A DNA stretch of 64,000 bases from Myxococcota bacterium (GTDB lineage: Bacteria; Myxococcota_A; UBA9160; JAFDDA01), in contig OZ245817.1 of NCBI GenBank assembly GCA_965228475.1, forward strand, positions 4,576,001 through 4,640,000, written 5' to 3'. The notes under the pieces were generated by a model. That model ran no database searches and was not told where the DNA came from. It saw only the letters and a list, made by a program, of their open reading frames with translations. A program made the position numbers and the translations under genes. Numbering within the stretch: position 1 is the first letter of the stretch; the number at the start of each line of letters is the position of its first letter. Below, in pieces: positions 1 through 64,000 of the stretch.

Positions 1-1
1 G

Positions 2-853
2 TTCGACACGATGGTGAGTGCGCAGCTCCTCGGCTACCCGTCGGTGGGCCTCGCCGCCATCGCCGAGCGACACTTCGACGTGTCGCTCCCGAAGGACGAG
101 CAGCGTTCGGACTGGTCCGTGCGTCCGCTGACCGACAGCCAGCTCTCCTACGCCGCTTCGGACGTCGAGTACCTGATCCGCCTCGCCGACAAGCTCGAGC
201 GCGAGCTTCGCAAGGCGAAGCGCCTGAACTGGGCGCAGGAGGAATTCGCGGCCCTGACGCGGCGGGCGTGGCCCGCACGCGAGTTCGACAAGCTCGGCTA
301 CCTGAAGATCAAGGGCGCACGCGGGCTCGACCCCCAGAGCATGGCCGTGCTGCGCGAGCTCTACCTCCTGCGGGACGCCCGCGCGCGCAAGCTCGACCGC
401 CCGCCCTTCAAGGTGCTCGGCAACCGCGCGCTGCTCGAGATCGCCCAGCGGCAGCCGGAAGGCGAGGAAGAGCTCGGCCGCATCAAGGGCGTGACGGATC
501 TGATCCTTCGCCGCATGGGGCGCGACCTGGTCGCGGCGGTGGCCAAGGGCGCCAAGAAGACCCACGGCCCGATCCCGAAGACGGCCGGCGGCTCGCGGCG
601 CCGCATGGACCGGCGCACCGAGCGCCGGCTCGCGGTGCTGAAGAAGTGGCGCGGCGAGAAGGCGACCGCGATGGCCATGGACCCGGGCGTCTTCGCGCCG
701 AACTCCGCGCTCGAGGCGATCGCCTGGAAGAACCCGGACGCCGTGGAGGAGTTGACCGAGCTCCCGGAGCTCAAGGGCTGGTTCGTGCGGGATTTCGGCG
801 CCGAGGTCGTGGCGGCGCTCCATGCGGGCTCGAAGACGGAAGAGTCGAGCTAG
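2..853 (+). CDS. rnd: Ribonuclease D (DEDDy 3'-5' exonuclease + HRDC domains), 5' end outside window
   Basis: FDTM..AQLLG, QRSDWSVRPLTDSQLSYAASDV exonuclease motif, RDARARKLDRPPFKVL HRDC motif, second HRDC-like C-terminal domain. Confidence 0.9.
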   Translation, partial: FDTMVSAQLLGYPSVGLAAIAERHFDVSLPKDEQRSDWSVRPLTDSQLSYAASDVEYLIRLADKLERELRKAKRLNWAQEEFAALTRRAWPAREFDKLGYLKIKGARGLDPQSMAVLRELYLLRDARARKLDRPPFKVLGNRALLEIAQRQPEGEEELGRIKGVTDLILRRMGRDLVAAVAKGAKKTHGPIPKTAGGSRRRMDRRTERRLAVLKKWRGEKATAMAMDPGVFAPNSALEAIAWKNPDAVEELTELPELKGWFVRDFGAEVVAALHAGSKTEESS

Positions 854-906
854 CCGCCGCCCCCGCGAAGGGGTCGCCAGAGGCTGGAAGTGGCCGGGGG
901 GCCTGG

Positions 907-942
907 AAAAACGATGCCCCCCGGAGTACGTCTCCGGGGGGC
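907..942 (-). terminator. Intrinsic terminator (11-bp GC stem; U-tract on the minus strand)
   Basis: gccccccggag (916-926) / ctccggggggc (932-942); A5 at 907-911 reads as U5 3' of the hairpin on the minus strand. Confidence 0.75.
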
Positions 943-1095
943 GATGCGATTCGGTGCGCTGAAAGCCTCGAGAAGGCGGGGTGCCGTTCTGGGGGAAGGC
1001 GCCTATGTGTCTGGTCTCGAAACCTCCAGCGCGGGGATCAACCGATGAGCGCGCCCTCGTCATCAACCGATCCCATGCCGTATCGCACTCGAATC
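907..1095 (-). ncRNA. Candidate sigma54-dependent small RNA (~190 nt)
   Basis: -24/-12 promoter upstream, terminator downstream, closing stem 1084-1095/948-958, internal hairpin 1034-1074 with G-U pairs only on the minus strand, no credible ORF. Confidence 0.55.
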
Positions 1096-1103
1096 GGTAC
1101 TAG

Positions 1104-1120
1104 AGCAGGCTTCGTGCCAA
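1104..1120 (-). promoter_or_regulatory. sigma54 (-24/-12) promoter
   Basis: Minus strand TTGGCACGAAGCCTGCT: GG at 1118-1117 and GC at 1106-1105 with the required 10-nt spacing. Confidence 0.7.
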
Positions 1121-1284
1121 CTCGCACCAAACCGGCAAGTCGCCGCATTCGTTGGCCTTTCCGAGATTCTGGGGGTTCAGGGAGGCGCCGCCTGGGGTGG
1201 CAGCCTGCCGGGCCCCTGAGGCCGTCTCCAGCGCTTGTGGAGCTTTCTCAACGATTCCGGGGCGTTGGCTGGGGGCCTCCGCGG

Positions 1285-2466
1285 GTGGCCCTGCCGCCGA
1301 AGGGTGCACCCTGGCTGGCTCTGATGCTCTTCCTCGTGGCCGTTCCCGCCGAGGCGAGCTGGGTCGTCCAGCGGGGCGAGCCGCCGAGTTCACAGGAGCG
1401 GTATTGCGCCTGGTTCGCGGCCCCGGCCGGCGACGTCCTCTACTTCGGGGAGGCCGCCTTCTGGACGGCCTTCCGCTCCCAGGGCAAGGACCCGCGCGGC
1501 GACCTCCGGGCGAGCGGCCCACAACGCATCGGCCGGCTCGGGCTCGCCGACGAAGCGCTGCTCGATCCGATCGACGTGACCCAGCCCGGCGCCCGCTCGG
1601 GCATCTGGGACGTGCTTCCCCACCCGAACGGCCGCGTCTACTTCACGACCTTCTTCGAGGAGTCCGGCTGGGCCGACCCGGCGACCGGCGCCCACGAGCG
1701 CATGCCCGCCGTCGGCCTCGGGCTCTCGGAGCTCGCGCTCGCCTCCGACGGGGATCTCGTCGCCGCCCGGTACGGACGGCCGGGAAAGACCGACGGGAGC
1801 CTCGTGCGGTTCTCACCGGAGGGCGAGCTCCTCGCGGAGTGGCCCATGAAGCCGACCCGCGGGTTCCGCGTCGCGCCGAAGAGCGTGGCGTACGACCCCG
1901 TTCGCAAGGAGACCTGGGCGCTGACGGATCTGCTCCCGGAGGCGGGGGACGGCGTCATCTCCCATGACGCGCGCATCCATGACGCAAAGGGGCGCGAGCG
2001 GCTCCGCATCACGGACCCGGAGATCCAGTTCGCCGTCTTCACGCCGGAGGGCACGGGCTACCTGGCCGAAGTCGAGGGCTCCTCTCTCTACCTGAGAATT
2101 CTGGCCCCGGGCGATGCGGCCCGGCCGACCCGCCGAGGCGAGCGGCTCCTGCTCGATGCCGGCTTCCCTTCGGGCTTCGACTTCCTCCAGGACCTCCACG
2201 TCGCGGCCGACGGGCGCCTGGTCGCGACGCGCTGGAGCGGCTGGGTCCACGTCGTGCACCCGGACCGGCGCGTCGAGACGATCCGCATGCCCCGGCTCGA
2301 CGACGAGGGCCTCTACTACTCGGCCGTGGTCCGGGAGGACCGCGTCTGCGCGACCTACTGCTCGGAGGTGACGGTCGTTTGTCGCGCAGCCGACAGTTTC
2401 GACGCCGCGCCCGAGGGCCCGGCCCAGCCGGAGGCCAAAGCCCCGCCGGAGAAGCCGGCGGAATGA
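1285..2466 (+). CDS. Secreted beta-propeller (NHL/SMP-30-like) protein; start uncertain (GTG 1285 or ATG 1324)
   Basis: Signal peptide LALMLFLVAVPAEA; repeated blade-like motifs (HPNGRVYFT, SDGDLV, SPEGEL, TPEGTGY, ADGRLV); coding-like GC3. Confidence 0.65.
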   Translation: MALPPKGAPWLALMLFLVAVPAEASWVVQRGEPPSSQERYCAWFAAPAGDVLYFGEAAFWTAFRSQGKDPRGDLRASGPQRIGRLGLADEALLDPIDVTQPGARSGIWDVLPHPNGRVYFTTFFEESGWADPATGAHERMPAVGLGLSELALASDGDLVAARYGRPGKTDGSLVRFSPEGELLAEWPMKPTRGFRVAPKSVAYDPVRKETWALTDLLPEAGDGVISHDARIHDAKGRERLRITDPEIQFAVFTPEGTGYLAEVEGSSLYLRILAPGDAARPTRRGERLLLDAGFPSGFDFLQDLHVAADGRLVATRWSGWVHVVHPDRRVETIRMPRLDDEGLYYSAVVREDRVCATYCSEVTVVCRAADSFDAAPEGPAQPEAKAPPEKPAE

Positions 2467-2514
2467 GCGCCCGCACGCGCCAACTCCCCGAGAAATCGGT
2501 GTAAAGTCTCGGCC

Positions 2515-3813
2515 GTGTACGAAGCACGGCGAAAGCGGGTGCTCGCGGCGATGGGGGAGGGCGCCGTCGCGCTCTTCCTGGGCGCGCGTCCGGCCGTCCG
2601 CTCGGCCGACACCCACTACCCCTTCCGCCAGGACAGCGACTTCCACTACCTGACCGGCTTCGACCACCCGAACGCCGCCGCCGTGCTGCGCTCGGGCACC
2701 GGCTCCGAGCCCGCGGAGTACGTGCTCTTCGTCGAGCCGCGCGACCCGGCCATGGAGACCTGGAACGGCTACCGGCCCGGGGTCGAAGGCGCCGTCAGCG
2801 ACTTCGGCGCCGACGCCGCCCACCCGATCGACGAGCTGCTCGAACGGCTGCCGGAGCTGCTGAAGAACGCGAACCGCGTCTTCCACATGCTCGGCCGCGA
2901 CGCGGCCGTCGACGCCCGCATCACCTCGAGCATCGACGAGATGCGCCTGCGCTCGCGGACCGGCGTCGTCCCGCCCGGCGAGTTCGTGGACCCCCGCGTC
3001 ATCGTGCACGAGATGCGCCTCTTCAAGGAGCCCGCCGAGCTCGACGTGATGCGCCGCGCGGCGGCGATCACCGCCGAGGCCCACCAGGCCGGAGCGCGGC
3101 TGATTCGCGACGGGAACTACGAGTACGAAGTCGAGGCGGCCATCGACGGCACGTTTCGGCGGCGCGGCGCCGCGGGGCCGGCCTACGAGTCCATCGTCGG
3201 CGGCGGGCGCAACGCCACCGTGCTCCACTACGTGAGCAACGCCTCGAAGCTCTCCCAGGGCGAGCTGGTGGTGGTCGACGCGGGCTGCGAGCTCGAAGGC
3301 TACGCCTCGGACGTCACGCGCACGTACCCGGTGGGCGCACGCTACGAGGGCCCGGCCCGGGCGCTCTACGAAGTCGTGCTCGCGGCCCAGGAAGCCTCGC
3401 TCGCGGCGTCGAAGCCCGGCGCCACCCTCGAGGCCGTGCACACGGCCTCGGTCCGCGCGCTCGTCGACGGGCTCGTCGAGCTCGGCATTCTCTCGGGCGC
3501 GCGCGACGGGCTGATCGAGAAGCAGGCCTACGCGCCCTACTACATGCACCGCACGAGCCACTGGCTCGGCCTCGACGTGCACGACGTCGGAAGCTACGCG
3601 GTCGAGGGCAAGCCGCGCGTGCTCGAACCGGGCATGGCATACACCGTCGAGCCGGGCCTCTACGTCGCGCCCGACTCCGAGGCCGACGAGCGCTTCCGCG
3701 GCATCGGCGTCCGCATCGAAGACGACGTCGTGATCACCGAAGACGGCCACGAGAACCTGACCGCGCAGATCCCGAAGCGTCCGGGCGACGTCGAAGCCTG
3801 GATGAGCGACTGA
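2515..3813 (+). CDS. pepP: Xaa-Pro aminopeptidase (M24B)
   Basis: [58 protein letters not shown]. Confidence 0.95.
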
Positions 3814-3860
3814 GCGCAGGCCGCCTCCACCCCCAACGCAAACCTGGAGCCCCCCGAACG

Positions 3861-5810
<1,950 letters not shown>

Positions 5811-5814
5811 GCCG

Positions 5815-7515
5815 GTGGGGTCCGCAGGCCCGGAAGCGGCGAACGACCTCCCGCCCTACGAAGCGGAGCGCTTCCGCGAGGCACCGTTCCCCGAACGCGT
5901 GCGGCTCGTGTGCCGCACCTGGGCCTCCCAGATCGAAGCGACGCCCTTCGCGGTGATCGTCTCCTACTGGCTGAAGTACCTGATCTTCTTCGTCGGGGGC
6001 TGGGCGTTCTTCGTCGCCTGGCCGGCGGGCGCCGAGTTCGGCTGGAAGAGCGCGTTCTCGCCGCTCGGCTTCCAGAAGTTCCTGCTCTGGGCGGTCCTCT
6101 ACGAAAGCATCGGCCTCGGGTGCTCCATGGGCCCGATGAACGGCAGGATCTGGCCGCCCATCGGCGGCGTGCTCTACTTCCTCCGCCCGGGAACGACGAA
6201 GCTCGCGCTCTTCCCGAAGCTCCCGCTGCTCGGCGGCATCCGCCGCGGCTGGCTCGACGTCGCCCTGTTCGCGGCCTTCGTGGGCTTCCTGTTGCGCGCC
6301 CTCGTCGCGCCGGAGCTCTCTGCCGCGGACTACTGGCCGATCATCGGCCTGCTCGTCGTCTTCGCCGTCACGGACAAGACGATCTTCCTGGCCGCACGCT
6401 CGGAGCACTACTGGGTGGCCATGGTCTGCATCGCCGCCGTGAGCACCCAGGAGCAGTGGCTCGCGGCCTGCCAGGTGGTCTGGTGCGGCATCTGGTTCTG
6501 GGCCGCCACCTCGAAGGTCAACGACCACTTCCCCTCCGTCATCCAGGTGATGATGAACAACGGGCCCTTCGTCCCGAAGTGGTTCAAGCGGCGGCTCTTC
6601 GTCGACTACCCGGACGACCTGCGGCCCTCGCGGCTCGCCGCGGTGATGTCGCGCATCGGGACCCTGACCGAGTACTCGATCCCGTTCGTCCTGCTGCTCT
6701 CGGGCGAGAGCGCCCTCATGACGGGGATCATGCTCTTCGTGATGACCGGCTTCCACGGCTACATCGCGTCGAACAACCCGAGCGGTATGCCGATCGAGTG
6801 GAACATCTTCATGGTCTACGGCGGGATCTTCCTGTTCGGCTTCCACCCGGACGCGAGCATGGCGTCGCTGCTGGCGCTGCCGTGGCTCTGCGTCTTCCTC
6901 TTCTTCTGGGTCTTCGCGATCCAGTGCTTCGGGAACTTCTTCCCGCGGCGGGTCTCGTTCCTGCTGGCCATGCGCTACTACGCGGGCAACTGGGCCTACA
7001 ACATCTGGCTCGTCCGCCGCGATGCCCTCGGCAAGCTCGACCGCCTCACCAAGGCCGCCGGCACGATGCGCCAGCAGCTCGAGCGCGTCCTGCCGGACGA
7101 GGACGCCGTCGAACAGGCTCTCGCGATGTCGATGGCCCACCGCTTCATGCACCTCGAGGGCCGGCCGATGTTCGAAGCGCTGCCCCACGCCGCGCGCGAC
7201 CTCTCCGAGTACGAGTGGATCGACGGCGAGGTGATGGGCGGCCAGGTGATCGGCTGGAACTTCGGCGACGGCCACCTGAACGGCCAGCAGCTGCTCGACG
7301 CCGTGCAGGCCCAGTGCGGCTTCGAGCCCGGTGAAGTGCGCGTGGTGATGGTGGAGTCGCAGCCGCTCTTCGGCCGCTTCATGGAGTGGCGCGTGGCGGA
7401 CGCGGCGAGCGGCGAGGTCGCGCGCGGCAGGACGGCAATTGCACCGATGCGCGAGCTCCAGCCCTGGCCGAGCGGCGCCTACGCCGAGGCCTTCGCCTCG
7501 CCCTCGGCCGACTGA
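5815..7515 (+). CDS. DUF3556-like polytopic membrane protein
   Basis: Multi-TM; motifs YFLRPGTTKL, DKTIFLAARSEHY, MPIEWN, MRYYAGNW, GWNFGDGHL recalled from the actinobacterial DUF3556 family. Confidence 0.75.
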   Translation: MGSAGPEAANDLPPYEAERFREAPFPERVRLVCRTWASQIEATPFAVIVSYWLKYLIFFVGGWAFFVAWPAGAEFGWKSAFSPLGFQKFLLWAVLYESIGLGCSMGPMNGRIWPPIGGVLYFLRPGTTKLALFPKLPLLGGIRRGWLDVALFAAFVGFLLRALVAPELSAADYWPIIGLLVVFAVTDKTIFLAARSEHYWVAMVCIAAVSTQEQWLAACQVVWCGIWFWAATSKVNDHFPSVIQVMMNNGPFVPKWFKRRLFVDYPDDLRPSRLAAVMSRIGTLTEYSIPFVLLLSGESALMTGIMLFVMTGFHGYIASNNPSGMPIEWNIFMVYGGIFLFGFHPDASMASLLALPWLCVFLFFWVFAIQCFGNFFPRRVSFLLAMRYYAGNWAYNIWLVRRDALGKLDRLTKAAGTMRQQLERVLPDEDAVEQALAMSMAHRFMHLEGRPMFEALPHAARDLSEYEWIDGEVMGGQVIGWNFGDGHLNGQQLLDAVQAQCGFEPGEVRVVMVESQPLFGRFMEWRVADAASGEVARGRTAIAPMRELQPWPSGAYAEAFASPSAD

Positions 7516-8450
7516 GACTCGGCGACCACCGCCTGCCAGCGGAACGGCGCGAGCAGGTTCCCCCAGAGCCCCTTCGGGAACTCCGGCAGGTCCTCGATGC
7601 CGATCGCCTCGGGCGGCTCGCGGTCCGCGGGCAGGAAGCGCGTTCCGAAGACGACGTCCCACACGGCCAGGTTCCCGCCGTAGTTGTGGTTCGCCTCCTC
7701 CATCCGGGGCGAGTGATGCCAGCGGTGGAGCTCGGTCATGCTGAAGATCCAGTTCAGCGGGCCCAGGCGGACCGGGACGTTCGCGTGCTGGTAGCTGCCG
7801 TGGATCCCCGAGAAGAGGTTCACCAGCGCCAGCACCGGAGCGCCGGCGCCGAGCAGCGCCAGCGGAACCATCTTCACGCTGCCGACGAGGAAGAGATCGA
7901 TCGGGTGGAAGCGCACGGCGTTCAGCCAGTAGAGCCGCGGCGCGCTGTGGTGGGTCGCGTGGAAGCGCCAGAGCCAGGGCACCTCGTGCATCGCGCGGTG
8001 GAACGAGTACTCGACGAACTCGGCGATCACGAGCGCGAGCGCGAGCTGCGCGAGGATCGGCCAGCCCCCGGGCCAGAGGCCCATGCCGGCGCTCTCGGCG
8101 AGCGCCGCGCCGAGCGCCGTCACCGCCACGAGCAGGGCCGGCGTCAGCACGCCGCCGAAGAGGCTGTTCGCCACGAACAGGCCGACGTCCGTTCGCAGAT
8201 CGCCGCGGGAGTGCAGCCAGCTCCGATGCCAGGGAACGAGCCGCTCGGCGACGGCCAGGCAGAAATAGAACACCACCAGGGGAGGCACGATCGCGAGCGG
8301 CGGATCGACCCCCGCATCGATCAAGGCGATCCCGCCCGCCAGCCCCGCGGCCATGGCGACCGGGAAGCCGAGCATCGCGAAGACCCGTTCGAGCCCCCGG
8401 AGTTCCCGGCGGCCGGACGGCGACCCGGCGAGCCCAGGCCCCGCCGTCAT
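7479..8450 (-). CDS. Sterol desaturase / fatty acid hydroxylase family protein
   Basis: His boxes HRAMH, HATHH, HAN, HRWHH; NYGGNLAVWDVVFGT. Confidence 0.9.
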   Translation of the reverse strand: MTAGPGLAGSPSGRRELRGLERVFAMLGFPVAMAAGLAGGIALIDAGVDPPLAIVPPLVVFYFCLAVAERLVPWHRSWLHSRGDLRTDVGLFVANSLFGGVLTPALLVAVTALGAALAESAGMGLWPGGWPILAQLALALVIAEFVEYSFHRAMHEVPWLWRFHATHHSAPRLYWLNAVRFHPIDLFLVGSVKMVPLALLGAGAPVLALVNLFSGIHGSYQHANVPVRLGPLNWIFSMTELHRWHHSPRMEEANHNYGGNLAVWDVVFGTRFLPADREPPEAIGIEDLPEFPKGLWGNLLAPFRWQAVVAESQSAEGEAKASA

Positions 8451-9079
8451 CAGGCGGCCGGAACCTGGACTTCGAGCGACACCGCGCTCTCGACGCTCGG
8501 CGGGTTGCTGCCGACGCGCCCGCGGTGCCAGGCGCCGCGGTCGTAGTGGAGTTCGAGCGTGTCGCCGAGCTCGAGGGCGTCGCCCTCCTCGGAGGTGCCC
8601 GTGAGCTTCTCCGCGATCGCTCGCGCGACGCCGCGGTGGACCACGACGAGCACCGAGCCCGAGAGTTCGGCCATCAGGCGGTCGACGCCCTCACCGACCC
8701 GTGCCCGGAAGGCCGCCCGGGTCTCGCCGTTCGGGAACTCGAAGCCCGCGGCGCCGTTCTGCCAATCCTCGTAGAGCACGGGGTCCGAGGCCTGGATCTC
8801 CTCGCGGGTCAGGCCCTCCCAGCGGCCGAAGTCGATCTCGCGGAAGGCCGCCTCGAGGCGGACGGGCTCGCCGCGGCCCACGATCTTCGCCGCCTGCCAG
8901 GCGCGGCGCATGGAGCTCGCGACCACGGCGTCGAAGTTGTCCTGGGTGCCGAAGGAGGCGGCGACGGCCCGCATCTGGGCCTCCCCCTCCGCGGAGAGCC
9001 CGACGTCCGTGGCGCCGTGGTAGCGGATGCTGGACTGGCCTTCGGTTTCACCGTGGCGGACGAGGACGATGCGACGCAT
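8450..9079 (-). CDS. Histidine phosphatase (phosphoglycerate mutase family)
   Basis: LVRHGET, REIDFGRWEG, VVVHRG. Confidence 0.9.
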   Translation of the reverse strand: MRRIVLVRHGETEGQSSIRYHGATDVGLSAEGEAQMRAVAASFGTQDNFDAVVASSMRRAWQAAKIVGRGEPVRLEAAFREIDFGRWEGLTREEIQASDPVLYEDWQNGAAGFEFPNGETRAAFRARVGEGVDRLMAELSGSVLVVVHRGVARAIAEKLTGTSEEGDALELGDTLELHYDRGAWHRGRVGSNPPSVESAVSLEVQVPAA

Positions 9080-9271
9080 GGGGTCTCCAGAACGGGGGTT
9101 GGGGCAGCGCAAGACCGCGCGGCCGGGTCTCAATGGGTTGGGCGGGAGAATCGGCGACGCCACCAGGGCCGTCAACCGGGAAGCCACGCCGGCGGCACGG
9201 AGGAGATGCTGCCCGATCGAGATCGTCCGAGGCCATCCCACTGCTAGAATCCGGGCCCGGGGGGAGGGTCC

Positions 9272-10612
9272 GTGACCGCAGCCGCGCGTCTGCTCATCGT
9301 TCTAGGAGTTCTCGTCGTCTGCGCCGGCGGCCTGTCGCTGCTGCGCTGCGAGGGCACGCCGCCCGAGGTCGACGTCGCCGGCCCGCTGCACGTCGGCAAG
9401 GCCTCGCGCGAGGTCGCCTTCACCGCCCGGGACGAAGGCTCGGGCCTGCGCCGGCTCGAGGTCGTGCTCGAGACCGCCGAGGGCGCGCGCCCCCTGCTCG
9501 AAACCGAAGCGCGCGGCGGCTTCCTGCTCGGCACCGCCAAGGACGACCCGGGCCAGTTCACGGTCCTGGTCTCCGGCCAGGGTCTGCGCGACGGCGACGG
9601 CACGCTCGTGGTCCGCGCCACGGACTGGTCCTGGGCGGGCCTGTTCGCCGGCAACACCACGGAGACCCGCGTCCCCGTCTTCATCGACACCCGCGCACCG
9701 CGCATCCGCGTCGAGAGCGGGCTGACCTACATCCAACGCGCCGGAAGCGCGGCCGTCACCTACGCCCTCGACGAAGAAGCCGAGCGCGATGGCGTGACCG
9801 TCGGCGAACATTTCTTCCAGGGCTTCCCGATCGACGACCTGGGCGAGCGGCGGATCGCCATCTTCGCCGTGCCGCGGAACTTCGAAGGAACGCCCCGCAT
9901 CCGCGTGACGGCGACGGACCGCGCCGGCAACGTCTCCGAGCGGAGCTGGGCGACGGAGTTCAAGGACCGGAGCTTCGAAGAAGTCCCGATCCGCCTGCCC
10001 GAGCGCTTCTTCGAGCAGAAGGTTCCGGACCTCGCCAGCGCCCTCGGCATCGACGCGAGCGACACCACGAGCGCCTTCAAGGAGATCAACGAGCGCATCC
10101 GCGCCGAGAACGAGGCGCGCATCTCGCAGGTCACGACAGTCACCTCGGAGCCGCGCCACTTCACCGGCGGCTTCGCGCAGATGAAGAACTCGAAGGTGAC
10201 GAGCCGCTTCGCCGAGCAGAGAAGCTACCGCTGGCAGGGGCAGGAGGTCTCGCGCGCCGTCCACTACGGCTACGACCTCGCGAGCACGCGCAACGCGCCG
10301 GTCGCCGCGACCAACGCCGGGCGGGTGCTGTTCGCGGAGGAACTCGGCATCTACGGCGAGTGCGTGATCGTCGACCACGGGCTCGGCGTGACCTCGCTCT
10401 ACGGCCATCTGGCACGCATCGACGTCTCGGTCGGCGACGTCGTCGAGAAGGGCCAGACCCTCGGCCTCTCGGGCGCGACGGGCATGGCCGGCGGGGACCA
10501 CCTCCACTTCGCGATCCTCGTCGGCGGCGTCTACGTGGACCCGCTCGAGTGGTGGGACGCGAGCTGGGTCCGCAAGCGGGTCGAGTCGCGAATCCTCGGA
10601 ACCGAGCCTTGA
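9272..10612 (+). CDS. M23 family metallopeptidase
   Basis: N-terminal TM; HYGYDLA (HxxxD), LYGHL, HLHF (HxH). Confidence 0.9.
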   Translation: MTAAARLLIVLGVLVVCAGGLSLLRCEGTPPEVDVAGPLHVGKASREVAFTARDEGSGLRRLEVVLETAEGARPLLETEARGGFLLGTAKDDPGQFTVLVSGQGLRDGDGTLVVRATDWSWAGLFAGNTTETRVPVFIDTRAPRIRVESGLTYIQRAGSAAVTYALDEEAERDGVTVGEHFFQGFPIDDLGERRIAIFAVPRNFEGTPRIRVTATDRAGNVSERSWATEFKDRSFEEVPIRLPERFFEQKVPDLASALGIDASDTTSAFKEINERIRAENEARISQVTTVTSEPRHFTGGFAQMKNSKVTSRFAEQRSYRWQGQEVSRAVHYGYDLASTRNAPVAATNAGRVLFAEELGIYGECVIVDHGLGVTSLYGHLARIDVSVGDVVEKGQTLGLSGATGMAGGDHLHFAILVGGVYVDPLEWWDASWVRKRVESRILGTEP

Positions 10613-11337
10613 GCCCGGAGCCGGCCAGCGCCGTCGTGCGGCTCCCGCTGGCCGCGACCCTCTCCGGCCGCCTGCTCCAACGCTACAAGCGCTTCTTCGC
10701 CGATGTCGAACTCGACGACGGCAGGAAGATCACCGCCCACTGCCCGAACCCGGGCAGCATGCTCGGCTGCAACACGCCGGGCTCGGCGGTGCGCTGCTCG
10801 ACCAGCGACAATCCGAAGCGGAAGCTCCCGCACACGCTCGAGATGATCCGGGTCGGGCGTGCCTGGGTCGGGTTGCACGCGAATCTCGCCAACGCCTTCG
10901 CCGCGCGCGTGCTCGAAGCCGGCGCGATCCCGGAGCTCTCGGGGTACGGACAGATCCGCCGCGAGGTGAAGGCCGGGGAGGGTTCCCGGCTCGACTTCCA
11001 CCTCTCGGAGGGTTCGCGCGAGCCCGCGTGGGTCGAGGTGAAGAGCGTGACCCTCGCCGAAGGCCGGGTCGCACGCTTCCCGGATTCGGTCTCCGACCGG
11101 GGGCGCCGCCACGCGGAGACGCTCGCACGCCTCCGCACCGAGGGCAGCCGCGCCGTCCAGCTCTACGTCGTGCAGCGGAGCGATTGCGAGCGCGTCGAGC
11201 CGGCCGACGACATCGACCCGAAGTACGGCGAAGCCCTGCGCGCCGCGGCGCGCGAGGGCGTCGAGGTGCTGGCGGTGCGCGCCCGCGTCGGACCCCGCGG
11301 CATCGTCTACGACGGCCCGCTCCCCGTGGTGCTGTGA
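10609..11337 (+). CDS. sfsA: DNA/RNA nuclease SfsA
   Basis: RYKRFFADV, AHCPNPGSM, SRLDF, VEVKSVTL, FPDSVSDRGRRH; TTGA overlap with upstream stop. Confidence 0.93.
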   Translation: MSPEPASAVVRLPLAATLSGRLLQRYKRFFADVELDDGRKITAHCPNPGSMLGCNTPGSAVRCSTSDNPKRKLPHTLEMIRVGRAWVGLHANLANAFAARVLEAGAIPELSGYGQIRREVKAGEGSRLDFHLSEGSREPAWVEVKSVTLAEGRVARFPDSVSDRGRRHAETLARLRTEGSRAVQLYVVQRSDCERVEPADDIDPKYGEALRAAAREGVEVLAVRARVGPRGIVYDGPLPVVL

Positions 11338-12425
11338 GCGCCGCAGCGACGCAAGCCGCCGCCCCCGAGCGCGGGCGCCTGCGCGGCGCGCTCCTGCGCT
11401 GGTACCGCCGGGAGAAGCGCGACCTTCCCTGGCGTCACACGCGCGACCCGTACCGGATCTGGATCTCCGAAGCGATGCTCCAGCAGACCCGGGTCGAGAC
11501 CGTGATCCCCTACTACCACCGCTTCCTCGAGCGCTTTCCCGACGTGGGCGCACTCGCCTCGGCCGAGCTCGACGACGTGCTCGAGCGCTGGCAGGGCCTC
11601 GGCTACTACTCCCGCGCGCGGAACCTGAAACGCGCCGCCGAGCAGATCGTCGCCGAGTGCGACGGCGTGCTCCCGGGCACGGCGGACGGCCTGCGTGCCC
11701 TGCCCGGAATCGGCCGCTACACGGCGGGGGCCGTCGCTTCGATCGCCTTCGACCGCTGCGAAGCCATCGTCGACGGCAACGTCGCCCGCGTGCTCGCGCG
11801 CATCCACGGCCTGCGCGACGACGTGAAGAGCAAGGACGGCCAGGCTTGGCTCTGGAGAGAGGCCGGGCGCCTCGTACAGGGCCGCGCCCCCGGCGACCTC
11901 AACCAGGCGCTGATGGAGCTCGGCGCGACGGTCTGCACGCCCCGGGCTCCCCGCTGCGGCGAATGCCCGGTGCGGAGGACGTGCACCGCGTTCGCGGAGG
12001 GCGACCCCGAGGCACTCCCCGTGAACGCCAAGAAGACGAAGGTCCGCGACGTTCGGGCGGTGGCCGGCCTCGTCGCGCGCCGCGGCAGGATGCTCGCCGT
12101 CCGTCGCCCGGAAGGCGGCCTCCTCGGAGGACTCTGGGATCTGCCCGGCGACGCGCTCGCCCCGGGCGAAGAGCCGGGCGCCGGTGTCACGCGCGCGCTG
12201 CGCGACCGCGTCGGCCTCGACGTCGCGAAGACCGAACCGCTTGGCACCGTCGAGCACGTCTTCACCCACCGACGGCTGACGCTCCACGTGTTCCGCTGCG
12301 AAGCGGCCCGCGGGCGCGTGAAGCTCGACGGTTTCTCCGCGCACCGCTGGCTGGCGGACGACGCGCTCGGAGCGCTCCCGGTCGGCAACGTCACCCGCAA
12401 GGCGCTGGCCCTGGCCGGGCGATGA
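11334..12425 (+). CDS. mutY: A/G-specific adenine glycosylase
   Basis: RDLPWR, SEAMLQQT, LGYYSRARN, LPGIGRYTA, VDGNV, CTPRAPRCGECPVRRTC Fe-S loop, C-terminal Nudix-like domain with HVFTH. Confidence 0.95.
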   Translation: MSAAATQAAAPERGRLRGALLRWYRREKRDLPWRHTRDPYRIWISEAMLQQTRVETVIPYYHRFLERFPDVGALASAELDDVLERWQGLGYYSRARNLKRAAEQIVAECDGVLPGTADGLRALPGIGRYTAGAVASIAFDRCEAIVDGNVARVLARIHGLRDDVKSKDGQAWLWREAGRLVQGRAPGDLNQALMELGATVCTPRAPRCGECPVRRTCTAFAEGDPEALPVNAKKTKVRDVRAVAGLVARRGRMLAVRRPEGGLLGGLWDLPGDALAPGEEPGAGVTRALRDRVGLDVAKTEPLGTVEHVFTHRRLTLHVFRCEAARGRVKLDGFSAHRWLADDALGALPVGNVTRKALALAGR

Positions 12426-12940
12426 GCAGCGGCGACGACGACCGCTCGGAGTTCGAACGTGCCATGGAGGGCGTGCGCAAGAGCGCACCGGGAAAGCGCC
12501 GGCCCGAACCCGCGCCGGAGCTTCCCGCAGCGCCCGTGCCGGAGGAAGCGCCGGCCTCGTTCCGCATCGAACGCGGAGGCGAGCGTCTCGCGGGCTTCGC
12601 CGACGGCTTCGATCGCCGCCGGCTGAAGGGGCTCGCGAACGGGGAGATCCCGCCGGACCGCCGCATCGATCTCCACGGGCTCGAAGCCGCCGGCGCGGAG
12701 CGTGCCGTGCGGGAAGCGATCGAGGCGCTCCGCGCGAGCGGCGAGCGCTGCCTGCTCGTGATCCACGGCCGCGGCCTGCGCTCCGAGGACGGCCCCGCCT
12801 TGAAACGCGCGCTCCCGGGCTGGCTCGCCGCGCCGCCCCACGGACGCAGCATCCTCGCCTTCACCACCGCGAGCCCCGGACATGGCGGCCCGGGGGCGAG
12901 CTTCGTCCTGCTCCGGGCGTCCCGCGGCCCGAGGCGCTGA
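12422..12940 (+). CDS. Smr domain protein
   Basis: IDLHG, LVIHGRG, HGGPGA motifs; ATGA overlap with mutY stop. Confidence 0.88.
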   Translation: MSSGDDDRSEFERAMEGVRKSAPGKRRPEPAPELPAAPVPEEAPASFRIERGGERLAGFADGFDRRRLKGLANGEIPPDRRIDLHGLEAAGAERAVREAIEALRASGERCLLVIHGRGLRSEDGPALKRALPGWLAAPPHGRSILAFTTASPGHGGPGASFVLLRASRGPRR

Positions 12941-12985
12941 TCGGCACGCCGACCGCCCGGCCTCCGGAGACGCTACCCTCCCGGC

Positions 12986-14071
12986 GTGTCGAGCACCTTC
13001 GGACAGATCTTTCGCGTGAGCTCCTTCGGCGAGTCCCACGGCGGCGCCGTGGGCGCCGTCGTCGACGGCTGCCCGCCGCGGCTCGCGCTCTCCCTCGAGG
13101 AGATCCAGCGCGACCTCGACCGTCGGCGCCCCGGCCAGAGTCGGCTCACCACCCCGCGTCAGGAAGCCGATCGGGCGGAGATCGTCTCCGGCGTCTTCGA
13201 GGGCCGGACCCTCGGCACGCCGATCGCGGTGATCGTCCGCAACAAGGACGCACGCCCTTCCTCGTACGAGGACATGAAGGACGTCTACCGGCCCTCCCAC
13301 GCGGACTACACCTACGACGCGAAGTACGGCATCCGGAACTGGCAGGGCGGTGGGCGTGCGAGCGCCCGGGAGACGATCGCGCGCGTCGCCGGCGGCGCCA
13401 TCGCGCGCAAGCTCCTCTCGACCGCGGCCGGCATCGAGGTGCTGGCCTGGGTGTCCTCGGTCCACGAGGTCGATGCCAAGGTGGACGCGAGCCGCGTCAC
13501 GCTCGACGAGGTCGAAGCGAACGACGTGCGCTGCCCGGATCCGGACGCCGCGGAGGAGATGATCCAGCGCATCGACGCGGCGCGCGAGCGGGGCGACTCG
13601 CTCGGCGGCGTCGTCACCTGCGTCGCCCGCGCCGTCCCGCCCGGGCTCGGCGCGCCGGCCTTCGACAAGCTCGAAGCGGAGCTCGCCCGCGGCATGCTCT
13701 CGCTCCCCGCTTCGAAGGGGTTCGAGATCGGCAGCGGCTTCGGCGGCACCCGCATGACCGGAATCGAACACAACGACCCCTTCGTCCCCGGCGAAGACGG
13801 GCGGCCGCGCACCTCGGCCAACCGCTCGGGCGGGATCCAGGGCGGCATCAGCAACGGGGAAGACATCGTGCTGCGCGTCGCCTTCAAGCCGACGGCGACG
13901 ATCCGTCAGGCCCAGCAGACCGTGGACGAAGCGGGCAACGCCGTGACCCTCGAAGCCCAGGGCCGCCACGACCCCTGCGTGCTGCCGCGCGCGGTGCCGA
14001 TGGTCGAGGCCATGGCGCTGCTCGTGCTCGCGGACCACTGGCTCCGCCAGCGCACCGTCGACGCGCTCTAG
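12986..14071 (+). CDS. aroC: Chorismate synthase
   Basis: [37 protein letters not shown]. Confidence 0.97.
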
Positions 14072-14973
14072 CTCGGGGCGCCCGGAGCCGGGCGCGTTCC
14101 GAGGATCGTTCCGACGACGATGATCGCGGCGCCGGCCAGGGCGAGCGTGCCGACCGGCTCGCCGAGCATCTGCCCGAGCGCGAGCCCGCACACCGGCTGA
14201 AGGAAGATGAAGACCGCCATGGTCCCGGCGGTCACGGAGCGCAGCGCCTGGTTCCACGCGAACGTTCCGAGGGCCGTCGCGAGGAAGGCGAGCAGCAGGA
14301 CCCAGCCGGCCGCGGGCAGCGCCGCGTTCCAATCGAAGGGCTCGGCGAGGGCCAGCGGCACGAGCGGGATCGGCGAGAGGATCGTCCCGAGCAGGGTGAG
14401 GCGCCCGGGCTCGTGCCGCTCGAGGAGAGGCTTGGCGGCAAGCGTGTAGATCGCCCAGGAAAGATGGCCGACGGCCATCAGCAGATCGCCGAAGAGGTCG
14501 CCGGCGGCAGGGTCGACGCCGCCCTGTAACACGATCAGCGTGGCGCCGCCGATTCCGAGGATCATCGCGAGCACCCGCGCGCCGTAGAGCCGCTCGCCGA
14601 GGAGAAGGGCGCCCCCGAGCAGGATGCCGATCGGCTCGAGGGGCGAGAGCAGCGCGCCGTTGGTGGCGCTCGACCGCTCGAGCCCGAGAGCGGCGAGGAT
14701 CTGGGGAAGAGCGAAGCCGGCCCAGGCGAGAGTGAGGAGCAGCAGCCACTCCTTGCGGTCGAAACTCCGGGCGGTCGCGCGGAGGCGCGGAACCACCGGG
14801 CCGCTCGTGCGCAGCATCGCGTAGAGGAACGCGGCGCCGAGGAGCTGGCGGACCAGCACGAGCGTCCAGGGCCCGAGCCCTTCGAGGGCGAGCTTCGTCA
14901 GGGCCGGCGCGCTCCCGCCGATGCCCTGGGCGAGCACGATCCAAAAGAGCGTCGCCGCGCCGATCGCCTTCAA
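14068..14973 (-). CDS. DMT/EamA family transporter
   Basis: About 10 hydrophobic segments in two EamA repeats; TTG start overlapping upstream TGA. Confidence 0.85.
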
Positions 14974-15971
14974 ATGAAGGGCCGCCGGTCGAGCACGAGG
15001 CGGAGCGGCCGTGCGCTGCGCAACGTGCCGGGTGCCGCGCGCTGCAGCTCGGCTAGGGCACAGACGGTGCCGAACAGGCGGTGGAGGTCGTCGAGACCCG
15101 GGTCGGTCTCGGGGTCGAGGGAGAGCAGGAAGCGGGCGTGGGCTTCGGCGAACTCCGCGAGCGCGCGGCGGCCTTCCTCGAAGCGATGACTCGTCTGTCG
15201 CAGGGCGCGCGAGAGGCAGTAGGCCCAATCGACGTCGGCGAACCAGACGAGCTTCGCCAGGGGGAAGACGCCGGCCTCCCGCACGGCGAGGCAGGTATCG
15301 ACGAGGGCCTCCGGGTGCGGCCACGGCCGGCGCGCGTGCTCGAAGTTGAACAGGTAGTGGAAGGTCCCGGCGAGGTGAGGAAAGACGCCGCCGGCGGGCG
15401 ACGGATCCACGCGGCCCGCGCGCAGGAGACCCGTCGCAGGGTCGACCTCGGCGGAGAGCCAGCCGAAGTAGCGGTCGTCGAAGTCCGCGCCGGCTTCGCC
15501 CGCGAGCACCAGCGCGGCATGGGCGCCGGCGCCGCGATGCGCCTCGGTCCAGGGCGCACCCTCCCAATCGAGGCCATCCAGAAACGATTCGATCCCACCG
15601 GGCGCGCGAAGCGGAGCGAGCGCGGCGAGCGGATGCGCGGGAAGCGCGTCGAACAGCTCGAGCGCGCCGAGGCAGTGCGCGGTGGTGTGGATCTCGTGGT
15701 GCGTCGTTTCGCGGAAGAACCCGGTCGCCGGATCCTGGAGGGCGCGGAGTCGCGCCACCCAACTCTCCCGCTCCGGCGCGGGAAAACGGCCGAGCGTGTA
15801 GAGCAGGTTCGCGGCGTCGGCGCAGCCGTAGGGGTTCTCGTCCATCGGGCGCGGCGCGCCCGTCTCGTCCTGCCCGGGGATCGTATAGCGACGGTAGGAA
15901 CCCGACGGCCCGAGCGCGTGGCGCGCGACGATCGCCTCGACGGACGCGAGGAAGGGATCGAGGTCGATCAC
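14970..15971 (-). CDS. Uncharacterised (alpha/alpha)-barrel protein (prenyltransferase/squalene-cyclase-repeat-like)
   Basis: QW-like repeats LRALQDPATGFF and LSAEVDPATGLL; coupled within the operon. Confidence 0.6.
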   Translation of the reverse strand: MIDLDPFLASVEAIVARHALGPSGSYRRYTIPGQDETGAPRPMDENPYGCADAANLLYTLGRFPAPERESWVARLRALQDPATGFFRETTHHEIHTTAHCLGALELFDALPAHPLAALAPLRAPGGIESFLDGLDWEGAPWTEAHRGAGAHAALVLAGEAGADFDDRYFGWLSAEVDPATGLLRAGRVDPSPAGGVFPHLAGTFHYLFNFEHARRPWPHPEALVDTCLAVREAGVFPLAKLVWFADVDWAYCLSRALRQTSHRFEEGRRALAEFAEAHARFLLSLDPETDPGLDDLHRLFGTVCALAELQRAAPGTLRSARPLRLVLDRRPFI

Positions 15972-16963
15972 GCGAGGAAGGGATCGACGCGCTCTCGGCG
16001 CGCCTCTTCCGCATCCTCCACCAGGCCCAGCCGGACCGCGCAGTCGAGCAGGAGGATCCGCTCGGAGCCCGGGCGCCGCGGTGCGTCCGGGTGGATGCCG
16101 TCGCCGGGCATGTGCCCCACGATGTGGAGGAACTGCGCCGCCGCGTGCTTGTAGGCCGGGATCGGGACGCGGAAGCCGACGTTGCCCAGGTGCTGGAGCG
16201 CGTCGTTCTGCATCAAGAAGTCCGGGTCTCCCGCGGCGAGAAGGCGGTCGCGCTCGGCGAATCCCTCGGGCGAGAAGGTCGCGAGCCCGAGCAGGTAGTC
16301 GCTGCCGTACGCCACCATGTCGATGGCGAGATCGTTCCCGGTGTAGACGCGGAAGTCGGGGCGGGTACGGTCGCGCAGTGCGAGCCGCGCGAGCTCGGTG
16401 CCCCGATCGAGCGAGGAGTGCTTCGCGCCGCGCAGGCCCGGGATCTCGATCAGCCGCGCGAAGGTCTCCGCGTCCCAGATCTCACCGTGGGGGGCGAAGC
16501 GCGGCGAAAGCTCGAAGCCGACGGCGCCGTCGGCCGTGGCGCCGACGACCTTCGCATAGAGATCGGCCTTCTCGGCAGCGGCCATGCCATGCATCGCGCG
16601 GCACTGCACGATCACCGGCCGCGCTCCGCGCCCTTCGATCTCGGCGACGGACTTCGCATAGCCCTCGGCCGGATCGCCGGACCCGGCCGCGTAGGCGCCG
16701 GCATAGAAGGGAACGCCCGGGCCGAGGGCGCGGCGGGTGGCGTCGAGCACGGCACAGCGCTCGTCGAAGGAGAGCAGGTCGCCGAAACCCGTGTCCATGT
16801 TCACCGCGCAGTCGAGACCGGCGTCGCGCGTGCGCACGACATGGCGCTCGAAGCTCTCCCAGTCGACCTCGCCGTCGGCCCCGTAGGGCAGCAGGACGGC
16901 GGCGATGCCGTGGACCTCGCGCGGGGCGAGGCGTGCGAACACCGAGGAAAGACCCTCGCTCAT
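15968..16963 (-). CDS. Dihydrodipicolinate synthase-like (class I aldolase) family protein
   Basis: AVLLPY..DGEVDW, AVNMDTG, Schiff-base-position Lys in GAKHSS, YTGND. Confidence 0.8.
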   Translation of the reverse strand: MSEGLSSVFARLAPREVHGIAAVLLPYGADGEVDWESFERHVVRTRDAGLDCAVNMDTGFGDLLSFDERCAVLDATRRALGPGVPFYAGAYAAGSGDPAEGYAKSVAEIEGRGARPVIVQCRAMHGMAAAEKADLYAKVVGATADGAVGFELSPRFAPHGEIWDAETFARLIEIPGLRGAKHSSLDRGTELARLALRDRTRPDFRVYTGNDLAIDMVAYGSDYLLGLATFSPEGFAERDRLLAAGDPDFLMQNDALQHLGNVGFRVPIPAYKHAAAQFLHIVGHMPGDGIHPDAPRRPGSERILLLDCAVRLGLVEDAEEARRERVDPFLA

Positions 16964-18405
16964 TTCTGCTTCCTCTTGATCTCGTCGAGGCGCTTGCGTT
17001 CTTCCCGCTCCCGATAGAACGGGTCGAGCGGATAGCAGCCCGAGACGAGCCCGTTGCGCGGCGCCGTCGTGCAATCGCTGAAGGTCCGGCACACGAGTTT
17101 GCGGGCGTAGGGGCGGCCCGCGAGCGTATCGGCGGGCAGCTCCGGGTAGCTCAAGACCATGCGGCCGAGGCCGACGGCATCGAACCAGCCCTCGCGCACG
17201 CAGGCCTGGGCCACGTGCGGGAGATATTCCTGGAGGTACGTCCAGCCGCTCGAGACGACGGTGAGCGCCGGGCGCGCACGCTTCAACTCCCGCGCGGCGT
17301 GGAGCAGCCGCGCGACCCCGACGAGCGGATCCTCGGGCGGCTGGTAGCCGTCGCTCGGTGGAAAGAGCGCCGGGCGCTGGAGGTGCGGCGCATAGTACGG
17401 GCTCGAAGCCGTGACGTTCACCCAGCCGACGCCGAGGCCTTCGAGCGTCTGTGCGAAGGCGATGGGTTCGCTGAGATCGATCCGGCCGGGCTCTTCGGGA
17501 TCCAGGCCGAAGCCCACCCGATAGGGCAGCGGATGCAGGTCGGGCGTTCCGGTTCCGTCCGGGCCCGGGCCGTGCGGCACGTGATCGAAGATCGAGAGCC
17601 GCACGCCCACCGGAAGGTCCGGCGCCGCCTTGCGGACCGCGCCCAGGATCGCGCGCGTGATGGCGGTGCGTTCCTCGAGGGATTCGCCGCCGAAGGCGCC
17701 CGCCCGCGAGCGCGCCGAGAGGAACTCGTGGAGCAGATAGCCGTGGCAGTGCTTCACGTCGACGAAGGAGAAGCCGAGCTCCGCGGCGAGGCGTGCGGCC
17801 CGGGCGAAGTGCTCGACGAGCGTCTCGACCTCCTCGTCCGAGAAGACGGCGTCGTCGCTGGTGATCCCGACGCGGCGGTCGAGCACGGGGTGCCGATAGG
17901 CGACGCGCGGCGCCTGGGCACCGTGCGGGCGCGACCACCGGCCGCTGTGGGTGAGCTGCAGGCCGACGACGGGCTGCTCGCGCCCGGCTTCCTCGGCGGC
18001 ATCCCGGAGGGTGGCCAACAGGGGTGCCAGGAACTCGGCGGTCGATTCTCCGAGGACGAGCTGGTTCGGGTTCGCGCGGCCGTCGGGATGAACCGCGACG
18101 GCCTCGCCGCCCCAGATCCAACCCGCGCCCGAGCGGCCGAAGTTCTTCCAGCGCCGCTCGGTGAGGGGCGATGGATGGCCCTCGACCGTGGCGTCCCAGC
18201 CTTCCATCGGCTGGATCACGAAGCGGTTCGGAGCCTCGAGCGGACCTTCGGGCCCGCGGCCCAGGGCCAGGGGCTTCGCGAGCGGCGAGTCGGGCGCCTC
18301 CTCGGGCGCGTCGTCGCACGGAAGCTCGACGCCGAGCGCCTCGAGACGCTGGCGCAGGGCCGCGGCGCTCCGCAGGGAGGCGATGCGCGGGTAGCGGTCG
18401 CTCAC
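16960..18405 (-). CDS. NADH:flavin oxidoreductase (Old Yellow Enzyme family)
   Basis: NRFVIQPMEG, LQLTHSGR, DVKHCHGYLLHEFLS, FGGESLEER, GLGRM, C-terminal CRTFSDC. Confidence 0.9.
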   Translation of the reverse strand: MSDRYPRIASLRSAAALRQRLEALGVELPCDDAPEEAPDSPLAKPLALGRGPEGPLEAPNRFVIQPMEGWDATVEGHPSPLTERRWKNFGRSGAGWIWGGEAVAVHPDGRANPNQLVLGESTAEFLAPLLATLRDAAEEAGREQPVVGLQLTHSGRWSRPHGAQAPRVAYRHPVLDRRVGITSDDAVFSDEEVETLVEHFARAARLAAELGFSFVDVKHCHGYLLHEFLSARSRAGAFGGESLEERTAITRAILGAVRKAAPDLPVGVRLSIFDHVPHGPGPDGTGTPDLHPLPYRVGFGLDPEEPGRIDLSEPIAFAQTLEGLGVGWVNVTASSPYYAPHLQRPALFPPSDGYQPPEDPLVGVARLLHAARELKRARPALTVVSSGWTYLQEYLPHVAQACVREGWFDAVGLGRMVLSYPELPADTLAGRPYARKLVCRTFSDCTTAPRNGLVSGCYPLDPFYREREERKRLDEIKRKQK

Positions 18406-19211
18406 GGCGCCCCCGCTTCGGCGAGGAGATCGCGAAGGTAGGCGATGTCCGCGGCGAGCTTGCCTTCGAGCGGGCGTTCGTCGAAGGCGACGAACTCGAT
18501 CGAGTAGGGCCCGCGGTATCCGGCCTGCACGGCCGCTCGCAGGATCGGCCCGTAGTCGAGAACCCCGTCGCGAAGATCCCCGCCGAGCACCATCGGCCCG
18601 GACGGCAGCGGGTTCGGGCGGTAGTTCTTCACGTGGAAGTAGCGCGAGCGCGGGATCAGCCGGCTGGCGTCCTCGGGCTGTTTCCCGGCCTCGGACGTCG
18701 GAAGGCCATCGAGCACCTGGTAGTTCAGCACCACGTTCGGGCGGGCGACTTCGTCGAGCAGCGCCTCCGTGCGCTCGATGGTGTCCGCGAAGGTTCCGTT
18801 GTGGCGCTCGACCACGACGTCGATCCCGACCGGGTCCGCGGCCTCGCCGACGGCGCGCAGGTACGCGACGACGTCGGCGCGGTGCGCATCGTCCGCACCC
18901 TGGGCGTGGCCCGCCCAGACCCGCAGGAGGCGCGTCTCGAGCACGTGGGCCCGTTCGACCTCCCGGCGGACGGAATCTTCGTAGCCGGGCCCGCCGTAGG
19001 AGAGGTAGGAGCCGTAGGCCGTCACTTCGAGGCCCGCGCTCCGGATGCGCCGCCCGATCTCCGCGACGTCCTCGAGGCTCGCCTTCGCGTCGAGGTGCGG
19101 CGCCCGCGCAGTGATCTCGATGCCGTCCGCACCGCAGCGGCCCGCGAGCGCGACGGCGTCGGCGAGAGAACGGTCCATGGCCGAGATGGAGCAGAAGGAA
19201 ACGGTCGGCAA
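18402..19211 (-). CDS. Sugar phosphate isomerase/epimerase (xylose isomerase-like TIM barrel)
   Basis: GADGIEI, VVERH, FHVKN, GYRGPYSIEF metal ligands. Confidence 0.85.
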   Translation of the reverse strand: MPTVSFCSISAMDRSLADAVALAGRCGADGIEITARAPHLDAKASLEDVAEIGRRIRSAGLEVTAYGSYLSYGGPGYEDSVRREVERAHVLETRLLRVWAGHAQGADDAHRADVVAYLRAVGEAADPVGIDVVVERHNGTFADTIERTEALLDEVARPNVVLNYQVLDGLPTSEAGKQPEDASRLIPRSRYFHVKNYRPNPLPSGPMVLGGDLRDGVLDYGPILRAAVQAGYRGPYSIEFVAFDERPLEGKLAADIAYLRDLLAEAGAP

Positions 19212-19223
19212 AACGCGGGGCTC

Positions 19224-20234
19224 CTAGGCGATCCGGTCCCAGTCTTCGCGGCGCACTTCGTGTTCGAGCGGTTCGCTGCGGACGAAGCGCTCCAGTTCGT
19301 CGATGGCGAGGGTCATCATCCGCTGGGTCTCGGACCCCTGGCTCCCGGCGATGTGCGGCGTCAGGAAGACGTTGTCGAGATCGTAGAGCGGGGACTCCGG
19401 CGGCAGCAGCTCGGGCTCGGTCGTGTCGATCACGGCGTCGATCCGGCCGGAGACGAGCTCCTCGGTCAGCGCTTCGTGGTCCACGAGCGCGCCGCGGGCG
19501 GTGTTCACGAAGACGGTGCCATCGCGCAGCAGCCCGAGCCGGCGGCGATCGATCATGTGGCGCGTCTCCGGAAGGGACGGCGCGTGGAGGCTCACCACGT
19601 CCGAGCGCGACAGCAGGGCATCGAGCTCGCACGCCTCGGCCCCCATCGCCCGGGCCTCCTCCGCAGCGAGGTACGGGTCGTGGATCAGGAGTTCGAGGTC
19701 GAAACCGCGAAGCCGCTCGGCGACCATGCGGCCAATGCGCGATGCCCCGACCAGGCCGACGGTCTTCGCGTGGTTCCCGATGCCCGGCAGCTCCTTCGAC
19801 CACAGCCGGTAGCTCCGCACCTCGCGGTAGAGGCGCTGGGCACGGAACGCCCGTTTGTTCGCGAACACGATGGCCGCGACGGTGAACTCCGCCACCGGGA
19901 TCGCGTTGGCGTACGCCGCCGAGGTGATGCGGAGGCCGCGGTCGAAGCAATCGGGCGTGACGTGGTTCTTCACCGTACCTGCGGCGTGGAAGATCGCCCG
20001 AAGCTTCGGCATCCGCTCGAGCACCCGGGCATCGACGGGCGGGCAGCCCCAGCTCGAGAGCACGATCTCGACCCGCCCGAGGTGCTCGGCCGCCGCCGGG
20101 TCGTCGAAGTTCGGGATCGACTCCGGGAGGACCGGCTCGGAGACCGCCGCGAGCCGCTCCCGGTGCGCGGCGGTGAGCTGCCCGCGGTTCAAGGCGGCCG
20201 CGAACACCATCAGGAGGGGGGGCTTGTCGCTCAT
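19224..20234 (-). CDS. D-isomer-specific 2-hydroxyacid dehydrogenase
   Basis: VGLVGASRIG, FVNTARG, IDTTEPE, LTPHIAG. Confidence 0.9.
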   Translation of the reverse strand: MSDKPPLLMVFAAALNRGQLTAAHRERLAAVSEPVLPESIPNFDDPAAAEHLGRVEIVLSSWGCPPVDARVLERMPKLRAIFHAAGTVKNHVTPDCFDRGLRITSAAYANAIPVAEFTVAAIVFANKRAFRAQRLYREVRSYRLWSKELPGIGNHAKTVGLVGASRIGRMVAERLRGFDLELLIHDPYLAAEEARAMGAEACELDALLSRSDVVSLHAPSLPETRHMIDRRRLGLLRDGTVFVNTARGALVDHEALTEELVSGRIDAVIDTTEPELLPPESPLYDLDNVFLTPHIAGSQGSETQRMMTLAIDELERFVRSEPLEHEVRREDWDRIA

Positions 20235-20246
20235 GGCCCGGCCAGC

Positions 20247-20627
20247 CTACGGGAGGAGCACGAAGCCGGCCACCGCCGCGGCCCCGGCCGCGAGGACCGC
20301 CGCCAGGCCGAGGCGCCCGTGCAGCGCCGCGACGTCGAGGCGCCCCTGCTCGGCCTGGCGGCCGAGCACCGCCACCGCCACGAACAGCGCCAGGGCGATC
20401 ACACCGAGCGCGGCGTGGAGCGTTCCGAACGGTTCGCGGTCGCGAAGGAGCCACATCGAGAGCGGCCCTCCGGCGAATCCGATCACGACCAGCAGCACCG
20501 TCGGCCGCGCCAGGCGGATGTGGGCTTTGCGAAGCTCCGAGATCGCGCCGTGCCCACGCGCCCGGGCGCGGCGAACCGCCACGCCGGCACGCAGCGCCGC
20601 GAGCGCCAGAGCCAGGACCGCCACCAT
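20247..20627 (-). CDS. DUF4079-like small membrane protein (true start probably upstream, ~20684)
   Basis: Four TM segments with His residues (KAH, TLH, ALH); in-frame upstream AYGHPLF. Confidence 0.6.
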   Translation of the reverse strand: MVAVLALALAALRAGVAVRRARARGHGAISELRKAHIRLARPTVLLVVIGFAGGPLSMWLLRDREPFGTLHAALGVIALALFVAVAVLGRQAEQGRLDVAALHGRLGLAAVLAAGAAAVAGFVLLP

Positions 20628-20684
20628 GAAGAGCGGGTGCCCGTAGGCCAGCGCTTCGCGCGCGCCGTCGGAGAGGCCGCCCAG

Positions 20685-21410
20685 CTACTCGACCTTGTAG
20701 ACGGCCTCGTCCCCGAGGCGCCGGAGCAGGTCGTCGAGGGCGTCCTGCAGGTAGCCCGCGTCGCGGGACTCGAGCGTCAGCAGGACGTGGAAGCGCTCCT
20801 CCCCGATCTTCGGGTAGGAGCCGAGCATGAGCTGCGGATACTCGCCGAGCAGCTCGTGCAGGTCCTGGGCGATCGCACTCTCGTGCTGCCGCACGTAGAC
20901 CCGCTTCAGCAGGAAGGGGATGCCGCGGAAGCGCTCGCGGATCGCCTCGAACTTCTTGCGCAGAAGCTCCGGAATACCAGGGAAGATGTGCACGTTCTCG
21001 ACGATGATCACCGGGAACCAGAGATCGCCCGCGTCGATCAGCGTCGAGTCCGCCGGGATGCGCGCCATCTTGAGCTGACTCTCGTTCGGCTTGCCGGCCT
21101 GGGCACGCTCGAGCCGGCCGACGATCGACGGGTTCAGCTCGAGCGGGCGGTCGAAGGCGGCGGCGATGCCGTCGAGGGTGAGGTCGTCGTGGGTCGGCCC
21201 GACACCGCCCGAGGTGAAGACGAAGTCGTACGCCTCGCTCATCGCCCGCGTCTCCTTGGCGATGAGATCGATCTCGTCGGGGATGGTTAGGATGCGCTCG
21301 ACGTCCACGCCGAGGCTGCGCAGCTCGCGGCACAGGTAGGGAGAGTTCGTGTCCACCACCTTGCCCGAAAGGATCTCGTTTCCGATGACGAGGATTCCCG
21401 CGGTCGGCAT
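20685..21410 (-). CDS. Molybdopterin-binding/CinA N-terminal domain protein
   Basis: ILVIGNEILSGKVVDTN, SGGVGPTHDDLT, FPGIP. Confidence 0.9.
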   Translation of the reverse strand: MPTAGILVIGNEILSGKVVDTNSPYLCRELRSLGVDVERILTIPDEIDLIAKETRAMSEAYDFVFTSGGVGPTHDDLTLDGIAAAFDRPLELNPSIVGRLERAQAGKPNESQLKMARIPADSTLIDAGDLWFPVIIVENVHIFPGIPELLRKKFEAIRERFRGIPFLLKRVYVRQHESAIAQDLHELLGEYPQLMLGSYPKIGEERFHVLLTLESRDAGYLQDALDDLLRRLGDEAVYKVE

Positions 21411-21519
21411 CGCGGCGAAGACTAACCCGAAAGCCGGGGGGGCGCCTGCGCGGCCGGCGACGGGGAGCCCATGCGGCGGGCCGATTTGCCGAGGTGCCCC
21501 CCTCGCGTATGATGCCCGG

Positions 21520-21801
21520 GTGCTGGTGGAGATCCGCTTCCAACCCTCCGGGCGCACGGTCCGCGTACCGGCCGGAACGACGCTGCTCGACGCAGCGCGC
21601 CAGGCCGGGCTGCCCGCGGCCCGCGCCTGCGGGGGCGAGCTCCTCTGCGGGCGCTGCTCCTGCGACGTCGGCGCCGGCGCGCCGCCCGAGTCTGAAGCCG
21701 AGCGGCGCACGAAGAAGAGAAACCGCGTGGACCCGGGGCGCCGGCTCTCCTGCGCGATCCGCATCGAGAACGACCTGGTCGCCACGGCCCCAGGCTGGTG
21801 A
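21520..21801 (+). CDS. 2Fe-2S ferredoxin
   Basis: GTTLLDAA, CGGELLCGRC and RLSC Cys pattern. Confidence 0.85.
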   Translation: MLVEIRFQPSGRTVRVPAGTTLLDAARQAGLPAARACGGELLCGRCSCDVGAGAPPESEAERRTKKRNRVDPGRRLSCAIRIENDLVATAPGW

Positions 21802-21839
21802 GCGGGCGCCCGGGGCGGCGCCGGTTCGAGGAGTAGGAG

Positions 21840-22772
21840 ATGAAGGGGATCCGGATCGGAACGGGCGTCGCGGACACCGGGCGCGAAGGCAGCGTCGACG
21901 CACTCGTCGATCAGGTGAAGGCCGTCGAGGCCGCGGGCTTCCAGGCCGCATGGCTCCCGAACATCTTCAACTTCGACGCGCTCACCCTGGCCGCCCTGGC
22001 CGGCCGCGAGACGAGCCGGATCGAGCTCGGCACCGCCGTGGCCGTCACGCACTCGCGCCACCCCTACTACATGGCCCAGCAAGCCGCTTCGACCAACGCG
22101 GCCTGCGGCGGGCGGCTCGTACTCGGCATCGGCCCGAGCCACCAGGTCGTGATCGAGAACATGATGGGCCTCTCCTACGAGAAGCCCGCCCGCCACGTGC
22201 GTGAGTACCTCGAGGTGCTCGGCCCGCTCGTCGAGAAGGGCCAGGTCGGCTTCGAGGGCGAGGTCTACAAGGTGCAGGCGAGCCTCCAGGTCTCGGGTGC
22301 TTCGCCCTTCCCGGTGGTGATCGGCGGCCTCGGCCCGGTGATGCGCAAACTCGCGGGCCGTCTCGCGGGCGGCAGCATCACCTGGATGACCGGGCCGAAG
22401 ACCCTCGGCGAACTGATCGTGCCGGACGTCGTCGCCGCCTCGGAGAAGGCCGGCAAGTCCGCGCCGCGCATCGTCGCCGGTTTCCCCGTCTGCCTGACGA
22501 ACGACGAGGAAGGCGCGCGCAAGCTCGCCGGGAAGCTCTTCGCGACCTACGGAACGCTGCCCTCCTACAAGGCGATGATCGAGCACGAAGGCGCCTCGGG
22601 CCCGGGCGACATCGCCATGGTCGGCGACGAGCAGGCGCTCGAAGCGGGCGTGCAGCGGCTCGTCGACGCGGGCGTGACGGACTGGAACGCCAACGTCTTC
22701 CCCTTCGGCGACGACCGCGCGGCCTCGATGGCGCGCACCACCGAGTTCCTCGCGGATCTCGCAAAGCGCTAG
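21840..22772 (+). CDS. LLM-class, probably F420-dependent oxidoreductase
   Basis: TSRIELGTAV, GRLVLGIGPSH, GGLGPVM; RBS aggag upstream. Confidence 0.85.
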   Translation: MKGIRIGTGVADTGREGSVDALVDQVKAVEAAGFQAAWLPNIFNFDALTLAALAGRETSRIELGTAVAVTHSRHPYYMAQQAASTNAACGGRLVLGIGPSHQVVIENMMGLSYEKPARHVREYLEVLGPLVEKGQVGFEGEVYKVQASLQVSGASPFPVVIGGLGPVMRKLAGRLAGGSITWMTGPKTLGELIVPDVVAASEKAGKSAPRIVAGFPVCLTNDEEGARKLAGKLFATYGTLPSYKAMIEHEGASGPGDIAMVGDEQALEAGVQRLVDAGVTDWNANVFPFGDDRAASMARTTEFLADLAKR

Positions 22773-22782
22773 CGGAGCCTCC

Positions 22783-23952
22783 GTGTCCAAGGACGACGAT
22801 CTCGATTTCGCCACCCGGGCGATCCATGCCGGCCAGGAGCCGGACGAAGCCACGGGCGCCACGGTCGTTCCCGTCTACCAGACGACGACCTATACGCAGG
22901 CCGGTGTCGGCGACCACAAGGGATACGAGTACTCCCGCGGCGACAACCCGACCCGGGCGGCGCTCGAGACCTGCCTCGCCGCCCTCGAGGGCGCGCGCTT
23001 CGGGTTGGCCTACGGCTCGGGCATGGCGGCCATCACCGGGGCGATGCAGATGGTCGGGGCGGGCGACCACGTCGTGGTCGCGGACGATCTCTACGGCGGG
23101 ACGTACCGGCTCTTCACCGAGATCCTGCCGAGCTACGGCGTCGAGTTCACCTGGGTCGACGCGACGCGGCCCGAGGAGGTCGAGAAGGCCTGCCGCCCGG
23201 ACACCAAGGTCGTCTGGATCGAGAGCCCGACGAACCCGATGCTGCGGCTCGTCGACGTGGCGGCGTGCGTGGAGATCGCGCACCGCAACGGTGCGCGCCT
23301 CGTCATCGACAACACCTTCGCGACGCCCTTCCTGCAGCAGCCGCTCTCGCTCGGTGCGGACGTCGTCATCCACTCGACGACGAAGTGGATCTCGGGCCAC
23401 TCGGACGTGCTCGGCGGCGCGCTCCTCACGAGCGACGAAGCGCTGAAGGATCGGCTCTCCTTCGCACGCAACGCGACGGGCGGCATCCCGGGCGCCTTCG
23501 ACTGCTGGCTCACCCTGCGCGGGGCGAAGACGCTGGCCGTCCGCATGCGCGAACACTGCAAGAACGCACGGGCGATCGCGGAGTTCATGCGCGGCCGGCC
23601 GGAGGTCTCGCGCGTCCACTACCCGGGCCTCGCCGACCACCCGGGCCACACGCTGGCCGCCCGGCAGATGGCGGACTTCGGCGCCGTCGTGACCGTGGAT
23701 CTCGCGGGCGACGGCGAGATGGCGCGCCGCTTCGCCGGCGCGACCGAGCTCTTCGCCCTGACCGAAGGGCTCGGCGGCGTCGAATCGCAGATCGGCTACC
23801 CCTGGCACATGAGCCACGGCTCGTTCCCGGCGGAAGAGAAGCTCCGCAAGGGCATCACCGAATCGACCGTGCGCCTCGCCGTCGGCATCGAAGGCGCGGA
23901 CGATCTTTGCGCGGATCTCGGCCGGGCTCTCGAGCGCGCCACACGGGAATGA
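22783..23952 (+). CDS. Cystathionine gamma-synthase/lyase (Cys/Met metabolism PLP enzyme)
   Basis: YEYSRGDNPT, DDLYGGT, ESPTNP, DNTFATP, HSTTKWISGHSD. Confidence 0.92.
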   Translation: MSKDDDLDFATRAIHAGQEPDEATGATVVPVYQTTTYTQAGVGDHKGYEYSRGDNPTRAALETCLAALEGARFGLAYGSGMAAITGAMQMVGAGDHVVVADDLYGGTYRLFTEILPSYGVEFTWVDATRPEEVEKACRPDTKVVWIESPTNPMLRLVDVAACVEIAHRNGARLVIDNTFATPFLQQPLSLGADVVIHSTTKWISGHSDVLGGALLTSDEALKDRLSFARNATGGIPGAFDCWLTLRGAKTLAVRMREHCKNARAIAEFMRGRPEVSRVHYPGLADHPGHTLAARQMADFGAVVTVDLAGDGEMARRFAGATELFALTEGLGGVESQIGYPWHMSHGSFPAEEKLRKGITESTVRLAVGIEGADDLCADLGRALERATRE

Positions 23953-24308
23953 AGCGCGCCGTGCTGCTGGTCGATCACGGCAGCCGCCGTGCCGAGGCGA
24001 ACGATCTCGTCGAGCGCCTCGCCGACGCCCTGCGCGACCGCGTCGACCACGTCGTCCACACGGCGCATCTCGAGATCGTCGAGCCGGACATCGCGGCCGG
24101 AATCGACGCCTGCGTCGCGGACGGCGCTGCGGACATCACCGTCCTCCCGTGCTTCCTCGCGCCGGGCCGCCACACCATCGAGGACGTCCCGGCCCAGGCG
24201 ACGGAGGCCGCCGCCCGACACCGAGGCGTGACCGTCCGCGTGGCCGAACCCATCGGCACCCACCCGATGCTGATCGAGATCCTCCTCGACCGCCTGGAGC
24301 TGCGATAG
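23949..24308 (+). CDS. Short CbiX/SirB-type chelatase
   Basis: LVDHGSRR, FLAPGRH; ATGA overlap. Confidence 0.85.
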   Translation: MKRAVLLVDHGSRRAEANDLVERLADALRDRVDHVVHTAHLEIVEPDIAAGIDACVADGAADITVLPCFLAPGRHTIEDVPAQATEAAARHRGVTVRVAEPIGTHPMLIEILLDRLELR

Positions 24309-24345
24309 ACTCGCGCGGCGTCGTCCCCGAAAAACCCGAGTTCCC

Positions 24346-25548
24346 ATGCGCGTCGAGTTTCGCCTTGGCCTGGTCTGGTTCCTGTACTTCGCCGGCTTCG
24401 GCCTCTATTTCCCGTTCTGGAGCCTCTACCTGACGGAGAACGCCGGGCTCTCCGGCGGCCAGGCCGGGTTCGTGATCGCGGCGCTCTCGCTGATGGGCAT
24501 GCTTTCCCAACCCTTCTGGGGGCAGATCGCCGACCGCACGGGTTCGCGCACGCGCGTCATGGGCATCATCGCCCTCGGCGCGGGCGTCGGGTTCCTTGGC
24601 CTCTTCCTCGCACGCGGCTTCCTCCAGCTCCTGTTCGCGAACGCGCTGTTCGCCGCGTTCCACACCGCGATGATGCCGATGACCGTCGCCGTGAGCCTCG
24701 CCCTCCTGCGCGACCACAGCCACCACACCTTCGGCATCGTGCGGAGCCTCGGCACGATCTCCTTCGTCGTGATGGCCCTGGCCTTCCCGCGCCTGCTCGA
24801 CGCCGCCCAGGCCGACCGCGGCTGGAATGCCGTCCCGGGCGGCCCCTCGGAACCGGGGCTCGAATGGATGTTCCCCGTCTCGGCGGCCTTCGCCCTGCTC
24901 GCCGCCCTCGCCACGCTCACGCTCCCGCGCACCGGCGCCGTCTCCATGCAGGCGGCGCGCGGCGATTGGCGTGCCCTGCTTCGGCACGGCCCCTACGTCC
25001 GGCTCGCCCTCTTCTCGATCGCGGCCTACTTCTTCACGCACGCGCCGATGCTCTTCTTCCCGAGCCTGGTCACGGCGAGCGGCGGCACGCTCGAGACCGT
25101 GAGCAACATGTGGCTCCCGATGGTCGCGCTCGAGATTCCGGGCCTGATGCTCTCGGGCGTCCTCTTCCAGCGCTTCGGCCCGCGCGGCCTGATGGCGATC
25201 GGCCTCTTTGCGGTGGCCCTGCGCTGGACGCTCTCCGGCTTCGCACCGAGCCTCCCGCTCCTCTACGCGACGTCCTTCCTGCACGGCGTCACGGTGGCGG
25301 GGCTGATGATGGGGACGCCGCTCTACATCGAAGCCGCGGTCCCCGAGCGCCTGCGCGCCACGGGACAGGGCCTCATCGCCGCCTGCGTGCACTTCGGCGC
25401 GATGATGTCCTCCCTCGTCGCCGGGCAGCTGATCGACGCCTTCGACATCGAGATGCCGTACAAGGTCGGAGGTCTCGCCTCCTTCGCGCTGCTGCTGCTG
25501 ATGCCGTGGATCCTGCCGCCGCCGCACCGGCCGGAGGGCGAGAGCTAG
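24346..25548 (+). CDS. MFS transporter
   Basis: About 12 TM; WGQIADRTGSR motif A; RATGQG. Confidence 0.88.
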   Translation: MRVEFRLGLVWFLYFAGFGLYFPFWSLYLTENAGLSGGQAGFVIAALSLMGMLSQPFWGQIADRTGSRTRVMGIIALGAGVGFLGLFLARGFLQLLFANALFAAFHTAMMPMTVAVSLALLRDHSHHTFGIVRSLGTISFVVMALAFPRLLDAAQADRGWNAVPGGPSEPGLEWMFPVSAAFALLAALATLTLPRTGAVSMQAARGDWRALLRHGPYVRLALFSIAAYFFTHAPMLFFPSLVTASGGTLETVSNMWLPMVALEIPGLMLSGVLFQRFGPRGLMAIGLFAVALRWTLSGFAPSLPLLYATSFLHGVTVAGLMMGTPLYIEAAVPERLRATGQGLIAACVHFGAMMSSLVAGQLIDAFDIEMPYKVGGLASFALLLLMPWILPPPHRPEGES

Positions 25549-26792
25549 CCGGCGCTGGCCGCACGCCCCGTCAGGAAGAACGTCTCGATGGCGTCGCGCC
25601 CACGGAGCTCCGTCTCGCCCCGCGCCTCGAAGGCATAGGCATCACCGAGCGCACGCCGGGCGTCGCTCGAGACGTGCACGCGGGAAGGCTGCCCGCTCGC
25701 CTCGAGGCGGCTCGCGACGTTCACCGTGTCTCCCCAGAGGTCGTAGGCGAACTTCTTGCGGCCGATCACGCCGGCCACGATCGGCCCGCAGTGCAGGCCG
25801 ATCCGCACCTCGACGCCGAGCTCCCGCTTGGCCCGGAGCTTCTCGACCTCCTCGAGCATGTCGAGCGCCATCTCGGCCGCGGCCTCGGCGTGGTCCGTGC
25901 GCGGGCGCGGGATCCCGCTCGCCACCATGTAGGCGTCGCCGATGGTCTTGATCTTCTCGACCCCGTGCCGCTCGGCCAGCGCGTCGAAGACGGAGAAGAT
26001 CTCGTTCAGGAGCGAGACGACCTCCGCCGGGTCGCGGTCCGCGGAGAAGCGGGTGAAGCCGACGAGGTCCGCGAAAACGACGGTCACTTCCTCAAAGCCA
26101 TCGGCGAGGGGGTTCACGCCGGCCTTCAGGCGCTCCGCCACGGGCTCGGGGAGGACGTTCAGGAGCAGCGCTTCGGAACGCTCCTGCTCCTCGCGAAGGG
26201 CCTCCTGGGCCTGGGCGACGAGCCGGCTGTTCCAGATGAGCGCGCCGGTGACGAGCCCCGACGTCAAGAGCAGGATCAACCCACGCGCGAGTGGAACGAA
26301 GCCCGGGTCGAGCTCGACCACGGGCTTTCGCCCTGCGACCCCGGCGTACATCGCACCGATCGACGCCACGCCGAAACCGAGCGCGAGCAGCATCCAGGGC
26401 CGCTCCGTTCGGGCGAAGAGCAGGACCCCTGCCATCAGCGGCACGAGCGCGAGGAACGGCGCGCCCGCTTCGATCCCGATCAGGCGGCCGAAGGTCAGGA
26501 CCTGCACGGAAGCCACGCCGACGAGCGCGAGCCTCCCGCCGAGAAAGTGGCCGCGCAGGATCATCAACAGGCCCGCGAGGTAGAGCGCGCCGAAGATCAG
26601 CGGAAGAAACCGCCAGGCGCCGGGGAGCGTTTGGGTCGCGAGCATCGGCGCGAGGACGAAGGCGTTGAACGTCGCGTAGAGGCTCACGACGAGGGCGACC
26701 CCGCCCACCCAATAGGCGAGGCGTACGGGGCGGACCTTCTCCGGCTCGGCGGGGACCGGGAGATTCCGCAGGCTCATGCGCCGCCCGCTCAC
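25545..26792 (-). CDS. Membrane-anchored class III adenylate/guanylate cyclase
   Basis: Multi-TM N-terminus; FADLVGFT, EKIKTIGDAYM, YDLWGDTVNVASR (K/D pair consistent with ATP specificity). Confidence 0.92.
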   Translation of the reverse strand: MSGRRMSLRNLPVPAEPEKVRPVRLAYWVGGVALVVSLYATFNAFVLAPMLATQTLPGAWRFLPLIFGALYLAGLLMILRGHFLGGRLALVGVASVQVLTFGRLIGIEAGAPFLALVPLMAGVLLFARTERPWMLLALGFGVASIGAMYAGVAGRKPVVELDPGFVPLARGLILLLTSGLVTGALIWNSRLVAQAQEALREEQERSEALLLNVLPEPVAERLKAGVNPLADGFEEVTVVFADLVGFTRFSADRDPAEVVSLLNEIFSVFDALAERHGVEKIKTIGDAYMVASGIPRPRTDHAEAAAEMALDMLEEVEKLRAKRELGVEVRIGLHCGPIVAGVIGRKKFAYDLWGDTVNVASRLEASGQPSRVHVSSDARRALGDAYAFEARGETELRGRDAIETFFLTGRAASAG

Positions 26793-27511
26793 TTCCGCTT
26801 CTCGAATTCTCGGCGCTCGCGCTCCCAGGACGGCGGGAGCTTCTCGCGGAACTGGCGACGCATGGAAGAGCTGTGCGGCGGCCCGTCTCCCCAGTAGGCG
26901 GCATCCTCGGAGCGGATCGGGTCCTCACCCGCGGCAACCATCTCCAGATACGGAAGGTCGTCGTAGCCCCAGAAGAGTTCGCCTTCGAGTTCGAGCATCG
27001 GTACGCCGAAGACGCCGCGCTCGATGGCATCGTCGGTGTTCCCGCGGAGGCGGAGCTTGATCTCGGGCGCCGTGGCGCGCTCGGCGATCGTGTCCGCATC
27101 GGTGACGCCGGCCTCCCGGGCGACCTCCACCACGACGGCGGGGTCGGAGACGTCGCGCTGCTCGCTCCACGTCGCGGCGAAGAGAGCCCCGATCAGGCGC
27201 TCCCGCTCGGCCGGGTCGAGCTCGAGGCAGGAGGCGCGCAGCGGAAGGAGCGGGTTGAAGGGGTGCGTGTTCGGAGGGCGGAGCGGAACGCCGAGCAGCG
27301 CCGCCTTGCGCAGCGTGTTCCGGACCATCCAGCGCGCCTTCGGGCGGATCTCCGCCGGGCCGAGCTGGCCGTTCGCTTCGAGCAGACCTGCGAACAGCAC
27401 GGGCACCGGCTCCACCTCGAACGCGTACTTCTCGGCCAGCTCCGGGAGGCGGAGCCACGCGAGGTACGCGTTCGAGGAGATGTAGTCGAGGTAGAAGCGG
27501 AGCGTCCTCAC
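26789..27511 (-). CDS. DsbA/HCCA isomerase (GST-kappa) family protein
   Basis: FYLDYISSNAYL, HPFNPL, GVFGVP, LFWGYD. Confidence 0.88.
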   Translation of the reverse strand: MRTLRFYLDYISSNAYLAWLRLPELAEKYAFEVEPVPVLFAGLLEANGQLGPAEIRPKARWMVRNTLRKAALLGVPLRPPNTHPFNPLLPLRASCLELDPAERERLIGALFAATWSEQRDVSDPAVVVEVAREAGVTDADTIAERATAPEIKLRLRGNTDDAIERGVFGVPMLELEGELFWGYDDLPYLEMVAAGEDPIRSEDAAYWGDGPPHSSSMRRQFREKLPPSWERERREFEKRK

Positions 27512-29181
27512 GAGCGCTCCGCCTGCGCCTTGCGGGCACTGGCGCGGATGTAGCGGCGCGAGATCGGCGAGATGTCGTCCTTGGGCACGACGCACTCGAC
27601 GAGGGCGAAGCGGCGCTGGGCGTGGGCGGCGCGCAGGGCCTCGCGCAGCTCGACGGGGTTCGTCGCGCGGAAGCCGACGCCGCCCCACTCCTGGGCCAGC
27701 TCCGCGTAGGGCCAGTTCGGGATCTCGAGCAGATCCTGGCGCGGCGAGACCGGGCGGAAGATTCCCCAGCCCGCGTTGTTCACCAGCACGACGATCGGCG
27801 AGAGCCCGCGCCTGGGCGCGTGGGAGATCTCCATCCCCGTCATCTGGAAGGCGCCGTCGCCCGAGAGCACGAGCGGCCGGCGCCCCGTGCCGATCTGCGC
27901 GCCCATCGCCGCGGGCACGCCGAAGCCCATGGAAGCGTAGTAGCCCTGAGCGAAGTAGAGGCCGCCCGCCGGGATGCGCACCTCGAGGCCACCGAAGAGC
28001 ATGTCGCCGGACTCGGCGAAGACGTCGTAGCTGCGCGGCGCCTCGGCGAGGAAGTCGTTCACCTCGACGAGCAGATCGTTGATGGAGAGCTCCGAGGGCG
28101 TGCGCGCGCCGGCCTTCCTCCGCTTCAGGTTGTCGTGGTAGACCACGCGCTCCTTGAAGCGCGGCAGCTTCTCACGCCCAAGCGCGCGCACGAAGTCGCC
28201 GAGCGTGACGTCCGTGTACTGATGGAAGGAGACGTTCACGCGGTTGCCGACAGCCCAGACGGAGTTCTCGCGCTTCACCTGAGGCTTGGTCGCGCCAAGG
28301 TTCATGTCCGTGAGCTGGTTTCCGAGCGAGAGCACGAGGTCCGCATCGCGCACGCGCTTCTCGATCGGCTTCGGGCTGAAGGGGCCGATGTGGATGCCCA
28401 TGTGGAGCGGGTGATCCATCGGGAAGACGCCCTTGGCGAGCACCGTCGTCACCACCGGCGCGCCGATCTTCTCGGCGAGCTTGCGGAAATCCTTCTCGCA
28501 GCGCTCGCGGAAGAGCTCGACGCCGCCGAAGAGGACCGGCCGTTTCGCCGCGCGCAGCCGCTCGACGGCCTCGGCCACCGCCTCGCGCAGCTTGCGCGGG
28601 TCCGAGCGCGTGGGCGGGAACTTCCCGTCCCAATCGCGGATCTCCTTCGGCACCGGGATCTCCATCCCGACGAGGTCGCGATGGATTTCGAGGTACCCGG
28701 GCCGGAGCTCGGTCTGGATCCGCCCGACCAGCTCGTGGATCTCGAGGGCCGCGCGTTCGGGGTGCTCGAGGATCCGCGCGTCGCAGCAGATCTCGCGGAA
28801 GATGTTGCACTGGCCCTCGATGCTCTTGGCCTGGTGGTGGACACCGCCGATCTGGGTCTCGGCCTCGCCCGGCCCGCCGGAGACCACGAGCAGCGGCACC
28901 TGCTCGGCATAGGCCCCGGCCACCGGGTTCACCACGTTGTGGCCCCCGGCGCCGTAGGTCACACAGACCACGCCGAGGCGCCGGGTGCTGCGCGCGTAGC
29001 CGTCGGCGGCGAAGCCCACGGCGGGCTCGTGGGAGAAGGTCACGATCTCGAGCCCGCGGTCGCGGCCGAAGCGGTGGAAGAGGCTGAGCACCAGATCGCC
29101 GGGGAGCCCGAAGATGTGGGTCACGTCCATCCGGTTCAGGTAGGCGACGAGGAAGTCGCCGAGGGCCATGCGCGGCTTCAT
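27508..29181 (-). CDS. ThDP-dependent alpha-keto acid decarboxylase (indole-/phenylpyruvate decarboxylase-like)
   Basis: FGLPGD, HEPAVGFAADGYAR, HH pair, GDGAFQMT...NN ThDP motif. Confidence 0.88.
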   Translation of the reverse strand: MKPRMALGDFLVAYLNRMDVTHIFGLPGDLVLSLFHRFGRDRGLEIVTFSHEPAVGFAADGYARSTRRLGVVCVTYGAGGHNVVNPVAGAYAEQVPLLVVSGGPGEAETQIGGVHHQAKSIEGQCNIFREICCDARILEHPERAALEIHELVGRIQTELRPGYLEIHRDLVGMEIPVPKEIRDWDGKFPPTRSDPRKLREAVAEAVERLRAAKRPVLFGGVELFRERCEKDFRKLAEKIGAPVVTTVLAKGVFPMDHPLHMGIHIGPFSPKPIEKRVRDADLVLSLGNQLTDMNLGATKPQVKRENSVWAVGNRVNVSFHQYTDVTLGDFVRALGREKLPRFKERVVYHDNLKRRKAGARTPSELSINDLLVEVNDFLAEAPRSYDVFAESGDMLFGGLEVRIPAGGLYFAQGYYASMGFGVPAAMGAQIGTGRRPLVLSGDGAFQMTGMEISHAPRRGLSPIVVLVNNAGWGIFRPVSPRQDLLEIPNWPYAELAQEWGGVGFRATNPVELREALRAAHAQRRFALVECVVPKDDISPISRRYIRASARKAQAERS

Positions 29182-29212
29182 CGTCGAGAGGCCGCGCCGG
29201 GCCTTCGCCGCC

Positions 29213-29776
29213 CTACGAGCCGCCATCCGCGCCTCCGAGCATGCGCCAGCGGAAGAGCGCCGCGATCACCAGCGCGTGGTGGATCTCGCCGGCCTCGATC
29301 CGACGCTCGATCTCGGCTCCGGGGACCAGCTCGACGTGGGTCTCCTCGGTCGATTCGTTGCGGATCTCGGCGACCTTCTCGCAGGCCGGCGCCACGAACT
29401 GGAAGCAGCGGTTGTCGAAGAGCGCCGGGTTCGGGTTCACCGAGCCGATCGGGATGAGCGGTGCCCCGGCCCGGTAGCCCGTCTCCTCGAGGAGCTCCCG
29501 GGCGCCGGCCACCACCGGCTTCTCGCCCGGGTCGACCATCCCGCCCGGGATTTCGAGGGTCACTTCCTGGCAGCCGTGACGGTACTGCCGCACCATGACG
29601 ACCCGGCCGTCGCCCGTCACCGGGACGACGTTCACCCAGTCGTCCGCCTGGATCTGGTAGAAGGGATGGACGTCGCCGGTGCGCGGAGAGCGCGCCTGTG
29701 TCCTGGCCACACGAAAGACGGCGCAATCGTGCAGGGGTTCGGTCTCGACCACCGACCACGGTCGCGGAGACGACAT
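29213..29776 (-). CDS. NUDIX hydrolase (ADP-ribose pyrophosphatase-like)
   Basis: QYRHG, LEIPGG..GE....GARELLEETGY. Confidence 0.9.
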   Translation of the reverse strand: MSSPRPWSVVETEPLHDCAVFRVARTQARSPRTGDVHPFYQIQADDWVNVVPVTGDGRVVMVRQYRHGCQEVTLEIPGGMVDPGEKPVVAGARELLEETGYRAGAPLIPIGSVNPNPALFDNRCFQFVAPACEKVAEIRNESTEETHVELVPGAEIERRIEAGEIHHALVIAALFRWRMLGGADGGS

Positions 29777-29780
29777 CGCA

Positions 29781-31841
29781 ATGGAAGCTAGCATCCCCGC
29801 GGCACAGCGCGGCCACTCCCGCCGGAACTTGTTCATGGTGGTGGTGGCGATCGCGTGCGGCGTGGCCGGTGCCTTCGGCGCGGTCTTCTTCCGCTACCTG
29901 ATCGAGTTCTTCCAGTCGGGCTTCTACGGCGGGCTCGCGGGCTTCGCCTCCTTCTTCGCCGGCGAGGCACCCCACGCCGACGACCTGGTCGAGATCGCGC
30001 GCGCGCTGCCCTGGTACTGGGTCCTGCTCGCGCCGGCGGCCGGCGGCGCGCTCGTCGGACCGCTGGTCTGGTTCTACGCGCGGGAAGCGAAGGGCCACGG
30101 CGTGCCGGAGGTGATGCAGGCCGTCGCCCTGAACGGCGGCGTGATCCGCCCGCGTGTCGTCGTCGTGAAGACCCTGGCCTCGGCGCTCTCGATCGGCTCG
30201 GGCGGTTCGGTCGGCCGCGAAGGCCCGATCGTGCAGATCGGCTCGGCGGTGGGCTCGGTGATCGGCCAGTTCCTGCGGCTCCCGCCGAGCGAGCTGCGCG
30301 TCATTGTCGCCTGCGGCGCGGCGGCGGGCATCGCCGCCACCTTCAACGCGCCGATCGCCGGGGCGCTGTTCGCCGTGGAAGTCATCCTCGCGGACTTCGG
30401 CGCGGTCATGTTCACGCCGATCGTCATCTCCTCCGTCGTGGCGACGGTCATCTCACGCAGCATCCTCGGCGACGTCCCCGCCTTCGAGGTGCCCCAGTAC
30501 GAACTCGTGAGCGGCTGGGAGCTCTTCCCCTTCGCGCTGGTCGGCGTCGCCGCCGGGATCGCGGGGCTCCTCTTCCAGTTCTCGCTCTACAAGACCGAGG
30601 ATCTCTTCGAGCGCATCCCGCTCCCGCCGTGGTTGAAGGCCGCGCTCGGCGGTTTGCTCGTCGGCGGCATGGGCGCCATGGGTCTGCCCCACGTCTTCGG
30701 CGTCGGCTACGGCTCGATCACCGCAGCCATGACGGACCAGCTCCCGCTGCTGACGCTCGTCGGCCTGCTGTTCGCGAAGATCATCTCGACCGCCATCACC
30801 GTCGGCTCGGGCGGCTCGGGCGGCATCTTCGCTCCATCCTTGTTCATGGGAGCGATGCTCGGCGGCGCGCTCGGCAGCGTGATCCACGCCTGGTTCCCGG
30901 AGTCCACCGCGACCGGCGGCTCCTACGCGCTCGTCACCATGGGCGGCTTCGTCGCGGCGACCACCCACGCGCCGATCACCGCGATCATCATGATCTTCGA
31001 ACTCACGAGCAACTACACCATCATCCCGGCGCTCATGGCGACCTGCGTGGTGGCGATGCTCGTGACGAGCCTCTTCTCGCGCGATTCCATCTACACCGCG
31101 AAGCTCCGCCGCCGCGGCGTGAACCTCGACGCCGAGCAGGACCCGAACGTCCTGCGCGGCCGATCCGTCGCCGAAGTCGCGGACCGTGAGCCCGAACGCC
31201 TGCGCGCCTCCGCCAACCTGCAGGTGGTGGTCGACCGCATCGTCCAGAGCGACCACACGGAAATCTTCGTCGTCAACGAACGCGACGAGCTGCTCGGCAC
31301 CATCTACCTGAGAGAACTCCGCCGCGTCCTCCCCGAGATCAACGAGCTCCGCGACGTCGTCGTCGCCGAGGACCTACTGGTCGGCGAAGTCCCCTACGTC
31401 ACCGAAGACGACGACCTCGCCCAGGTCATGCGCATCTTCAGCCAGGACACCTACGAAGAGATCCCCATCCTGGACGACGAAGCGCGGCTGATCGGCAGCG
31501 TCCACAAACGCGACGTCATCAACATCTACAACCAGGGCGTCCTCGAGCGGGACCTCGCCGGCGGCGTCTCCCACTCCTTCAGCGTCCTCAGCAAGGTGAA
31601 GTCCGTCGAGCTCGGCGGCGGCTTCATCCTCCAGGAGATGCAGGCCCCGCCCTCGTTCTTCGGGAGGACGCTCGCGTCGCTCGACGTGGCGCGGAGAAGC
31701 GGCGTGCAGGTGATCCTGCTCCGGCGCCACGGCGAGAGCGCCCCGCGCCTCCCGAAGGCCGCCGACCCGATCGAGGCGGGAGATCGCCTGGTCGTCGCGG
31801 GCACGGTCGAGAGCGTCGAGAAGCTGCACACGCTCCGATAG
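29781..31841 (+). CDS. ClC chloride channel/H+ antiporter with CBS pair and C-terminal RCK_C (TrkA-C) domain; start may be 29835
   Basis: GHGVPE, GREGP, FNAPIAG, GGIFAP, SIYT; CBS-like repeats; GRTLASLDV...GDRLVVAG. Confidence 0.92.
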   Translation: MEASIPAAQRGHSRRNLFMVVVAIACGVAGAFGAVFFRYLIEFFQSGFYGGLAGFASFFAGEAPHADDLVEIARALPWYWVLLAPAAGGALVGPLVWFYAREAKGHGVPEVMQAVALNGGVIRPRVVVVKTLASALSIGSGGSVGREGPIVQIGSAVGSVIGQFLRLPPSELRVIVACGAAAGIAATFNAPIAGALFAVEVILADFGAVMFTPIVISSVVATVISRSILGDVPAFEVPQYELVSGWELFPFALVGVAAGIAGLLFQFSLYKTEDLFERIPLPPWLKAALGGLLVGGMGAMGLPHVFGVGYGSITAAMTDQLPLLTLVGLLFAKIISTAITVGSGGSGGIFAPSLFMGAMLGGALGSVIHAWFPESTATGGSYALVTMGGFVAATTHAPITAIIMIFELTSNYTIIPALMATCVVAMLVTSLFSRDSIYTAKLRRRGVNLDAEQDPNVLRGRSVAEVADREPERLRASANLQVVVDRIVQSDHTEIFVVNERDELLGTIYLRELRRVLPEINELRDVVVAEDLLVGEVPYVTEDDDLAQVMRIFSQDTYEEIPILDDEARLIGSVHKRDVINIYNQGVLERDLAGGVSHSFSVLSKVKSVELGGGFILQEMQAPPSFFGRTLASLDVARRSGVQVILLRRHGESAPRLPKAADPIEAGDRLVVAGTVESVEKLHTLR

Positions 31842-32213
31842 CTAGGACCCCACCGCGAAAGCGTTCAGCTTGTTGCCATCCAGGTCTCGGAAGTAGGCGG
31901 CGTAGAAGAATCCGTCCCGATCCCCCGGAGGGCCTTCGTCGCTGCCTCCGAGTTCCAACGCCTTCGCGTAGAGCGCATCGACCTCGTCGTTCGACTCGAG
32001 ACGCAGGGCGATCATGATCCCGTTGCCCACGGTTTGAGGGTTCCCATCGTGGGGCCGGACGACGGCGATGCACGGCTCGTCGAGGGATTTTCCGAAGAGA
32101 ATGAACCCGTCGATCTCCATCAAGCGCTTGGCGCCGAGCGAGCCGAGCAGGGAGTCATAGAAGGCGACGCTCTTCTCGAGATCCTTCGCGCCCACGGTCA
32201 CATATCCGATCAC
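31842..32213 (-). CDS. VOC/glyoxalase family protein
   Basis: MIGYVTVG, GGSDEGPPG, AAYFRDLDGNK. Confidence 0.9.
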   Translation of the reverse strand: MIGYVTVGAKDLEKSVAFYDSLLGSLGAKRLMEIDGFILFGKSLDEPCIAVVRPHDGNPQTVGNGIMIALRLESNDEVDALYAKALELGGSDEGPPGDRDGFFYAAYFRDLDGNKLNAFAVGS

Positions 32214-32263
32214 TTCGATCCCTCCCGGGCCGCCTGGCCCAAGAACGAAGTCTATCAGGCTCT

Positions 32264-32719
32264 CTAGCGTGGGGGCGGTACGAGGACGAGGGGCACGACG
32301 GCGCGGCCTCCCGGAAAGCCTTCACCGTCGGAGACGTCGGGCTCGAAAACGATCAGGTGGCCGAGCTGCGGCTCGTCGACGGAAAAGACGGCTTCGAAGG
32401 AGAACGGGCCCGCGCCATCGACGCCACCGCCCGAGGTGTGGCCCGAGGCGACGGTCCGACCTCTTCTGTCCTGAAGCTCCCAGACCACGTTCGACTCGAA
32501 GGTCCGGGAGCAGCCGGCCACGCGAAGCGGGCTCGTGGCTCGCACGCCGGGAGTCGGCTCGGCGACGAGAACGAAGGCAGACTCGGCCAGGACGGGGTCG
32601 AGCGGATCGCATGGGGCCTGCGGTTCAGAGCAGGCCACCAGTACGACGCAGAGAGTCGCAGCGGCTCGACACGATCGGCCGGATCTGCACGACGAAGCTG
32701 ATCGATTGGGCGCTGACAC
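32264..32719 (-). CDS. Gmad2 immunoglobulin-like domain lipoprotein (start uncertain)
   Basis: Lipobox LVAC; SPLRVAG..RTFESNV..EL.D..G motif typical of Gmad2. Confidence 0.65.
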   Translation of the reverse strand: MSAPNRSASSCRSGRSCRAAATLCVVLVACSEPQAPCDPLDPVLAESAFVLVAEPTPGVRATSPLRVAGCSRTFESNVVWELQDRRGRTVASGHTSGGGVDGAGPFSFEAVFSVDEPQLGHLIVFEPDVSDGEGFPGGRAVVPLVLVPPPR

Positions 32720-33045
32720 TACCACCGACGATGCGACCGGATCCGCCTGGAGTCTGCCTCCGGACCGGAGAGAGACTCCTCCCATCGCATGAGCAGACAA
32801 CCGGCCAACCAGAAAGCGGAAAGGAGAACCAAGGGCCAATCGAGAGGCTTGGCGGACTGGAACGGCGAGGCAAGCGCGAGCATCAGGCAAGCCAGGGCCG
32901 TCGCCGGATGCCAGGTGACGCGCCCATAGCGGTCAGAGACCCGCTTGAACCTCGGGAACCGTTCGAACAGCTGGGGTGAAACGAGCATGAACAGGGTCAT
33001 GCCGATCAGGACCAGGAAGATGAGGATGGCATCCGTTCCACTCAA
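32719..33045 (-). CDS. Small hypothetical membrane protein
   Basis: Three hydrophobic segments; stop overlaps next start (TAGTG). Confidence 0.5.
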   Translation of the reverse strand: MSGTDAILIFLVLIGMTLFMLVSPQLFERFPRFKRVSDRYGRVTWHPATALACLMLALASPFQSAKPLDWPLVLLSAFWLAGCLLMRWEESLSGPEADSRRIRSHRRW

Positions 33046-33065
33046 CCGGATCCCTTCTGCGCGGC

Positions 33066-34008
33066 TCAGCCTCCAAGCTCTTCGCCACCGCTCGACATCG
33101 GGCGTCGCTCGATTCTACCACGCAGCGTCCCGCGGACGTCTCGCGCTGGCGCTTGGTCCAAGGACTCGGCCTGGCTTCTCCAGATCTCGCGTGCCAGGCG
33201 AATGTCGCGAAGGCACGACTCATCGAAACGCGTCGGCAGCTCGGCGGTGAACGCCCCGCGAAGGAGGTTGCGAAGGACGCTTCGCCAGTCGGGCTGGACC
33301 ATGACACACGTCGGGTTCGTGCAATGGGGAGACTCGGGTTGCTTGTGCGCGGGGTTCCAGACGAGCCCGGGGAAGTGCCCCGCTTCGTGGACGAGGGTAG
33401 ACGTCTCGATCTGCTCTTCGCCGATCCAGAGCACCTCACTCTGGCGAACGTTTTCCTTGAAGACGAAGATCGTCGACAGGTGATCCTTGCGGACCTGACC
33501 ATCGGTAGCGCTCAGCAGAAAAGGAAGGTTTGCGAAGAGCCCGAAGAGATCCGGGTGATCCTTCGGCGCATCCGGCAGATAGATCAAATAGAGTCGCATC
33601 TCCCGGGATCGACGATTCGAAAGAGCGTCCACACGGTCTTGCAGCAACTCCTGCGTGGACAATGCGAACTCCAGCCCGCTCAACGTTTCCCACTCGCTCG
33701 CGGGAATCTCGTCGTCGAGCCGGATGGAGACACCGAACCCTTTGGGCGCCACCTCAGCGAGGCGACGCTCGAGCGTGCGAAGCGCCGCCGCATTCGGTCC
33801 ATGCCCCCTCGACCCAATCAATCTCGATGACCAACTCGTCGAACGCATCGCGGGTCAGGAAATCTCGGTTCATGCCCGTAGCGAGGACGAGCGACTCGTC
33901 GAAGTCCGACGGGAGCGGACCGCGTGGGTACCGCAAGATCGCGGTACAGCCGATCAGGAAGACCGCCAAGAAAGCCCCGAAGGCCCGGAGGCGAGACGCT
34001 GCCATCAT
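33066..34008 (-). pseudogene. Lipoprotein zinc metalloprotease split by a +1 frameshift (or assembly error)
   Basis: N-part (33754-34008) has lipobox LIGC and LVIEIDWVEG; C-part has HEAGHFPGL and HCTNPTCVM; frames join by removing one G from the G5 run at 33804-33808. Confidence 0.7.
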
Positions 34009-34143
34009 TGTGAAGGGCGAAGTTCGGACATCGGCCCCGGAACCCTATCACGACACCGATCAAGAAATCGCTCCGCACCCGCGATTGCCCTCGTCGAATC
34101 GACGCATGCGATACGCTGCCAGCCCACTCGAGAGGAGCCTGAC

Positions 34144-34545
34144 GTGGCTGAAACAATCTTTGCGATCTCGGACTTTGCGGAGCTGTACGCGCTCCACAAG
34201 ACGATCCTCGAGGCCAAGTTCAGCGAGGCGCCGCTCGAAGAGGAGATCGCTGGCAGCCCCCACGTCGCCGCGGTGGCGAACCGGGTCTTCGACACGCTGA
34301 TCGAACTCGAGCGGGAGGCGCACGGCGAGGAGCGGGCGCAGGCCTGGGAGGACTGGCGGCTCGCGGCACCGAACCGGCGGGAGTGGGTAATCGCCGCGCA
34401 GCGCGTCGACCGGGAGGGCCTGTGGTCAGGATGGAGCGCGGAAGAGAAGCGTGACTTCGCGAAGCGGCTGTTGAGCCCGTTCGTCGTGACCGATGCGCTG
34501 CTCGAGGACTTCATCGCCGAGGTGGACTCGAGCCAGGAGGTCTAG
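34144..34545 (+). CDS. Hypothetical protein (133 aa)
   Basis: GAGGAG RBS before GTG; protein-like helical composition. Confidence 0.65.
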   Translation: MAETIFAISDFAELYALHKTILEAKFSEAPLEEEIAGSPHVAAVANRVFDTLIELEREAHGEERAQAWEDWRLAAPNRREWVIAAQRVDREGLWSGWSAEEKRDFAKRLLSPFVVTDALLEDFIAEVDSSQEV

Positions 34546-34874
34546 GGCTCGGTCGCGACGCGGCGCCAGCCGGTCTTCGGATGCCGGACGTAGTGCCAGA
34601 CTTCTGAGACATCGGCCCCACCCGGCGCCGAGTAGTCGATACGTAGGGCGACCGCATCGACCTCGCCCCAGACGGCTTCTGTCGAGAGGAGACGGGCTCC
34701 GGTGATCGCTTCGACGAGGTCGGTTTCGACCTGCGAACGCGGCGGTTCGAGTTCCGCCCCGAAGTGGACCGCGACCAGGAGACCGATTCCGAACAGGCCG
34801 AGGGTGACCAGGACGATCGCGAGAGTTCCACGGCCCGCCGTGCGTTTGCCTGTCGCCTGAATCGGAAGACCCAC
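34542..34874 (-). CDS. Hypothetical single-TM protein (start uncertain)
   Basis: TM segment TLAIVLVTLGLFGIGLLVAV followed by a soluble domain. Confidence 0.45.
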   Translation of the reverse strand: MGLPIQATGKRTAGRGTLAIVLVTLGLFGIGLLVAVHFGAELEPPRSQVETDLVEAITGARLLSTEAVWGEVDAVALRIDYSAPGGADVSEVWHYVRHPKTGWRRVATEP

Positions 34875-34906
34875 TGCCTGTCTCCGACGATCGACGCCTA
34901 CCGAAG

Positions 34907-35377
34907 CTAGGCCGCGACCGACTTCCAGTACACGATCTTGTCGTCGCCCGGCGCGTAGTAGTCTCGCACGCGCGCCTCCAGCTCGTAGCCGCACGAACCG
35001 TAGAACGAGCGGGTGCGCTCGTAGCGCGGCAGGCTCGACGTCTCGATGAGCAGGATCCGCGCGCCCTCGGCAGCCGCCGCGGCTTCGAAGTGCCGCACGA
35101 GCGCCGCGCCGTGACCCGATCCCTGGTGCTCGGGGTCGATGGCCAGCATGTACAGGTTCCACACGCCGTCGCTGAAGGGCTCCGGCGCGAAGTAGGCAAC
35201 CCCGGTCAGTCCGCCGTCGAAGTAGCCGAGCCAGTGGTGGTCGCTTCCGAGCTCACCGGACAGGTGGGCTTCGAGCATGCCGCGGACTTCGCCGAGCTCG
35301 TCCGGCGCGAACAGGCCACTCGACTCGGCGACGGCCAACACGGCCGGCGCGTCTTTCTCGATGATGGGCTGGATCAT
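34907..35377 (-). CDS. GNAT family N-acetyltransferase
   Basis: LAIDPEHQGSGHG motif A; IETSS, FYGSCGY. Confidence 0.9.
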   Translation of the reverse strand: MIQPIIEKDAPAVLAVAESSGLFAPDELGEVRGMLEAHLSGELGSDHHWLGYFDGGLTGVAYFAPEPFSDGVWNLYMLAIDPEHQGSGHGAALVRHFEAAAAAEGARILLIETSSLPRYERTRSFYGSCGYELEARVRDYYAPGDDKIVYWKSVAA

Positions 35378-36129
35378 GAGGCCGCGACCCTCTCCGGAGA
35401 CCACACCACGACGTCGATCCGCCGACTGAAGTGCAGAAGCTCCGGCGAGCCGGAGACTTCGATCCCGTACGGCACGAGCATCTCGTTGCGTTCGATCGTC
35501 GCCTCTGCCCTCTGAAGCGGCCACGGCTCGTGGTGAACCTCTGCACGGAACAACCGCCCCTGCGGCGACTGCGCGTAGAGGCAGTACCGCTCCGTGAGCC
35601 AATGCTCGAGCGAGCCGGGAGTACTGAGATAGGGATCGCCACCAGGCGCGTACGAACCCTCGAACGACAGGCCACGCGGGTCCGATCGACGGGTGGAGCG
35701 GTAGCGGACCTGATCCGGGAGGCCTTCGAGCGACATCCGCGCATGGAAGTACGGCAGGTGGAAGAAGCAACGAGCAGCCCATACGGCCACGACGTTCGCG
35801 GCATCGAGGCTCAGGAACCAGACGCCCGGACGTCCCTCGTGCTCGACGTAGAGGCGGACGTTCAACTCCGAGAATGCCGAGAAGTACGGCAGGTCGGGAA
35901 AGGGTCGTCGCATCACGCCCGCCATTCGGAAGGGCACGATGCCGACCCAGGAGGTGCCTTCGAACTCCTGGACCTCGAGCGGTGCGGGAACCAGGTGCTG
36001 AAGCGCCGAAGCCGGCACGGGCCAGTGCGCAAAGAGCAGGTCCCGCCACGACTGGCGCCACGACCAACGGGAAGACGGAACCGGCCAGGGCCGGTGATCG
36101 AGGTGCTCGAGCGAGGGATGCTGCGGCAC
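35374..36129 (-). CDS. DUF2071 (YqjF) family protein
   Basis: QSWRDLLFAHW, ELNVRLYV, GVWFLSLDA, LTERY, HHEPWPL. Confidence 0.9.
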   Translation of the reverse strand: MPQHPSLEHLDHRPWPVPSSRWSWRQSWRDLLFAHWPVPASALQHLVPAPLEVQEFEGTSWVGIVPFRMAGVMRRPFPDLPYFSAFSELNVRLYVEHEGRPGVWFLSLDAANVVAVWAARCFFHLPYFHARMSLEGLPDQVRYRSTRRSDPRGLSFEGSYAPGGDPYLSTPGSLEHWLTERYCLYAQSPQGRLFRAEVHHEPWPLQRAEATIERNEMLVPYGIEVSGSPELLHFSRRIDVVVWSPERVAAS

Positions 36130-36262
36130 TAGGCGTTGGCTCCCGCCGGGTCAGGCGTCCGGTTCGTGCACATGGGCTGACCACGGAAGAAGGGTACCCG
36201 TGACCTTTCTCCCGTGTCGAAGGGTTCGTTCTTTCCAGCGGGCGAGGCCGTCACCGACGTCA

Positions 36263-37207
36263 TCAGGCCACCAGCAGCCGGGCGAAGTAGAGCGCGAAGG
36301 CCGCGAGCAGGACGCCGCCCTCGATCCTTCCGAGTCGGCGGCGGGCGACGATGAGCCCCATCACGACGCAGGCGAAGCCGATCATCGTTCCGAGGTCGAT
36401 CCACGTGATGTTGCCGATCGCCAGCGGGTCGACCAGCGCCGTGATCCCCAGGATGCCGAGGATGTTGAAGAGGTTGCTTCCCACGACGTTGCCGATCGCG
36501 ATGTCCCCCTGGCCGCGGACCGAAGCCACGACCGTGGTCGCGAGCTCGGGGACGCTGGTTCCGATCGCGACGACGGTGAGCCCGATCGCCGCCTGACCGA
36601 CTCCCAGCGAAGAGGCGAGGTCGACGGCGGCGCGAACCAGAACGTGTCCTCCGGCGACGAGCAGGGCGAAGCCCGCGAACGCAACGAGGCCGCCCCGCCA
36701 AGCGCCTTCCGCCGGCTCGGGCGCCGCGGAGGCGAGCTCTTCGCGAACCTCCGGGGCCTCCCGCCCTGCCTCCCAGAAGGTGAACACCACGTAGGCGGCC
36801 AACGCCGCTACCAGGAGCCCCCCTTCCGCGCGGGACGCCGTGCCATCCGCCAGGATGAGCAGGAGAGCGAACGACGCGGCGATCATGAGGGGCGCGTCGA
36901 AGCGGACGATCTTGGACTGGACCACCGCGGGGCACAGGAGCACGGCCAGGCCGAGGATCAACCCGAGGTTCGCGATGTTCGAGCCGACGACGTTTCCGAC
37001 GGCGATGTCGTTCGCTCCGGACAGCGCGGCGTCGAGCGAAACGACGAGCTCCGGCGCGCTGGTCCCGAAGGCGACCACGGTCAACCCGATGGCGAGCGGC
37101 GAGACGCCCCAGCGGGCCGCCAGCGCCGAAGCGCCTCGAACCAACCATTCACCGCCGAAGTAGAGCAGGGCCAGGGCCGCGATGACTTGAACGATCGATC
37201 CGACCAC
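36263..37207 (-). CDS. Ca2+/Na+ antiporter (YrbG-like)
   Basis: Two alpha repeats GTSAPEL / GTSVPEL with GNVVGSN. Confidence 0.93.
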   Translation of the reverse strand: MVGSIVQVIAALALLYFGGEWLVRGASALAARWGVSPLAIGLTVVAFGTSAPELVVSLDAALSGANDIAVGNVVGSNIANLGLILGLAVLLCPAVVQSKIVRFDAPLMIAASFALLLILADGTASRAEGGLLVAALAAYVVFTFWEAGREAPEVREELASAAPEPAEGAWRGGLVAFAGFALLVAGGHVLVRAAVDLASSLGVGQAAIGLTVVAIGTSVPELATTVVASVRGQGDIAIGNVVGSNLFNILGILGITALVDPLAIGNITWIDLGTMIGFACVVMGLIVARRRLGRIEGGVLLAAFALYFARLLVA

Positions 37208-37234
37208 GGAATCTCCCCCTGCCCGTTCGTCGAA

Positions 37235-37810
37235 CTAGAGCCTCGTATCGATCCGGATCGTCACGCCCGTCGCGCCTGCGTCGACGGGGTCCGGCGCGGC
37301 GCCCTGCAGGTCGCCGGGCTCGCGCGAGGTGGCGTTGCCGTCGCCGTCGACCCGTGCGGAGAGCAGCAGCGGGCCTTCGAACGGGATGGACTGGATCATT
37401 CGGTCGCCCGGGCCGATCTCGAAGGGGAGCGGGAACTTCGGGTTGGGGATGCGTTGGACGGCGATGGGCGGGCCGCCGCCGGGCTTGCGGGCGACGAGGA
37501 AGAGGATGGCGTCCGCGGGGACCTGGCCTTCGAGCTCGGGCGTGAGGACCATCGTGCCGGCGATCGGTTCGGCTTCGGCGGCGACGGGGGTCGCGCCGCG
37601 GCCGCCCATGGGCTGGGGCGGGGCGCCGGCCATGGGGCCGCCTTCCTGGGCGCGCTCGCGTTCGGCGACGCGGGCGGCGCCCTCGGGAAAGATCCGCTTC
37701 AAGTCCGGCTGTTCGACCTGTTCGTTCGGGTCGTAGGGCTCGATGGAGCGGTCGCAGCCGGCGAGGAGCAGAGCGCCCGCGGCGAGGAGCAGCACGAAGG
37801 GTTTGCGCAT
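37235..37810 (-). CDS. Lipoprotein with CcmI/CycH C-terminal-like domain
   Basis: Lipobox LAGC; LFLVAR..GGGPPIAV, FPLPFEIG, ARVDGDGNA..PGDL. Confidence 0.75.
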   Translation of the reverse strand: MRKPFVLLLAAGALLLAGCDRSIEPYDPNEQVEQPDLKRIFPEGAARVAERERAQEGGPMAGAPPQPMGGRGATPVAAEAEPIAGTMVLTPELEGQVPADAILFLVARKPGGGPPIAVQRIPNPKFPLPFEIGPGDRMIQSIPFEGPLLLSARVDGDGNATSREPGDLQGAAPDPVDAGATGVTIRIDTRL

Positions 37811-37856
37811 GGTCGGACGGTAGCAGCCCGGCACCCGGGCGACCGAACCTGGCCGG

Positions 37857-39020
37857 CTAGAGGCCGGTGCGGTCGATGCGGCGGGCGAGGTCTTCGAGGA
37901 GGTCGAGCTGGGTATCGAGGGCGGCGCGATCGATGCGCTCGATGCCATCGGCCGCGGAGTGGAGTCCGGAAGGGGTGCCCTGGCCGATGCGGTGACTCGC
38001 CAGGGTGACGGCGGGGATGCCGGCGGCGAGGAACTCGCGTGAATCGGTCACGGCGCCGCCGAAACGCTCGAGCGGGAAGCCGCGGCGCTCGCGCTGGGTC
38101 TCGTCGGCGAGGGCCACGAGCCGCGGGGAGGCGTCGTGGCTCCCGAACACGAAGTGCTCCTCGGCGACGTACCCGAGATCCGGCGCCGCGCCGATCAGCT
38201 CGAGATTCACCACGGCCGCCGGAACCTCCGCGGCCGCCACGCGCGGCGCGTACGCCCGCGCACCTTGGGTCGCGACCTCCTCTCCCGATAGGAACAGCAG
38301 CTCGACCTCCGTGCGCGCGAGCGGCGCCGCGGCCAGCCGCTCGCCGAGCTTCAAGATCAGGGCACACGCGGCGCCGTCGTCGAGCGCGCCCGGGCTCGGC
38401 CGCGGATGGAACGCACCCCCCGTGAGCGTCGCGAAGGTCAGCAGCCCGTACGCCCCCGCCGCGAAGGGCGCCGAGGCGACGACGAACCGCCGCACCCCCT
38501 CCCCTCGCCGCGGCCGCGCTGCCAACGCGCCGAGCCCCGCAGCCACGAGCATCCACACCACCATCGGCACCGAAGCGCCCTCGACCCAGCGCCGCTCGCG
38601 GTGATCGAAGAGATCCGTCTTGCTGTCGTAGTGCGCGGAGAGGATCAGGCGCTGCTCCACCGCCCCGGCCGGCGCCACGCGCGCCACGACGTTGACCTGC
38701 TCCTCGGACTCGATCACCGAGTAGAGGGGCCGGACCTCGGTATCCACCACGATCAGGAGCGGCGCGGCGAGCGCCACAAAGGCCGCCAGGCCGAAGCGAC
38801 GCTCGCGCATCGCGCGCGCATAGAAGAGGCAGCCGAGCAGGGCGACGATGCCCGCGAGCCGCAGCGCCTGGGGCCGCGCCAGGTACGCCACGGCCTCGGG
38901 CGCGAGACCCATGCCGGCGAGCGCGTCCATCAGGCGGTCGGCGGTCTCGGCGAGAGCATGGCTGCCGTTCTCGCGCGGTACCGTGAGCCACGGCAGCAGT
39001 TCGTCCCAACCGTTTTCCAT
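37857..39020 (-). CDS. M28 family peptidase with TM insertions
   Basis: SAHYDSK, GALDDG, SGEE, NLELIG, LHSAAD. Confidence 0.85.
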   Translation of the reverse strand: MENGWDELLPWLTVPRENGSHALAETADRLMDALAGMGLAPEAVAYLARPQALRLAGIVALLGCLFYARAMRERRFGLAAFVALAAPLLIVVDTEVRPLYSVIESEEQVNVVARVAPAGAVEQRLILSAHYDSKTDLFDHRERRWVEGASVPMVVWMLVAAGLGALAARPRRGEGVRRFVVASAPFAAGAYGLLTFATLTGGAFHPRPSPGALDDGAACALILKLGERLAAAPLARTEVELLFLSGEEVATQGARAYAPRVAAAEVPAAVVNLELIGAAPDLGYVAEEHFVFGSHDASPRLVALADETQRERRGFPLERFGGAVTDSREFLAAGIPAVTLASHRIGQGTPSGLHSAADGIERIDRAALDTQLDLLEDLARRIDRTGL

Positions 39021-39046
39021 GGGAGGCGGCATGGTAGCATCGCGCC

Positions 39047-39985
39047 ATGCGGCCCTTTCTCCTCGCGACGTGCCTGCTCTTCCTCGCTGCTCCCACCCAC
39101 GCGGACGCTCCGGCCGGCGACGGCTCCACGCCGCAGTCCGCGGTGCTCGCGGACCTCCCGTTCCTCGAAGACGCACCCCGCGGCCGGATCGCCGTCGACC
39201 TCGCCGCCGAAGGGAACCCGCCGCTCGCGCTCATCGTCGATACCGGCGCTTCGGTCTCGCGCGCGACGCCGCGCGCGGCCGTGAAGCTCGGCCTGCCTGG
39301 CGAACGCGGCCCGGCCGAGGCACCGACCCTTCTAGGCCGGCCCATCACGATCCACGTCGACGGGCCCGGACGCAACGCTTCCGCCGGCGCGGAGCCGACG
39401 GCGCTCGGCGGCGATTTCCTTTCGGCCTACGTCCTCGAGTTCGACTTCGCCGAGCGCCGGCTGCGCTTCCTCGACCCGGAGCGCTTCGAGGTCCCGGCCG
39501 CCGCGAAGAAGAAGGGCGAAGCCGTCCTACCCATAGGGCTCGAAGCGAACCGCCCGAGCCTCGGAGCCACGGTGCAGGGCAAGCCCACCCGCCTGTGGGT
39601 CGATACCGGCTCGCCGCTCCCGGTGATCCTCTCGCAGACCACCGCCGATGCCGTCGGCCCGCTCGATGCGCTGAGCGACCTCCGCGGCGCCGGCGTGCAC
39701 CAGCGCGTGAAGGTGCAACTCCGCTGGCTCGACTCCCTCGCCCTCGGCGGCTTCGCCTTCGACGGCCTCCCCGCGATGGTCCTCCACGACGGCTGGAACC
39801 GGGAGCCGGTGGGCGATTCCGTCGTCGGCGTCGAGCTGCTCTCGGAGTTCAAGGTCCGCATCGACTACCCACGCAAGCGGATCTGGCTCGCCCGGCGCCC
39901 GAGCCCGCCGCGGGCCTTCAACGGCGTTCCCTACGTGAACCGCGCCGACCTCATCGCGAAGATGTTCCGCGGCGCCAAACCCTGA
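39047..39985 (+). CDS. Secreted two-domain retropepsin-like aspartyl protease
   Basis: Signal peptide; IVDTGAS and WVDTGS; LGGDFL and VGVELL motifs. Confidence 0.8.
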   Translation: MRPFLLATCLLFLAAPTHADAPAGDGSTPQSAVLADLPFLEDAPRGRIAVDLAAEGNPPLALIVDTGASVSRATPRAAVKLGLPGERGPAEAPTLLGRPITIHVDGPGRNASAGAEPTALGGDFLSAYVLEFDFAERRLRFLDPERFEVPAAAKKKGEAVLPIGLEANRPSLGATVQGKPTRLWVDTGSPLPVILSQTTADAVGPLDALSDLRGAGVHQRVKVQLRWLDSLALGGFAFDGLPAMVLHDGWNREPVGDSVVGVELLSEFKVRIDYPRKRIWLARRPSPPRAFNGVPYVNRADLIAKMFRGAKP

Positions 39986-40082
39986 CCCGGGGGACGTTCC
40001 TTCCTGGCGCTCGGCGAGGCGCCCTGCCCCATCAGGTGTCGCCGACGGCGCGCGCGCCTGTTAGGCTCGAAGCGTTTGCGGT

Positions 40083-40187
40083 GCCTAGGGGTGGAGGTCG
40101 CACGGCGCGGTCCTCCTGAGATCAGACCCTTCGAACCTGAACTCGGCTCGGCAGCTCTCCGGAGCGCCGGGCGAGCGTAGGAAAGGC
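40083..40187 (+). promoter_or_regulatory. TPP riboswitch
   Basis: AGGGGTG...CTGAGA..GACCCTTCGAACCTGA...GCGTAGGAA, P1 gcct/aggc, directly upstream of thiC. Confidence 0.9.
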
Positions 40188-40248
40188 CTGACCCGCTCGA
40201 AGCCAGCTGAACCTGGCCCCCCTCGGTGCTCCTCCAGAGGAGTCCGAC

Positions 40249-42018
40249 ATGACGACAGAGCGCGAGCTGAACCCCGACGAGCCGAACGGCCGCGGGCGAT
40301 TCCACCGGCCGACGGCCGGCCACAACCCTTCAAGCGTCGCCGCCGGCACGAACCCCGGAAGCTTCGCCAGTGCGCCCGGCGTGGGCACCCCCTGGGCCTT
40401 CGCCTCGCCGGACACGCCCGGCATGCCCGCCCCCTCGGACAAGACGGCCTGGGACTTCATGCCCGCCGACTGGACCCGGGAAGAGGACGGCACCTGGACC
40501 CCGCCCGAAGGCTTCACCCCCGTGACGCAGCTCGAGCACGCCCGCGTCGGCAGCGTGACGCCGGAGATGACGCGCGTCGCCGAGCGCGAAGGGCACCTGA
40601 CGCCCGAGCAGGTGCGCCGTGAAGTCGCCGCCGGCCGCATGGTCATCCCCGCGAACAAGGTCCACCTCGGCCACGCCCTCGACCCGATGGCCATCGGCCG
40701 CGCGAGCAAGACCAAGATCAACGCCAACATGGGCGCATCGCCCGTCTCGAGCTCGACGGACGAAGAGGTCGAGAAGCTCCACTGGGCCGAGCGCTGGGGC
40801 GCGGACACGGTCATGGACCTCTCGACCGGCGGCCCCATCGACGCGACGCGCGAGGCCATCGTCAAGAACGCGAGCGTCCCGATCGGCACGGTGCCGATCT
40901 ACTCGATGATCCTCGGCCGCAAGATCGAGGATTTGACGCGCGAGCACATCCTCGAAGGGATCGAGCACCAGGCGCGTCAAGGCGTCGACTACATGACGGT
41001 CCACGCAGGCGTGCTGCGCGAGCACCTGCCCCTGGTCCAGAAGCGGCTCATCGGCATCGTCTCCCGCGGCGGCTCGCTGCTCGCCAAGTGGATGATCCAC
41101 CACGGGAAACAGAACCCGATGTACGAGCACTGGGAGGACATCTGCGCCGTCCTCCGGCGCTACGACGTGACCTTCTCGATCGGCGACGGGCTCCGCCCGG
41201 GCGGCCTGGCCGACGCTACCGATGACGCACAGCTCGCGGAGCTCGCGACGCTCGGCGAACTGTGCGAGCGCGCCTGGCGCTGCGGCGTGCAGGTCATGAT
41301 CGAGGGCCCGGGCCACGTGCCCTTCGATCAGATCGAGTACAACATGAAGCTCCAGCGCACGCTGTGCCACGGCGCGCCCTTCTACGTGCTCGGCCCGCTC
41401 GTGACCGACATCTTCCCGGGCTACGACCACATCACGAGCGGCATCGGCGCCACCGCCGCCGCCTACCACGGCGCGAGCATGCTCTGCTACGTGACGCCGA
41501 AGGAGCACCTCGGGCTCCCGAAGCGCGAGGACGTGAAGCAGGGCTGCATCGCCTACAAGATCGCGGCCCACGCCGCGGACGTAGCGCTCGGCATCCCGGG
41601 CACCCGGGACCGGGACGACGAGCTCACGAAAGCCCGCGCGGCCCTCAACTGGGAGAAGCACTTCGAGCTCAGCTTCGACCCCGACACCGCCCGCGCCTTC
41701 CACGACGAGGATCTCGACGTCGACACGGATTTCTGCGCGATGTGCGGACACGATTGGTGCTCGGTGCGCATCAGTAAGGAGATCACCGAGTTCATGAGCG
41801 GGAAGGACGAGGCGTACACCTGGCAGAAGCCCCAGGTCTCGGCCGCGCTCAGCGAGGAGCAGCGTGAGATTCTCGAGAAGCGCGGCGTGCTCAGCCCCGA
41901 GGAGATCCACCGGCTCGCGAACAAGACGCGCGAGCAGGTCGGGGCGGACCGTGGCGAAAAGGCCGCATGCCACAGCGACGTGGCGGAGGCCGACGAGGCG
42001 CGCGAACTCCAGGCCTAG
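40249..42018 (+). CDS. thiC: Phosphomethylpyrimidine synthase
   Basis: [53 protein letters not shown] cluster. Confidence 0.97.
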
Positions 42019-42200
42019 CGTGGGAGCCCCGGGCGAGCGGTTCTGGGCCGGCCCCCAGAACGAGAATCGCCCCGGGATCCGAAGATCCCGAGGCGTTCGT
42101 TCCGAGCTTTGCCCCCCCCTGGCTCGACCCGGACCGATGTTCATTGGTTCGGAATCCGGTGCGCGCGCTTGAGTCTTTTTTGCCTAGGGAGTGCTTTTCC

Positions 42201-43214
42201 GTGAGCGAGCAGCTTCTCCTCGCCGACGCGCAGCTGGGGGCCTACCTGGCGCGCCGGGGCCTCGTGCCCGAGGGCACCGAGACGGCCGTCGAGGCGGCCG
42301 GCGACGGCAACATCAACTGGGTCCGGCGGGCCCGGGCCGGGGGCCGCTCGTTCATCGTGAAGCAGGCCCGGCCGGCCCTCGAGCGCTTCCCCGAGTACCG
42401 GGTCTCGACGGAGCGGATCGTCTTCGAGCACCGCTACTTCGAGTGGGCCCGGCGCCTCCCAGAGGCGAAAATCTGCCCGGAAATCGTGGACTTCGATGAA
42501 CGCGAACGCGTTCTCATACTGGAGGACCTGGGCACCGCCGAGCGTCTCGACGCCGCCCTCGCCCGCGGCGCCGACGTCGGCGCGCCCGCCGTCGAGGTCG
42601 CCCGCTTCCTGGCCGCGGTGCACGCCTCGACCTCCCCGGGCCTGGCCGCGCGCTTCGCCAACGAGGACCTCCCGCAGCTCCACGGGGCGCACATCTTCGA
42701 GCTGCCCCTGCGCGAGAACGACTTCCCGCTCCCGCCCGAACTCGGCGAAGCGGCCGCCGAGCTCCGTGCCGATGCCGAGCTCGTCTCCATCGCCGACGGC
42801 CTCCACGCCCGCTACCTCGAGCCGCGCGGCGCCCTCGTCCACGGCGACGTCCAGGCCGGGAACATCCTTCTCACCCCCGACGGGCCGAAGCTCCTCGACG
42901 CGGAGATCGCCCACATCGGCGACCCGGCCTTCGACCTCGGCGTCTTCGTGGCGCACCTGCTGGTGGATGCCGTGGCGGGCCACCGGGCCGGGCATGCCCA
43001 GCAGACGGTCGAGGCCGTCTGGCAGGCCTACGGCGACCGCCTCGGCGGCGCCCTCGCCGTGCCCTTCCCCGAGGTCGCGCGCTACGCGGGCATCGAGCTC
43101 GTGCGGCGGACGATCGGCGCGGCGCGGGTGGATGCGGTGAAGGACGCGGAGCCGGCCCTGCGGGTGCTGCGCTTCGCCACCGCCTGGCTTCGGGATCCGC
43201 CCAAGCGGCCCTAG
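42201..43214 (+). CDS. Methylthioribose kinase-like phosphotransferase (APH/ChoK fold)
   Basis: GDGNINWV, IVKQA, HGDVQAGNI, DAEIAHIGDPAFDLG, ELVRRTIG. Confidence 0.8.
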   Translation: MSEQLLLADAQLGAYLARRGLVPEGTETAVEAAGDGNINWVRRARAGGRSFIVKQARPALERFPEYRVSTERIVFEHRYFEWARRLPEAKICPEIVDFDERERVLILEDLGTAERLDAALARGADVGAPAVEVARFLAAVHASTSPGLAARFANEDLPQLHGAHIFELPLRENDFPLPPELGEAAAELRADAELVSIADGLHARYLEPRGALVHGDVQAGNILLTPDGPKLLDAEIAHIGDPAFDLGVFVAHLLVDAVAGHRAGHAQQTVEAVWQAYGDRLGGALAVPFPEVARYAGIELVRRTIGAARVDAVKDAEPALRVLRFATAWLRDPPKRP

Positions 43215-44203
43215 CGGCCTTCGCGTTCCGGGCCCGGTCCCTGGACGCCCTCGAGCACCCGCTCGGCGATCCGGTCCGCGGCATCGCTCGGGCTTGGCGC
43301 GAGCGAACCGCTCGAGGCCGGCGCGATCGAGACCGTCGGCACGGGCGCACCGGGCGCCTCGTCCTCGGCCCACTGGATGCGCTCGTAGTCGAACTGCCCC
43401 GAGGCGATCGCGTTGAACTTCAGGTTCTCGAAGTAGGGCGAGATGTCGAAGTCGCGCGGCGTGAGCAGCGTCGGGTGACGGCGCCGGTAGATCCCCGGCG
43501 GGTCGAAGCCCTGGCGCTGGAAGAAGCGCCGCATGACGCCCGTCCGCGCCACCGGGTCGTGCGCGGGCGCGCGGTGCGGCGCGTGCTCGATGGTCGGCGC
43601 CACCGGGAAGCCCACGCGCTGGTAGAGCTGGCCGATCAGGCTCGAGCAGATCACCTCGGTCTGCACGTCGCTCCCCATGTGCTTCCACTCGGATTGGAGC
43701 CGCCGCGGCACGACCGCGATCGAAACGAAGTACTTCGCGAGGTCGACGACGTTGCGCAGGTCGTAGCGCCAGCCGATCGCGGCCACCGCGTCGTCGAGGA
43801 TCGTCTTCAGGTGCTCCGGACGCAGCCGGTGCGGCCGGCACACGCGAACGTTCAGGTGGACGTACTTGGTGAGCGGCTCCGCCACGACGCCGTCCATCAA
43901 CGCCTCGACGACGATGTGCTTCGCGTCCTCGCCCCAGGCCTCGAGCGCCCGCTCGCGCAGCTCGCCGCCGCGCTGGAGGAGCTCGTCGCCGATGTAGAGC
44001 GCCGAGTGCGACCACGTCGAGAGCGTGAGCAGCTTGATGACCTTCGAGATGCGCTGGCTGCCGTCGACCAGCACGACGTCGCCCGGGCGGATGTGGGCGA
44101 GCAGCGCTTCGACGTCGTTCTCGCCGCGGCGCTCGTAGTGCGCCACGGGCTGGTCGAGGTAGTCGACCAGGCGATCCTTCAGCCAGCGCCTCAGTCCGAA
44201 CAA
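43211..44203 (-). CDS. YiiX/YebB-like permuted NlpC/P60 cysteine hydrolase
   Basis: PGDVVLV, WSHSALY, YDL, ICSSLI (His before Cys). Confidence 0.85.
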   Translation of the reverse strand: MFGLRRWLKDRLVDYLDQPVAHYERRGENDVEALLAHIRPGDVVLVDGSQRISKVIKLLTLSTWSHSALYIGDELLQRGGELRERALEAWGEDAKHIVVEALMDGVVAEPLTKYVHLNVRVCRPHRLRPEHLKTILDDAVAAIGWRYDLRNVVDLAKYFVSIAVVPRRLQSEWKHMGSDVQTEVICSSLIGQLYQRVGFPVAPTIEHAPHRAPAHDPVARTGVMRRFFQRQGFDPPGIYRRRHPTLLTPRDFDISPYFENLKFNAIASGQFDYERIQWAEDEAPGAPVPTVSIAPASSGSLAPSPSDAADRIAERVLEGVQGPGPEREGR

Positions 44204-44287
44204 GTCGGAAAGCCTCCGCCCGGCGAGCTGCCCGGCCGGCGCGCCGGGCCGGTTGTCGGCACCCGGGGCGTCGGGAACAATCCCGCC

Positions 44288-44770
44288 ATGTCGAACCGAG
44301 GGGACACAGCGCTGCGCAGCCTGCTCTGGCTCGTCCTGGGCAGCTGGATCGGCGCGACGCTCTACTTCGCGCTGGTCGTGGCCCTGGCCGCCTTCCGCGT
44401 CCTCCCCACCTCCGAGCTCGCCGGCCAGGTGGTGGACGCCGTCTACACACCGCTCCAACTCTACGGGGTGGGGGCGGGCCTCCTGCTCGCGGCGCTGGCC
44501 CGGGCCCTGCGCCGGAGCCGCTGGCTCCAGATCCACCCCATCATCCTCTCGGTTCTCTGCTTCACGTCCCATTTCGGCATCACTGCCCGCCTGGATGAGC
44601 TTCGAGACCGGGCTTTCGGCGCGGACGGGACGGTCCCCGAGGGGGCGGCCAGCGCCGAGTTCTGGCAGCTCCACGGGGCCTCGATGGGGATCCACAGCCT
44701 CGTGATCCTCGGGGCGATCGCGCTCCTTGTGCTCCACGTGAGGGCCGAGGGCCGGGCGCCCGCCCGCTGA
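44288..44770 (+). CDS. DUF4149-like membrane protein
   Basis: Four TM; GSWIG..YF..VVA..AF..L...AG, FWQLHGASM. Confidence 0.75.
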   Translation: MSNRGDTALRSLLWLVLGSWIGATLYFALVVALAAFRVLPTSELAGQVVDAVYTPLQLYGVGAGLLLAALARALRRSRWLQIHPIILSVLCFTSHFGITARLDELRDRAFGADGTVPEGAASAEFWQLHGASMGIHSLVILGAIALLVLHVRAEGRAPAR

Positions 44771-45032
44771 TCACCCGGGCCGGCGGCGAAACCCCGAGCG
44801 TGAACGGCGAGCCCCGGGGGCCGGAAATGCGCGAAATTCCATAGCTCTTACTGAGTGCGTGGTGTATCCTGTTTCCTCGGCTCGGAATCCGCTGCAATTC
44901 CGGCAGGTTACGAGGCGACATTCCGGGTGCGATCGATGCGGCTCGCGGGTCTTCCGTGGGCCGTGAGAACCCGGTCACGCCGGCCGGGCATCGAAGTGCC
45001 GAAACGGTCCAGGCGAGGGAACGCAGGAAGCG

Positions 45033-45236
45033 ATGGATATCCGGATCAAGGCCAACTTGGAGTTCGCGGTCACCGAGAGTGGCCTGGAAGACGCCTTGGC
45101 CGAGTACGACGAGATCACGGTCGAGGGCCTCCTGAAGGAGATCCTGGACAAGGCGATCGCCTGCGACGAGATCCAGGCCAAGGTCAGCGAGGGCCCGAAC
45201 ACCCTCGAAGAATACGACCAGCAGAAGAACGGCTGA
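45033..45236 (+). CDS. Small acidic hypothetical protein (67 aa)
   Basis: AGGAAG RBS, strong GC3 bias. Confidence 0.75.
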   Translation: MDIRIKANLEFAVTESGLEDALAEYDEITVEGLLKEILDKAIACDEIQAKVSEGPNTLEEYDQQKNG

Positions 45237-45282
45237 GCGGTCTCCCGAGTCCCTCCGGCGCCGAGCGCGCCATCCCCATACC

Positions 45283-45759
45283 TCAGCGGAACAAGGCGAG
45301 CTGCTCCGGCCCGGGCGGCGGCGTTTTCGTGCGCGACGCGGGCGGCGCTGCCTGGGCCGCGGGCGGGGGCTTCGCCTGCTTCCGCTTCCGGGGCGCAGGC
45401 CGCCCCGAGCGGCGCGCGGCCGCTTCGGGCCGTGCCGGCGCGTAGATCCCCTCCGAGCGCGCGAACTCGAGCAGGCGGGCGTTGTAGGCGCGGAAGGCGT
45501 CGCCGTGGTCGAAGTGTTTCAGATGCGCGAGTTCGTGGCACAAGGTGGCGACCAGGCTCGAATACTTGAGCGGCTCGCCCGTCCGCACGTCGGCCAGACG
45601 GATGCGGATCTCGCCGTCCGAAAAACACACGCCGTATCGGCGCTTCACGTTCGCCCGCTCGGCGTGGATGACGCGGTAGCGCAGGCCGAATCGCGTGGCG
45701 ATCCGGTAGGCGTCGTAGCGGAGCCGGGTGAGGAGTTCGCGTCGCGTCGTTCGGTCCAC
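45283..45759 (-). CDS. Zincin metallopeptidase (YgjP/WLM/SprT-like)
   Basis: RYGVC, TLCHELAHLKHFDHGDAF. Confidence 0.8.
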   Translation of the reverse strand: MDRTTRRELLTRLRYDAYRIATRFGLRYRVIHAERANVKRRYGVCFSDGEIRIRLADVRTGEPLKYSSLVATLCHELAHLKHFDHGDAFRAYNARLLEFARSEGIYAPARPEAAARRSGRPAPRKRKQAKPPPAAQAAPPASRTKTPPPGPEQLALFR

Positions 45760-45801
45760 GCGCCGGGGAATCTAGCCGGGGGGCCGAGACGGGCGCCACG
45801 A

Positions 45802-45860
45802 CGAAGTCGCCCTTCCCAGACCGAAGTCGCACTTCCCAGACCGAGTCGCACTTCCCAGAC
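45802..45860. repeat. Three tandem ~20-bp direct repeats
   Basis: cgaagtcgcccttcccagac / cgaagtcgcacttcccagac / cgagtcgcacttcccagac. Confidence 0.9.
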
Positions 45861-45878
45861 GCCGGTTATCCTACGGGC

Positions 45879-46562
<684 letters not shown>

Positions 46563-47015
46563 ACCCACTCCGAACCACGCCAGGAATCGCGCGCTGAAAT
46601 TTCGCGATTCGCGGCGAAAATCGTTGAACGAACGCGAACGAAACGGATCGCGCTGCGGACTTCCGCAGCGGGCAGGGACGCGCGGTGCGCGCGCGAACTC
46701 GCTTCGACAACGCCGCCGAAACGTTTGGAAAGCAAAGACGATCTGACTTCGAAACGAGGGTTAGACTTCGCCTCGTCGGCGCGCATTGGTGCACGAATGC
46801 GTTGCATTGCTGTGTCACTCGCCCGTCGGTTTCAGGACGGATCGGCGTTGCCCGCTTTCGAGTGCTGTGGTTAATTGCGCATGTGTTCGACGGTTGACGC
46901 CGGAACGCTCCAAAGCCGACTGAAACCGCCGAAATTTCCCGACATACCGCCCCGTCGCTGGAAGCCCCCCAAGAGCGGAAGGTCCGACGGCAAAGCCTGG
47001 CAGGAACTTCGACCT

Positions 47016-48440
47016 TTGACTCGCCCCCCCGAGTTCTGGGACGCAATTCTTCGGCGCCTCACGCAAGACGTGCCGGCGCACGAAGTCGAGGCATGGATCC
47101 TTCCCCTCCACGCGGAAGCGGACGGGAAGACGCTGCGCCTCCTGTGTCCGAGTGCTCTCCACTGCAACCGCGTTCGCGACCGGTACCTCGAGCCGATCCG
47201 GCAGGCGGTGCGGCTCCACGCCGAAGAGGCGGGGGAGGACGCGCCCGTCGTGCGGCTGGCGCTCGCGGATTCGCCGCCGCCCGAGCGGCGGCTCGCGAAG
47301 GTCGAGCCGGACGAGGCGAACGTCCCGGAAGCCGGGGCCTCGGAGGCACCCGCGCGGGTCGCGGCGCGCGCGGGCCTGCGCGAGCCGGCGCCGCGCCGCA
47401 TGGCCCGCGCCGTCCAACAGAGTTTCGACAACTTCGTGGTCGGCCCGCCGAACGCGCTGGCGCGCGAAGCGGCCGTGGCGCTCGCGGCGGGCAGCCAGCG
47501 CGAGGTGAATCCCCTCTACCTGGCCGGCGATTCCGGCCTCGGGAAGACGCACCTGGCGCGCTCGGTCGCCGGTACCGTGCGCCGAACGGACGCGCGGGTC
47601 CTCTACACCTCGGCCGAGGGCTTCACCTCGGACTTCCTCGGCTCGCTGCGCAACCGCGAGGTTCCGCGCTTCAAACGCCGCTACCGCGAGGACTGCGACG
47701 TGCTGGTGCTCGAGGACGTCGACTTCCTCGGCGGGAAGGAATCCACCCAGCTCGAGCTGTTCCACACCGTGGCGCACCTGCTCGACACCGGTGCGCGCGT
47801 GGTCTTCACCGGCGCGCGGCTCCCGCGCGAGATCCCGGCGCTCGACCGCCGGCTCGGCGCCCAGATGGCGAGCGGCCTCGTCGCCGAGCTCGCGCCGCCG
47901 GACACGGAGCTCCGCCGCAGCATCCTGAAGAACCGCGCCGCCGCCGGCGGCATCCGCATCCCCGAAGACTGCGTCGAGCGCATCGTCGAAGCCGTCCGCG
48001 GCAGCGTGAGCGACCTCGAGAGCGTGCTCGGCCAGATCGTCGCCTCGGCCACGCTCCTGAAGCAGCCCGTCGATCTCGCGCTCACCGACGCGGCCCTGCG
48101 CAAGCTCGGCCCGGGCGAGAGCCGCACCCTCGGCAACCGGCGCGTGGCGCCGCGCGAGGTCATCGAGATGGTGGCCGCGTTCTTCGGCACGACGCCCGAG
48201 GCCCTCTGCTCCCGCTCACGCCGGCGCGACATCCTGCTCCCGCGCCAGCTCTCGATGTACCTGTGCCGCCGCTTCACGGACGCGAGCTTCTCGGAGATCG
48301 GCCGCGCCCTCGAGCGCGACCACCCCTCGGTACGGAACGCCGTCTCATCGGTCGAGCGCCAGATCCTCGAGCGCGCGCCGCTGCGCTACCAGGTCGAGGC
48401 CCTCTGCGACCGGCTCGAGCACCTGCGGGGCGAGCGCTAG
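47016..48440 (+). CDS. DnaA-like protein (probable paralogue, degenerate AAA+ residues)
   Basis: Domain I (WI.PL), FDNFVVG..N, NPLYLAGDSGLGKTHL, domain IV RQLSMYL...EIG..RDH; no dnaN downstream. Confidence 0.85.
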   Translation: MTRPPEFWDAILRRLTQDVPAHEVEAWILPLHAEADGKTLRLLCPSALHCNRVRDRYLEPIRQAVRLHAEEAGEDAPVVRLALADSPPPERRLAKVEPDEANVPEAGASEAPARVAARAGLREPAPRRMARAVQQSFDNFVVGPPNALAREAAVALAAGSQREVNPLYLAGDSGLGKTHLARSVAGTVRRTDARVLYTSAEGFTSDFLGSLRNREVPRFKRRYREDCDVLVLEDVDFLGGKESTQLELFHTVAHLLDTGARVVFTGARLPREIPALDRRLGAQMASGLVAELAPPDTELRRSILKNRAAAGGIRIPEDCVERIVEAVRGSVSDLESVLGQIVASATLLKQPVDLALTDAALRKLGPGESRTLGNRRVAPREVIEMVAAFFGTTPEALCSRSRRRDILLPRQLSMYLCRRFTDASFSEIGRALERDHPSVRNAVSSVERQILERAPLRYQVEALCDRLEHLRGER

Positions 48441-48476
48441 GACGGCAGCCGGAGTCCGCCTCGGAGCGGATGACTT

Positions 48477-51400
48477 TCAGCGAGTGACCCGCTGAAGCTC
48501 GCGCTGCGACATCAACGCCTCGGCCTTCTTCCGAGCATCGGCCGCCTCCGAGACCTCGCCCGCAGCCATCAAGGAGGCGGAGTAATAGAGCCAAGCCGTA
48601 CCGGAACGAGGGAACCTGCGCGTCGCGTCCCGGAGGACGGTTCGAGCCTCCTCGGGGTGCCCGGCACGGAGCAGGAACAAACCGTAGTTCGCCGCAGCAC
48701 GGTCGTTCCCCGGTTCCGCGTCGATCCATTTCCGAAAGGCCGGCTCGGCCACGCGGTTCTCACCGAGGTCGGTCGCCGCAAGCGCGACCGCCGAGAGCGC
48801 CAGTGGGTGGCCTGGGTGGCGCTCTTCGAACCGTTGAGCCTCTTCCAGAGCACCCCTGGAATCGCCCGCGGCGCTGAGTGCCATGGCGTACCGGTGTGCG
48901 AAGCGCGGATCGTCGGGCGCCAGCTCCGCGGCCCTCCTTGCAGGCTCTACGGCATCTTCCTTCCGGCCGACGGCATCGAGGAAGTTCGACAGTGCGAACT
49001 CGATCTGCGGGCTCGGGGTCGGCTGCGCCTCTCTCGCCGCAAAGAGGACCGACTCGGCCTTCTCCCTCTGGCCGTCATCCCAGAGCTGCAGCGCATATCG
49101 GAGCAACGCGTCGGGATGACTGGGGTGAGCGGCGAGCAGGCGCTGCCATGCCAGGAAGATGCCCGCCCGACTGCCATCCTGTTCGGCGATCCCGGCCAGC
49201 AGCCAGAGGACCGCGAAGTCGTTCGGGTCCTCCTCCAACAGCTTCTGGGCTTCCTCTCGAGCCTCCGCGAACTTTCCCTCTCGCGCGAGAATCTTCGCGT
49301 CGAGCAGGCGAGCGTACGGATCTTTCGGACGAATTCGCAATGCAGCCGCCGCCGAGTGCCGCGCTTTGACCAGCGCACCCGCCTGAAGCGCCGCCTCTCC
49401 TCGCAGCGTGTAGAAGTTCGGCGAGTTCCGATAGTACTGCTCGACCGAGTCGAGCAGTACGGCGGCTGCGCGGTGATCGCCTGCCTCGAGGGCGCGAGCT
49501 GCAGCCCGGCGGGTCTCCGCCGCATCTTGCAGCTCGACTTCGGTCGCCCGAGGCCCGGACTTCGAGACGTCGCCCGGCGGGTCCGTGAGAAGCCCGATTG
49601 CTCCGAGAGCGATCCCAGCTCCCACGCTCGCGCCGAACAAGCCGCGGCGGAAGGGGCCCCTGCGCGGCGTGGACACGGTTGCCCCGGCACGCTCGAAGGC
49701 ACGATCCCGCTCGGAACAGTAGGACGGCCATTCCTCCGGAGAGATCTGCGCCTGAGTCGTCCGCCAGCGGTAGTCGAAGGTTGCCTGCTTGCGTTCCCCC
49801 TCGACGACGCAGCTGTACTCGAAACCAGGACCCGAGAAACGGTGGTCCTCCCGGCCCGGGCGTTCCACGCTGTTTCCGCGCACCACCACCCGGTGGTGGG
49901 CGGTCATCGGATAGCGGAGCACCCATGGTTGCCGCCGCGTCTCGCTCCCGTCTATTTGATCGATAACGAAGAACAGGCCGTGGGCGCCGTAGCGAAACTC
50001 CGTAGGGGTCTTCGAACTCTCGGGGCCCCAGGAGGGCAGCCCGTGACGCGTGCGAACACGGATGACGTTCGCGATCGGGTCATCTTCGACATCCGCAGGA
50101 TCCTCACTGGCGACCAAGGCGGGGAAGTAGGACTGAAGCGCCTCGGCGCGGACCCGGGTGAATGCACTCTTTCCGTCTCTCACGATCGAAGCTCGGACGG
50201 CGTCCGCCAGCGACCCCGAGGCCACGATGAGCTGTTCGACGGACCCCTCTTTCTGCTTGTGGTCCAGAAGGAACGTCTCGATGACACTGAAGTCGGTGGC
50301 TGCCGGTTCGGGAAGCGGGGTCAGCGCGTCCGCCCCTTCTCGGATCTCCAGGCCGCAGCCATACGATGCCGGGGTCCGGTGTTCGAGGTCCCCTCGCTCA
50401 CCGATCAGTGTCGGGTCAACGTAGTGCTGCTTGCCCTCGAACTCGACACTTACGATCGCATGCGAGAACGCCGCATTGGAGGGTTGTAGACGCTGGACGC
50501 CCTCCATCCAGTTCGAAGCCACGAGCATCGGACAGGCATCGACACCCAGCTCTCGCAGCAACGCTGTCAGAAGAACCGACTTGTCCTTGCAATCGCCGAA
50601 ACGTCTGCGGACGACACTACCAGCCCCACCCGGGAGCATTCCGGCACCGGTGCCGAAGTCGACCACGAGGTAGCGGATGTCCTCCTGCACGAACCGAATG
50701 GCTTCGCGAACGAGTTCTTCGCCCGTATGCTCAGCCCGAAGTTGGGCTGCCTGGGCGGCAATCGACTCACCGCCCTCTGCCAGAGCGTCCGCCCAGAGCG
50801 AATCGAAGAACGACGAGACCTCTCCCCAGCTGCGCCAGCCGGACACCTCGACGAGTGGGAAAGGCCACTCCGTCGTAGGAGAGTTGTTCTCGATCTCGAC
50901 CCGAGGAGGGTCCTCCAGCGTCCAGGAGATCCGGTCACCGTATTCGGTCTCGCGCGGACTCGGCGAACCCGGGTGCTCATGGAGGTTCCACCGGACCGGC
51001 GACGCGGCACTACGTCGGACCGAGAACGAGACCCTGGCGACGGGGAAGTTCCACGCGAAAGGAAACAGCGCGGTGAACTGCTCCCCCGGGAGAACCTCGA
51101 TCGGTTCGAGCGACCAGGAGAGATCGATCGCATCCCCGACGCGAACGTCCTCGAGAAGGGCAACGAGGGAGAGCCGTCCCGTCAGGGTCTGTTGCTCGAG
51201 CTGCTGCTCCCTCTGACGGAGCAGGAAGTCGCCGCGCTCTGCCCTGCTGACCTCTCCCCAGACCTCTCCCTCACCCTTGCGCAGCAGTGCGAGCGAGTGA
51301 ATCGCAAGACGGTGGGCAGCTGGGTCGAAATCGACCTCGACCTGGCTCAAAGCCTGGACTGCGGAGTGGGTCTGGAGGCGGCGAACGTTCCGGCAGTAGA

Positions 51401-51566
51401 CCGACCGACTCGCCACATCGTTCTGCTCATCGAGCAGAAGACAGGATATTGCGTGATCCTCGGAAGCTGGAAAGTCCCACACCGGTTCTTGGATTGTCAC
51501 CCAGGCCGGAGTCGCGGCGAGTTGCCACTCGGCGTCCTGAGGTCCGACGATACGCCGAATCGACAT
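48477..51566 (-). CDS. DUF3857 + transglutaminase-like domain, TM segment, C-terminal TPR array
   Basis: DVRVGD, FVQEDIRY, RFGDCKDKS, FSHAI, YVDPT catalytic triad; TM GASVGAGIALGAIGLL; many TPR units (..P.D..A). Confidence 0.85.
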   Translation of the reverse strand: MSIRRIVGPQDAEWQLAATPAWVTIQEPVWDFPASEDHAISCLLLDEQNDVASRSVYCRNVRRLQTHSAVQALSQVEVDFDPAAHRLAIHSLALLRKGEGEVWGEVSRAERGDFLLRQREQQLEQQTLTGRLSLVALLEDVRVGDAIDLSWSLEPIEVLPGEQFTALFPFAWNFPVARVSFSVRRSAASPVRWNLHEHPGSPSPRETEYGDRISWTLEDPPRVEIENNSPTTEWPFPLVEVSGWRSWGEVSSFFDSLWADALAEGGESIAAQAAQLRAEHTGEELVREAIRFVQEDIRYLVVDFGTGAGMLPGGAGSVVRRRFGDCKDKSVLLTALLRELGVDACPMLVASNWMEGVQRLQPSNAAFSHAIVSVEFEGKQHYVDPTLIGERGDLEHRTPASYGCGLEIREGADALTPLPEPAATDFSVIETFLLDHKQKEGSVEQLIVASGSLADAVRASIVRDGKSAFTRVRAEALQSYFPALVASEDPADVEDDPIANVIRVRTRHGLPSWGPESSKTPTEFRYGAHGLFFVIDQIDGSETRRQPWVLRYPMTAHHRVVVRGNSVERPGREDHRFSGPGFEYSCVVEGERKQATFDYRWRTTQAQISPEEWPSYCSERDRAFERAGATVSTPRRGPFRRGLFGASVGAGIALGAIGLLTDPPGDVSKSGPRATEVELQDAAETRRAAARALEAGDHRAAAVLLDSVEQYYRNSPNFYTLRGEAALQAGALVKARHSAAAALRIRPKDPYARLLDAKILAREGKFAEAREEAQKLLEEDPNDFAVLWLLAGIAEQDGSRAGIFLAWQRLLAAHPSHPDALLRYALQLWDDGQREKAESVLFAAREAQPTPSPQIEFALSNFLDAVGRKEDAVEPARRAAELAPDDPRFAHRYAMALSAAGDSRGALEEAQRFEERHPGHPLALSAVALAATDLGENRVAEPAFRKWIDAEPGNDRAAANYGLFLLRAGHPEEARTVLRDATRRFPRSGTAWLYYSASLMAAGEVSEAADARKKAEALMSQRELQRVTR

Positions 51567-51639
51567 CGCTCCATCATACGCGATTCCCAGCACGGCGTTC
51601 GCCCCAGACGGCCCGGCAGGCAACGGCTAGAGTCACCCG

Positions 51640-52413
51640 ATGCCCGAACGCATCGAGATCGCGCGCAACTGGCTGCCCCGCTACACGGGCATGGCCCTCG
51701 ACGAGATCGGCGATTGGGTCCTGCTCACGAACTTCGCGGGGTACCTGCACCACTTCGCCGAGAAGTTCGGCTGCGAGATCAGCGGCGAAGGGCGGCCGAT
51801 GCAGGCGGCGACCAACTCCGCCGGCCTGACCATGGTGAACTTCGGCATCGGCTCACCGAACGCGGCGCTCATCATGGACCTCCTGGTGGCGCGCAACCCG
51901 AAGGGCGTTCTCTTCCTCGGCAAGTGCGGCGGGCTGAAGCAGGCGACCGAGATCGGCCACTTCATCCTGCCCATCGCGGCCATCCGCGGCGAGGGGACGA
52001 GCGACGACTACTTCCCGCCCCAGGTGCCGGCGCTGCCCTCCTTCAAGCTGCACAAGTTCGTCTCGGAGAAGCTCGTCGAACACGGCTACGACTACCGGAC
52101 CGGCGTGATCTACACGACCAACCGTCGTCTCTGGGAGCACGACGACCGCTTCCTCGCGCGGCTCCACTCGATGACCTGCATCGGCATCGACATGGAGACG
52201 GCGACGCTCTTCATCGTCGGCCACCACAACCAGATCGCACGCGGCGCGCTGCTGCTCGTCTCGGACGTGCCGGCCACCCCCGAGGGCGTGAAGACCGAGG
52301 AGTCCGACCGCGCCGTCACCGAGGAGTGGGCGGCCGCGCACGTGGAGCTCGGCATCGAGGCGATGACGGACATCGGGCGCCGCGGCGAGACCATCAAGCA
52401 CTACCGGTACTGA
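51640..52413 (+). CDS. amn: AMP nucleosidase (short form)
   Basis: NWLPRYTG, NFGIGSPNAA, FLGKCGGL, AIRGEGTS, DMETAT, LLVSD. Confidence 0.9.
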   Translation: MPERIEIARNWLPRYTGMALDEIGDWVLLTNFAGYLHHFAEKFGCEISGEGRPMQAATNSAGLTMVNFGIGSPNAALIMDLLVARNPKGVLFLGKCGGLKQATEIGHFILPIAAIRGEGTSDDYFPPQVPALPSFKLHKFVSEKLVEHGYDYRTGVIYTTNRRLWEHDDRFLARLHSMTCIGIDMETATLFIVGHHNQIARGALLLVSDVPATPEGVKTEESDRAVTEEWAAAHVELGIEAMTDIGRRGETIKHYRY

Positions 52414-52994
52414 TGAGCGGCGAGGCGCGCGCCTGCGAGGAGTGCTCGCTCTGCTGCGTGGTCCTGCGCGTGGACGAGCTGGCGAAGCTCGGCGGAACAC
52501 CCTGCCCGGAGCTGCGCGCACCCGAAGCGGGCGGCGGGTGCGGCATCCACGCGCGGCGGCCGGGGATCTGCCGCGGCTACCGCTGCCTCTGGCTACAGGG
52601 CGGGCTCGAAGCGACGGACCGGCCGGACCGGCTCGGCGCGGTGCTCGATCTCCTCACGACGGGCGCCGAGACGCGGCTCGAGATCCGCGAAGCCGAGCCC
52701 GGCGCCTTCGAGTGCTCGCCCCGGCTTCAGGAAATCGCCGAGAAGTACCGCGCGGCCATGCCCGTTCGGATCCTCGACGTGGGCGACGTGCTCGACGCGA
52801 GCCGCCCCGAGCGCGTGCTCCTGCCGGGCGGGCGCGAGCGGCGCGTGGCGGGCGAGCGGGTGACGGAGCTCGAGGACGGGCGCGTCGTTGGCGAGCACCG
52901 CATCCCGTGGCTCGAGCGGACCCTCCGGCGGGTGCGCATCGCCTGGCAGCGACGGCGGTTCCGCGGCTACCGGGGCTCTCCCGAGGAGCGCTAG
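52413..52994 (+). CDS. YkgJ-like CxxCxxCC cysteine-cluster protein
   Basis: CEECSLCC, PCPEL, CGIHARRPGICRGYRCLW; TGATG overlap with amn. Confidence 0.8.
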   Translation: MSGEARACEECSLCCVVLRVDELAKLGGTPCPELRAPEAGGGCGIHARRPGICRGYRCLWLQGGLEATDRPDRLGAVLDLLTTGAETRLEIREAEPGAFECSPRLQEIAEKYRAAMPVRILDVGDVLDASRPERVLLPGGRERRVAGERVTELEDGRVVGEHRIPWLERTLRRVRIAWQRRRFRGYRGSPEER

Positions 52995-54724
52995 CGGGCT
53001 CGGTCGAGCACCCGGTAGCGCTCGCCGTCGATCAGGATGTCGCGGTGGGCCGGCTCGACCGCTTCGATGCGCCCTTCGCGCATGGCGTCGAAGAGTTCGA
53101 GGACACGCGGGGCGCGCGGTGCGTTCAGGCTTTCTCCGATGCGCTCGAAGCCTTCGTTCGTCTCCGCAAGCAGATGGAGCTGCGCCCAGTGCTCCGTGCC
53201 GATGGCGACGAGCCATTCGAGCGGGGGCTCGCCATCGTAGTCGAAGGGCGCCGCCTTGCAGAAGTTGTCGCCGCCACATCCGTGGCCGTGGCTCGCCTGG
53301 GCCATGTTGCGGATGGCAGCGTGGAGTCCTTCCGGCAAAGCCTTCTCCGTCAGGAACTCGAGCCCCTCGCTCCCGGGCCGCTCCTGGTTCCACTCCCAGT
53401 AGTTCGTGTGGAGCCGCGTGCGTTCCATCTGCGCGAGGATCTCGGCGTGCTCGGGGTGGCCGGTGAGACCGGCGAGCGCCTCGAAGCGCTCCGCACCCAC
53501 CTGGCCGAGCTGGAAGTAGAGCGTGCCGTAGTCGAACTCGGCGGCGCTGGCGCGGCCCTCGGCGAGGCGCGCGAACTGGCTGCGCGCGCTCAGCCCGAGC
53601 GGGTCGAGCCACGGCGTATGGGTCAGGAGGCCGAGCGCCACCGCGAGCAGCGCCACGAACAGGTTCACCGCACGGATCGCGCGCAGCCACGGCGTGCCGC
53701 GGCGGAGGACCGCCCCCGCGTAGCCGAAGGCGTAGGCCCCGAGCACGATCGTCGCGAGGGCCATCCACACCCGCTGGGGCGTGAGCCCGTATTGCCCGAT
53801 GCGCGCAGAGATGCCGTAGGCCGCGATCGCCGCGAAGACCGCCATGGCCAGGAGCGCCGCCTCGACGAGCCAGCGCATCGGCCCGGGCAGCCCGCCCTCG
53901 CGCTCGGAGCCGTCCTGATAGACCGCATTCAAGAAGAGCACCGTGAGCGCGACCCAGGTGAGCAGGAGCTGCGAGGCGTGGTTCGTATCCCAGAGCACGT
54001 CGAGCCCCGTGAAGGGGAGCACGGCCAGGAAGATCAGCGCGACGAAGGCCACGAGCGGCAGGAGCCCGCGGAAGACCGCGAGCGTGATGCCCCGCAGCGT
54101 CGAGACCACGCGCTCGCTCTCGCGCCCGAGCGCCACGCCGAAGCCGGCGGCCGCGCCCGTCACCACGGAGATGAAGCACGCCTTGCCGAACAGATCGCCG
54201 AAGAAATCGATGCCGACCAGCTCGAAGAGCGCGGCCCAGAGGAAGAGCACCGTCCAGAGCGCCGCGACGAACAGCGCGCCCACGAGGGCGACGAAGAAGT
54301 TGTTCCAGCCGTGGAGGAAGAGATCCTCGTAGGGGAAGTGCAGCCGCCCCGTGCGCTGGAAGATCTGGAGGAAGGGCCCGAGCACGTAGAGCGTCACGAG
54401 CGCTGCGATCACCCAGGTGGCGACGCGCTGCTGATCCTGCCGGTGGATCTCGAACTCGACGGGCACCACCCAGCCGACCCACCCGGCCGTCGCGGCGTAG
54501 ACGAGCCCCGTCCCGACCGCGAGCGCGACGAGCCGCCCGCGCGAAGCCCCGGACCAGACGAAGTGGAAGACCAGGCTCGAAACGGCAAGAAAGGAGAGAA
54601 GCGCGGCCGCGCCGGCGCGCGCCGCATGCTCGTCGGGCCAGGCCTCGGCCAGGACCCAGATGGCGAGGCCCTGCAGGCCGCCGGTGACGGCTAGCCACAG
54701 TCTGTCGCGCACGTCCTCGGGCAT
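52991..54724 (-). CDS. DUF4153 family membrane protein
   Basis: Many TM; LWTVLFLWAALFELVGI, RIGQYGLTPQR, DPLGLSARSQ. Confidence 0.8.
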   Translation of the reverse strand: MPEDVRDRLWLAVTGGLQGLAIWVLAEAWPDEHAARAGAAALLSFLAVSSLVFHFVWSGASRGRLVALAVGTGLVYAATAGWVGWVVPVEFEIHRQDQQRVATWVIAALVTLYVLGPFLQIFQRTGRLHFPYEDLFLHGWNNFFVALVGALFVAALWTVLFLWAALFELVGIDFFGDLFGKACFISVVTGAAAGFGVALGRESERVVSTLRGITLAVFRGLLPLVAFVALIFLAVLPFTGLDVLWDTNHASQLLLTWVALTVLFLNAVYQDGSEREGGLPGPMRWLVEAALLAMAVFAAIAAYGISARIGQYGLTPQRVWMALATIVLGAYAFGYAGAVLRRGTPWLRAIRAVNLFVALLAVALGLLTHTPWLDPLGLSARSQFARLAEGRASAAEFDYGTLYFQLGQVGAERFEALAGLTGHPEHAEILAQMERTRLHTNYWEWNQERPGSEGLEFLTEKALPEGLHAAIRNMAQASHGHGCGGDNFCKAAPFDYDGEPPLEWLVAIGTEHWAQLHLLAETNEGFERIGESLNAPRAPRVLELFDAMREGRIEAVEPAHRDILIDGERYRVLDRAR

Positions 54725-54736
54725 CCGTCTTGGATG

Positions 54737-55927
54737 CTACGCAATTCGGGAGATCGCGACGATGACCCACGCGACTCCGACGAGATGGAGACCTCCGAGA
54801 AGGAAGGCACTCACACCCACCCACTTCGGAGTGACCGCCATCGCGAGCTGCCCCGGGCGGATCAACGGCAATGCGATCAGGGCTCCAGACAAGAATCCGG
54901 CCAGGTGACCTGCAGTAGCGGCGTTCTCGATCACCCAATCCGTCATGGCAGCAAAGACGAGCACGTAGGCAAACATCCGCCACGGCAATCGCAAGGTGGC
55001 CGGGAGCTCTCGCCGGCGGAACACGTTGATCGACAGGAACGAGCCCATTGCGCCGAACACCGCCGCCGAAGCGCCCACAGCCGGCTGATCGGGATGGAGG
55101 AACGCCCAGCAGGACGCACCGACCAGCGAAGAGAACCCGAGGACGACGAGAAATCGTCGACTTCCGACTGCGTTCTCCAGCAGCATGCCGAGGGAGACCA
55201 GGGCGAAGAGGTTCCCCGCCAGATGGAGCGTCCCGACATGCAAGAGAACTCCGCTGAACAGCCGGACCCACTGACCCGCGGCGACTTCGTTCCCGATCAC
55301 GGATCCGAGCGGATCGAGAGCCCCCGCGTCTTCGAACCCACCTGAAAACCACATGGCCAAACCGATTCCCAGCAGAACGGAGGCGAGACAGAGGGTCACC
55401 AGCGGCGGGCTCGCTAGAGATCGGTCTGCGATCGTCGCTCGGTCCTCGAGAGACTCGGTCCAGCCGCCGGGAAGCCGTCGACGCACTTCCCGGTAGAACT
55501 CGCCCGCCCGTTCGACGGACCCGAACTGTCTGAAAGCGACTGCGATCGGCGCTCTCCCCGCTACCCCGATGCGAACCACGCGAGGCAACCGGTCGTGCCA
55601 CTCCAGACTGAAGATCTCGCCGAAAGGAACGATTCCCGTAACCCTCGACGCCGGATCTCGGAAGACGATTCCATCGCCATCGACGGCTACGCTCGACCCG
55701 TCCTGAAGCAGCCGCCGGATCTGACGGAGGGAGGCCCATCCGTTGACGATCGCCGCGGCGAGGTGGAGTAGTGCCCACACGAGGACGCGATCGGGATCGG
55801 CGAAGACTCCGATCGCCGTGACCGCCTGCCCCCCCATGCCGGCCGTAGCCGCCTCGATCTCGTAGCCGACGATCGACCCGTGCTTGAGTCGCCAGATCCC
55901 CCCTCCACTTCCAGCCGGGTCACTCAC
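54737..55927 (-). CDS. Rhomboid intramembrane serine protease with N-terminal extension
   Basis: QWVRLFS, LHVGTLHLAGN, VGASAA (catalytic Ser), GHLAGF (catalytic His); GTG start overlaps RHS stop (GTGA). Confidence 0.88.
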   Translation of the reverse strand: MSDPAGSGGGIWRLKHGSIVGYEIEAATAGMGGQAVTAIGVFADPDRVLVWALLHLAAAIVNGWASLRQIRRLLQDGSSVAVDGDGIVFRDPASRVTGIVPFGEIFSLEWHDRLPRVVRIGVAGRAPIAVAFRQFGSVERAGEFYREVRRRLPGGWTESLEDRATIADRSLASPPLVTLCLASVLLGIGLAMWFSGGFEDAGALDPLGSVIGNEVAAGQWVRLFSGVLLHVGTLHLAGNLFALVSLGMLLENAVGSRRFLVVLGFSSLVGASCWAFLHPDQPAVGASAAVFGAMGSFLSINVFRRRELPATLRLPWRMFAYVLVFAAMTDWVIENAATAGHLAGFLSGALIALPLIRPGQLAMAVTPKWVGVSAFLLGGLHLVGVAWVIVAISRIA

Positions 55928-58900
55928 TGGGACTCCGACCCCTTCGGACGTTGCCGCGACCTGCTCCGAGCAATCAGGATTGCAAGCAACAGCTGAAGCG
56001 GAAGCAACGTGGCAACGCTCTTCCATCCGGCCGGGACCCGGGTGATGGACTGAGGCGAACAGAACGCACCGGCCATGCCTGCGATCACCGCTGCGCTGAA
56101 GAAGGCGATGCTGACGCCGCTTAGCGTACTCGCCACGAGGAGAGCCCCGTACAAGCCGAGTCCCCAGCCCAACGCACCGAACCCGAAAGAGAAAGCAGTG
56201 AGAACTGCTGCGGCCCTCTCGGCGCTCCGGTCCGGATTCGTCCCCTCCGGATCCGAGAACCACACCGGGTTTCCCAGCGTGTAGGAGAACTGGTTCACGA
56301 GCTGGAAGATCGGGTCCGGGGAGAGGAAGCGGCCGGCGGCGGGGTCGTAGATGCGTTCGCCGAGGATCATGAGATCGCCGAACTCGGCGCGGCCGACGAA
56401 ACGGATCGGGTCGTCGCTGGCTCCGTGCACCGCGGCAACGCCGTAGCCGTCGTACTCGTAGTGGCTGCGGACCACTCCGGCGTGGTCCGTGGTGAACTTG
56501 ACGTTCCCCCGGAAGTCGAAGTGGCGGTACTGGTGCTGGCCGGTGATCAGGTCGATGCGAACGTCGCCGAGGTCCATGCTGACGGGAAGGCCGTAGGCGT
56601 CGGCCTGGACCGCTCCGCCGAAGCGGCGCTGCAGCGTGACGCCCGCCACGGTCGAGGAGACGAGCCGCCCGGTCATGTCCCAGGCGAGTTCGTCCAGACC
56701 GTGGGAAGCAAGGCGGCCGTGCGCCGTCCAGGTGATCGGGATGCCGCCGCGTTCGGTCACGAAGCCGGCTTCGTCGTACTGGTAGCTCCCGACACCTTCG
56801 GCATGGACCAGGCGGTTGCCTTCGGCGTTGTACGCCAGCGGGCCGCGCGGACTCTCGAGCAGGTTCGACTTGGCATCCAGGAAGTAGTTCCCGATGCTTC
56901 CGATCCCAGCGAGTTGGGGACCCGCCGCATTGGGACCTGGAGACGGTGCGAGGTAGTAGGCTTCCTCGGTCGCCACCTCGACGCCTCCGAAGGTCTGGGT
57001 CGTCGCCCCGACGAAGTCGAGCCCGAAGCCGATCCGGGTCAGGACCGTCGATTCGACGACGTCGCCGCCGGCATCGCGGGTCGAAGCCGAATCGAGGCCG
57101 CCGATGTCCGGCTGGTAGTCGAACTCGCGCGTGAGCCCGTTCCCGTAGCGGATCTCCGCGATTCGACCTTCCTCGTACCGACGCTCGACCAGCACCGAGC
57201 CTCCCTCGCGGATCTCGACCTCGCGGCCGGCGCCATCGTACGCACGGGTGACGTCCGCGACGACCTGGAAATCCGCCTCGACGTGGACTTCGCTCGTTCG
57301 GCGCGACCGCAGGTCGTGGCCGAAGACCGTGAAGGACCCGTCGCCGTGGGTGACGGCGCTCGTGCGCCCGGCGGCGTCGTAGGCGAACTGCTCCACCCTG
57401 CCTCCCATCGTGTCGTCGCTCGAGACGAGGAGACCGCCCTGCCAGGTCAGCGTCTGCGTTCCTTCGAGCGCACCGTCCCGCAGGGCTCTCACGAGGACCG
57501 GGCGTCCGTCGTCGTCGTAGACGGTCTCACGGCGCATCCCGTTCGGACGTTCCACGGCGGTCTCCCGCCCCATCGCGTCGTGGGTGAAGACGGTCGAGTG
57601 CCAGGAACCATCAGCGAACTCTCGGCGCTCGATCAGACGGCCGAAGGCGTCGTAGATCATCTCGTGATCGTCACCCGCATCGCGTGTGATGGCGGTCTGC
57701 TGACCGTCGGCCCGGACGTCGATCGCGATCACTCCGGTCTTCAGCTGCAGGGACCGGAGGTTGCGGTCGGCGTCGTAGCTACGAGTGACGACACCGCCCA
57801 CCTCCGGGCCACTCCCCCCGGTGCCACGGACGAGGTTCCCGACCTCGTCCCATTCGCTCTCGAGATCGAAGCCGTCGATCGTTACCACCGAGGCGTGGCC
57901 GTGCTCGCCGTAGTCCGAGTAGCTCGCCATGACACCGTCCGGGTCGGTCCGACTCGCGAGGTTCCCGTCGGCGTCGTAGGTGAAGGTCGTCGTCTCACCC
58001 GCTCCGTTCGCCCGGCTCGAGAGCCGCCCGGCTGCATCGTAGGTGCGGAGCTCCAAGAGACCCAACGCATCCAACGCCTGGAGCAACGGGCGGCGGTTCG
58101 GATCCTCGCGGTTCGCTGCGGTCGGTGCGTAGGTGTACTGGATCACGTTCCCCGAGGGCTCGGTCTCGGCTCGGACGTCGTCGTCGATCCACGTCCATGT
58201 GCGGACGGACCCATCGGGTTCGATACGCTGCACCGGCCGAACGCCGCTCCAGGCGATCTGCGTCCGGTCACCCGATCCGACGAGCAGGAGCTCCACCAAG
58301 CGCCGGCTCTCATCGAACGCGAAGCGCCGCTCCCCGCCGACGGCCGGGAAGTAGCGCGTGTGGTAGAGGCCGTCGCTCTTGCCCTGATACGAGAAGGTGT
58401 GGACGGCGTCGGGTGTCCCGACGAGCCGGACCTCGGTGACGCGGCCACCGGCCACGGCGATCTCCGTTCGCTCGCCGTCCGAGGTGGTCATGGCGGCGAG
58501 CTGGCCGCCCGCATATTCATAGGTGAAGCCGGGGCGCGACTCCGCGACATCGAGCCCATCGCGAGCGTTCACGAGTCGGTCTGCCGCGTTCCAGGCGAAT
58601 GCGGCCTGGCGCCCCGTCCGGTCGGTGACGGCGACCAGCCGTGCCGACGCGTCGTAGCCCAGATCGAAGAACGTCGAGCAGCTCGCGGGCGCCGAGCACT
58701 GATCGATGCGAAGGATGCGCGTCGTCCCGCCGACCCCGCCCGACACGTAGTGGAGTCGCGGATAGCTCGCGTCCGACCAATGCTCCGTTTCGAGCCGGCC
58801 GGCGGCATCGAACGTCCAGACGACTCCCCCCTTCGTTCGAATCCGGTTGGCGTCGAGCTTCACCCAATGCGTCCCCGGGATCGCGGCGCCGTCGGAGAGC

Positions 58901-59256
58901 GAGGAGACGTCGTGCGTGGCGCCCGAGGGGTCGAGAAAGCTCACGCCGTCGTAGCGAACGTCGAAGTTCCAGAGCCATGCCGCCGCGGCGGCGTCGTAGA
59001 CGGCGGCGATCTCCCGCGTTCCCAGGCGGGTGTCGATCGCCAGATCGACGCGGCGGATCGAGAGGTTCCCGCCGATCGTGTTCACCCGCATCAGCCCGAC
59101 TTCAACGATGGCGTCCTCCTGATATTCGTAGACACCGGCTCGCGGCGTCAGCGCGGGGTTGGGCGGCGGGCAACCGAGCATGGGAAGACAGAGAGCCTGA
59201 AGGATCGCCAGGGCCCGAACCTTCACCGAGTGGGTAGTCGTGCGCGTTCGATGCAT
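55924..59256 (-). CDS. RHS/YD-repeat protein with lipoprotein-like signal and hydrophobic C-terminal tip
   Basis: Numerous YD repeats (YDAAGRL, YDADGNL, YDAFGRL); core RIYDPAAGRFLSPDP..YTLGNPVWFSDPEG; N-terminal LCLPMLGC. Confidence 0.92.
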   Translation of the reverse strand: MHRTRTTTHSVKVRALAILQALCLPMLGCPPPNPALTPRAGVYEYQEDAIVEVGLMRVNTIGGNLSIRRVDLAIDTRLGTREIAAVYDAAAAAWLWNFDVRYDGVSFLDPSGATHDVSSLSDGAAIPGTHWVKLDANRIRTKGGVVWTFDAAGRLETEHWSDASYPRLHYVSGGVGGTTRILRIDQCSAPASCSTFFDLGYDASARLVAVTDRTGRQAAFAWNAADRLVNARDGLDVAESRPGFTYEYAGGQLAAMTTSDGERTEIAVAGGRVTEVRLVGTPDAVHTFSYQGKSDGLYHTRYFPAVGGERRFAFDESRRLVELLLVGSGDRTQIAWSGVRPVQRIEPDGSVRTWTWIDDDVRAETEPSGNVIQYTYAPTAANREDPNRRPLLQALDALGLLELRTYDAAGRLSSRANGAGETTTFTYDADGNLASRTDPDGVMASYSDYGEHGHASVVTIDGFDLESEWDEVGNLVRGTGGSGPEVGGVVTRSYDADRNLRSLQLKTGVIAIDVRADGQQTAITRDAGDDHEMIYDAFGRLIERREFADGSWHSTVFTHDAMGRETAVERPNGMRRETVYDDDGRPVLVRALRDGALEGTQTLTWQGGLLVSSDDTMGGRVEQFAYDAAGRTSAVTHGDGSFTVFGHDLRSRRTSEVHVEADFQVVADVTRAYDGAGREVEIREGGSVLVERRYEEGRIAEIRYGNGLTREFDYQPDIGGLDSASTRDAGGDVVESTVLTRIGFGLDFVGATTQTFGGVEVATEEAYYLAPSPGPNAAGPQLAGIGSIGNYFLDAKSNLLESPRGPLAYNAEGNRLVHAEGVGSYQYDEAGFVTERGGIPITWTAHGRLASHGLDELAWDMTGRLVSSTVAGVTLQRRFGGAVQADAYGLPVSMDLGDVRIDLITGQHQYRHFDFRGNVKFTTDHAGVVRSHYEYDGYGVAAVHGASDDPIRFVGRAEFGDLMILGERIYDPAAGRFLSPDPIFQLVNQFSYTLGNPVWFSDPEGTNPDRSAERAAAVLTAFSFGFGALGWGLGLYGALLVASTLSGVSIAFFSAAVIAGMAGAFCSPQSITRVPAGWKSVATLLPLQLLLAILIARSRSRQRPKGSESQ

Positions 59257-60112
59257 GGAGGATGCTCCGAGGGGACCGCGCGGGGTGGGAAAGAAAGGGT
59301 TCTGGCGAAGCCTTGCGCCGGGACAGCGCCGTCTGCGCGACGTGCAGGACGGACCAGAAGAGGTAGACAGCGGGCCCGAACACGAGGATCCGGAGCTCCT
59401 CGACGCGCGGCCCGGCCGCGAGAAGAGCCAGACCGACGGCGACGGGAACGGCGTGGGCGATGAAGAGCCTGCGCGCCGCCGTGCGCCCTCCTGCGGCATC
59501 GCCGGATCGCATTCTTGCCGTGGCTCTGCGAACCGAGAAGACCAGCCAGACGGCGACGTGGTACCCGGTCAGGACGGCGAAGGTATCGACGAAGGAGGGG
59601 CCAACGAACGGCATCGCGAGATCCGGGTAGACCGCCCTCACCTCTGGAGAGGAAACGGCCAGGAACGTGATCCCCGACGCACCCACGACGGCGATGCGAT
59701 GGCCCCGACGGTTCGCGGCGATCGGGGGCAGGCCTCCGATGGCCCCGCTCGACCGCTGAGACAGCTCGTTCTCGAGCACGTGCCAGTTCGAAACGGTGAG
59801 CAGCCCGAGTACCGGAAGCGGCGAAGCCAGGGCCGCCTGCCCGAATGCCTCCACCCCGGCCCCGTAGAACCCGAACACCACGGCGATGGAGGTCCAGACG
59901 AATGCCGTCCACAGGGCCCGCGGCGCACCTCCCGGGCGGGGGAAGACGGGCGGGGCGAACCATGCGGCGCCAAGAAGATGGCCGTAGCCGACCAACGTGA
60001 TGCAGAAGTAGACGTTCTCGGCGCGGCGAGGTGCATCCGGCCACAGGACGTGGGAGGCGGCCACGAAGGCGACGGGAACCGCCAACGCCAGGGCGCGATC
60101 AAACGATGCCAT
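59102..60112 (-). CDS. Uncharacterised polytopic membrane protein with TM histidines
   Basis: About 7-8 TM; GYGH, NWHVLEN, GYH..W, IAH, VLH; start overlaps the CPBP gene 3' end. Confidence 0.7.
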   Translation of the reverse strand: MASFDRALALAVPVAFVAASHVLWPDAPRRAENVYFCITLVGYGHLLGAAWFAPPVFPRPGGAPRALWTAFVWTSIAVVFGFYGAGVEAFGQAALASPLPVLGLLTVSNWHVLENELSQRSSGAIGGLPPIAANRRGHRIAVVGASGITFLAVSSPEVRAVYPDLAMPFVGPSFVDTFAVLTGYHVAVWLVFSVRRATARMRSGDAAGGRTAARRLFIAHAVPVAVGLALLAAGPRVEELRILVFGPAVYLFWSVLHVAQTALSRRKASPEPFLSHPARSPRSILHASNAHDYPLGEGSGPGDPSGSLSSHARLPAAQPRADAASRCLRISGGRHR

Positions 60113-60785
60113 GGAGGCGACCCTCCCCGCCGCGCTCCCATCGTGCGATCCGAGCGCCCTGCCATGCGAGCGACGCCGACCCGAGAACCAGGGATGGCGC
60201 GACCATGGCCTCGATCCCGACCAGAGCGGCCGCGTTGAGCCCCGCGTGGGCTGCCATGCAGAAGGCGACGCTCCGGGTGAACTCGTACGCGGCCGCGAGC
60301 CCGACGCCCACGAAGGCGGTGCCGAGCACGGGCCACGGCTCGCCGTGGGGAAGCGCGAAGAGGAGGGCGCTCGCGAGCAGGCGGAGAGGTAGCCCCCATC
60401 GCAACCCCCGCAGGGCTTCGAGGAGCCGTTCCCGGTAGAGGAGTTCTTCGAAGGCCGGCGCCAGGACGAGAACGGCGACGACCGTCGAAAAAGCAGGCGT
60501 CGCCGTCGGCGGCTCGAACGGCTCGAAGCCCATCGCTTCGCCAACCGCCGCGATCACGACCCCCCACCCGGCGTAGCCTGCTCCGCCGACGCAGAAGCCG
60601 GCCGCGACGGTCGACGGTCTCGGGAACATCATCGGTGCATCGCGTTCGAGCATCACGGCGCCGAGGATCAGCGCGAAGGCCGCCGCCGTCGCCGCGTCCC
60701 GGCCCTGCTCCGCGAGCATCGAGGTGACGGCCCACGGCACGGTCCACACGAGCAGGATCAGCGAGAGGAGACGGACCACGTCCAT
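60099..60785 (-). CDS. CPBP (CAAX protease type II/Abi) glutamic intramembrane protease
   Basis: APAFEELLYR, LFALPH, AHAGLN motifs. Confidence 0.88.
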   Translation of the reverse strand: MDVVRLLSLILLVWTVPWAVTSMLAEQGRDAATAAAFALILGAVMLERDAPMMFPRPSTVAAGFCVGGAGYAGWGVVIAAVGEAMGFEPFEPPTATPAFSTVVAVLVLAPAFEELLYRERLLEALRGLRWGLPLRLLASALLFALPHGEPWPVLGTAFVGVGLAAAYEFTRSVAFCMAAHAGLNAAALVGIEAMVAPSLVLGSASLAWQGARIARWERGGEGRLHGIV

Positions 60786-61462
60786 CCCCCACTGTGCCGG
60801 CACGACAGAACGATCCCTGCGACGACCCAGCCCGCAGCGGGAATCGCGGCGGAGACGGCCGGCGCCCCGAACGGCGGAATCGGCCGAAGCGGCTCGCTCG
60901 CGAGGCGGATGGCGCCGAGCCCGAAGAGAACGAGAGGGAGAAGCAAAGACGGGGCGACGTGTCGAAGAAGCGCATCGAGGCCCGCCGCCCCGGCGATCTC
61001 GACCGCCGCGGCCGAGACAAGATCCCCGGGGCGATGGCAACATCCCGCCACGAGACATCCCAGACGAGCGGTGGCAAAGGCGAGCGGAAGCGCGCCGAGG
61101 GCCGCCGCCGCGTACCGGCCCTGGAGTCCTCCCGTCCCCGCGACGCTCACCAGTACGCCGAGAGGGAGGAACACGATGGAGAACCCGGCGAGCGCTTCGG
61201 ACTCGAAAGCCCCGAGGTGGAGCGCGCGCCATCCGAGGTGCGCCGCGCACACGCCGAGCGCGAGGCCGGCGAAGAAGCGAGGCCCCTCCCCCGCCTCGCC
61301 GCCGCGCTCGAAGAAGCGCACGACCGCGACGGCGGACGCGCCCTGCCACAGCAAGAGCTGCATCATCCCGGCCTCGAAGAAGTCGAGCCGGGCGAAGACC
61401 CCGGCCAGAAGCACCAGGAGCCATGCCCGTGAGATTCGCAGCGAGGAAGTGCGTGCCCGCAT
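60758..61462 (-). CDS. Divergent prolipoprotein diacylglyceryl transferase (Lgt)-like protein (start may be 61366)
   Basis: ARLGCLVAGCCH (cf. GRxGCFxxGCC of Lgt-like proteins), RLASEPLR (cf. RFxxEFxR); multi-TM. Confidence 0.7.
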   Translation of the reverse strand: MRARTSSLRISRAWLLVLLAGVFARLDFFEAGMMQLLLWQGASAVAVVRFFERGGEAGEGPRFFAGLALGVCAAHLGWRALHLGAFESEALAGFSIVFLPLGVLVSVAGTGGLQGRYAAAALGALPLAFATARLGCLVAGCCHRPGDLVSAAAVEIAGAAGLDALLRHVAPSLLLPLVLFGLGAIRLASEPLRPIPPFGAPAVSAAIPAAGWVVAGIVLSCRHSGGWTWSVSSR

Positions 61463-61611
61463 CGTGAAGCGAGCCTATGGCGCCCGCTCCACGCGCGTCA
61501 GGTAGACGGGACGGACTTCTTCGCGCGCTTCGCTCTGCGATGGGCGCGCTCGAGCGGACTGTCACATGGCTTTCAGGGAAGGGTCACGAGCGTATCCGCG
61601 GGTTCACCGCG

Positions 61612-62877
61612 CTACTCGGTTCCCGCGATCGCCTCGTCGAGCGCCGCCGTGCGCGTGCGTGCGCCCTTGCCCTGTTTGCGCCAGCGCGCCGGGCCCGAGA
61701 GCTCGGGCTCGCGCACGGGCTCGAGGCTCGTCGGGTCCTTCTCCGGGTCGTCGAAGCGGGCGATCACGCCGTAGGTGGTGCTGCGCTCCACGGGCGTGCG
61801 GCCGACGGAGCGGATCAGCGCGCGCATCTCTTCCGCGGGGAAGTTCTCGCCGTGCTGGGAGCCGGATTCGCGGCTGATGGATTCTTCCATGAGCGTGCCG
61901 CCCATGTCGTTGGCGCCGGCGTCGAGGCACATGGCGCCGAGCTTCGGGCCCATCTTCACCCAGGAGACCTGGATGTTCGTGATCCACGGGCGCAGGAAGA
62001 GGCGGCCGACGGCGATCATGCGCAGGTCTTCCGCGGCCGTCGAGCCCGGGCGCGCGCCGAGGAAGTTGAAGAGCGTGTTCTTCTCGTGGATGAAGCCGAG
62101 GGGGACGAACTCGGTGAAGCCGCCCGTTTCTTTCTGGAGCTCGCGCAGGAGGCCCATGTGCTCGGCCACCTGGCGCGGGGTCTCGATGTGGCCGTACATG
62201 CAGGTGCTGCTCGAGCGCACGCCCGCGGCGTGGGCCGCGCGCACGATCTCGACCCAGCGCTCGCGCATGATCTTGTTCGGCGAGATCTGCTTGCGGACCG
62301 CGTCGTCGAGGATCTCGGCGGCGGTGCCGGGCATCGTGCCGAGGCCGGCCTCCTTCAGCCACGCGAAGACCTCGGCCAGCGGCATCCCGCTCTTGCGTTG
62401 GATGAAGTCGATCTCCTCGGGCGAGTAGGCGTGGATGTGGAGCTTCGGGAACTCGGCCTTGATGGCGCGCAGCACCTCCACGTAGTGCTCGGCGGTCTTG
62501 CGCGGGTCGATGCCGGCCTGGATGCAGACCTCGCTCGCGCCGCGGGCCACGGCATCCCGGCACTTCTCGAGGATCACCTCGTGCGGGTGATCGTAGGCGT
62601 CGGCCTCCTCGCGGTGGCGCGAGAAGCCGCAGAAGGAGCAGCCGACGTAGCAGACGTTGGTGAAGTTGATGTTGCGGCAGACGACGTAGGAGACGTCGTC
62701 GCCCGAGTCGTCCTGGCGGGCGAGATCCGCCGCGCGGGCGAGCCAGTGGAGGTCGGCGCCTTCGGCGCGCAGGAGGCGTTCGGCTTCGTCGGTCGAGAGC
62801 TCGCGGCCCTCGAGGGCGCGGTCGAGGATGGTGCGGACGTCCGGCGAGACGCCGCCGAGCAGGCGTTCGAGACTCAT
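61612..62877 (-). CDS. cofH: FO synthase subunit CofH (radical SAM)
   Basis: RNINFTNVCYVGCSFC, PGTAAEILDD, GGFTEFVPL, NIQVSWVK, GANDMGGTLMEESISR. Confidence 0.92.
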   Translation of the reverse strand: MSLERLLGGVSPDVRTILDRALEGRELSTDEAERLLRAEGADLHWLARAADLARQDDSGDDVSYVVCRNINFTNVCYVGCSFCGFSRHREEADAYDHPHEVILEKCRDAVARGASEVCIQAGIDPRKTAEHYVEVLRAIKAEFPKLHIHAYSPEEIDFIQRKSGMPLAEVFAWLKEAGLGTMPGTAAEILDDAVRKQISPNKIMRERWVEIVRAAHAAGVRSSSTCMYGHIETPRQVAEHMGLLRELQKETGGFTEFVPLGFIHEKNTLFNFLGARPGSTAAEDLRMIAVGRLFLRPWITNIQVSWVKMGPKLGAMCLDAGANDMGGTLMEESISRESGSQHGENFPAEEMRALIRSVGRTPVERSTTYGVIARFDDPEKDPTSLEPVREPELSGPARWRKQGKGARTRTAALDEAIAGTE

Positions 62878-63992
62878 GCGGCCTCCCGTGCGGGCGCGGA
62901 CTTCGCGTAGCCGTCTTCGTCGGCGAACTTCTCGAGGGCGGCGAGGATCTGCGGGTCGAAGCGCTCCGGGCGGCCGAGCACGTCCTCCGGGTAGACGGGC
63001 AGCCGCTCGCGCAGCGTGTGGCCGGCGGCCTCGGTGCGCTCGCGCAGGGCACCGAGCGTCGGCCAGGGCGCTTCCGGGTTGATGAAGTCGACGGTCACGG
63101 GCGAGACGCCGCCCCAATCGTTCAGGCCCGAGCGCAGCAGGAGCTCGAGCACGTCGGGGGCGAGGTTCGGCGGCGCCTGCACGTTGGCCTCGGGGCCGAG
63201 CACGAGCCGCGCCATCGCCACCCAGGCGGCGACCTCTTCATCGGGCAGGGCATCGGCCGCGCGCATCTTGATGCTCGGCTTCGGGTGGAAGGGCTGGACG
63301 ATCGTCTCCTGGATGTTCCCGTGGCGATCCTGGAGGTCGCGGATCGCGAAGAGCGTCTCGAGCCGCTCCGCGGGCGTCTCACCGATGCCGAGCAGGAGCC
63401 CCGTCGTGAAGGGGATGCCGAGCTCGCCGGCCTCCTCGTGCATGCGGATGCGCAGGGCCGGGTCTTTGTCCGGCGCGTGGAAGTGCGGCATGCCGCGCTC
63501 GCGCAGGCGCGGGCTCACGTTCTCGAGCATCAGCCCGAGCGAAGCATTCCAGGGCCGGAGCGCCGCCATCTGCTCCTGGGAGAGGATGCCCGCGTTCGTG
63601 TGCGGCAGGAGCCCGCCCTCGAAGGAGACGCGGCACGCTTCCACGAGATAGCCGGGCGTCGAATCGAAGCCGCGCTCGGCGAGCCAATCGCGGTGCTCGC
63701 GGTAGGCGATCTCCGGCTTGTCGCCGAGGCAGAAGAGCGCCTCGATGCAGCCGGTGGCGACACCCCCGCGCGTCACCGCGGCAACCTCTTCGAGGTCATA
63801 GGTATGGGCTTCCGGGGAGTCCGGCAGCTTCGCGAAGGTGCAGTAGGCGCAGCGGTCCCGGCACAGGTTCGTGAGCGGGATGAAGATGTTGCGCGAGAAG
63901 CTCACCGTCTTGCCCTTGGCGGCGAGCTTGCTCTCGAGGGCCGCCTCGAGGAGCGGCTCGCGCACGGCGGCTTCGGTGAGGTGGCCGGCCAA
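62874..63992 (-). CDS. cofG: FO synthase subunit CofG (radical SAM); 5' end may lie beyond the window
   Basis: FIPLTNLCRDRCAYCTF, LPHTNAG, FTTGLLLGIGET, QAPPNL, DWGGVSPVT.DFINPE. Confidence 0.92.
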   Translation of the reverse strand: MAGHLTEAAVREPLLEAALESKLAAKGKTVSFSRNIFIPLTNLCRDRCAYCTFAKLPDSPEAHTYDLEEVAAVTRGGVATGCIEALFCLGDKPEIAYREHRDWLAERGFDSTPGYLVEACRVSFEGGLLPHTNAGILSQEQMAALRPWNASLGLMLENVSPRLRERGMPHFHAPDKDPALRIRMHEEAGELGIPFTTGLLLGIGETPAERLETLFAIRDLQDRHGNIQETIVQPFHPKPSIKMRAADALPDEEVAAWVAMARLVLGPEANVQAPPNLAPDVLELLLRSGLNDWGGVSPVTVDFINPEAPWPTLGALRERTEAAGHTLRERLPVYPEDVLGRPERFDPQILAALEKFADEDGYAKSAPAREAA

Positions 63993-64000
63993 GCGGCGGG

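Follow-up and report, generated by a model that had tools for sequence, protein, structure and literature searches.

What do an RHS protein and its neighbors do together in a myxococcotal genome, and on which part of that protein would the neighbors act? This question is raised by five overlapping minus-strand genes in a 64,000-nucleotide stretch of contig OZ245817.1 (hereafter the window). The earlier note had read them as a self-contained, T6SS-independent module of an RHS lipoprotein, an Lgt-like transferase, a CPBP protease, a His-rich membrane protein and a rhomboid. The non-random, T6SS-independent coupling of the RHS protein with a private Lgt-like enzyme, the CPBP and the His-rich protein is supported by synteny, while the rhomboid proved optional; the unit is thus four genes, centered on a C-terminal tag of the RHS protein. 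We regard a dedicated sorting module as highly probable and, from the combined analysis, a myxosortase/MrtJ-like one that serves a single RHS client with its own lipid transferase as fairly probable.

Gene order and the C-terminal tag of the RHS protein

All five ORFs lie exactly where the earlier note had placed them (Table 1), and their junctions, with overlaps of 28, 14, 155 and 4 bp from the Lgt-like gene to the rhomboid gene, were confirmed. The 155-bp overlap between the His-rich and RHS genes arises because the His-rich ORF has a non-conserved tail, its conserved domain ending near R265. The probable start of the Lgt-like gene is ATG 61366/61363, in line with its homologues, and not 61462. 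DUF4153 does start 12 bp beyond the rhomboid gene, but its proposed membership in the run falls away, as it recurs in none of 55 related loci. The lower GC3 noticed before is real: it is 0.82 in the Lgt-like, 0.86 in the CPBP, 0.78 in the His-rich, 0.85 in the RHS and 0.75 in the rhomboid gene (1st–13th percentile of 3483 genome ORFs, median 0.93), compared with 0.95 in cofH, 0.96 in amn and 0.93 in DUF4153. Contigs from two public runs, which may be the source of the assembly, span 54500–61700 with zero differences.

Table 1. Features of the locus (positions in the window)
Feature	Position	Strand	Size	Remarks
Lgt-like gene	61462-60758	-	234 aa	
CPBP gene	60785-60099	-	228 aa	CPBP/Rce1-type glutamic intramembrane protease, dedicated subfamily; E113-E114-xxx-R118, F143-xxx-H147, H180-xxx-N184
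His-rich membrane protein gene	60112-59102	-	336 aa	multi-helix, unnamed family; conserved domain residues 1-266 (60112-59315)
RHS gene	59256-55924	-	1110 aa	
N-terminal lipoprotein-type signal peptide	59170-59256	-		last residue Cys29 (codon 59172-59170); from sequence and conservation
Putative RHS autoprotease aspartates	56242-56316	-		D981 and D1002 (DPEG, 56253-56242); invariant in 30/30
Polymorphic hydrophobic payload	56062-56241	-		residues 1006-1065; putative membrane-active cargo
Sorting tag	55927-56061	-		Cys1066-Ser-Pro, 11-residue spacer, transmembrane helix 1078-1096 with Gln1088, Arg cluster from 1097
Rhomboid gene	55927-54737	-	396 aa	rhomboid protease (S287, H341); N-terminal membrane and small soluble domain; optional gene, next in line after RHS

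The RHS protein matches PF05593/TIGR03696 in profile searches and has the features of an RHS polymorphic toxin, namely YD repeats, an associated core with two catalytic Asp and a variable C-terminal domain. The lipobox-like cysteine first noted at its N-terminus is where it was said to be and is conserved (28 of 30 aligned RHS proteins), as is, judging from sequence, the basic/hydrophobic/Cys pattern around it. The region after DPEG had been described as a purely hydrophobic tip; this holds for a 60-residue payload, which is then followed by a Cys-TM-Arg tag. CTERM signals had been mentioned earlier as background, and the tag on the RHS protein itself was overlooked.

This tag has three parts: C[SA]P and a spacer, a transmembrane helix with Gln/Asn, and an Arg cluster. 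C[SAT]P is present in 40 of 41 tails, the remaining one having CHG, and Gln/Asn lies within the helix in 37/41 by pattern or 39/41 by eye; the Cys is invariant in all 38 aligned tags. The RHS protein is the only carrier in the genome, in which a different tail, CGLGxE, occurs on about 18 proteins and looks like a housekeeping counterpart of the private tag. With 150 candidates scored per genome, 4 of the 5 tagged genomes that were searched had the RHS protein as their sole strong match, and 0 of 5 genomes without the tag had a match better than E 1e-3.

The comparisons with myxosortase and CTERM models suggested in the earlier note left both tag and CPBP below cut-off, and no described CTERM model matched the tag at cut-off. 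Against the 38 tags, the MYXO-CTERM models (TIGR03901, TIGR03382) gave only one match at E 2.7 and one at E 0.71, the JDVT-CTERM model three (best E 0.46, cut-off not reached) and NF058595 (cut-off 37 bits) one at E 0.03, with none above cut-off in the genome. The DP motif, which in JDVT stands nine residues after the Cys, was not found in the tag consensus. As for the proteases, 4 of 15 CPBPs match the myxosortase model Mrt_core (best E 1.8e-6), short of the MYXO/myxosortase set TIGR03901, TIGR03382 and NF040914, and the window CPBP reaches 28.5 bits with the MrtJ model (cut-off 75; JDVT/MrtJ models NF033191, NF033192).

Distribution of the partner genes

We compared genomes with an RHS orthologue, 41 with the tag and 34 with another tail or none. 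The Lgt-like gene was present in 40/41 versus 0/34, the CPBP subfamily in 38/41 versus 0/34 and the His-rich protein in 32/41 versus 1/34. The held-out genomes gave 23/23, 22/23 and 17/23 with the tag and 0/17, 0/17 and 1/17 without it. RHS proteins with CGLGxE tails occur in 11 genomes, all without an Lgt-like gene of this type. On the RHS tree (FastTree) the tag state changes at least 10 times, and 7 independent pairs on supported branches agree for the Lgt-like and CPBP genes (mean 6.9 same, 0 opposite, median p 0.016); a shorter alignment left only 5 supported pairs (p 0.06). There are also exceptions. G099 and G142 have a variant Cys tail and a CPBP, with no Lgt-like gene found; in G143, also with a variant tail, neither was found; G045 has the tag and no match to either in an assembly that is 85% complete in 420 contigs; and G094, which lacks the tag, does have the His gene.

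Counting only loci flanked by 4 kb or more on each side, we found at least one of the three partner genes within 4 kb of RHS at 22 of 26 tagged loci and at 0 of the 22 whose RHS protein has a different tail or lacks one, so the outcome that would speak for chance accretion, a lack of conserved synteny, was not borne out. The Lgt-like gene itself is that close at only 14 of the 26. Gene order and strand vary widely, and the partners co-occur even when unlinked. Moreover, Lgt-like and CPBP are fused in P0154 and share one open frame in G133, and CPBP–His fusions are found among the matches listed (P0049, P0050, P0093, P0142). Low GC3, which suggests a mobile origin, and the sharing of the genes by kin could point to chance accretion or to an island that is simply inherited together; the tree contrasts, synteny and genome profile have largely refuted this already, the fusions and held-out genomes point the same way, and we consider it extremely improbable.

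T6SS markers PF05943 (VipB), PF05488 (PAAR) and PF05954 (Phage_GPD/VgrG) had 0 matches in the single-contig, 96% complete genome, which extends the absence of a PAAR/VgrG adaptor noted for the RHS protein, while GspD and GspE of a T2SS score above cut-off.

The partner proteins

The Lgt-like protein itself has no Pfam match, and 12 of 19 orthologues match PF01790. E. coli Lgt was the sole PDB match of its profile (E 1.3e-8) and the best match of its predicted model (Z 11.8, rmsd 4.0, 199 aligned; next Z 6.2). Residue roles, including those of the phosphate-binding arginines, are taken from PMC13251419. The protein retains R133, R186, E190 and R193, equivalent to E. coli R143, R239, E243 and R246; within the family, 33/36 proteins have the equivalent of R143, 34/35 that of R239 and 33/35 that of R246, and that of G145 is also present. 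Compared with E. coli Lgt, the family lacks Y26, the H103-GG motif (replaced by L-F-V-P) and the head domain. The N146 equivalent is Cys, as in the genome's housekeeping Lgt, and that of G154 is Gly in 29 of 35 proteins but Arg144 in the window copy, whose HPT motif is degenerate. From the essential set Y26, H103, R143, N146, G154 and R239, the window copy fully keeps only R143 and R239. Y26 and H103 are absolutely required in E. coli Lgt, while other Lgt proteins have Y, W or F for H103 and C for N146 (PMC13251419). C136, C141 and C142 are invariant in 36/36, the Cys-Cys falling at E. coli E151/L152; a disulfide has been proposed for L. interrogans Lgt (PMC13251419). Judged by its residues, the protein is not a canonical Lgt and may still work like one.

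The earlier note implied the N-terminal lipobox as its target. That Cys is present wherever the N-terminus was located, in 33/33 tagged and 27/27 untagged RHS proteins, so the cysteine whose presence the Lgt-like protein follows is the C-terminal one; the genome also holds three Lgt genes with ordinary scores. The protein is a candidate lipid transferase for the tag cysteine, and we lean slightly towards its lipidating that residue itself.

The CPBP protein (PF02517, E 1e-15) belongs to a subfamily in which the EExxxR, FxxxH and HxxxN motifs are intact in 42/42, and is the candidate cognate sorting protease of the tag. With such a protease and its tripartite tail, the locus shows two hallmarks of Cys-CTERM/CPBP sorting systems in general. 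The His-rich protein, with conserved H45, H111, E114, N115, H185, H220, H257 and R265, likely carries a metal site and is considered accessory; it is fused to the CPBP in at least four clusters. In comparison with Brp/Blh carotene dioxygenases (PF15461), 1 of 134 members matches TIGR03753 (E 1.6e-4), and profile–profile probability is 2.5% over 26 columns.

The rhomboid (PF01694, E 7e-24) has GxS and His intact in 15/15 aligned members, and had been proposed as a second sorting protease of the core. It follows RHS at 11 of 37 tagged loci, but 2 of 11 loci with a CGLGxE tail have it there as well; it has an unlinked paralogue elsewhere in the genome and scores 40.4 bits with the rhombosortase model (TIGR03902, cut-off 84), which speaks against that role. 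The gene after RHS is a small variable hydrophobic ORF in about 40 of 83 loci (by eye) and a rhomboid in 13; within one family, nothing on the same strand follows RHS at several tagged loci, hence no obvious immunity gene. The gene in this slot, here the rhomboid, would most likely provide payload-specific self-protection.

Possible pathway, alternatives and known systems

We infer the following route. The RHS protein would be exported by Sec through its N-terminal lipoprotein signal, on which housekeeping Lgt would act. From the tag architecture, the helix would stop transfer and keep the C-terminus in the inner membrane, Arg inside and Cys outside. Fold and co-distribution suggest that the Lgt paralogue would then add a lipid to the tag Cys, most likely diacylglyceryl from phosphatidylglycerol, and the cognate CPBP, with its intact motifs and by analogy with MrtX and Rce1, would cut just after the modified Cys and remove the helix. 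The T2SS, whose genes are present, could carry the folded protein to the surface, and the shell would cleave itself after DPxG to give a short hydrophobic payload ending in a lipidated Cys. Such a payload would probably act on membranes of neighboring cells, and we think it rather likely to be an antibacterial toxin. The His protein might be an accessory membrane metalloenzyme, perhaps remodeling the anchor. A bolder picture, which we hold only tentatively and think doubtful, is a mirror-image lipoprotein pathway in one cassette, with the Lgt paralogue for a C-terminal Cys, the CPBP as its LspA and a His-metal enzyme tailoring the anchor; RHS would be lipid-anchored at both ends and its self-cleaved payload, a C-terminally lipidated membrane-active peptide, would be a T6SS-free contact weapon. 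Counted against the preferred route are the loss of Y26, H103 and the head domain, the five exceptional genomes, the CGLGxE-tailed RHS proteins that do without this Lgt-like gene, and the difficulty of picturing a payload inside the shell as still attached to a tag in the membrane.

The same losses, together with the three invariant cysteines, the two variant-tag loci with a CPBP but no Lgt-like gene and the three further Lgt genes, would fit a module with other chemistry: the CPBP cuts the tag, the Lgt-fold protein presents the substrate as a subunit or acts as an S-acyl transferase via its Cys-Cys, and the lipid comes from housekeeping Lgt or is not added at all. MrtX also functions in E. 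coli, cleaving its own tag there (PMC11980579), which points to an ordinary Lgt and counts against a private transferase. Yet the arginines are kept, the H103 and N146 substitutions occur in other Lgt proteins, and a disulfide would explain the cysteines more simply; we judge this version unlikely. The neighbors might instead protect the producer, with CPBP, His protein and rhomboid destroying or neutralizing the payload in its membrane and the Cys tail a mere anchor. Bacteriocin immunity has been suggested for CPBP genes (mentioned in Haft, bioRxiv 10.1101/2023.06.07.544157), non-protease CPBP-fold proteins exist (LnsB), CPBP directly follows RHS in G099, G142 and one G096 locus, and 37 of 41 tagged RHS proteins have a hydrophobic payload. 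But tail-less RHS payloads are equally hydrophobic (21/22), and none of these proteins comes with the CPBP or Lgt-like gene; the partners track the conserved tag rather than the variable payload, and at many loci a small separate membrane gene occupies the immunity slot. This reading suits the rhomboid better than the other three genes and is improbable overall. The original reading, a unit of all five genes with the N-terminal Cys lipidated by the Lgt-like protein and the cargo released or anchored by the CPBP and by the rhomboid as a rhombosortase, draws on the overlaps, the low GC3, the conserved N-terminal Cys, the intact rhomboids and the Gly-rich stretches that precede many tags; it is harder still to maintain, as module-free genomes have the same Cys and the rhomboid is absent at 26 of 37 tagged loci.

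The preferred sorting module resembles JDVT-CTERM/MrtJ, reported from beta- and gammaproteobacteria, in its single client per genome, one invariant Cys, motif-TM-Arg tail with a conserved helix residue, and CPBP beside the client (Haft, bioRxiv 10.1101/2023.06.07.544157); it differs in the C[SA]P ... Q/N tag without DP, in the scores of both models and in its RHS client, and the available text of that source describes no Lgt-like or His-rich partner. With MYXO-CTERM/MrtX it shares a Cys-bearing tripartite tail, a CPBP, a T2SS and proposed lipidation by an Lgt-like enzyme before cleavage (PMC11980579). That work proposed the same order of steps, proved MrtX cleavage and stated the acyl-transferase as unidentified; MrtX is, however, a housekeeping protease with dozens of unlinked clients, and here a private tag travels with an Lgt paralogue. 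Lgt (PDB 5AZB/5AZC; PMC13251419) shares fold and the R143/G145/R239/E243/R246 equivalents, whereas the present family, besides its losses, has about 200 aa and is co-distributed with an inverted cysteine at the C-terminus. The YD shell, the aspartyl autoprotease motif and the variable C-terminal domain are shared with Tse5 (PMC10684867) and with bacterial teneurin-like proteins (PMC13018210), whose payloads act on membranes; for myxococcal TLPs, lipoprotein signals are predicted, immunity genes lie downstream and no machinery for their delivery is known (PMC13018210). The present protein lacks the PAAR/VgrG of Tse5, has about half the TLP chain length, and carries after its payload a conserved sorting tag of a kind that the available texts of both papers do not describe. 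The name of NCBIfam NF058595, 'lipo-invert putative C-terminal anchoring domain', suggests an inverted lipoprotein-like C-terminal anchor; it was compared by name and model score, and no paper on it was found.

By genome profile, neighborhood and fusion, an Lgt-fold gene is tied to one CPBP and one short tag, which makes it a candidate for the lipidating enzyme of the MrtX model and narrows the lipidation question to three components. If this holds, cysteines in an inverted, C-terminal setting are within reach of Lgt-fold enzymes, and bacteria have a counterpart to CAAX prenylation with subsequent cleavage by Rce1; RHS proteins without T6SS adaptors would have a route of export and display, and the histidine-rich membrane proteins, as a new family, would gain a functional context.

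The RHS protein and its C-terminal tag

The module is real and conserved, comprises four genes, for an RHS protein, a CPBP protease, an Lgt-like protein and a His-rich protein, and is probably a new form of the Cys-CTERM/CPBP kind of sorting. In the window, the five minus-strand ORFs lie as the earlier note described (Lgt-like, CPBP, His-rich, RHS and rhomboid, with overlaps of 28, 14, 155 and 4 bp), and DUF4153 indeed follows 12 bp beyond the fifth. The low GC3 remarked on there was also borne out, the five ORFs falling at the 1st–13th percentile of 3483 ORFs of the genome (G000). This genome is a single contig of 5.0 Mb and 96% complete; the region is also covered by contigs of two public runs, identical to it throughout, and these runs may be the sequence's own source. 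Because a codon-based gene caller overlooked low-GC3 genes, the window His-rich and rhomboid genes among them, profile searches were run on six-frame ORFs. Further features are collected in the table.

Coordinates of features in the window, in G000 and in other genomes of the order
Feature	Sequence	Position	Strand	Remark
ORF of 1048 aa	window	48477-51623	-	GC3 0.76; transglutaminase-like/DUF3857 look and TPR repeats (by eye); between DnaA-like gene and amn; second low-GC3 insert close to the module
DnaA-like gene	window	47070-48440		
Second RHS frame	G000:C1	389466-398945	+	3159 codons; lipoprotein-type N-terminus; untagged C-terminal domain
Large protein, CG[LVF]GxE-TM-Arg end	G000:C1	961084-963915		
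Large protein, CG[LVF]GxE-TM-Arg end	G000:C1	4105287-4111091		
Large protein, CG[LVF]GxE-TM-Arg end	G000:C1	2832522-2837036		
Locus of second Lgt paralogue	G000:C1	4438456-4442136	+	SSFGG and GCGLLHDH motifs
Third similar Lgt	G000	2275059-2275826		
Rhomboid of the same type as in the module, unlinked paralogue	G000:C1	3399631-3401085	-	E 5e-56
Extra tagged C-terminus	L168 (G008:C62)	1-456		near contig end
Extra tagged C-terminus	L083 (G008:C46)	11039-11320		near contig end
His-family gene	L144 (G094:C6)	370612-371361		downstream of HAD-like hydrolase gene

The window RHS protein contains YD repeats and an RHS-associated core. A scan with this single protein gave three loci; L156 and L157 are two close RHS relatives. 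Of 146 genomes from the order (UBA9160 of the Myxococcota), 78 yielded an orthologue, with few exceptions in single copy; both autoprotease aspartates are invariant in 30/30 aligned orthologues, and Cys29 is aligned in 28 of the 30. The tip had been called purely hydrophobic. In fact, a hydrophobic payload does follow DPxG, but the tag in the last 45 residues had been overlooked. The tag is tripartite: Cys1066-Ser-Pro and a spacer, a helix with Gln1088, and an Arg cluster. The payload is variable (55–156 aa in tagged RHS proteins), with similarity confined to close kin, and 37 of the 41 tagged proteins have a helix-length hydrophobic stretch in it. A minority of payloads look beta-stranded instead of helical and hydrophobic (loci L074 in G044, L124 in G089, L121 in G096:C237 and L069 in G011).

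The orthologue tails were classified as C[SAT]P tag (41 genomes), CGLGxE (11), other Cys (3) and no tail (20), the remainder being three variants and two truncated tails. The variants (CAGP, CGGAP) belong to L125 (G142:C22), L129 (G099:C4) and L133 (G143:C115). The RHS protein is the sole carrier of the C[SA]P tag in G000. Of five tagged genomes searched with the tag profile (150 candidates scored per genome), four had the RHS protein as their one strong match and G008 had three copies of the tag; in the five searched genomes that lack the strict tag, no match was better than E 1e-3. Of the two extra C-termini in G008, one has a rhomboid after it; after the other come a small membrane gene and, beyond that, His, Lgt-like and CPBP genes. 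They would be either orphan tip cassettes or additional copies of RHS. None of the NCBIfam CTERM models recognised the tag among 38 tags. The best E values, each seen in 1–3 of the 38 tags, were 0.46 (JDVT-CTERM), 0.71 and 2.7 (MYXO-CTERM models) and 0.03 (“lipo-invert” tail model).

About 18 unrelated G000 proteins have CGLGxE tails (19 matches, one an evident false ORF). These large proteins end in CG[LVF]GxE-TM-Arg, apparently the housekeeping Cys-CTERM of the lineage, and six RHS proteins with tails of this type matched no CTERM model. The second Lgt paralogue lies ~140 bp downstream of a CGFGPE-tailed protein of 922 aa, itself preceded by a protein with a VPEP-type tail, and this is possibly another link between Lgt and a Cys tail.

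The partner proteins

The second gene encodes a CPBP protease, and all three motifs are present in 42/42 members of its subfamily; against the MrtJ model, the window protein scored below the cut-off. G000 carries five other CPBPs and three other, ordinary-scoring Lgt genes. The first gene encodes a protein of Lgt fold: PF01790 was matched by 12 orthologues out of 19, E. coli Lgt was the sole PDB match of the family profile, and the predicted model (pLDDT 87) aligned to 5AZC with Z 11.8 (runner-up 6.2), Foldseek alone giving E 5.8e-3. Across 36 members the equivalents of R143, R239, E243 and R246 are kept together with three invariant cysteines, and Y26, the H103-GG motif and the head domain are absent; the window copy is more degenerate than its family. 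According to PMC13251419, R143/R239 of Lgt are assigned to the phosphatidylglycerol phosphate, and H103 is suggested possibly to position the protein substrate. With R143/R239 kept and H103 lost, the lipid-donor side may therefore be retained and the peptide side rebuilt. A phylum-wide sample of 251 genomes gave only three weak matches to the Lgt-like profile outside the order, at about E 1e-16, near the level of ordinary Lgt.

The family of the third gene is without known relative. It is a closed family: a search of 1.8 billion representatives gave 240 clusters with E no higher than 0.001. Five histidines, together with Glu, Asn and Arg residues, are near-invariant in it. Among 134 members no Pfam family matched more than two, a PDB sequence search gave no match, and the family profile showed no similarity to the CPBP and Lgt-like alignments. 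The predicted model (pLDDT 93.8) had no clear fold match: the best Z, 6.1, was to generic 7-helix receptors, the best Foldseek E was 0.33, and ESM Atlas matches were all under 0.9 and unnamed. In one cluster, P0126, the domain is fused to a C-terminal alpha/beta-hydrolase-like region (GxSxG, by eye), which may hint at a lipid-remodelling role of the family or may be read-through. A Brp/Blh link considered for this protein was not supported by profile comparison.

Co-distribution and gene neighbourhood

The first 61 genomes served to build the partner profiles, with which all 146 were afterwards searched, and we counted the genomes with a readable RHS tail (41 tagged, 34 with another tail or none). 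The tagged genomes have the Lgt-like gene in 40/41, CPBP in 38/41 and, as a lower bound from a stricter first-pass criterion, His in at least 32/41; the figures for the others are 0/34, 0/34 and at least 1/34. Genomes outside profile building gave 23/23, 22/23 and at least 17/23 when tagged, and 0/17, 0/17 and at least 1/17 when untagged. There are a few exceptions. G045 has the tag with His only; G094 has His, and CPBP, the Lgt-like gene and a tagged RHS were all not found there. G099 and G142 have a variant tail and CPBP directly downstream of RHS, the Lgt-like gene not being found, and G143 has a variant tail and none of the partners. G144 (88% complete) has all three partners and no RHS match.

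Since related genomes are not independent, we used a tree of the RHS core, on which the tag state switches at least 10 times. On supported branches, seven independent pairs point the same way for both Lgt-like and CPBP (median p 0.016), and p was 0.03 for His; a shorter alignment of the core gave five pairs (p 0.06). The contrast kept 77 of 84 rows, leaving out three truncated or undetermined tails, three variant tails and the second RHS copy of G026; nine fragments without the core end never entered it.

The supposition that the genes form a syntenic unit held where loci had 4 kb on both sides of RHS: a partner lies within 4 kb in 22/26 tagged loci versus 0/22 others (CPBP 22, His 15, Lgt-like 14), in many orders and orientations. 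Moreover, fusions were found between Lgt-like and CPBP (P0154) and between CPBP and His (four among the 150 matches listed). G133 has Lgt-like and CPBP in one shared frame, weaker evidence of fusion because its RHS is also frameshifted.

The rhomboid, intact in the window (S287, H341), had been counted as a core member as well, and this did not hold: it directly follows RHS in only 11/37 other tagged loci, 2/11 CGLGxE loci and 0/19 tail-less loci. Roughly 40/83 loci (by eye) have in this slot a hydrophobic ORF that is small and variable and in many cases overlaps the stop codon of RHS; such a gene is missing from several tagged loci. The best non-rhomboid matches to the rhomboid N-terminal domain profile were such ORFs (G069 E 2.4e-4; others E 0.05–1.2). 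The slot could perhaps serve immunity, with the rhomboid as one occupant. The N-terminal Cys was present, in a loose window, wherever located (33/33 tagged and 27/27 untagged RHS proteins); being common to both groups, it cannot explain the co-distribution of the partners.

Proposed sorting pathway and known systems

The observations on the module comprise tag, motifs, fold, co-distribution and fusions. In the pathway that we propose, the RHS protein would be exported through Sec and retained in the membrane by the tag, the Lgt paralogue would lipidate the tag Cys, the CPBP protease would cleave after it, the T2SS would display the protein, and self-cleavage at DPxG would leave a lipidated hydrophobic payload. 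These steps are ordered as in the model of PMC11980579. T2SS genes are present in G000, as judged by GspD/GspE models, which were used because PF03934 (GspK) was unspecific in control genomes and its match was dropped. T6SS markers were not found in G000, in line with the T6SS independence suggested before. Among RHS proteins, Tse5 (PMC10684867) and a teneurin-like protein from Bacillus (PMC13018210) are precedents for payloads that act on membranes.

The JDVT-CTERM/MrtJ system is similar in having a single client and a linked protease (Haft preprint), but the module belongs to none of the described CTERM, myxosortase and rhombosortase models against which it was tested. Its tag, CPBP subfamily, linked Lgt paralogue and His family are new, as is an RHS client that bears a lipid-type signal at each end. 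A literature search found no description of the module. Its novelty may be affected by Fig. S8 of PMC13251419, where divergent Lgt proteins, those of Myxococcales among them, are treated, and by NF058595, whose name suggests a similar notion among curators for a different family.

An ordinary Lgt might act in place of the linked paralogue. PMC11980579 says of the cognate acyl-transferase that it “remains unidentified” and, since MrtX is functional in E. coli, leans towards ordinary Lgt. The idea that the Lgt-like enzyme is strictly required is countered chiefly by this E. coli result, by the CGLGxE clients, which do without the Lgt-like paralogue, and by the two variant loci that have CPBP only.
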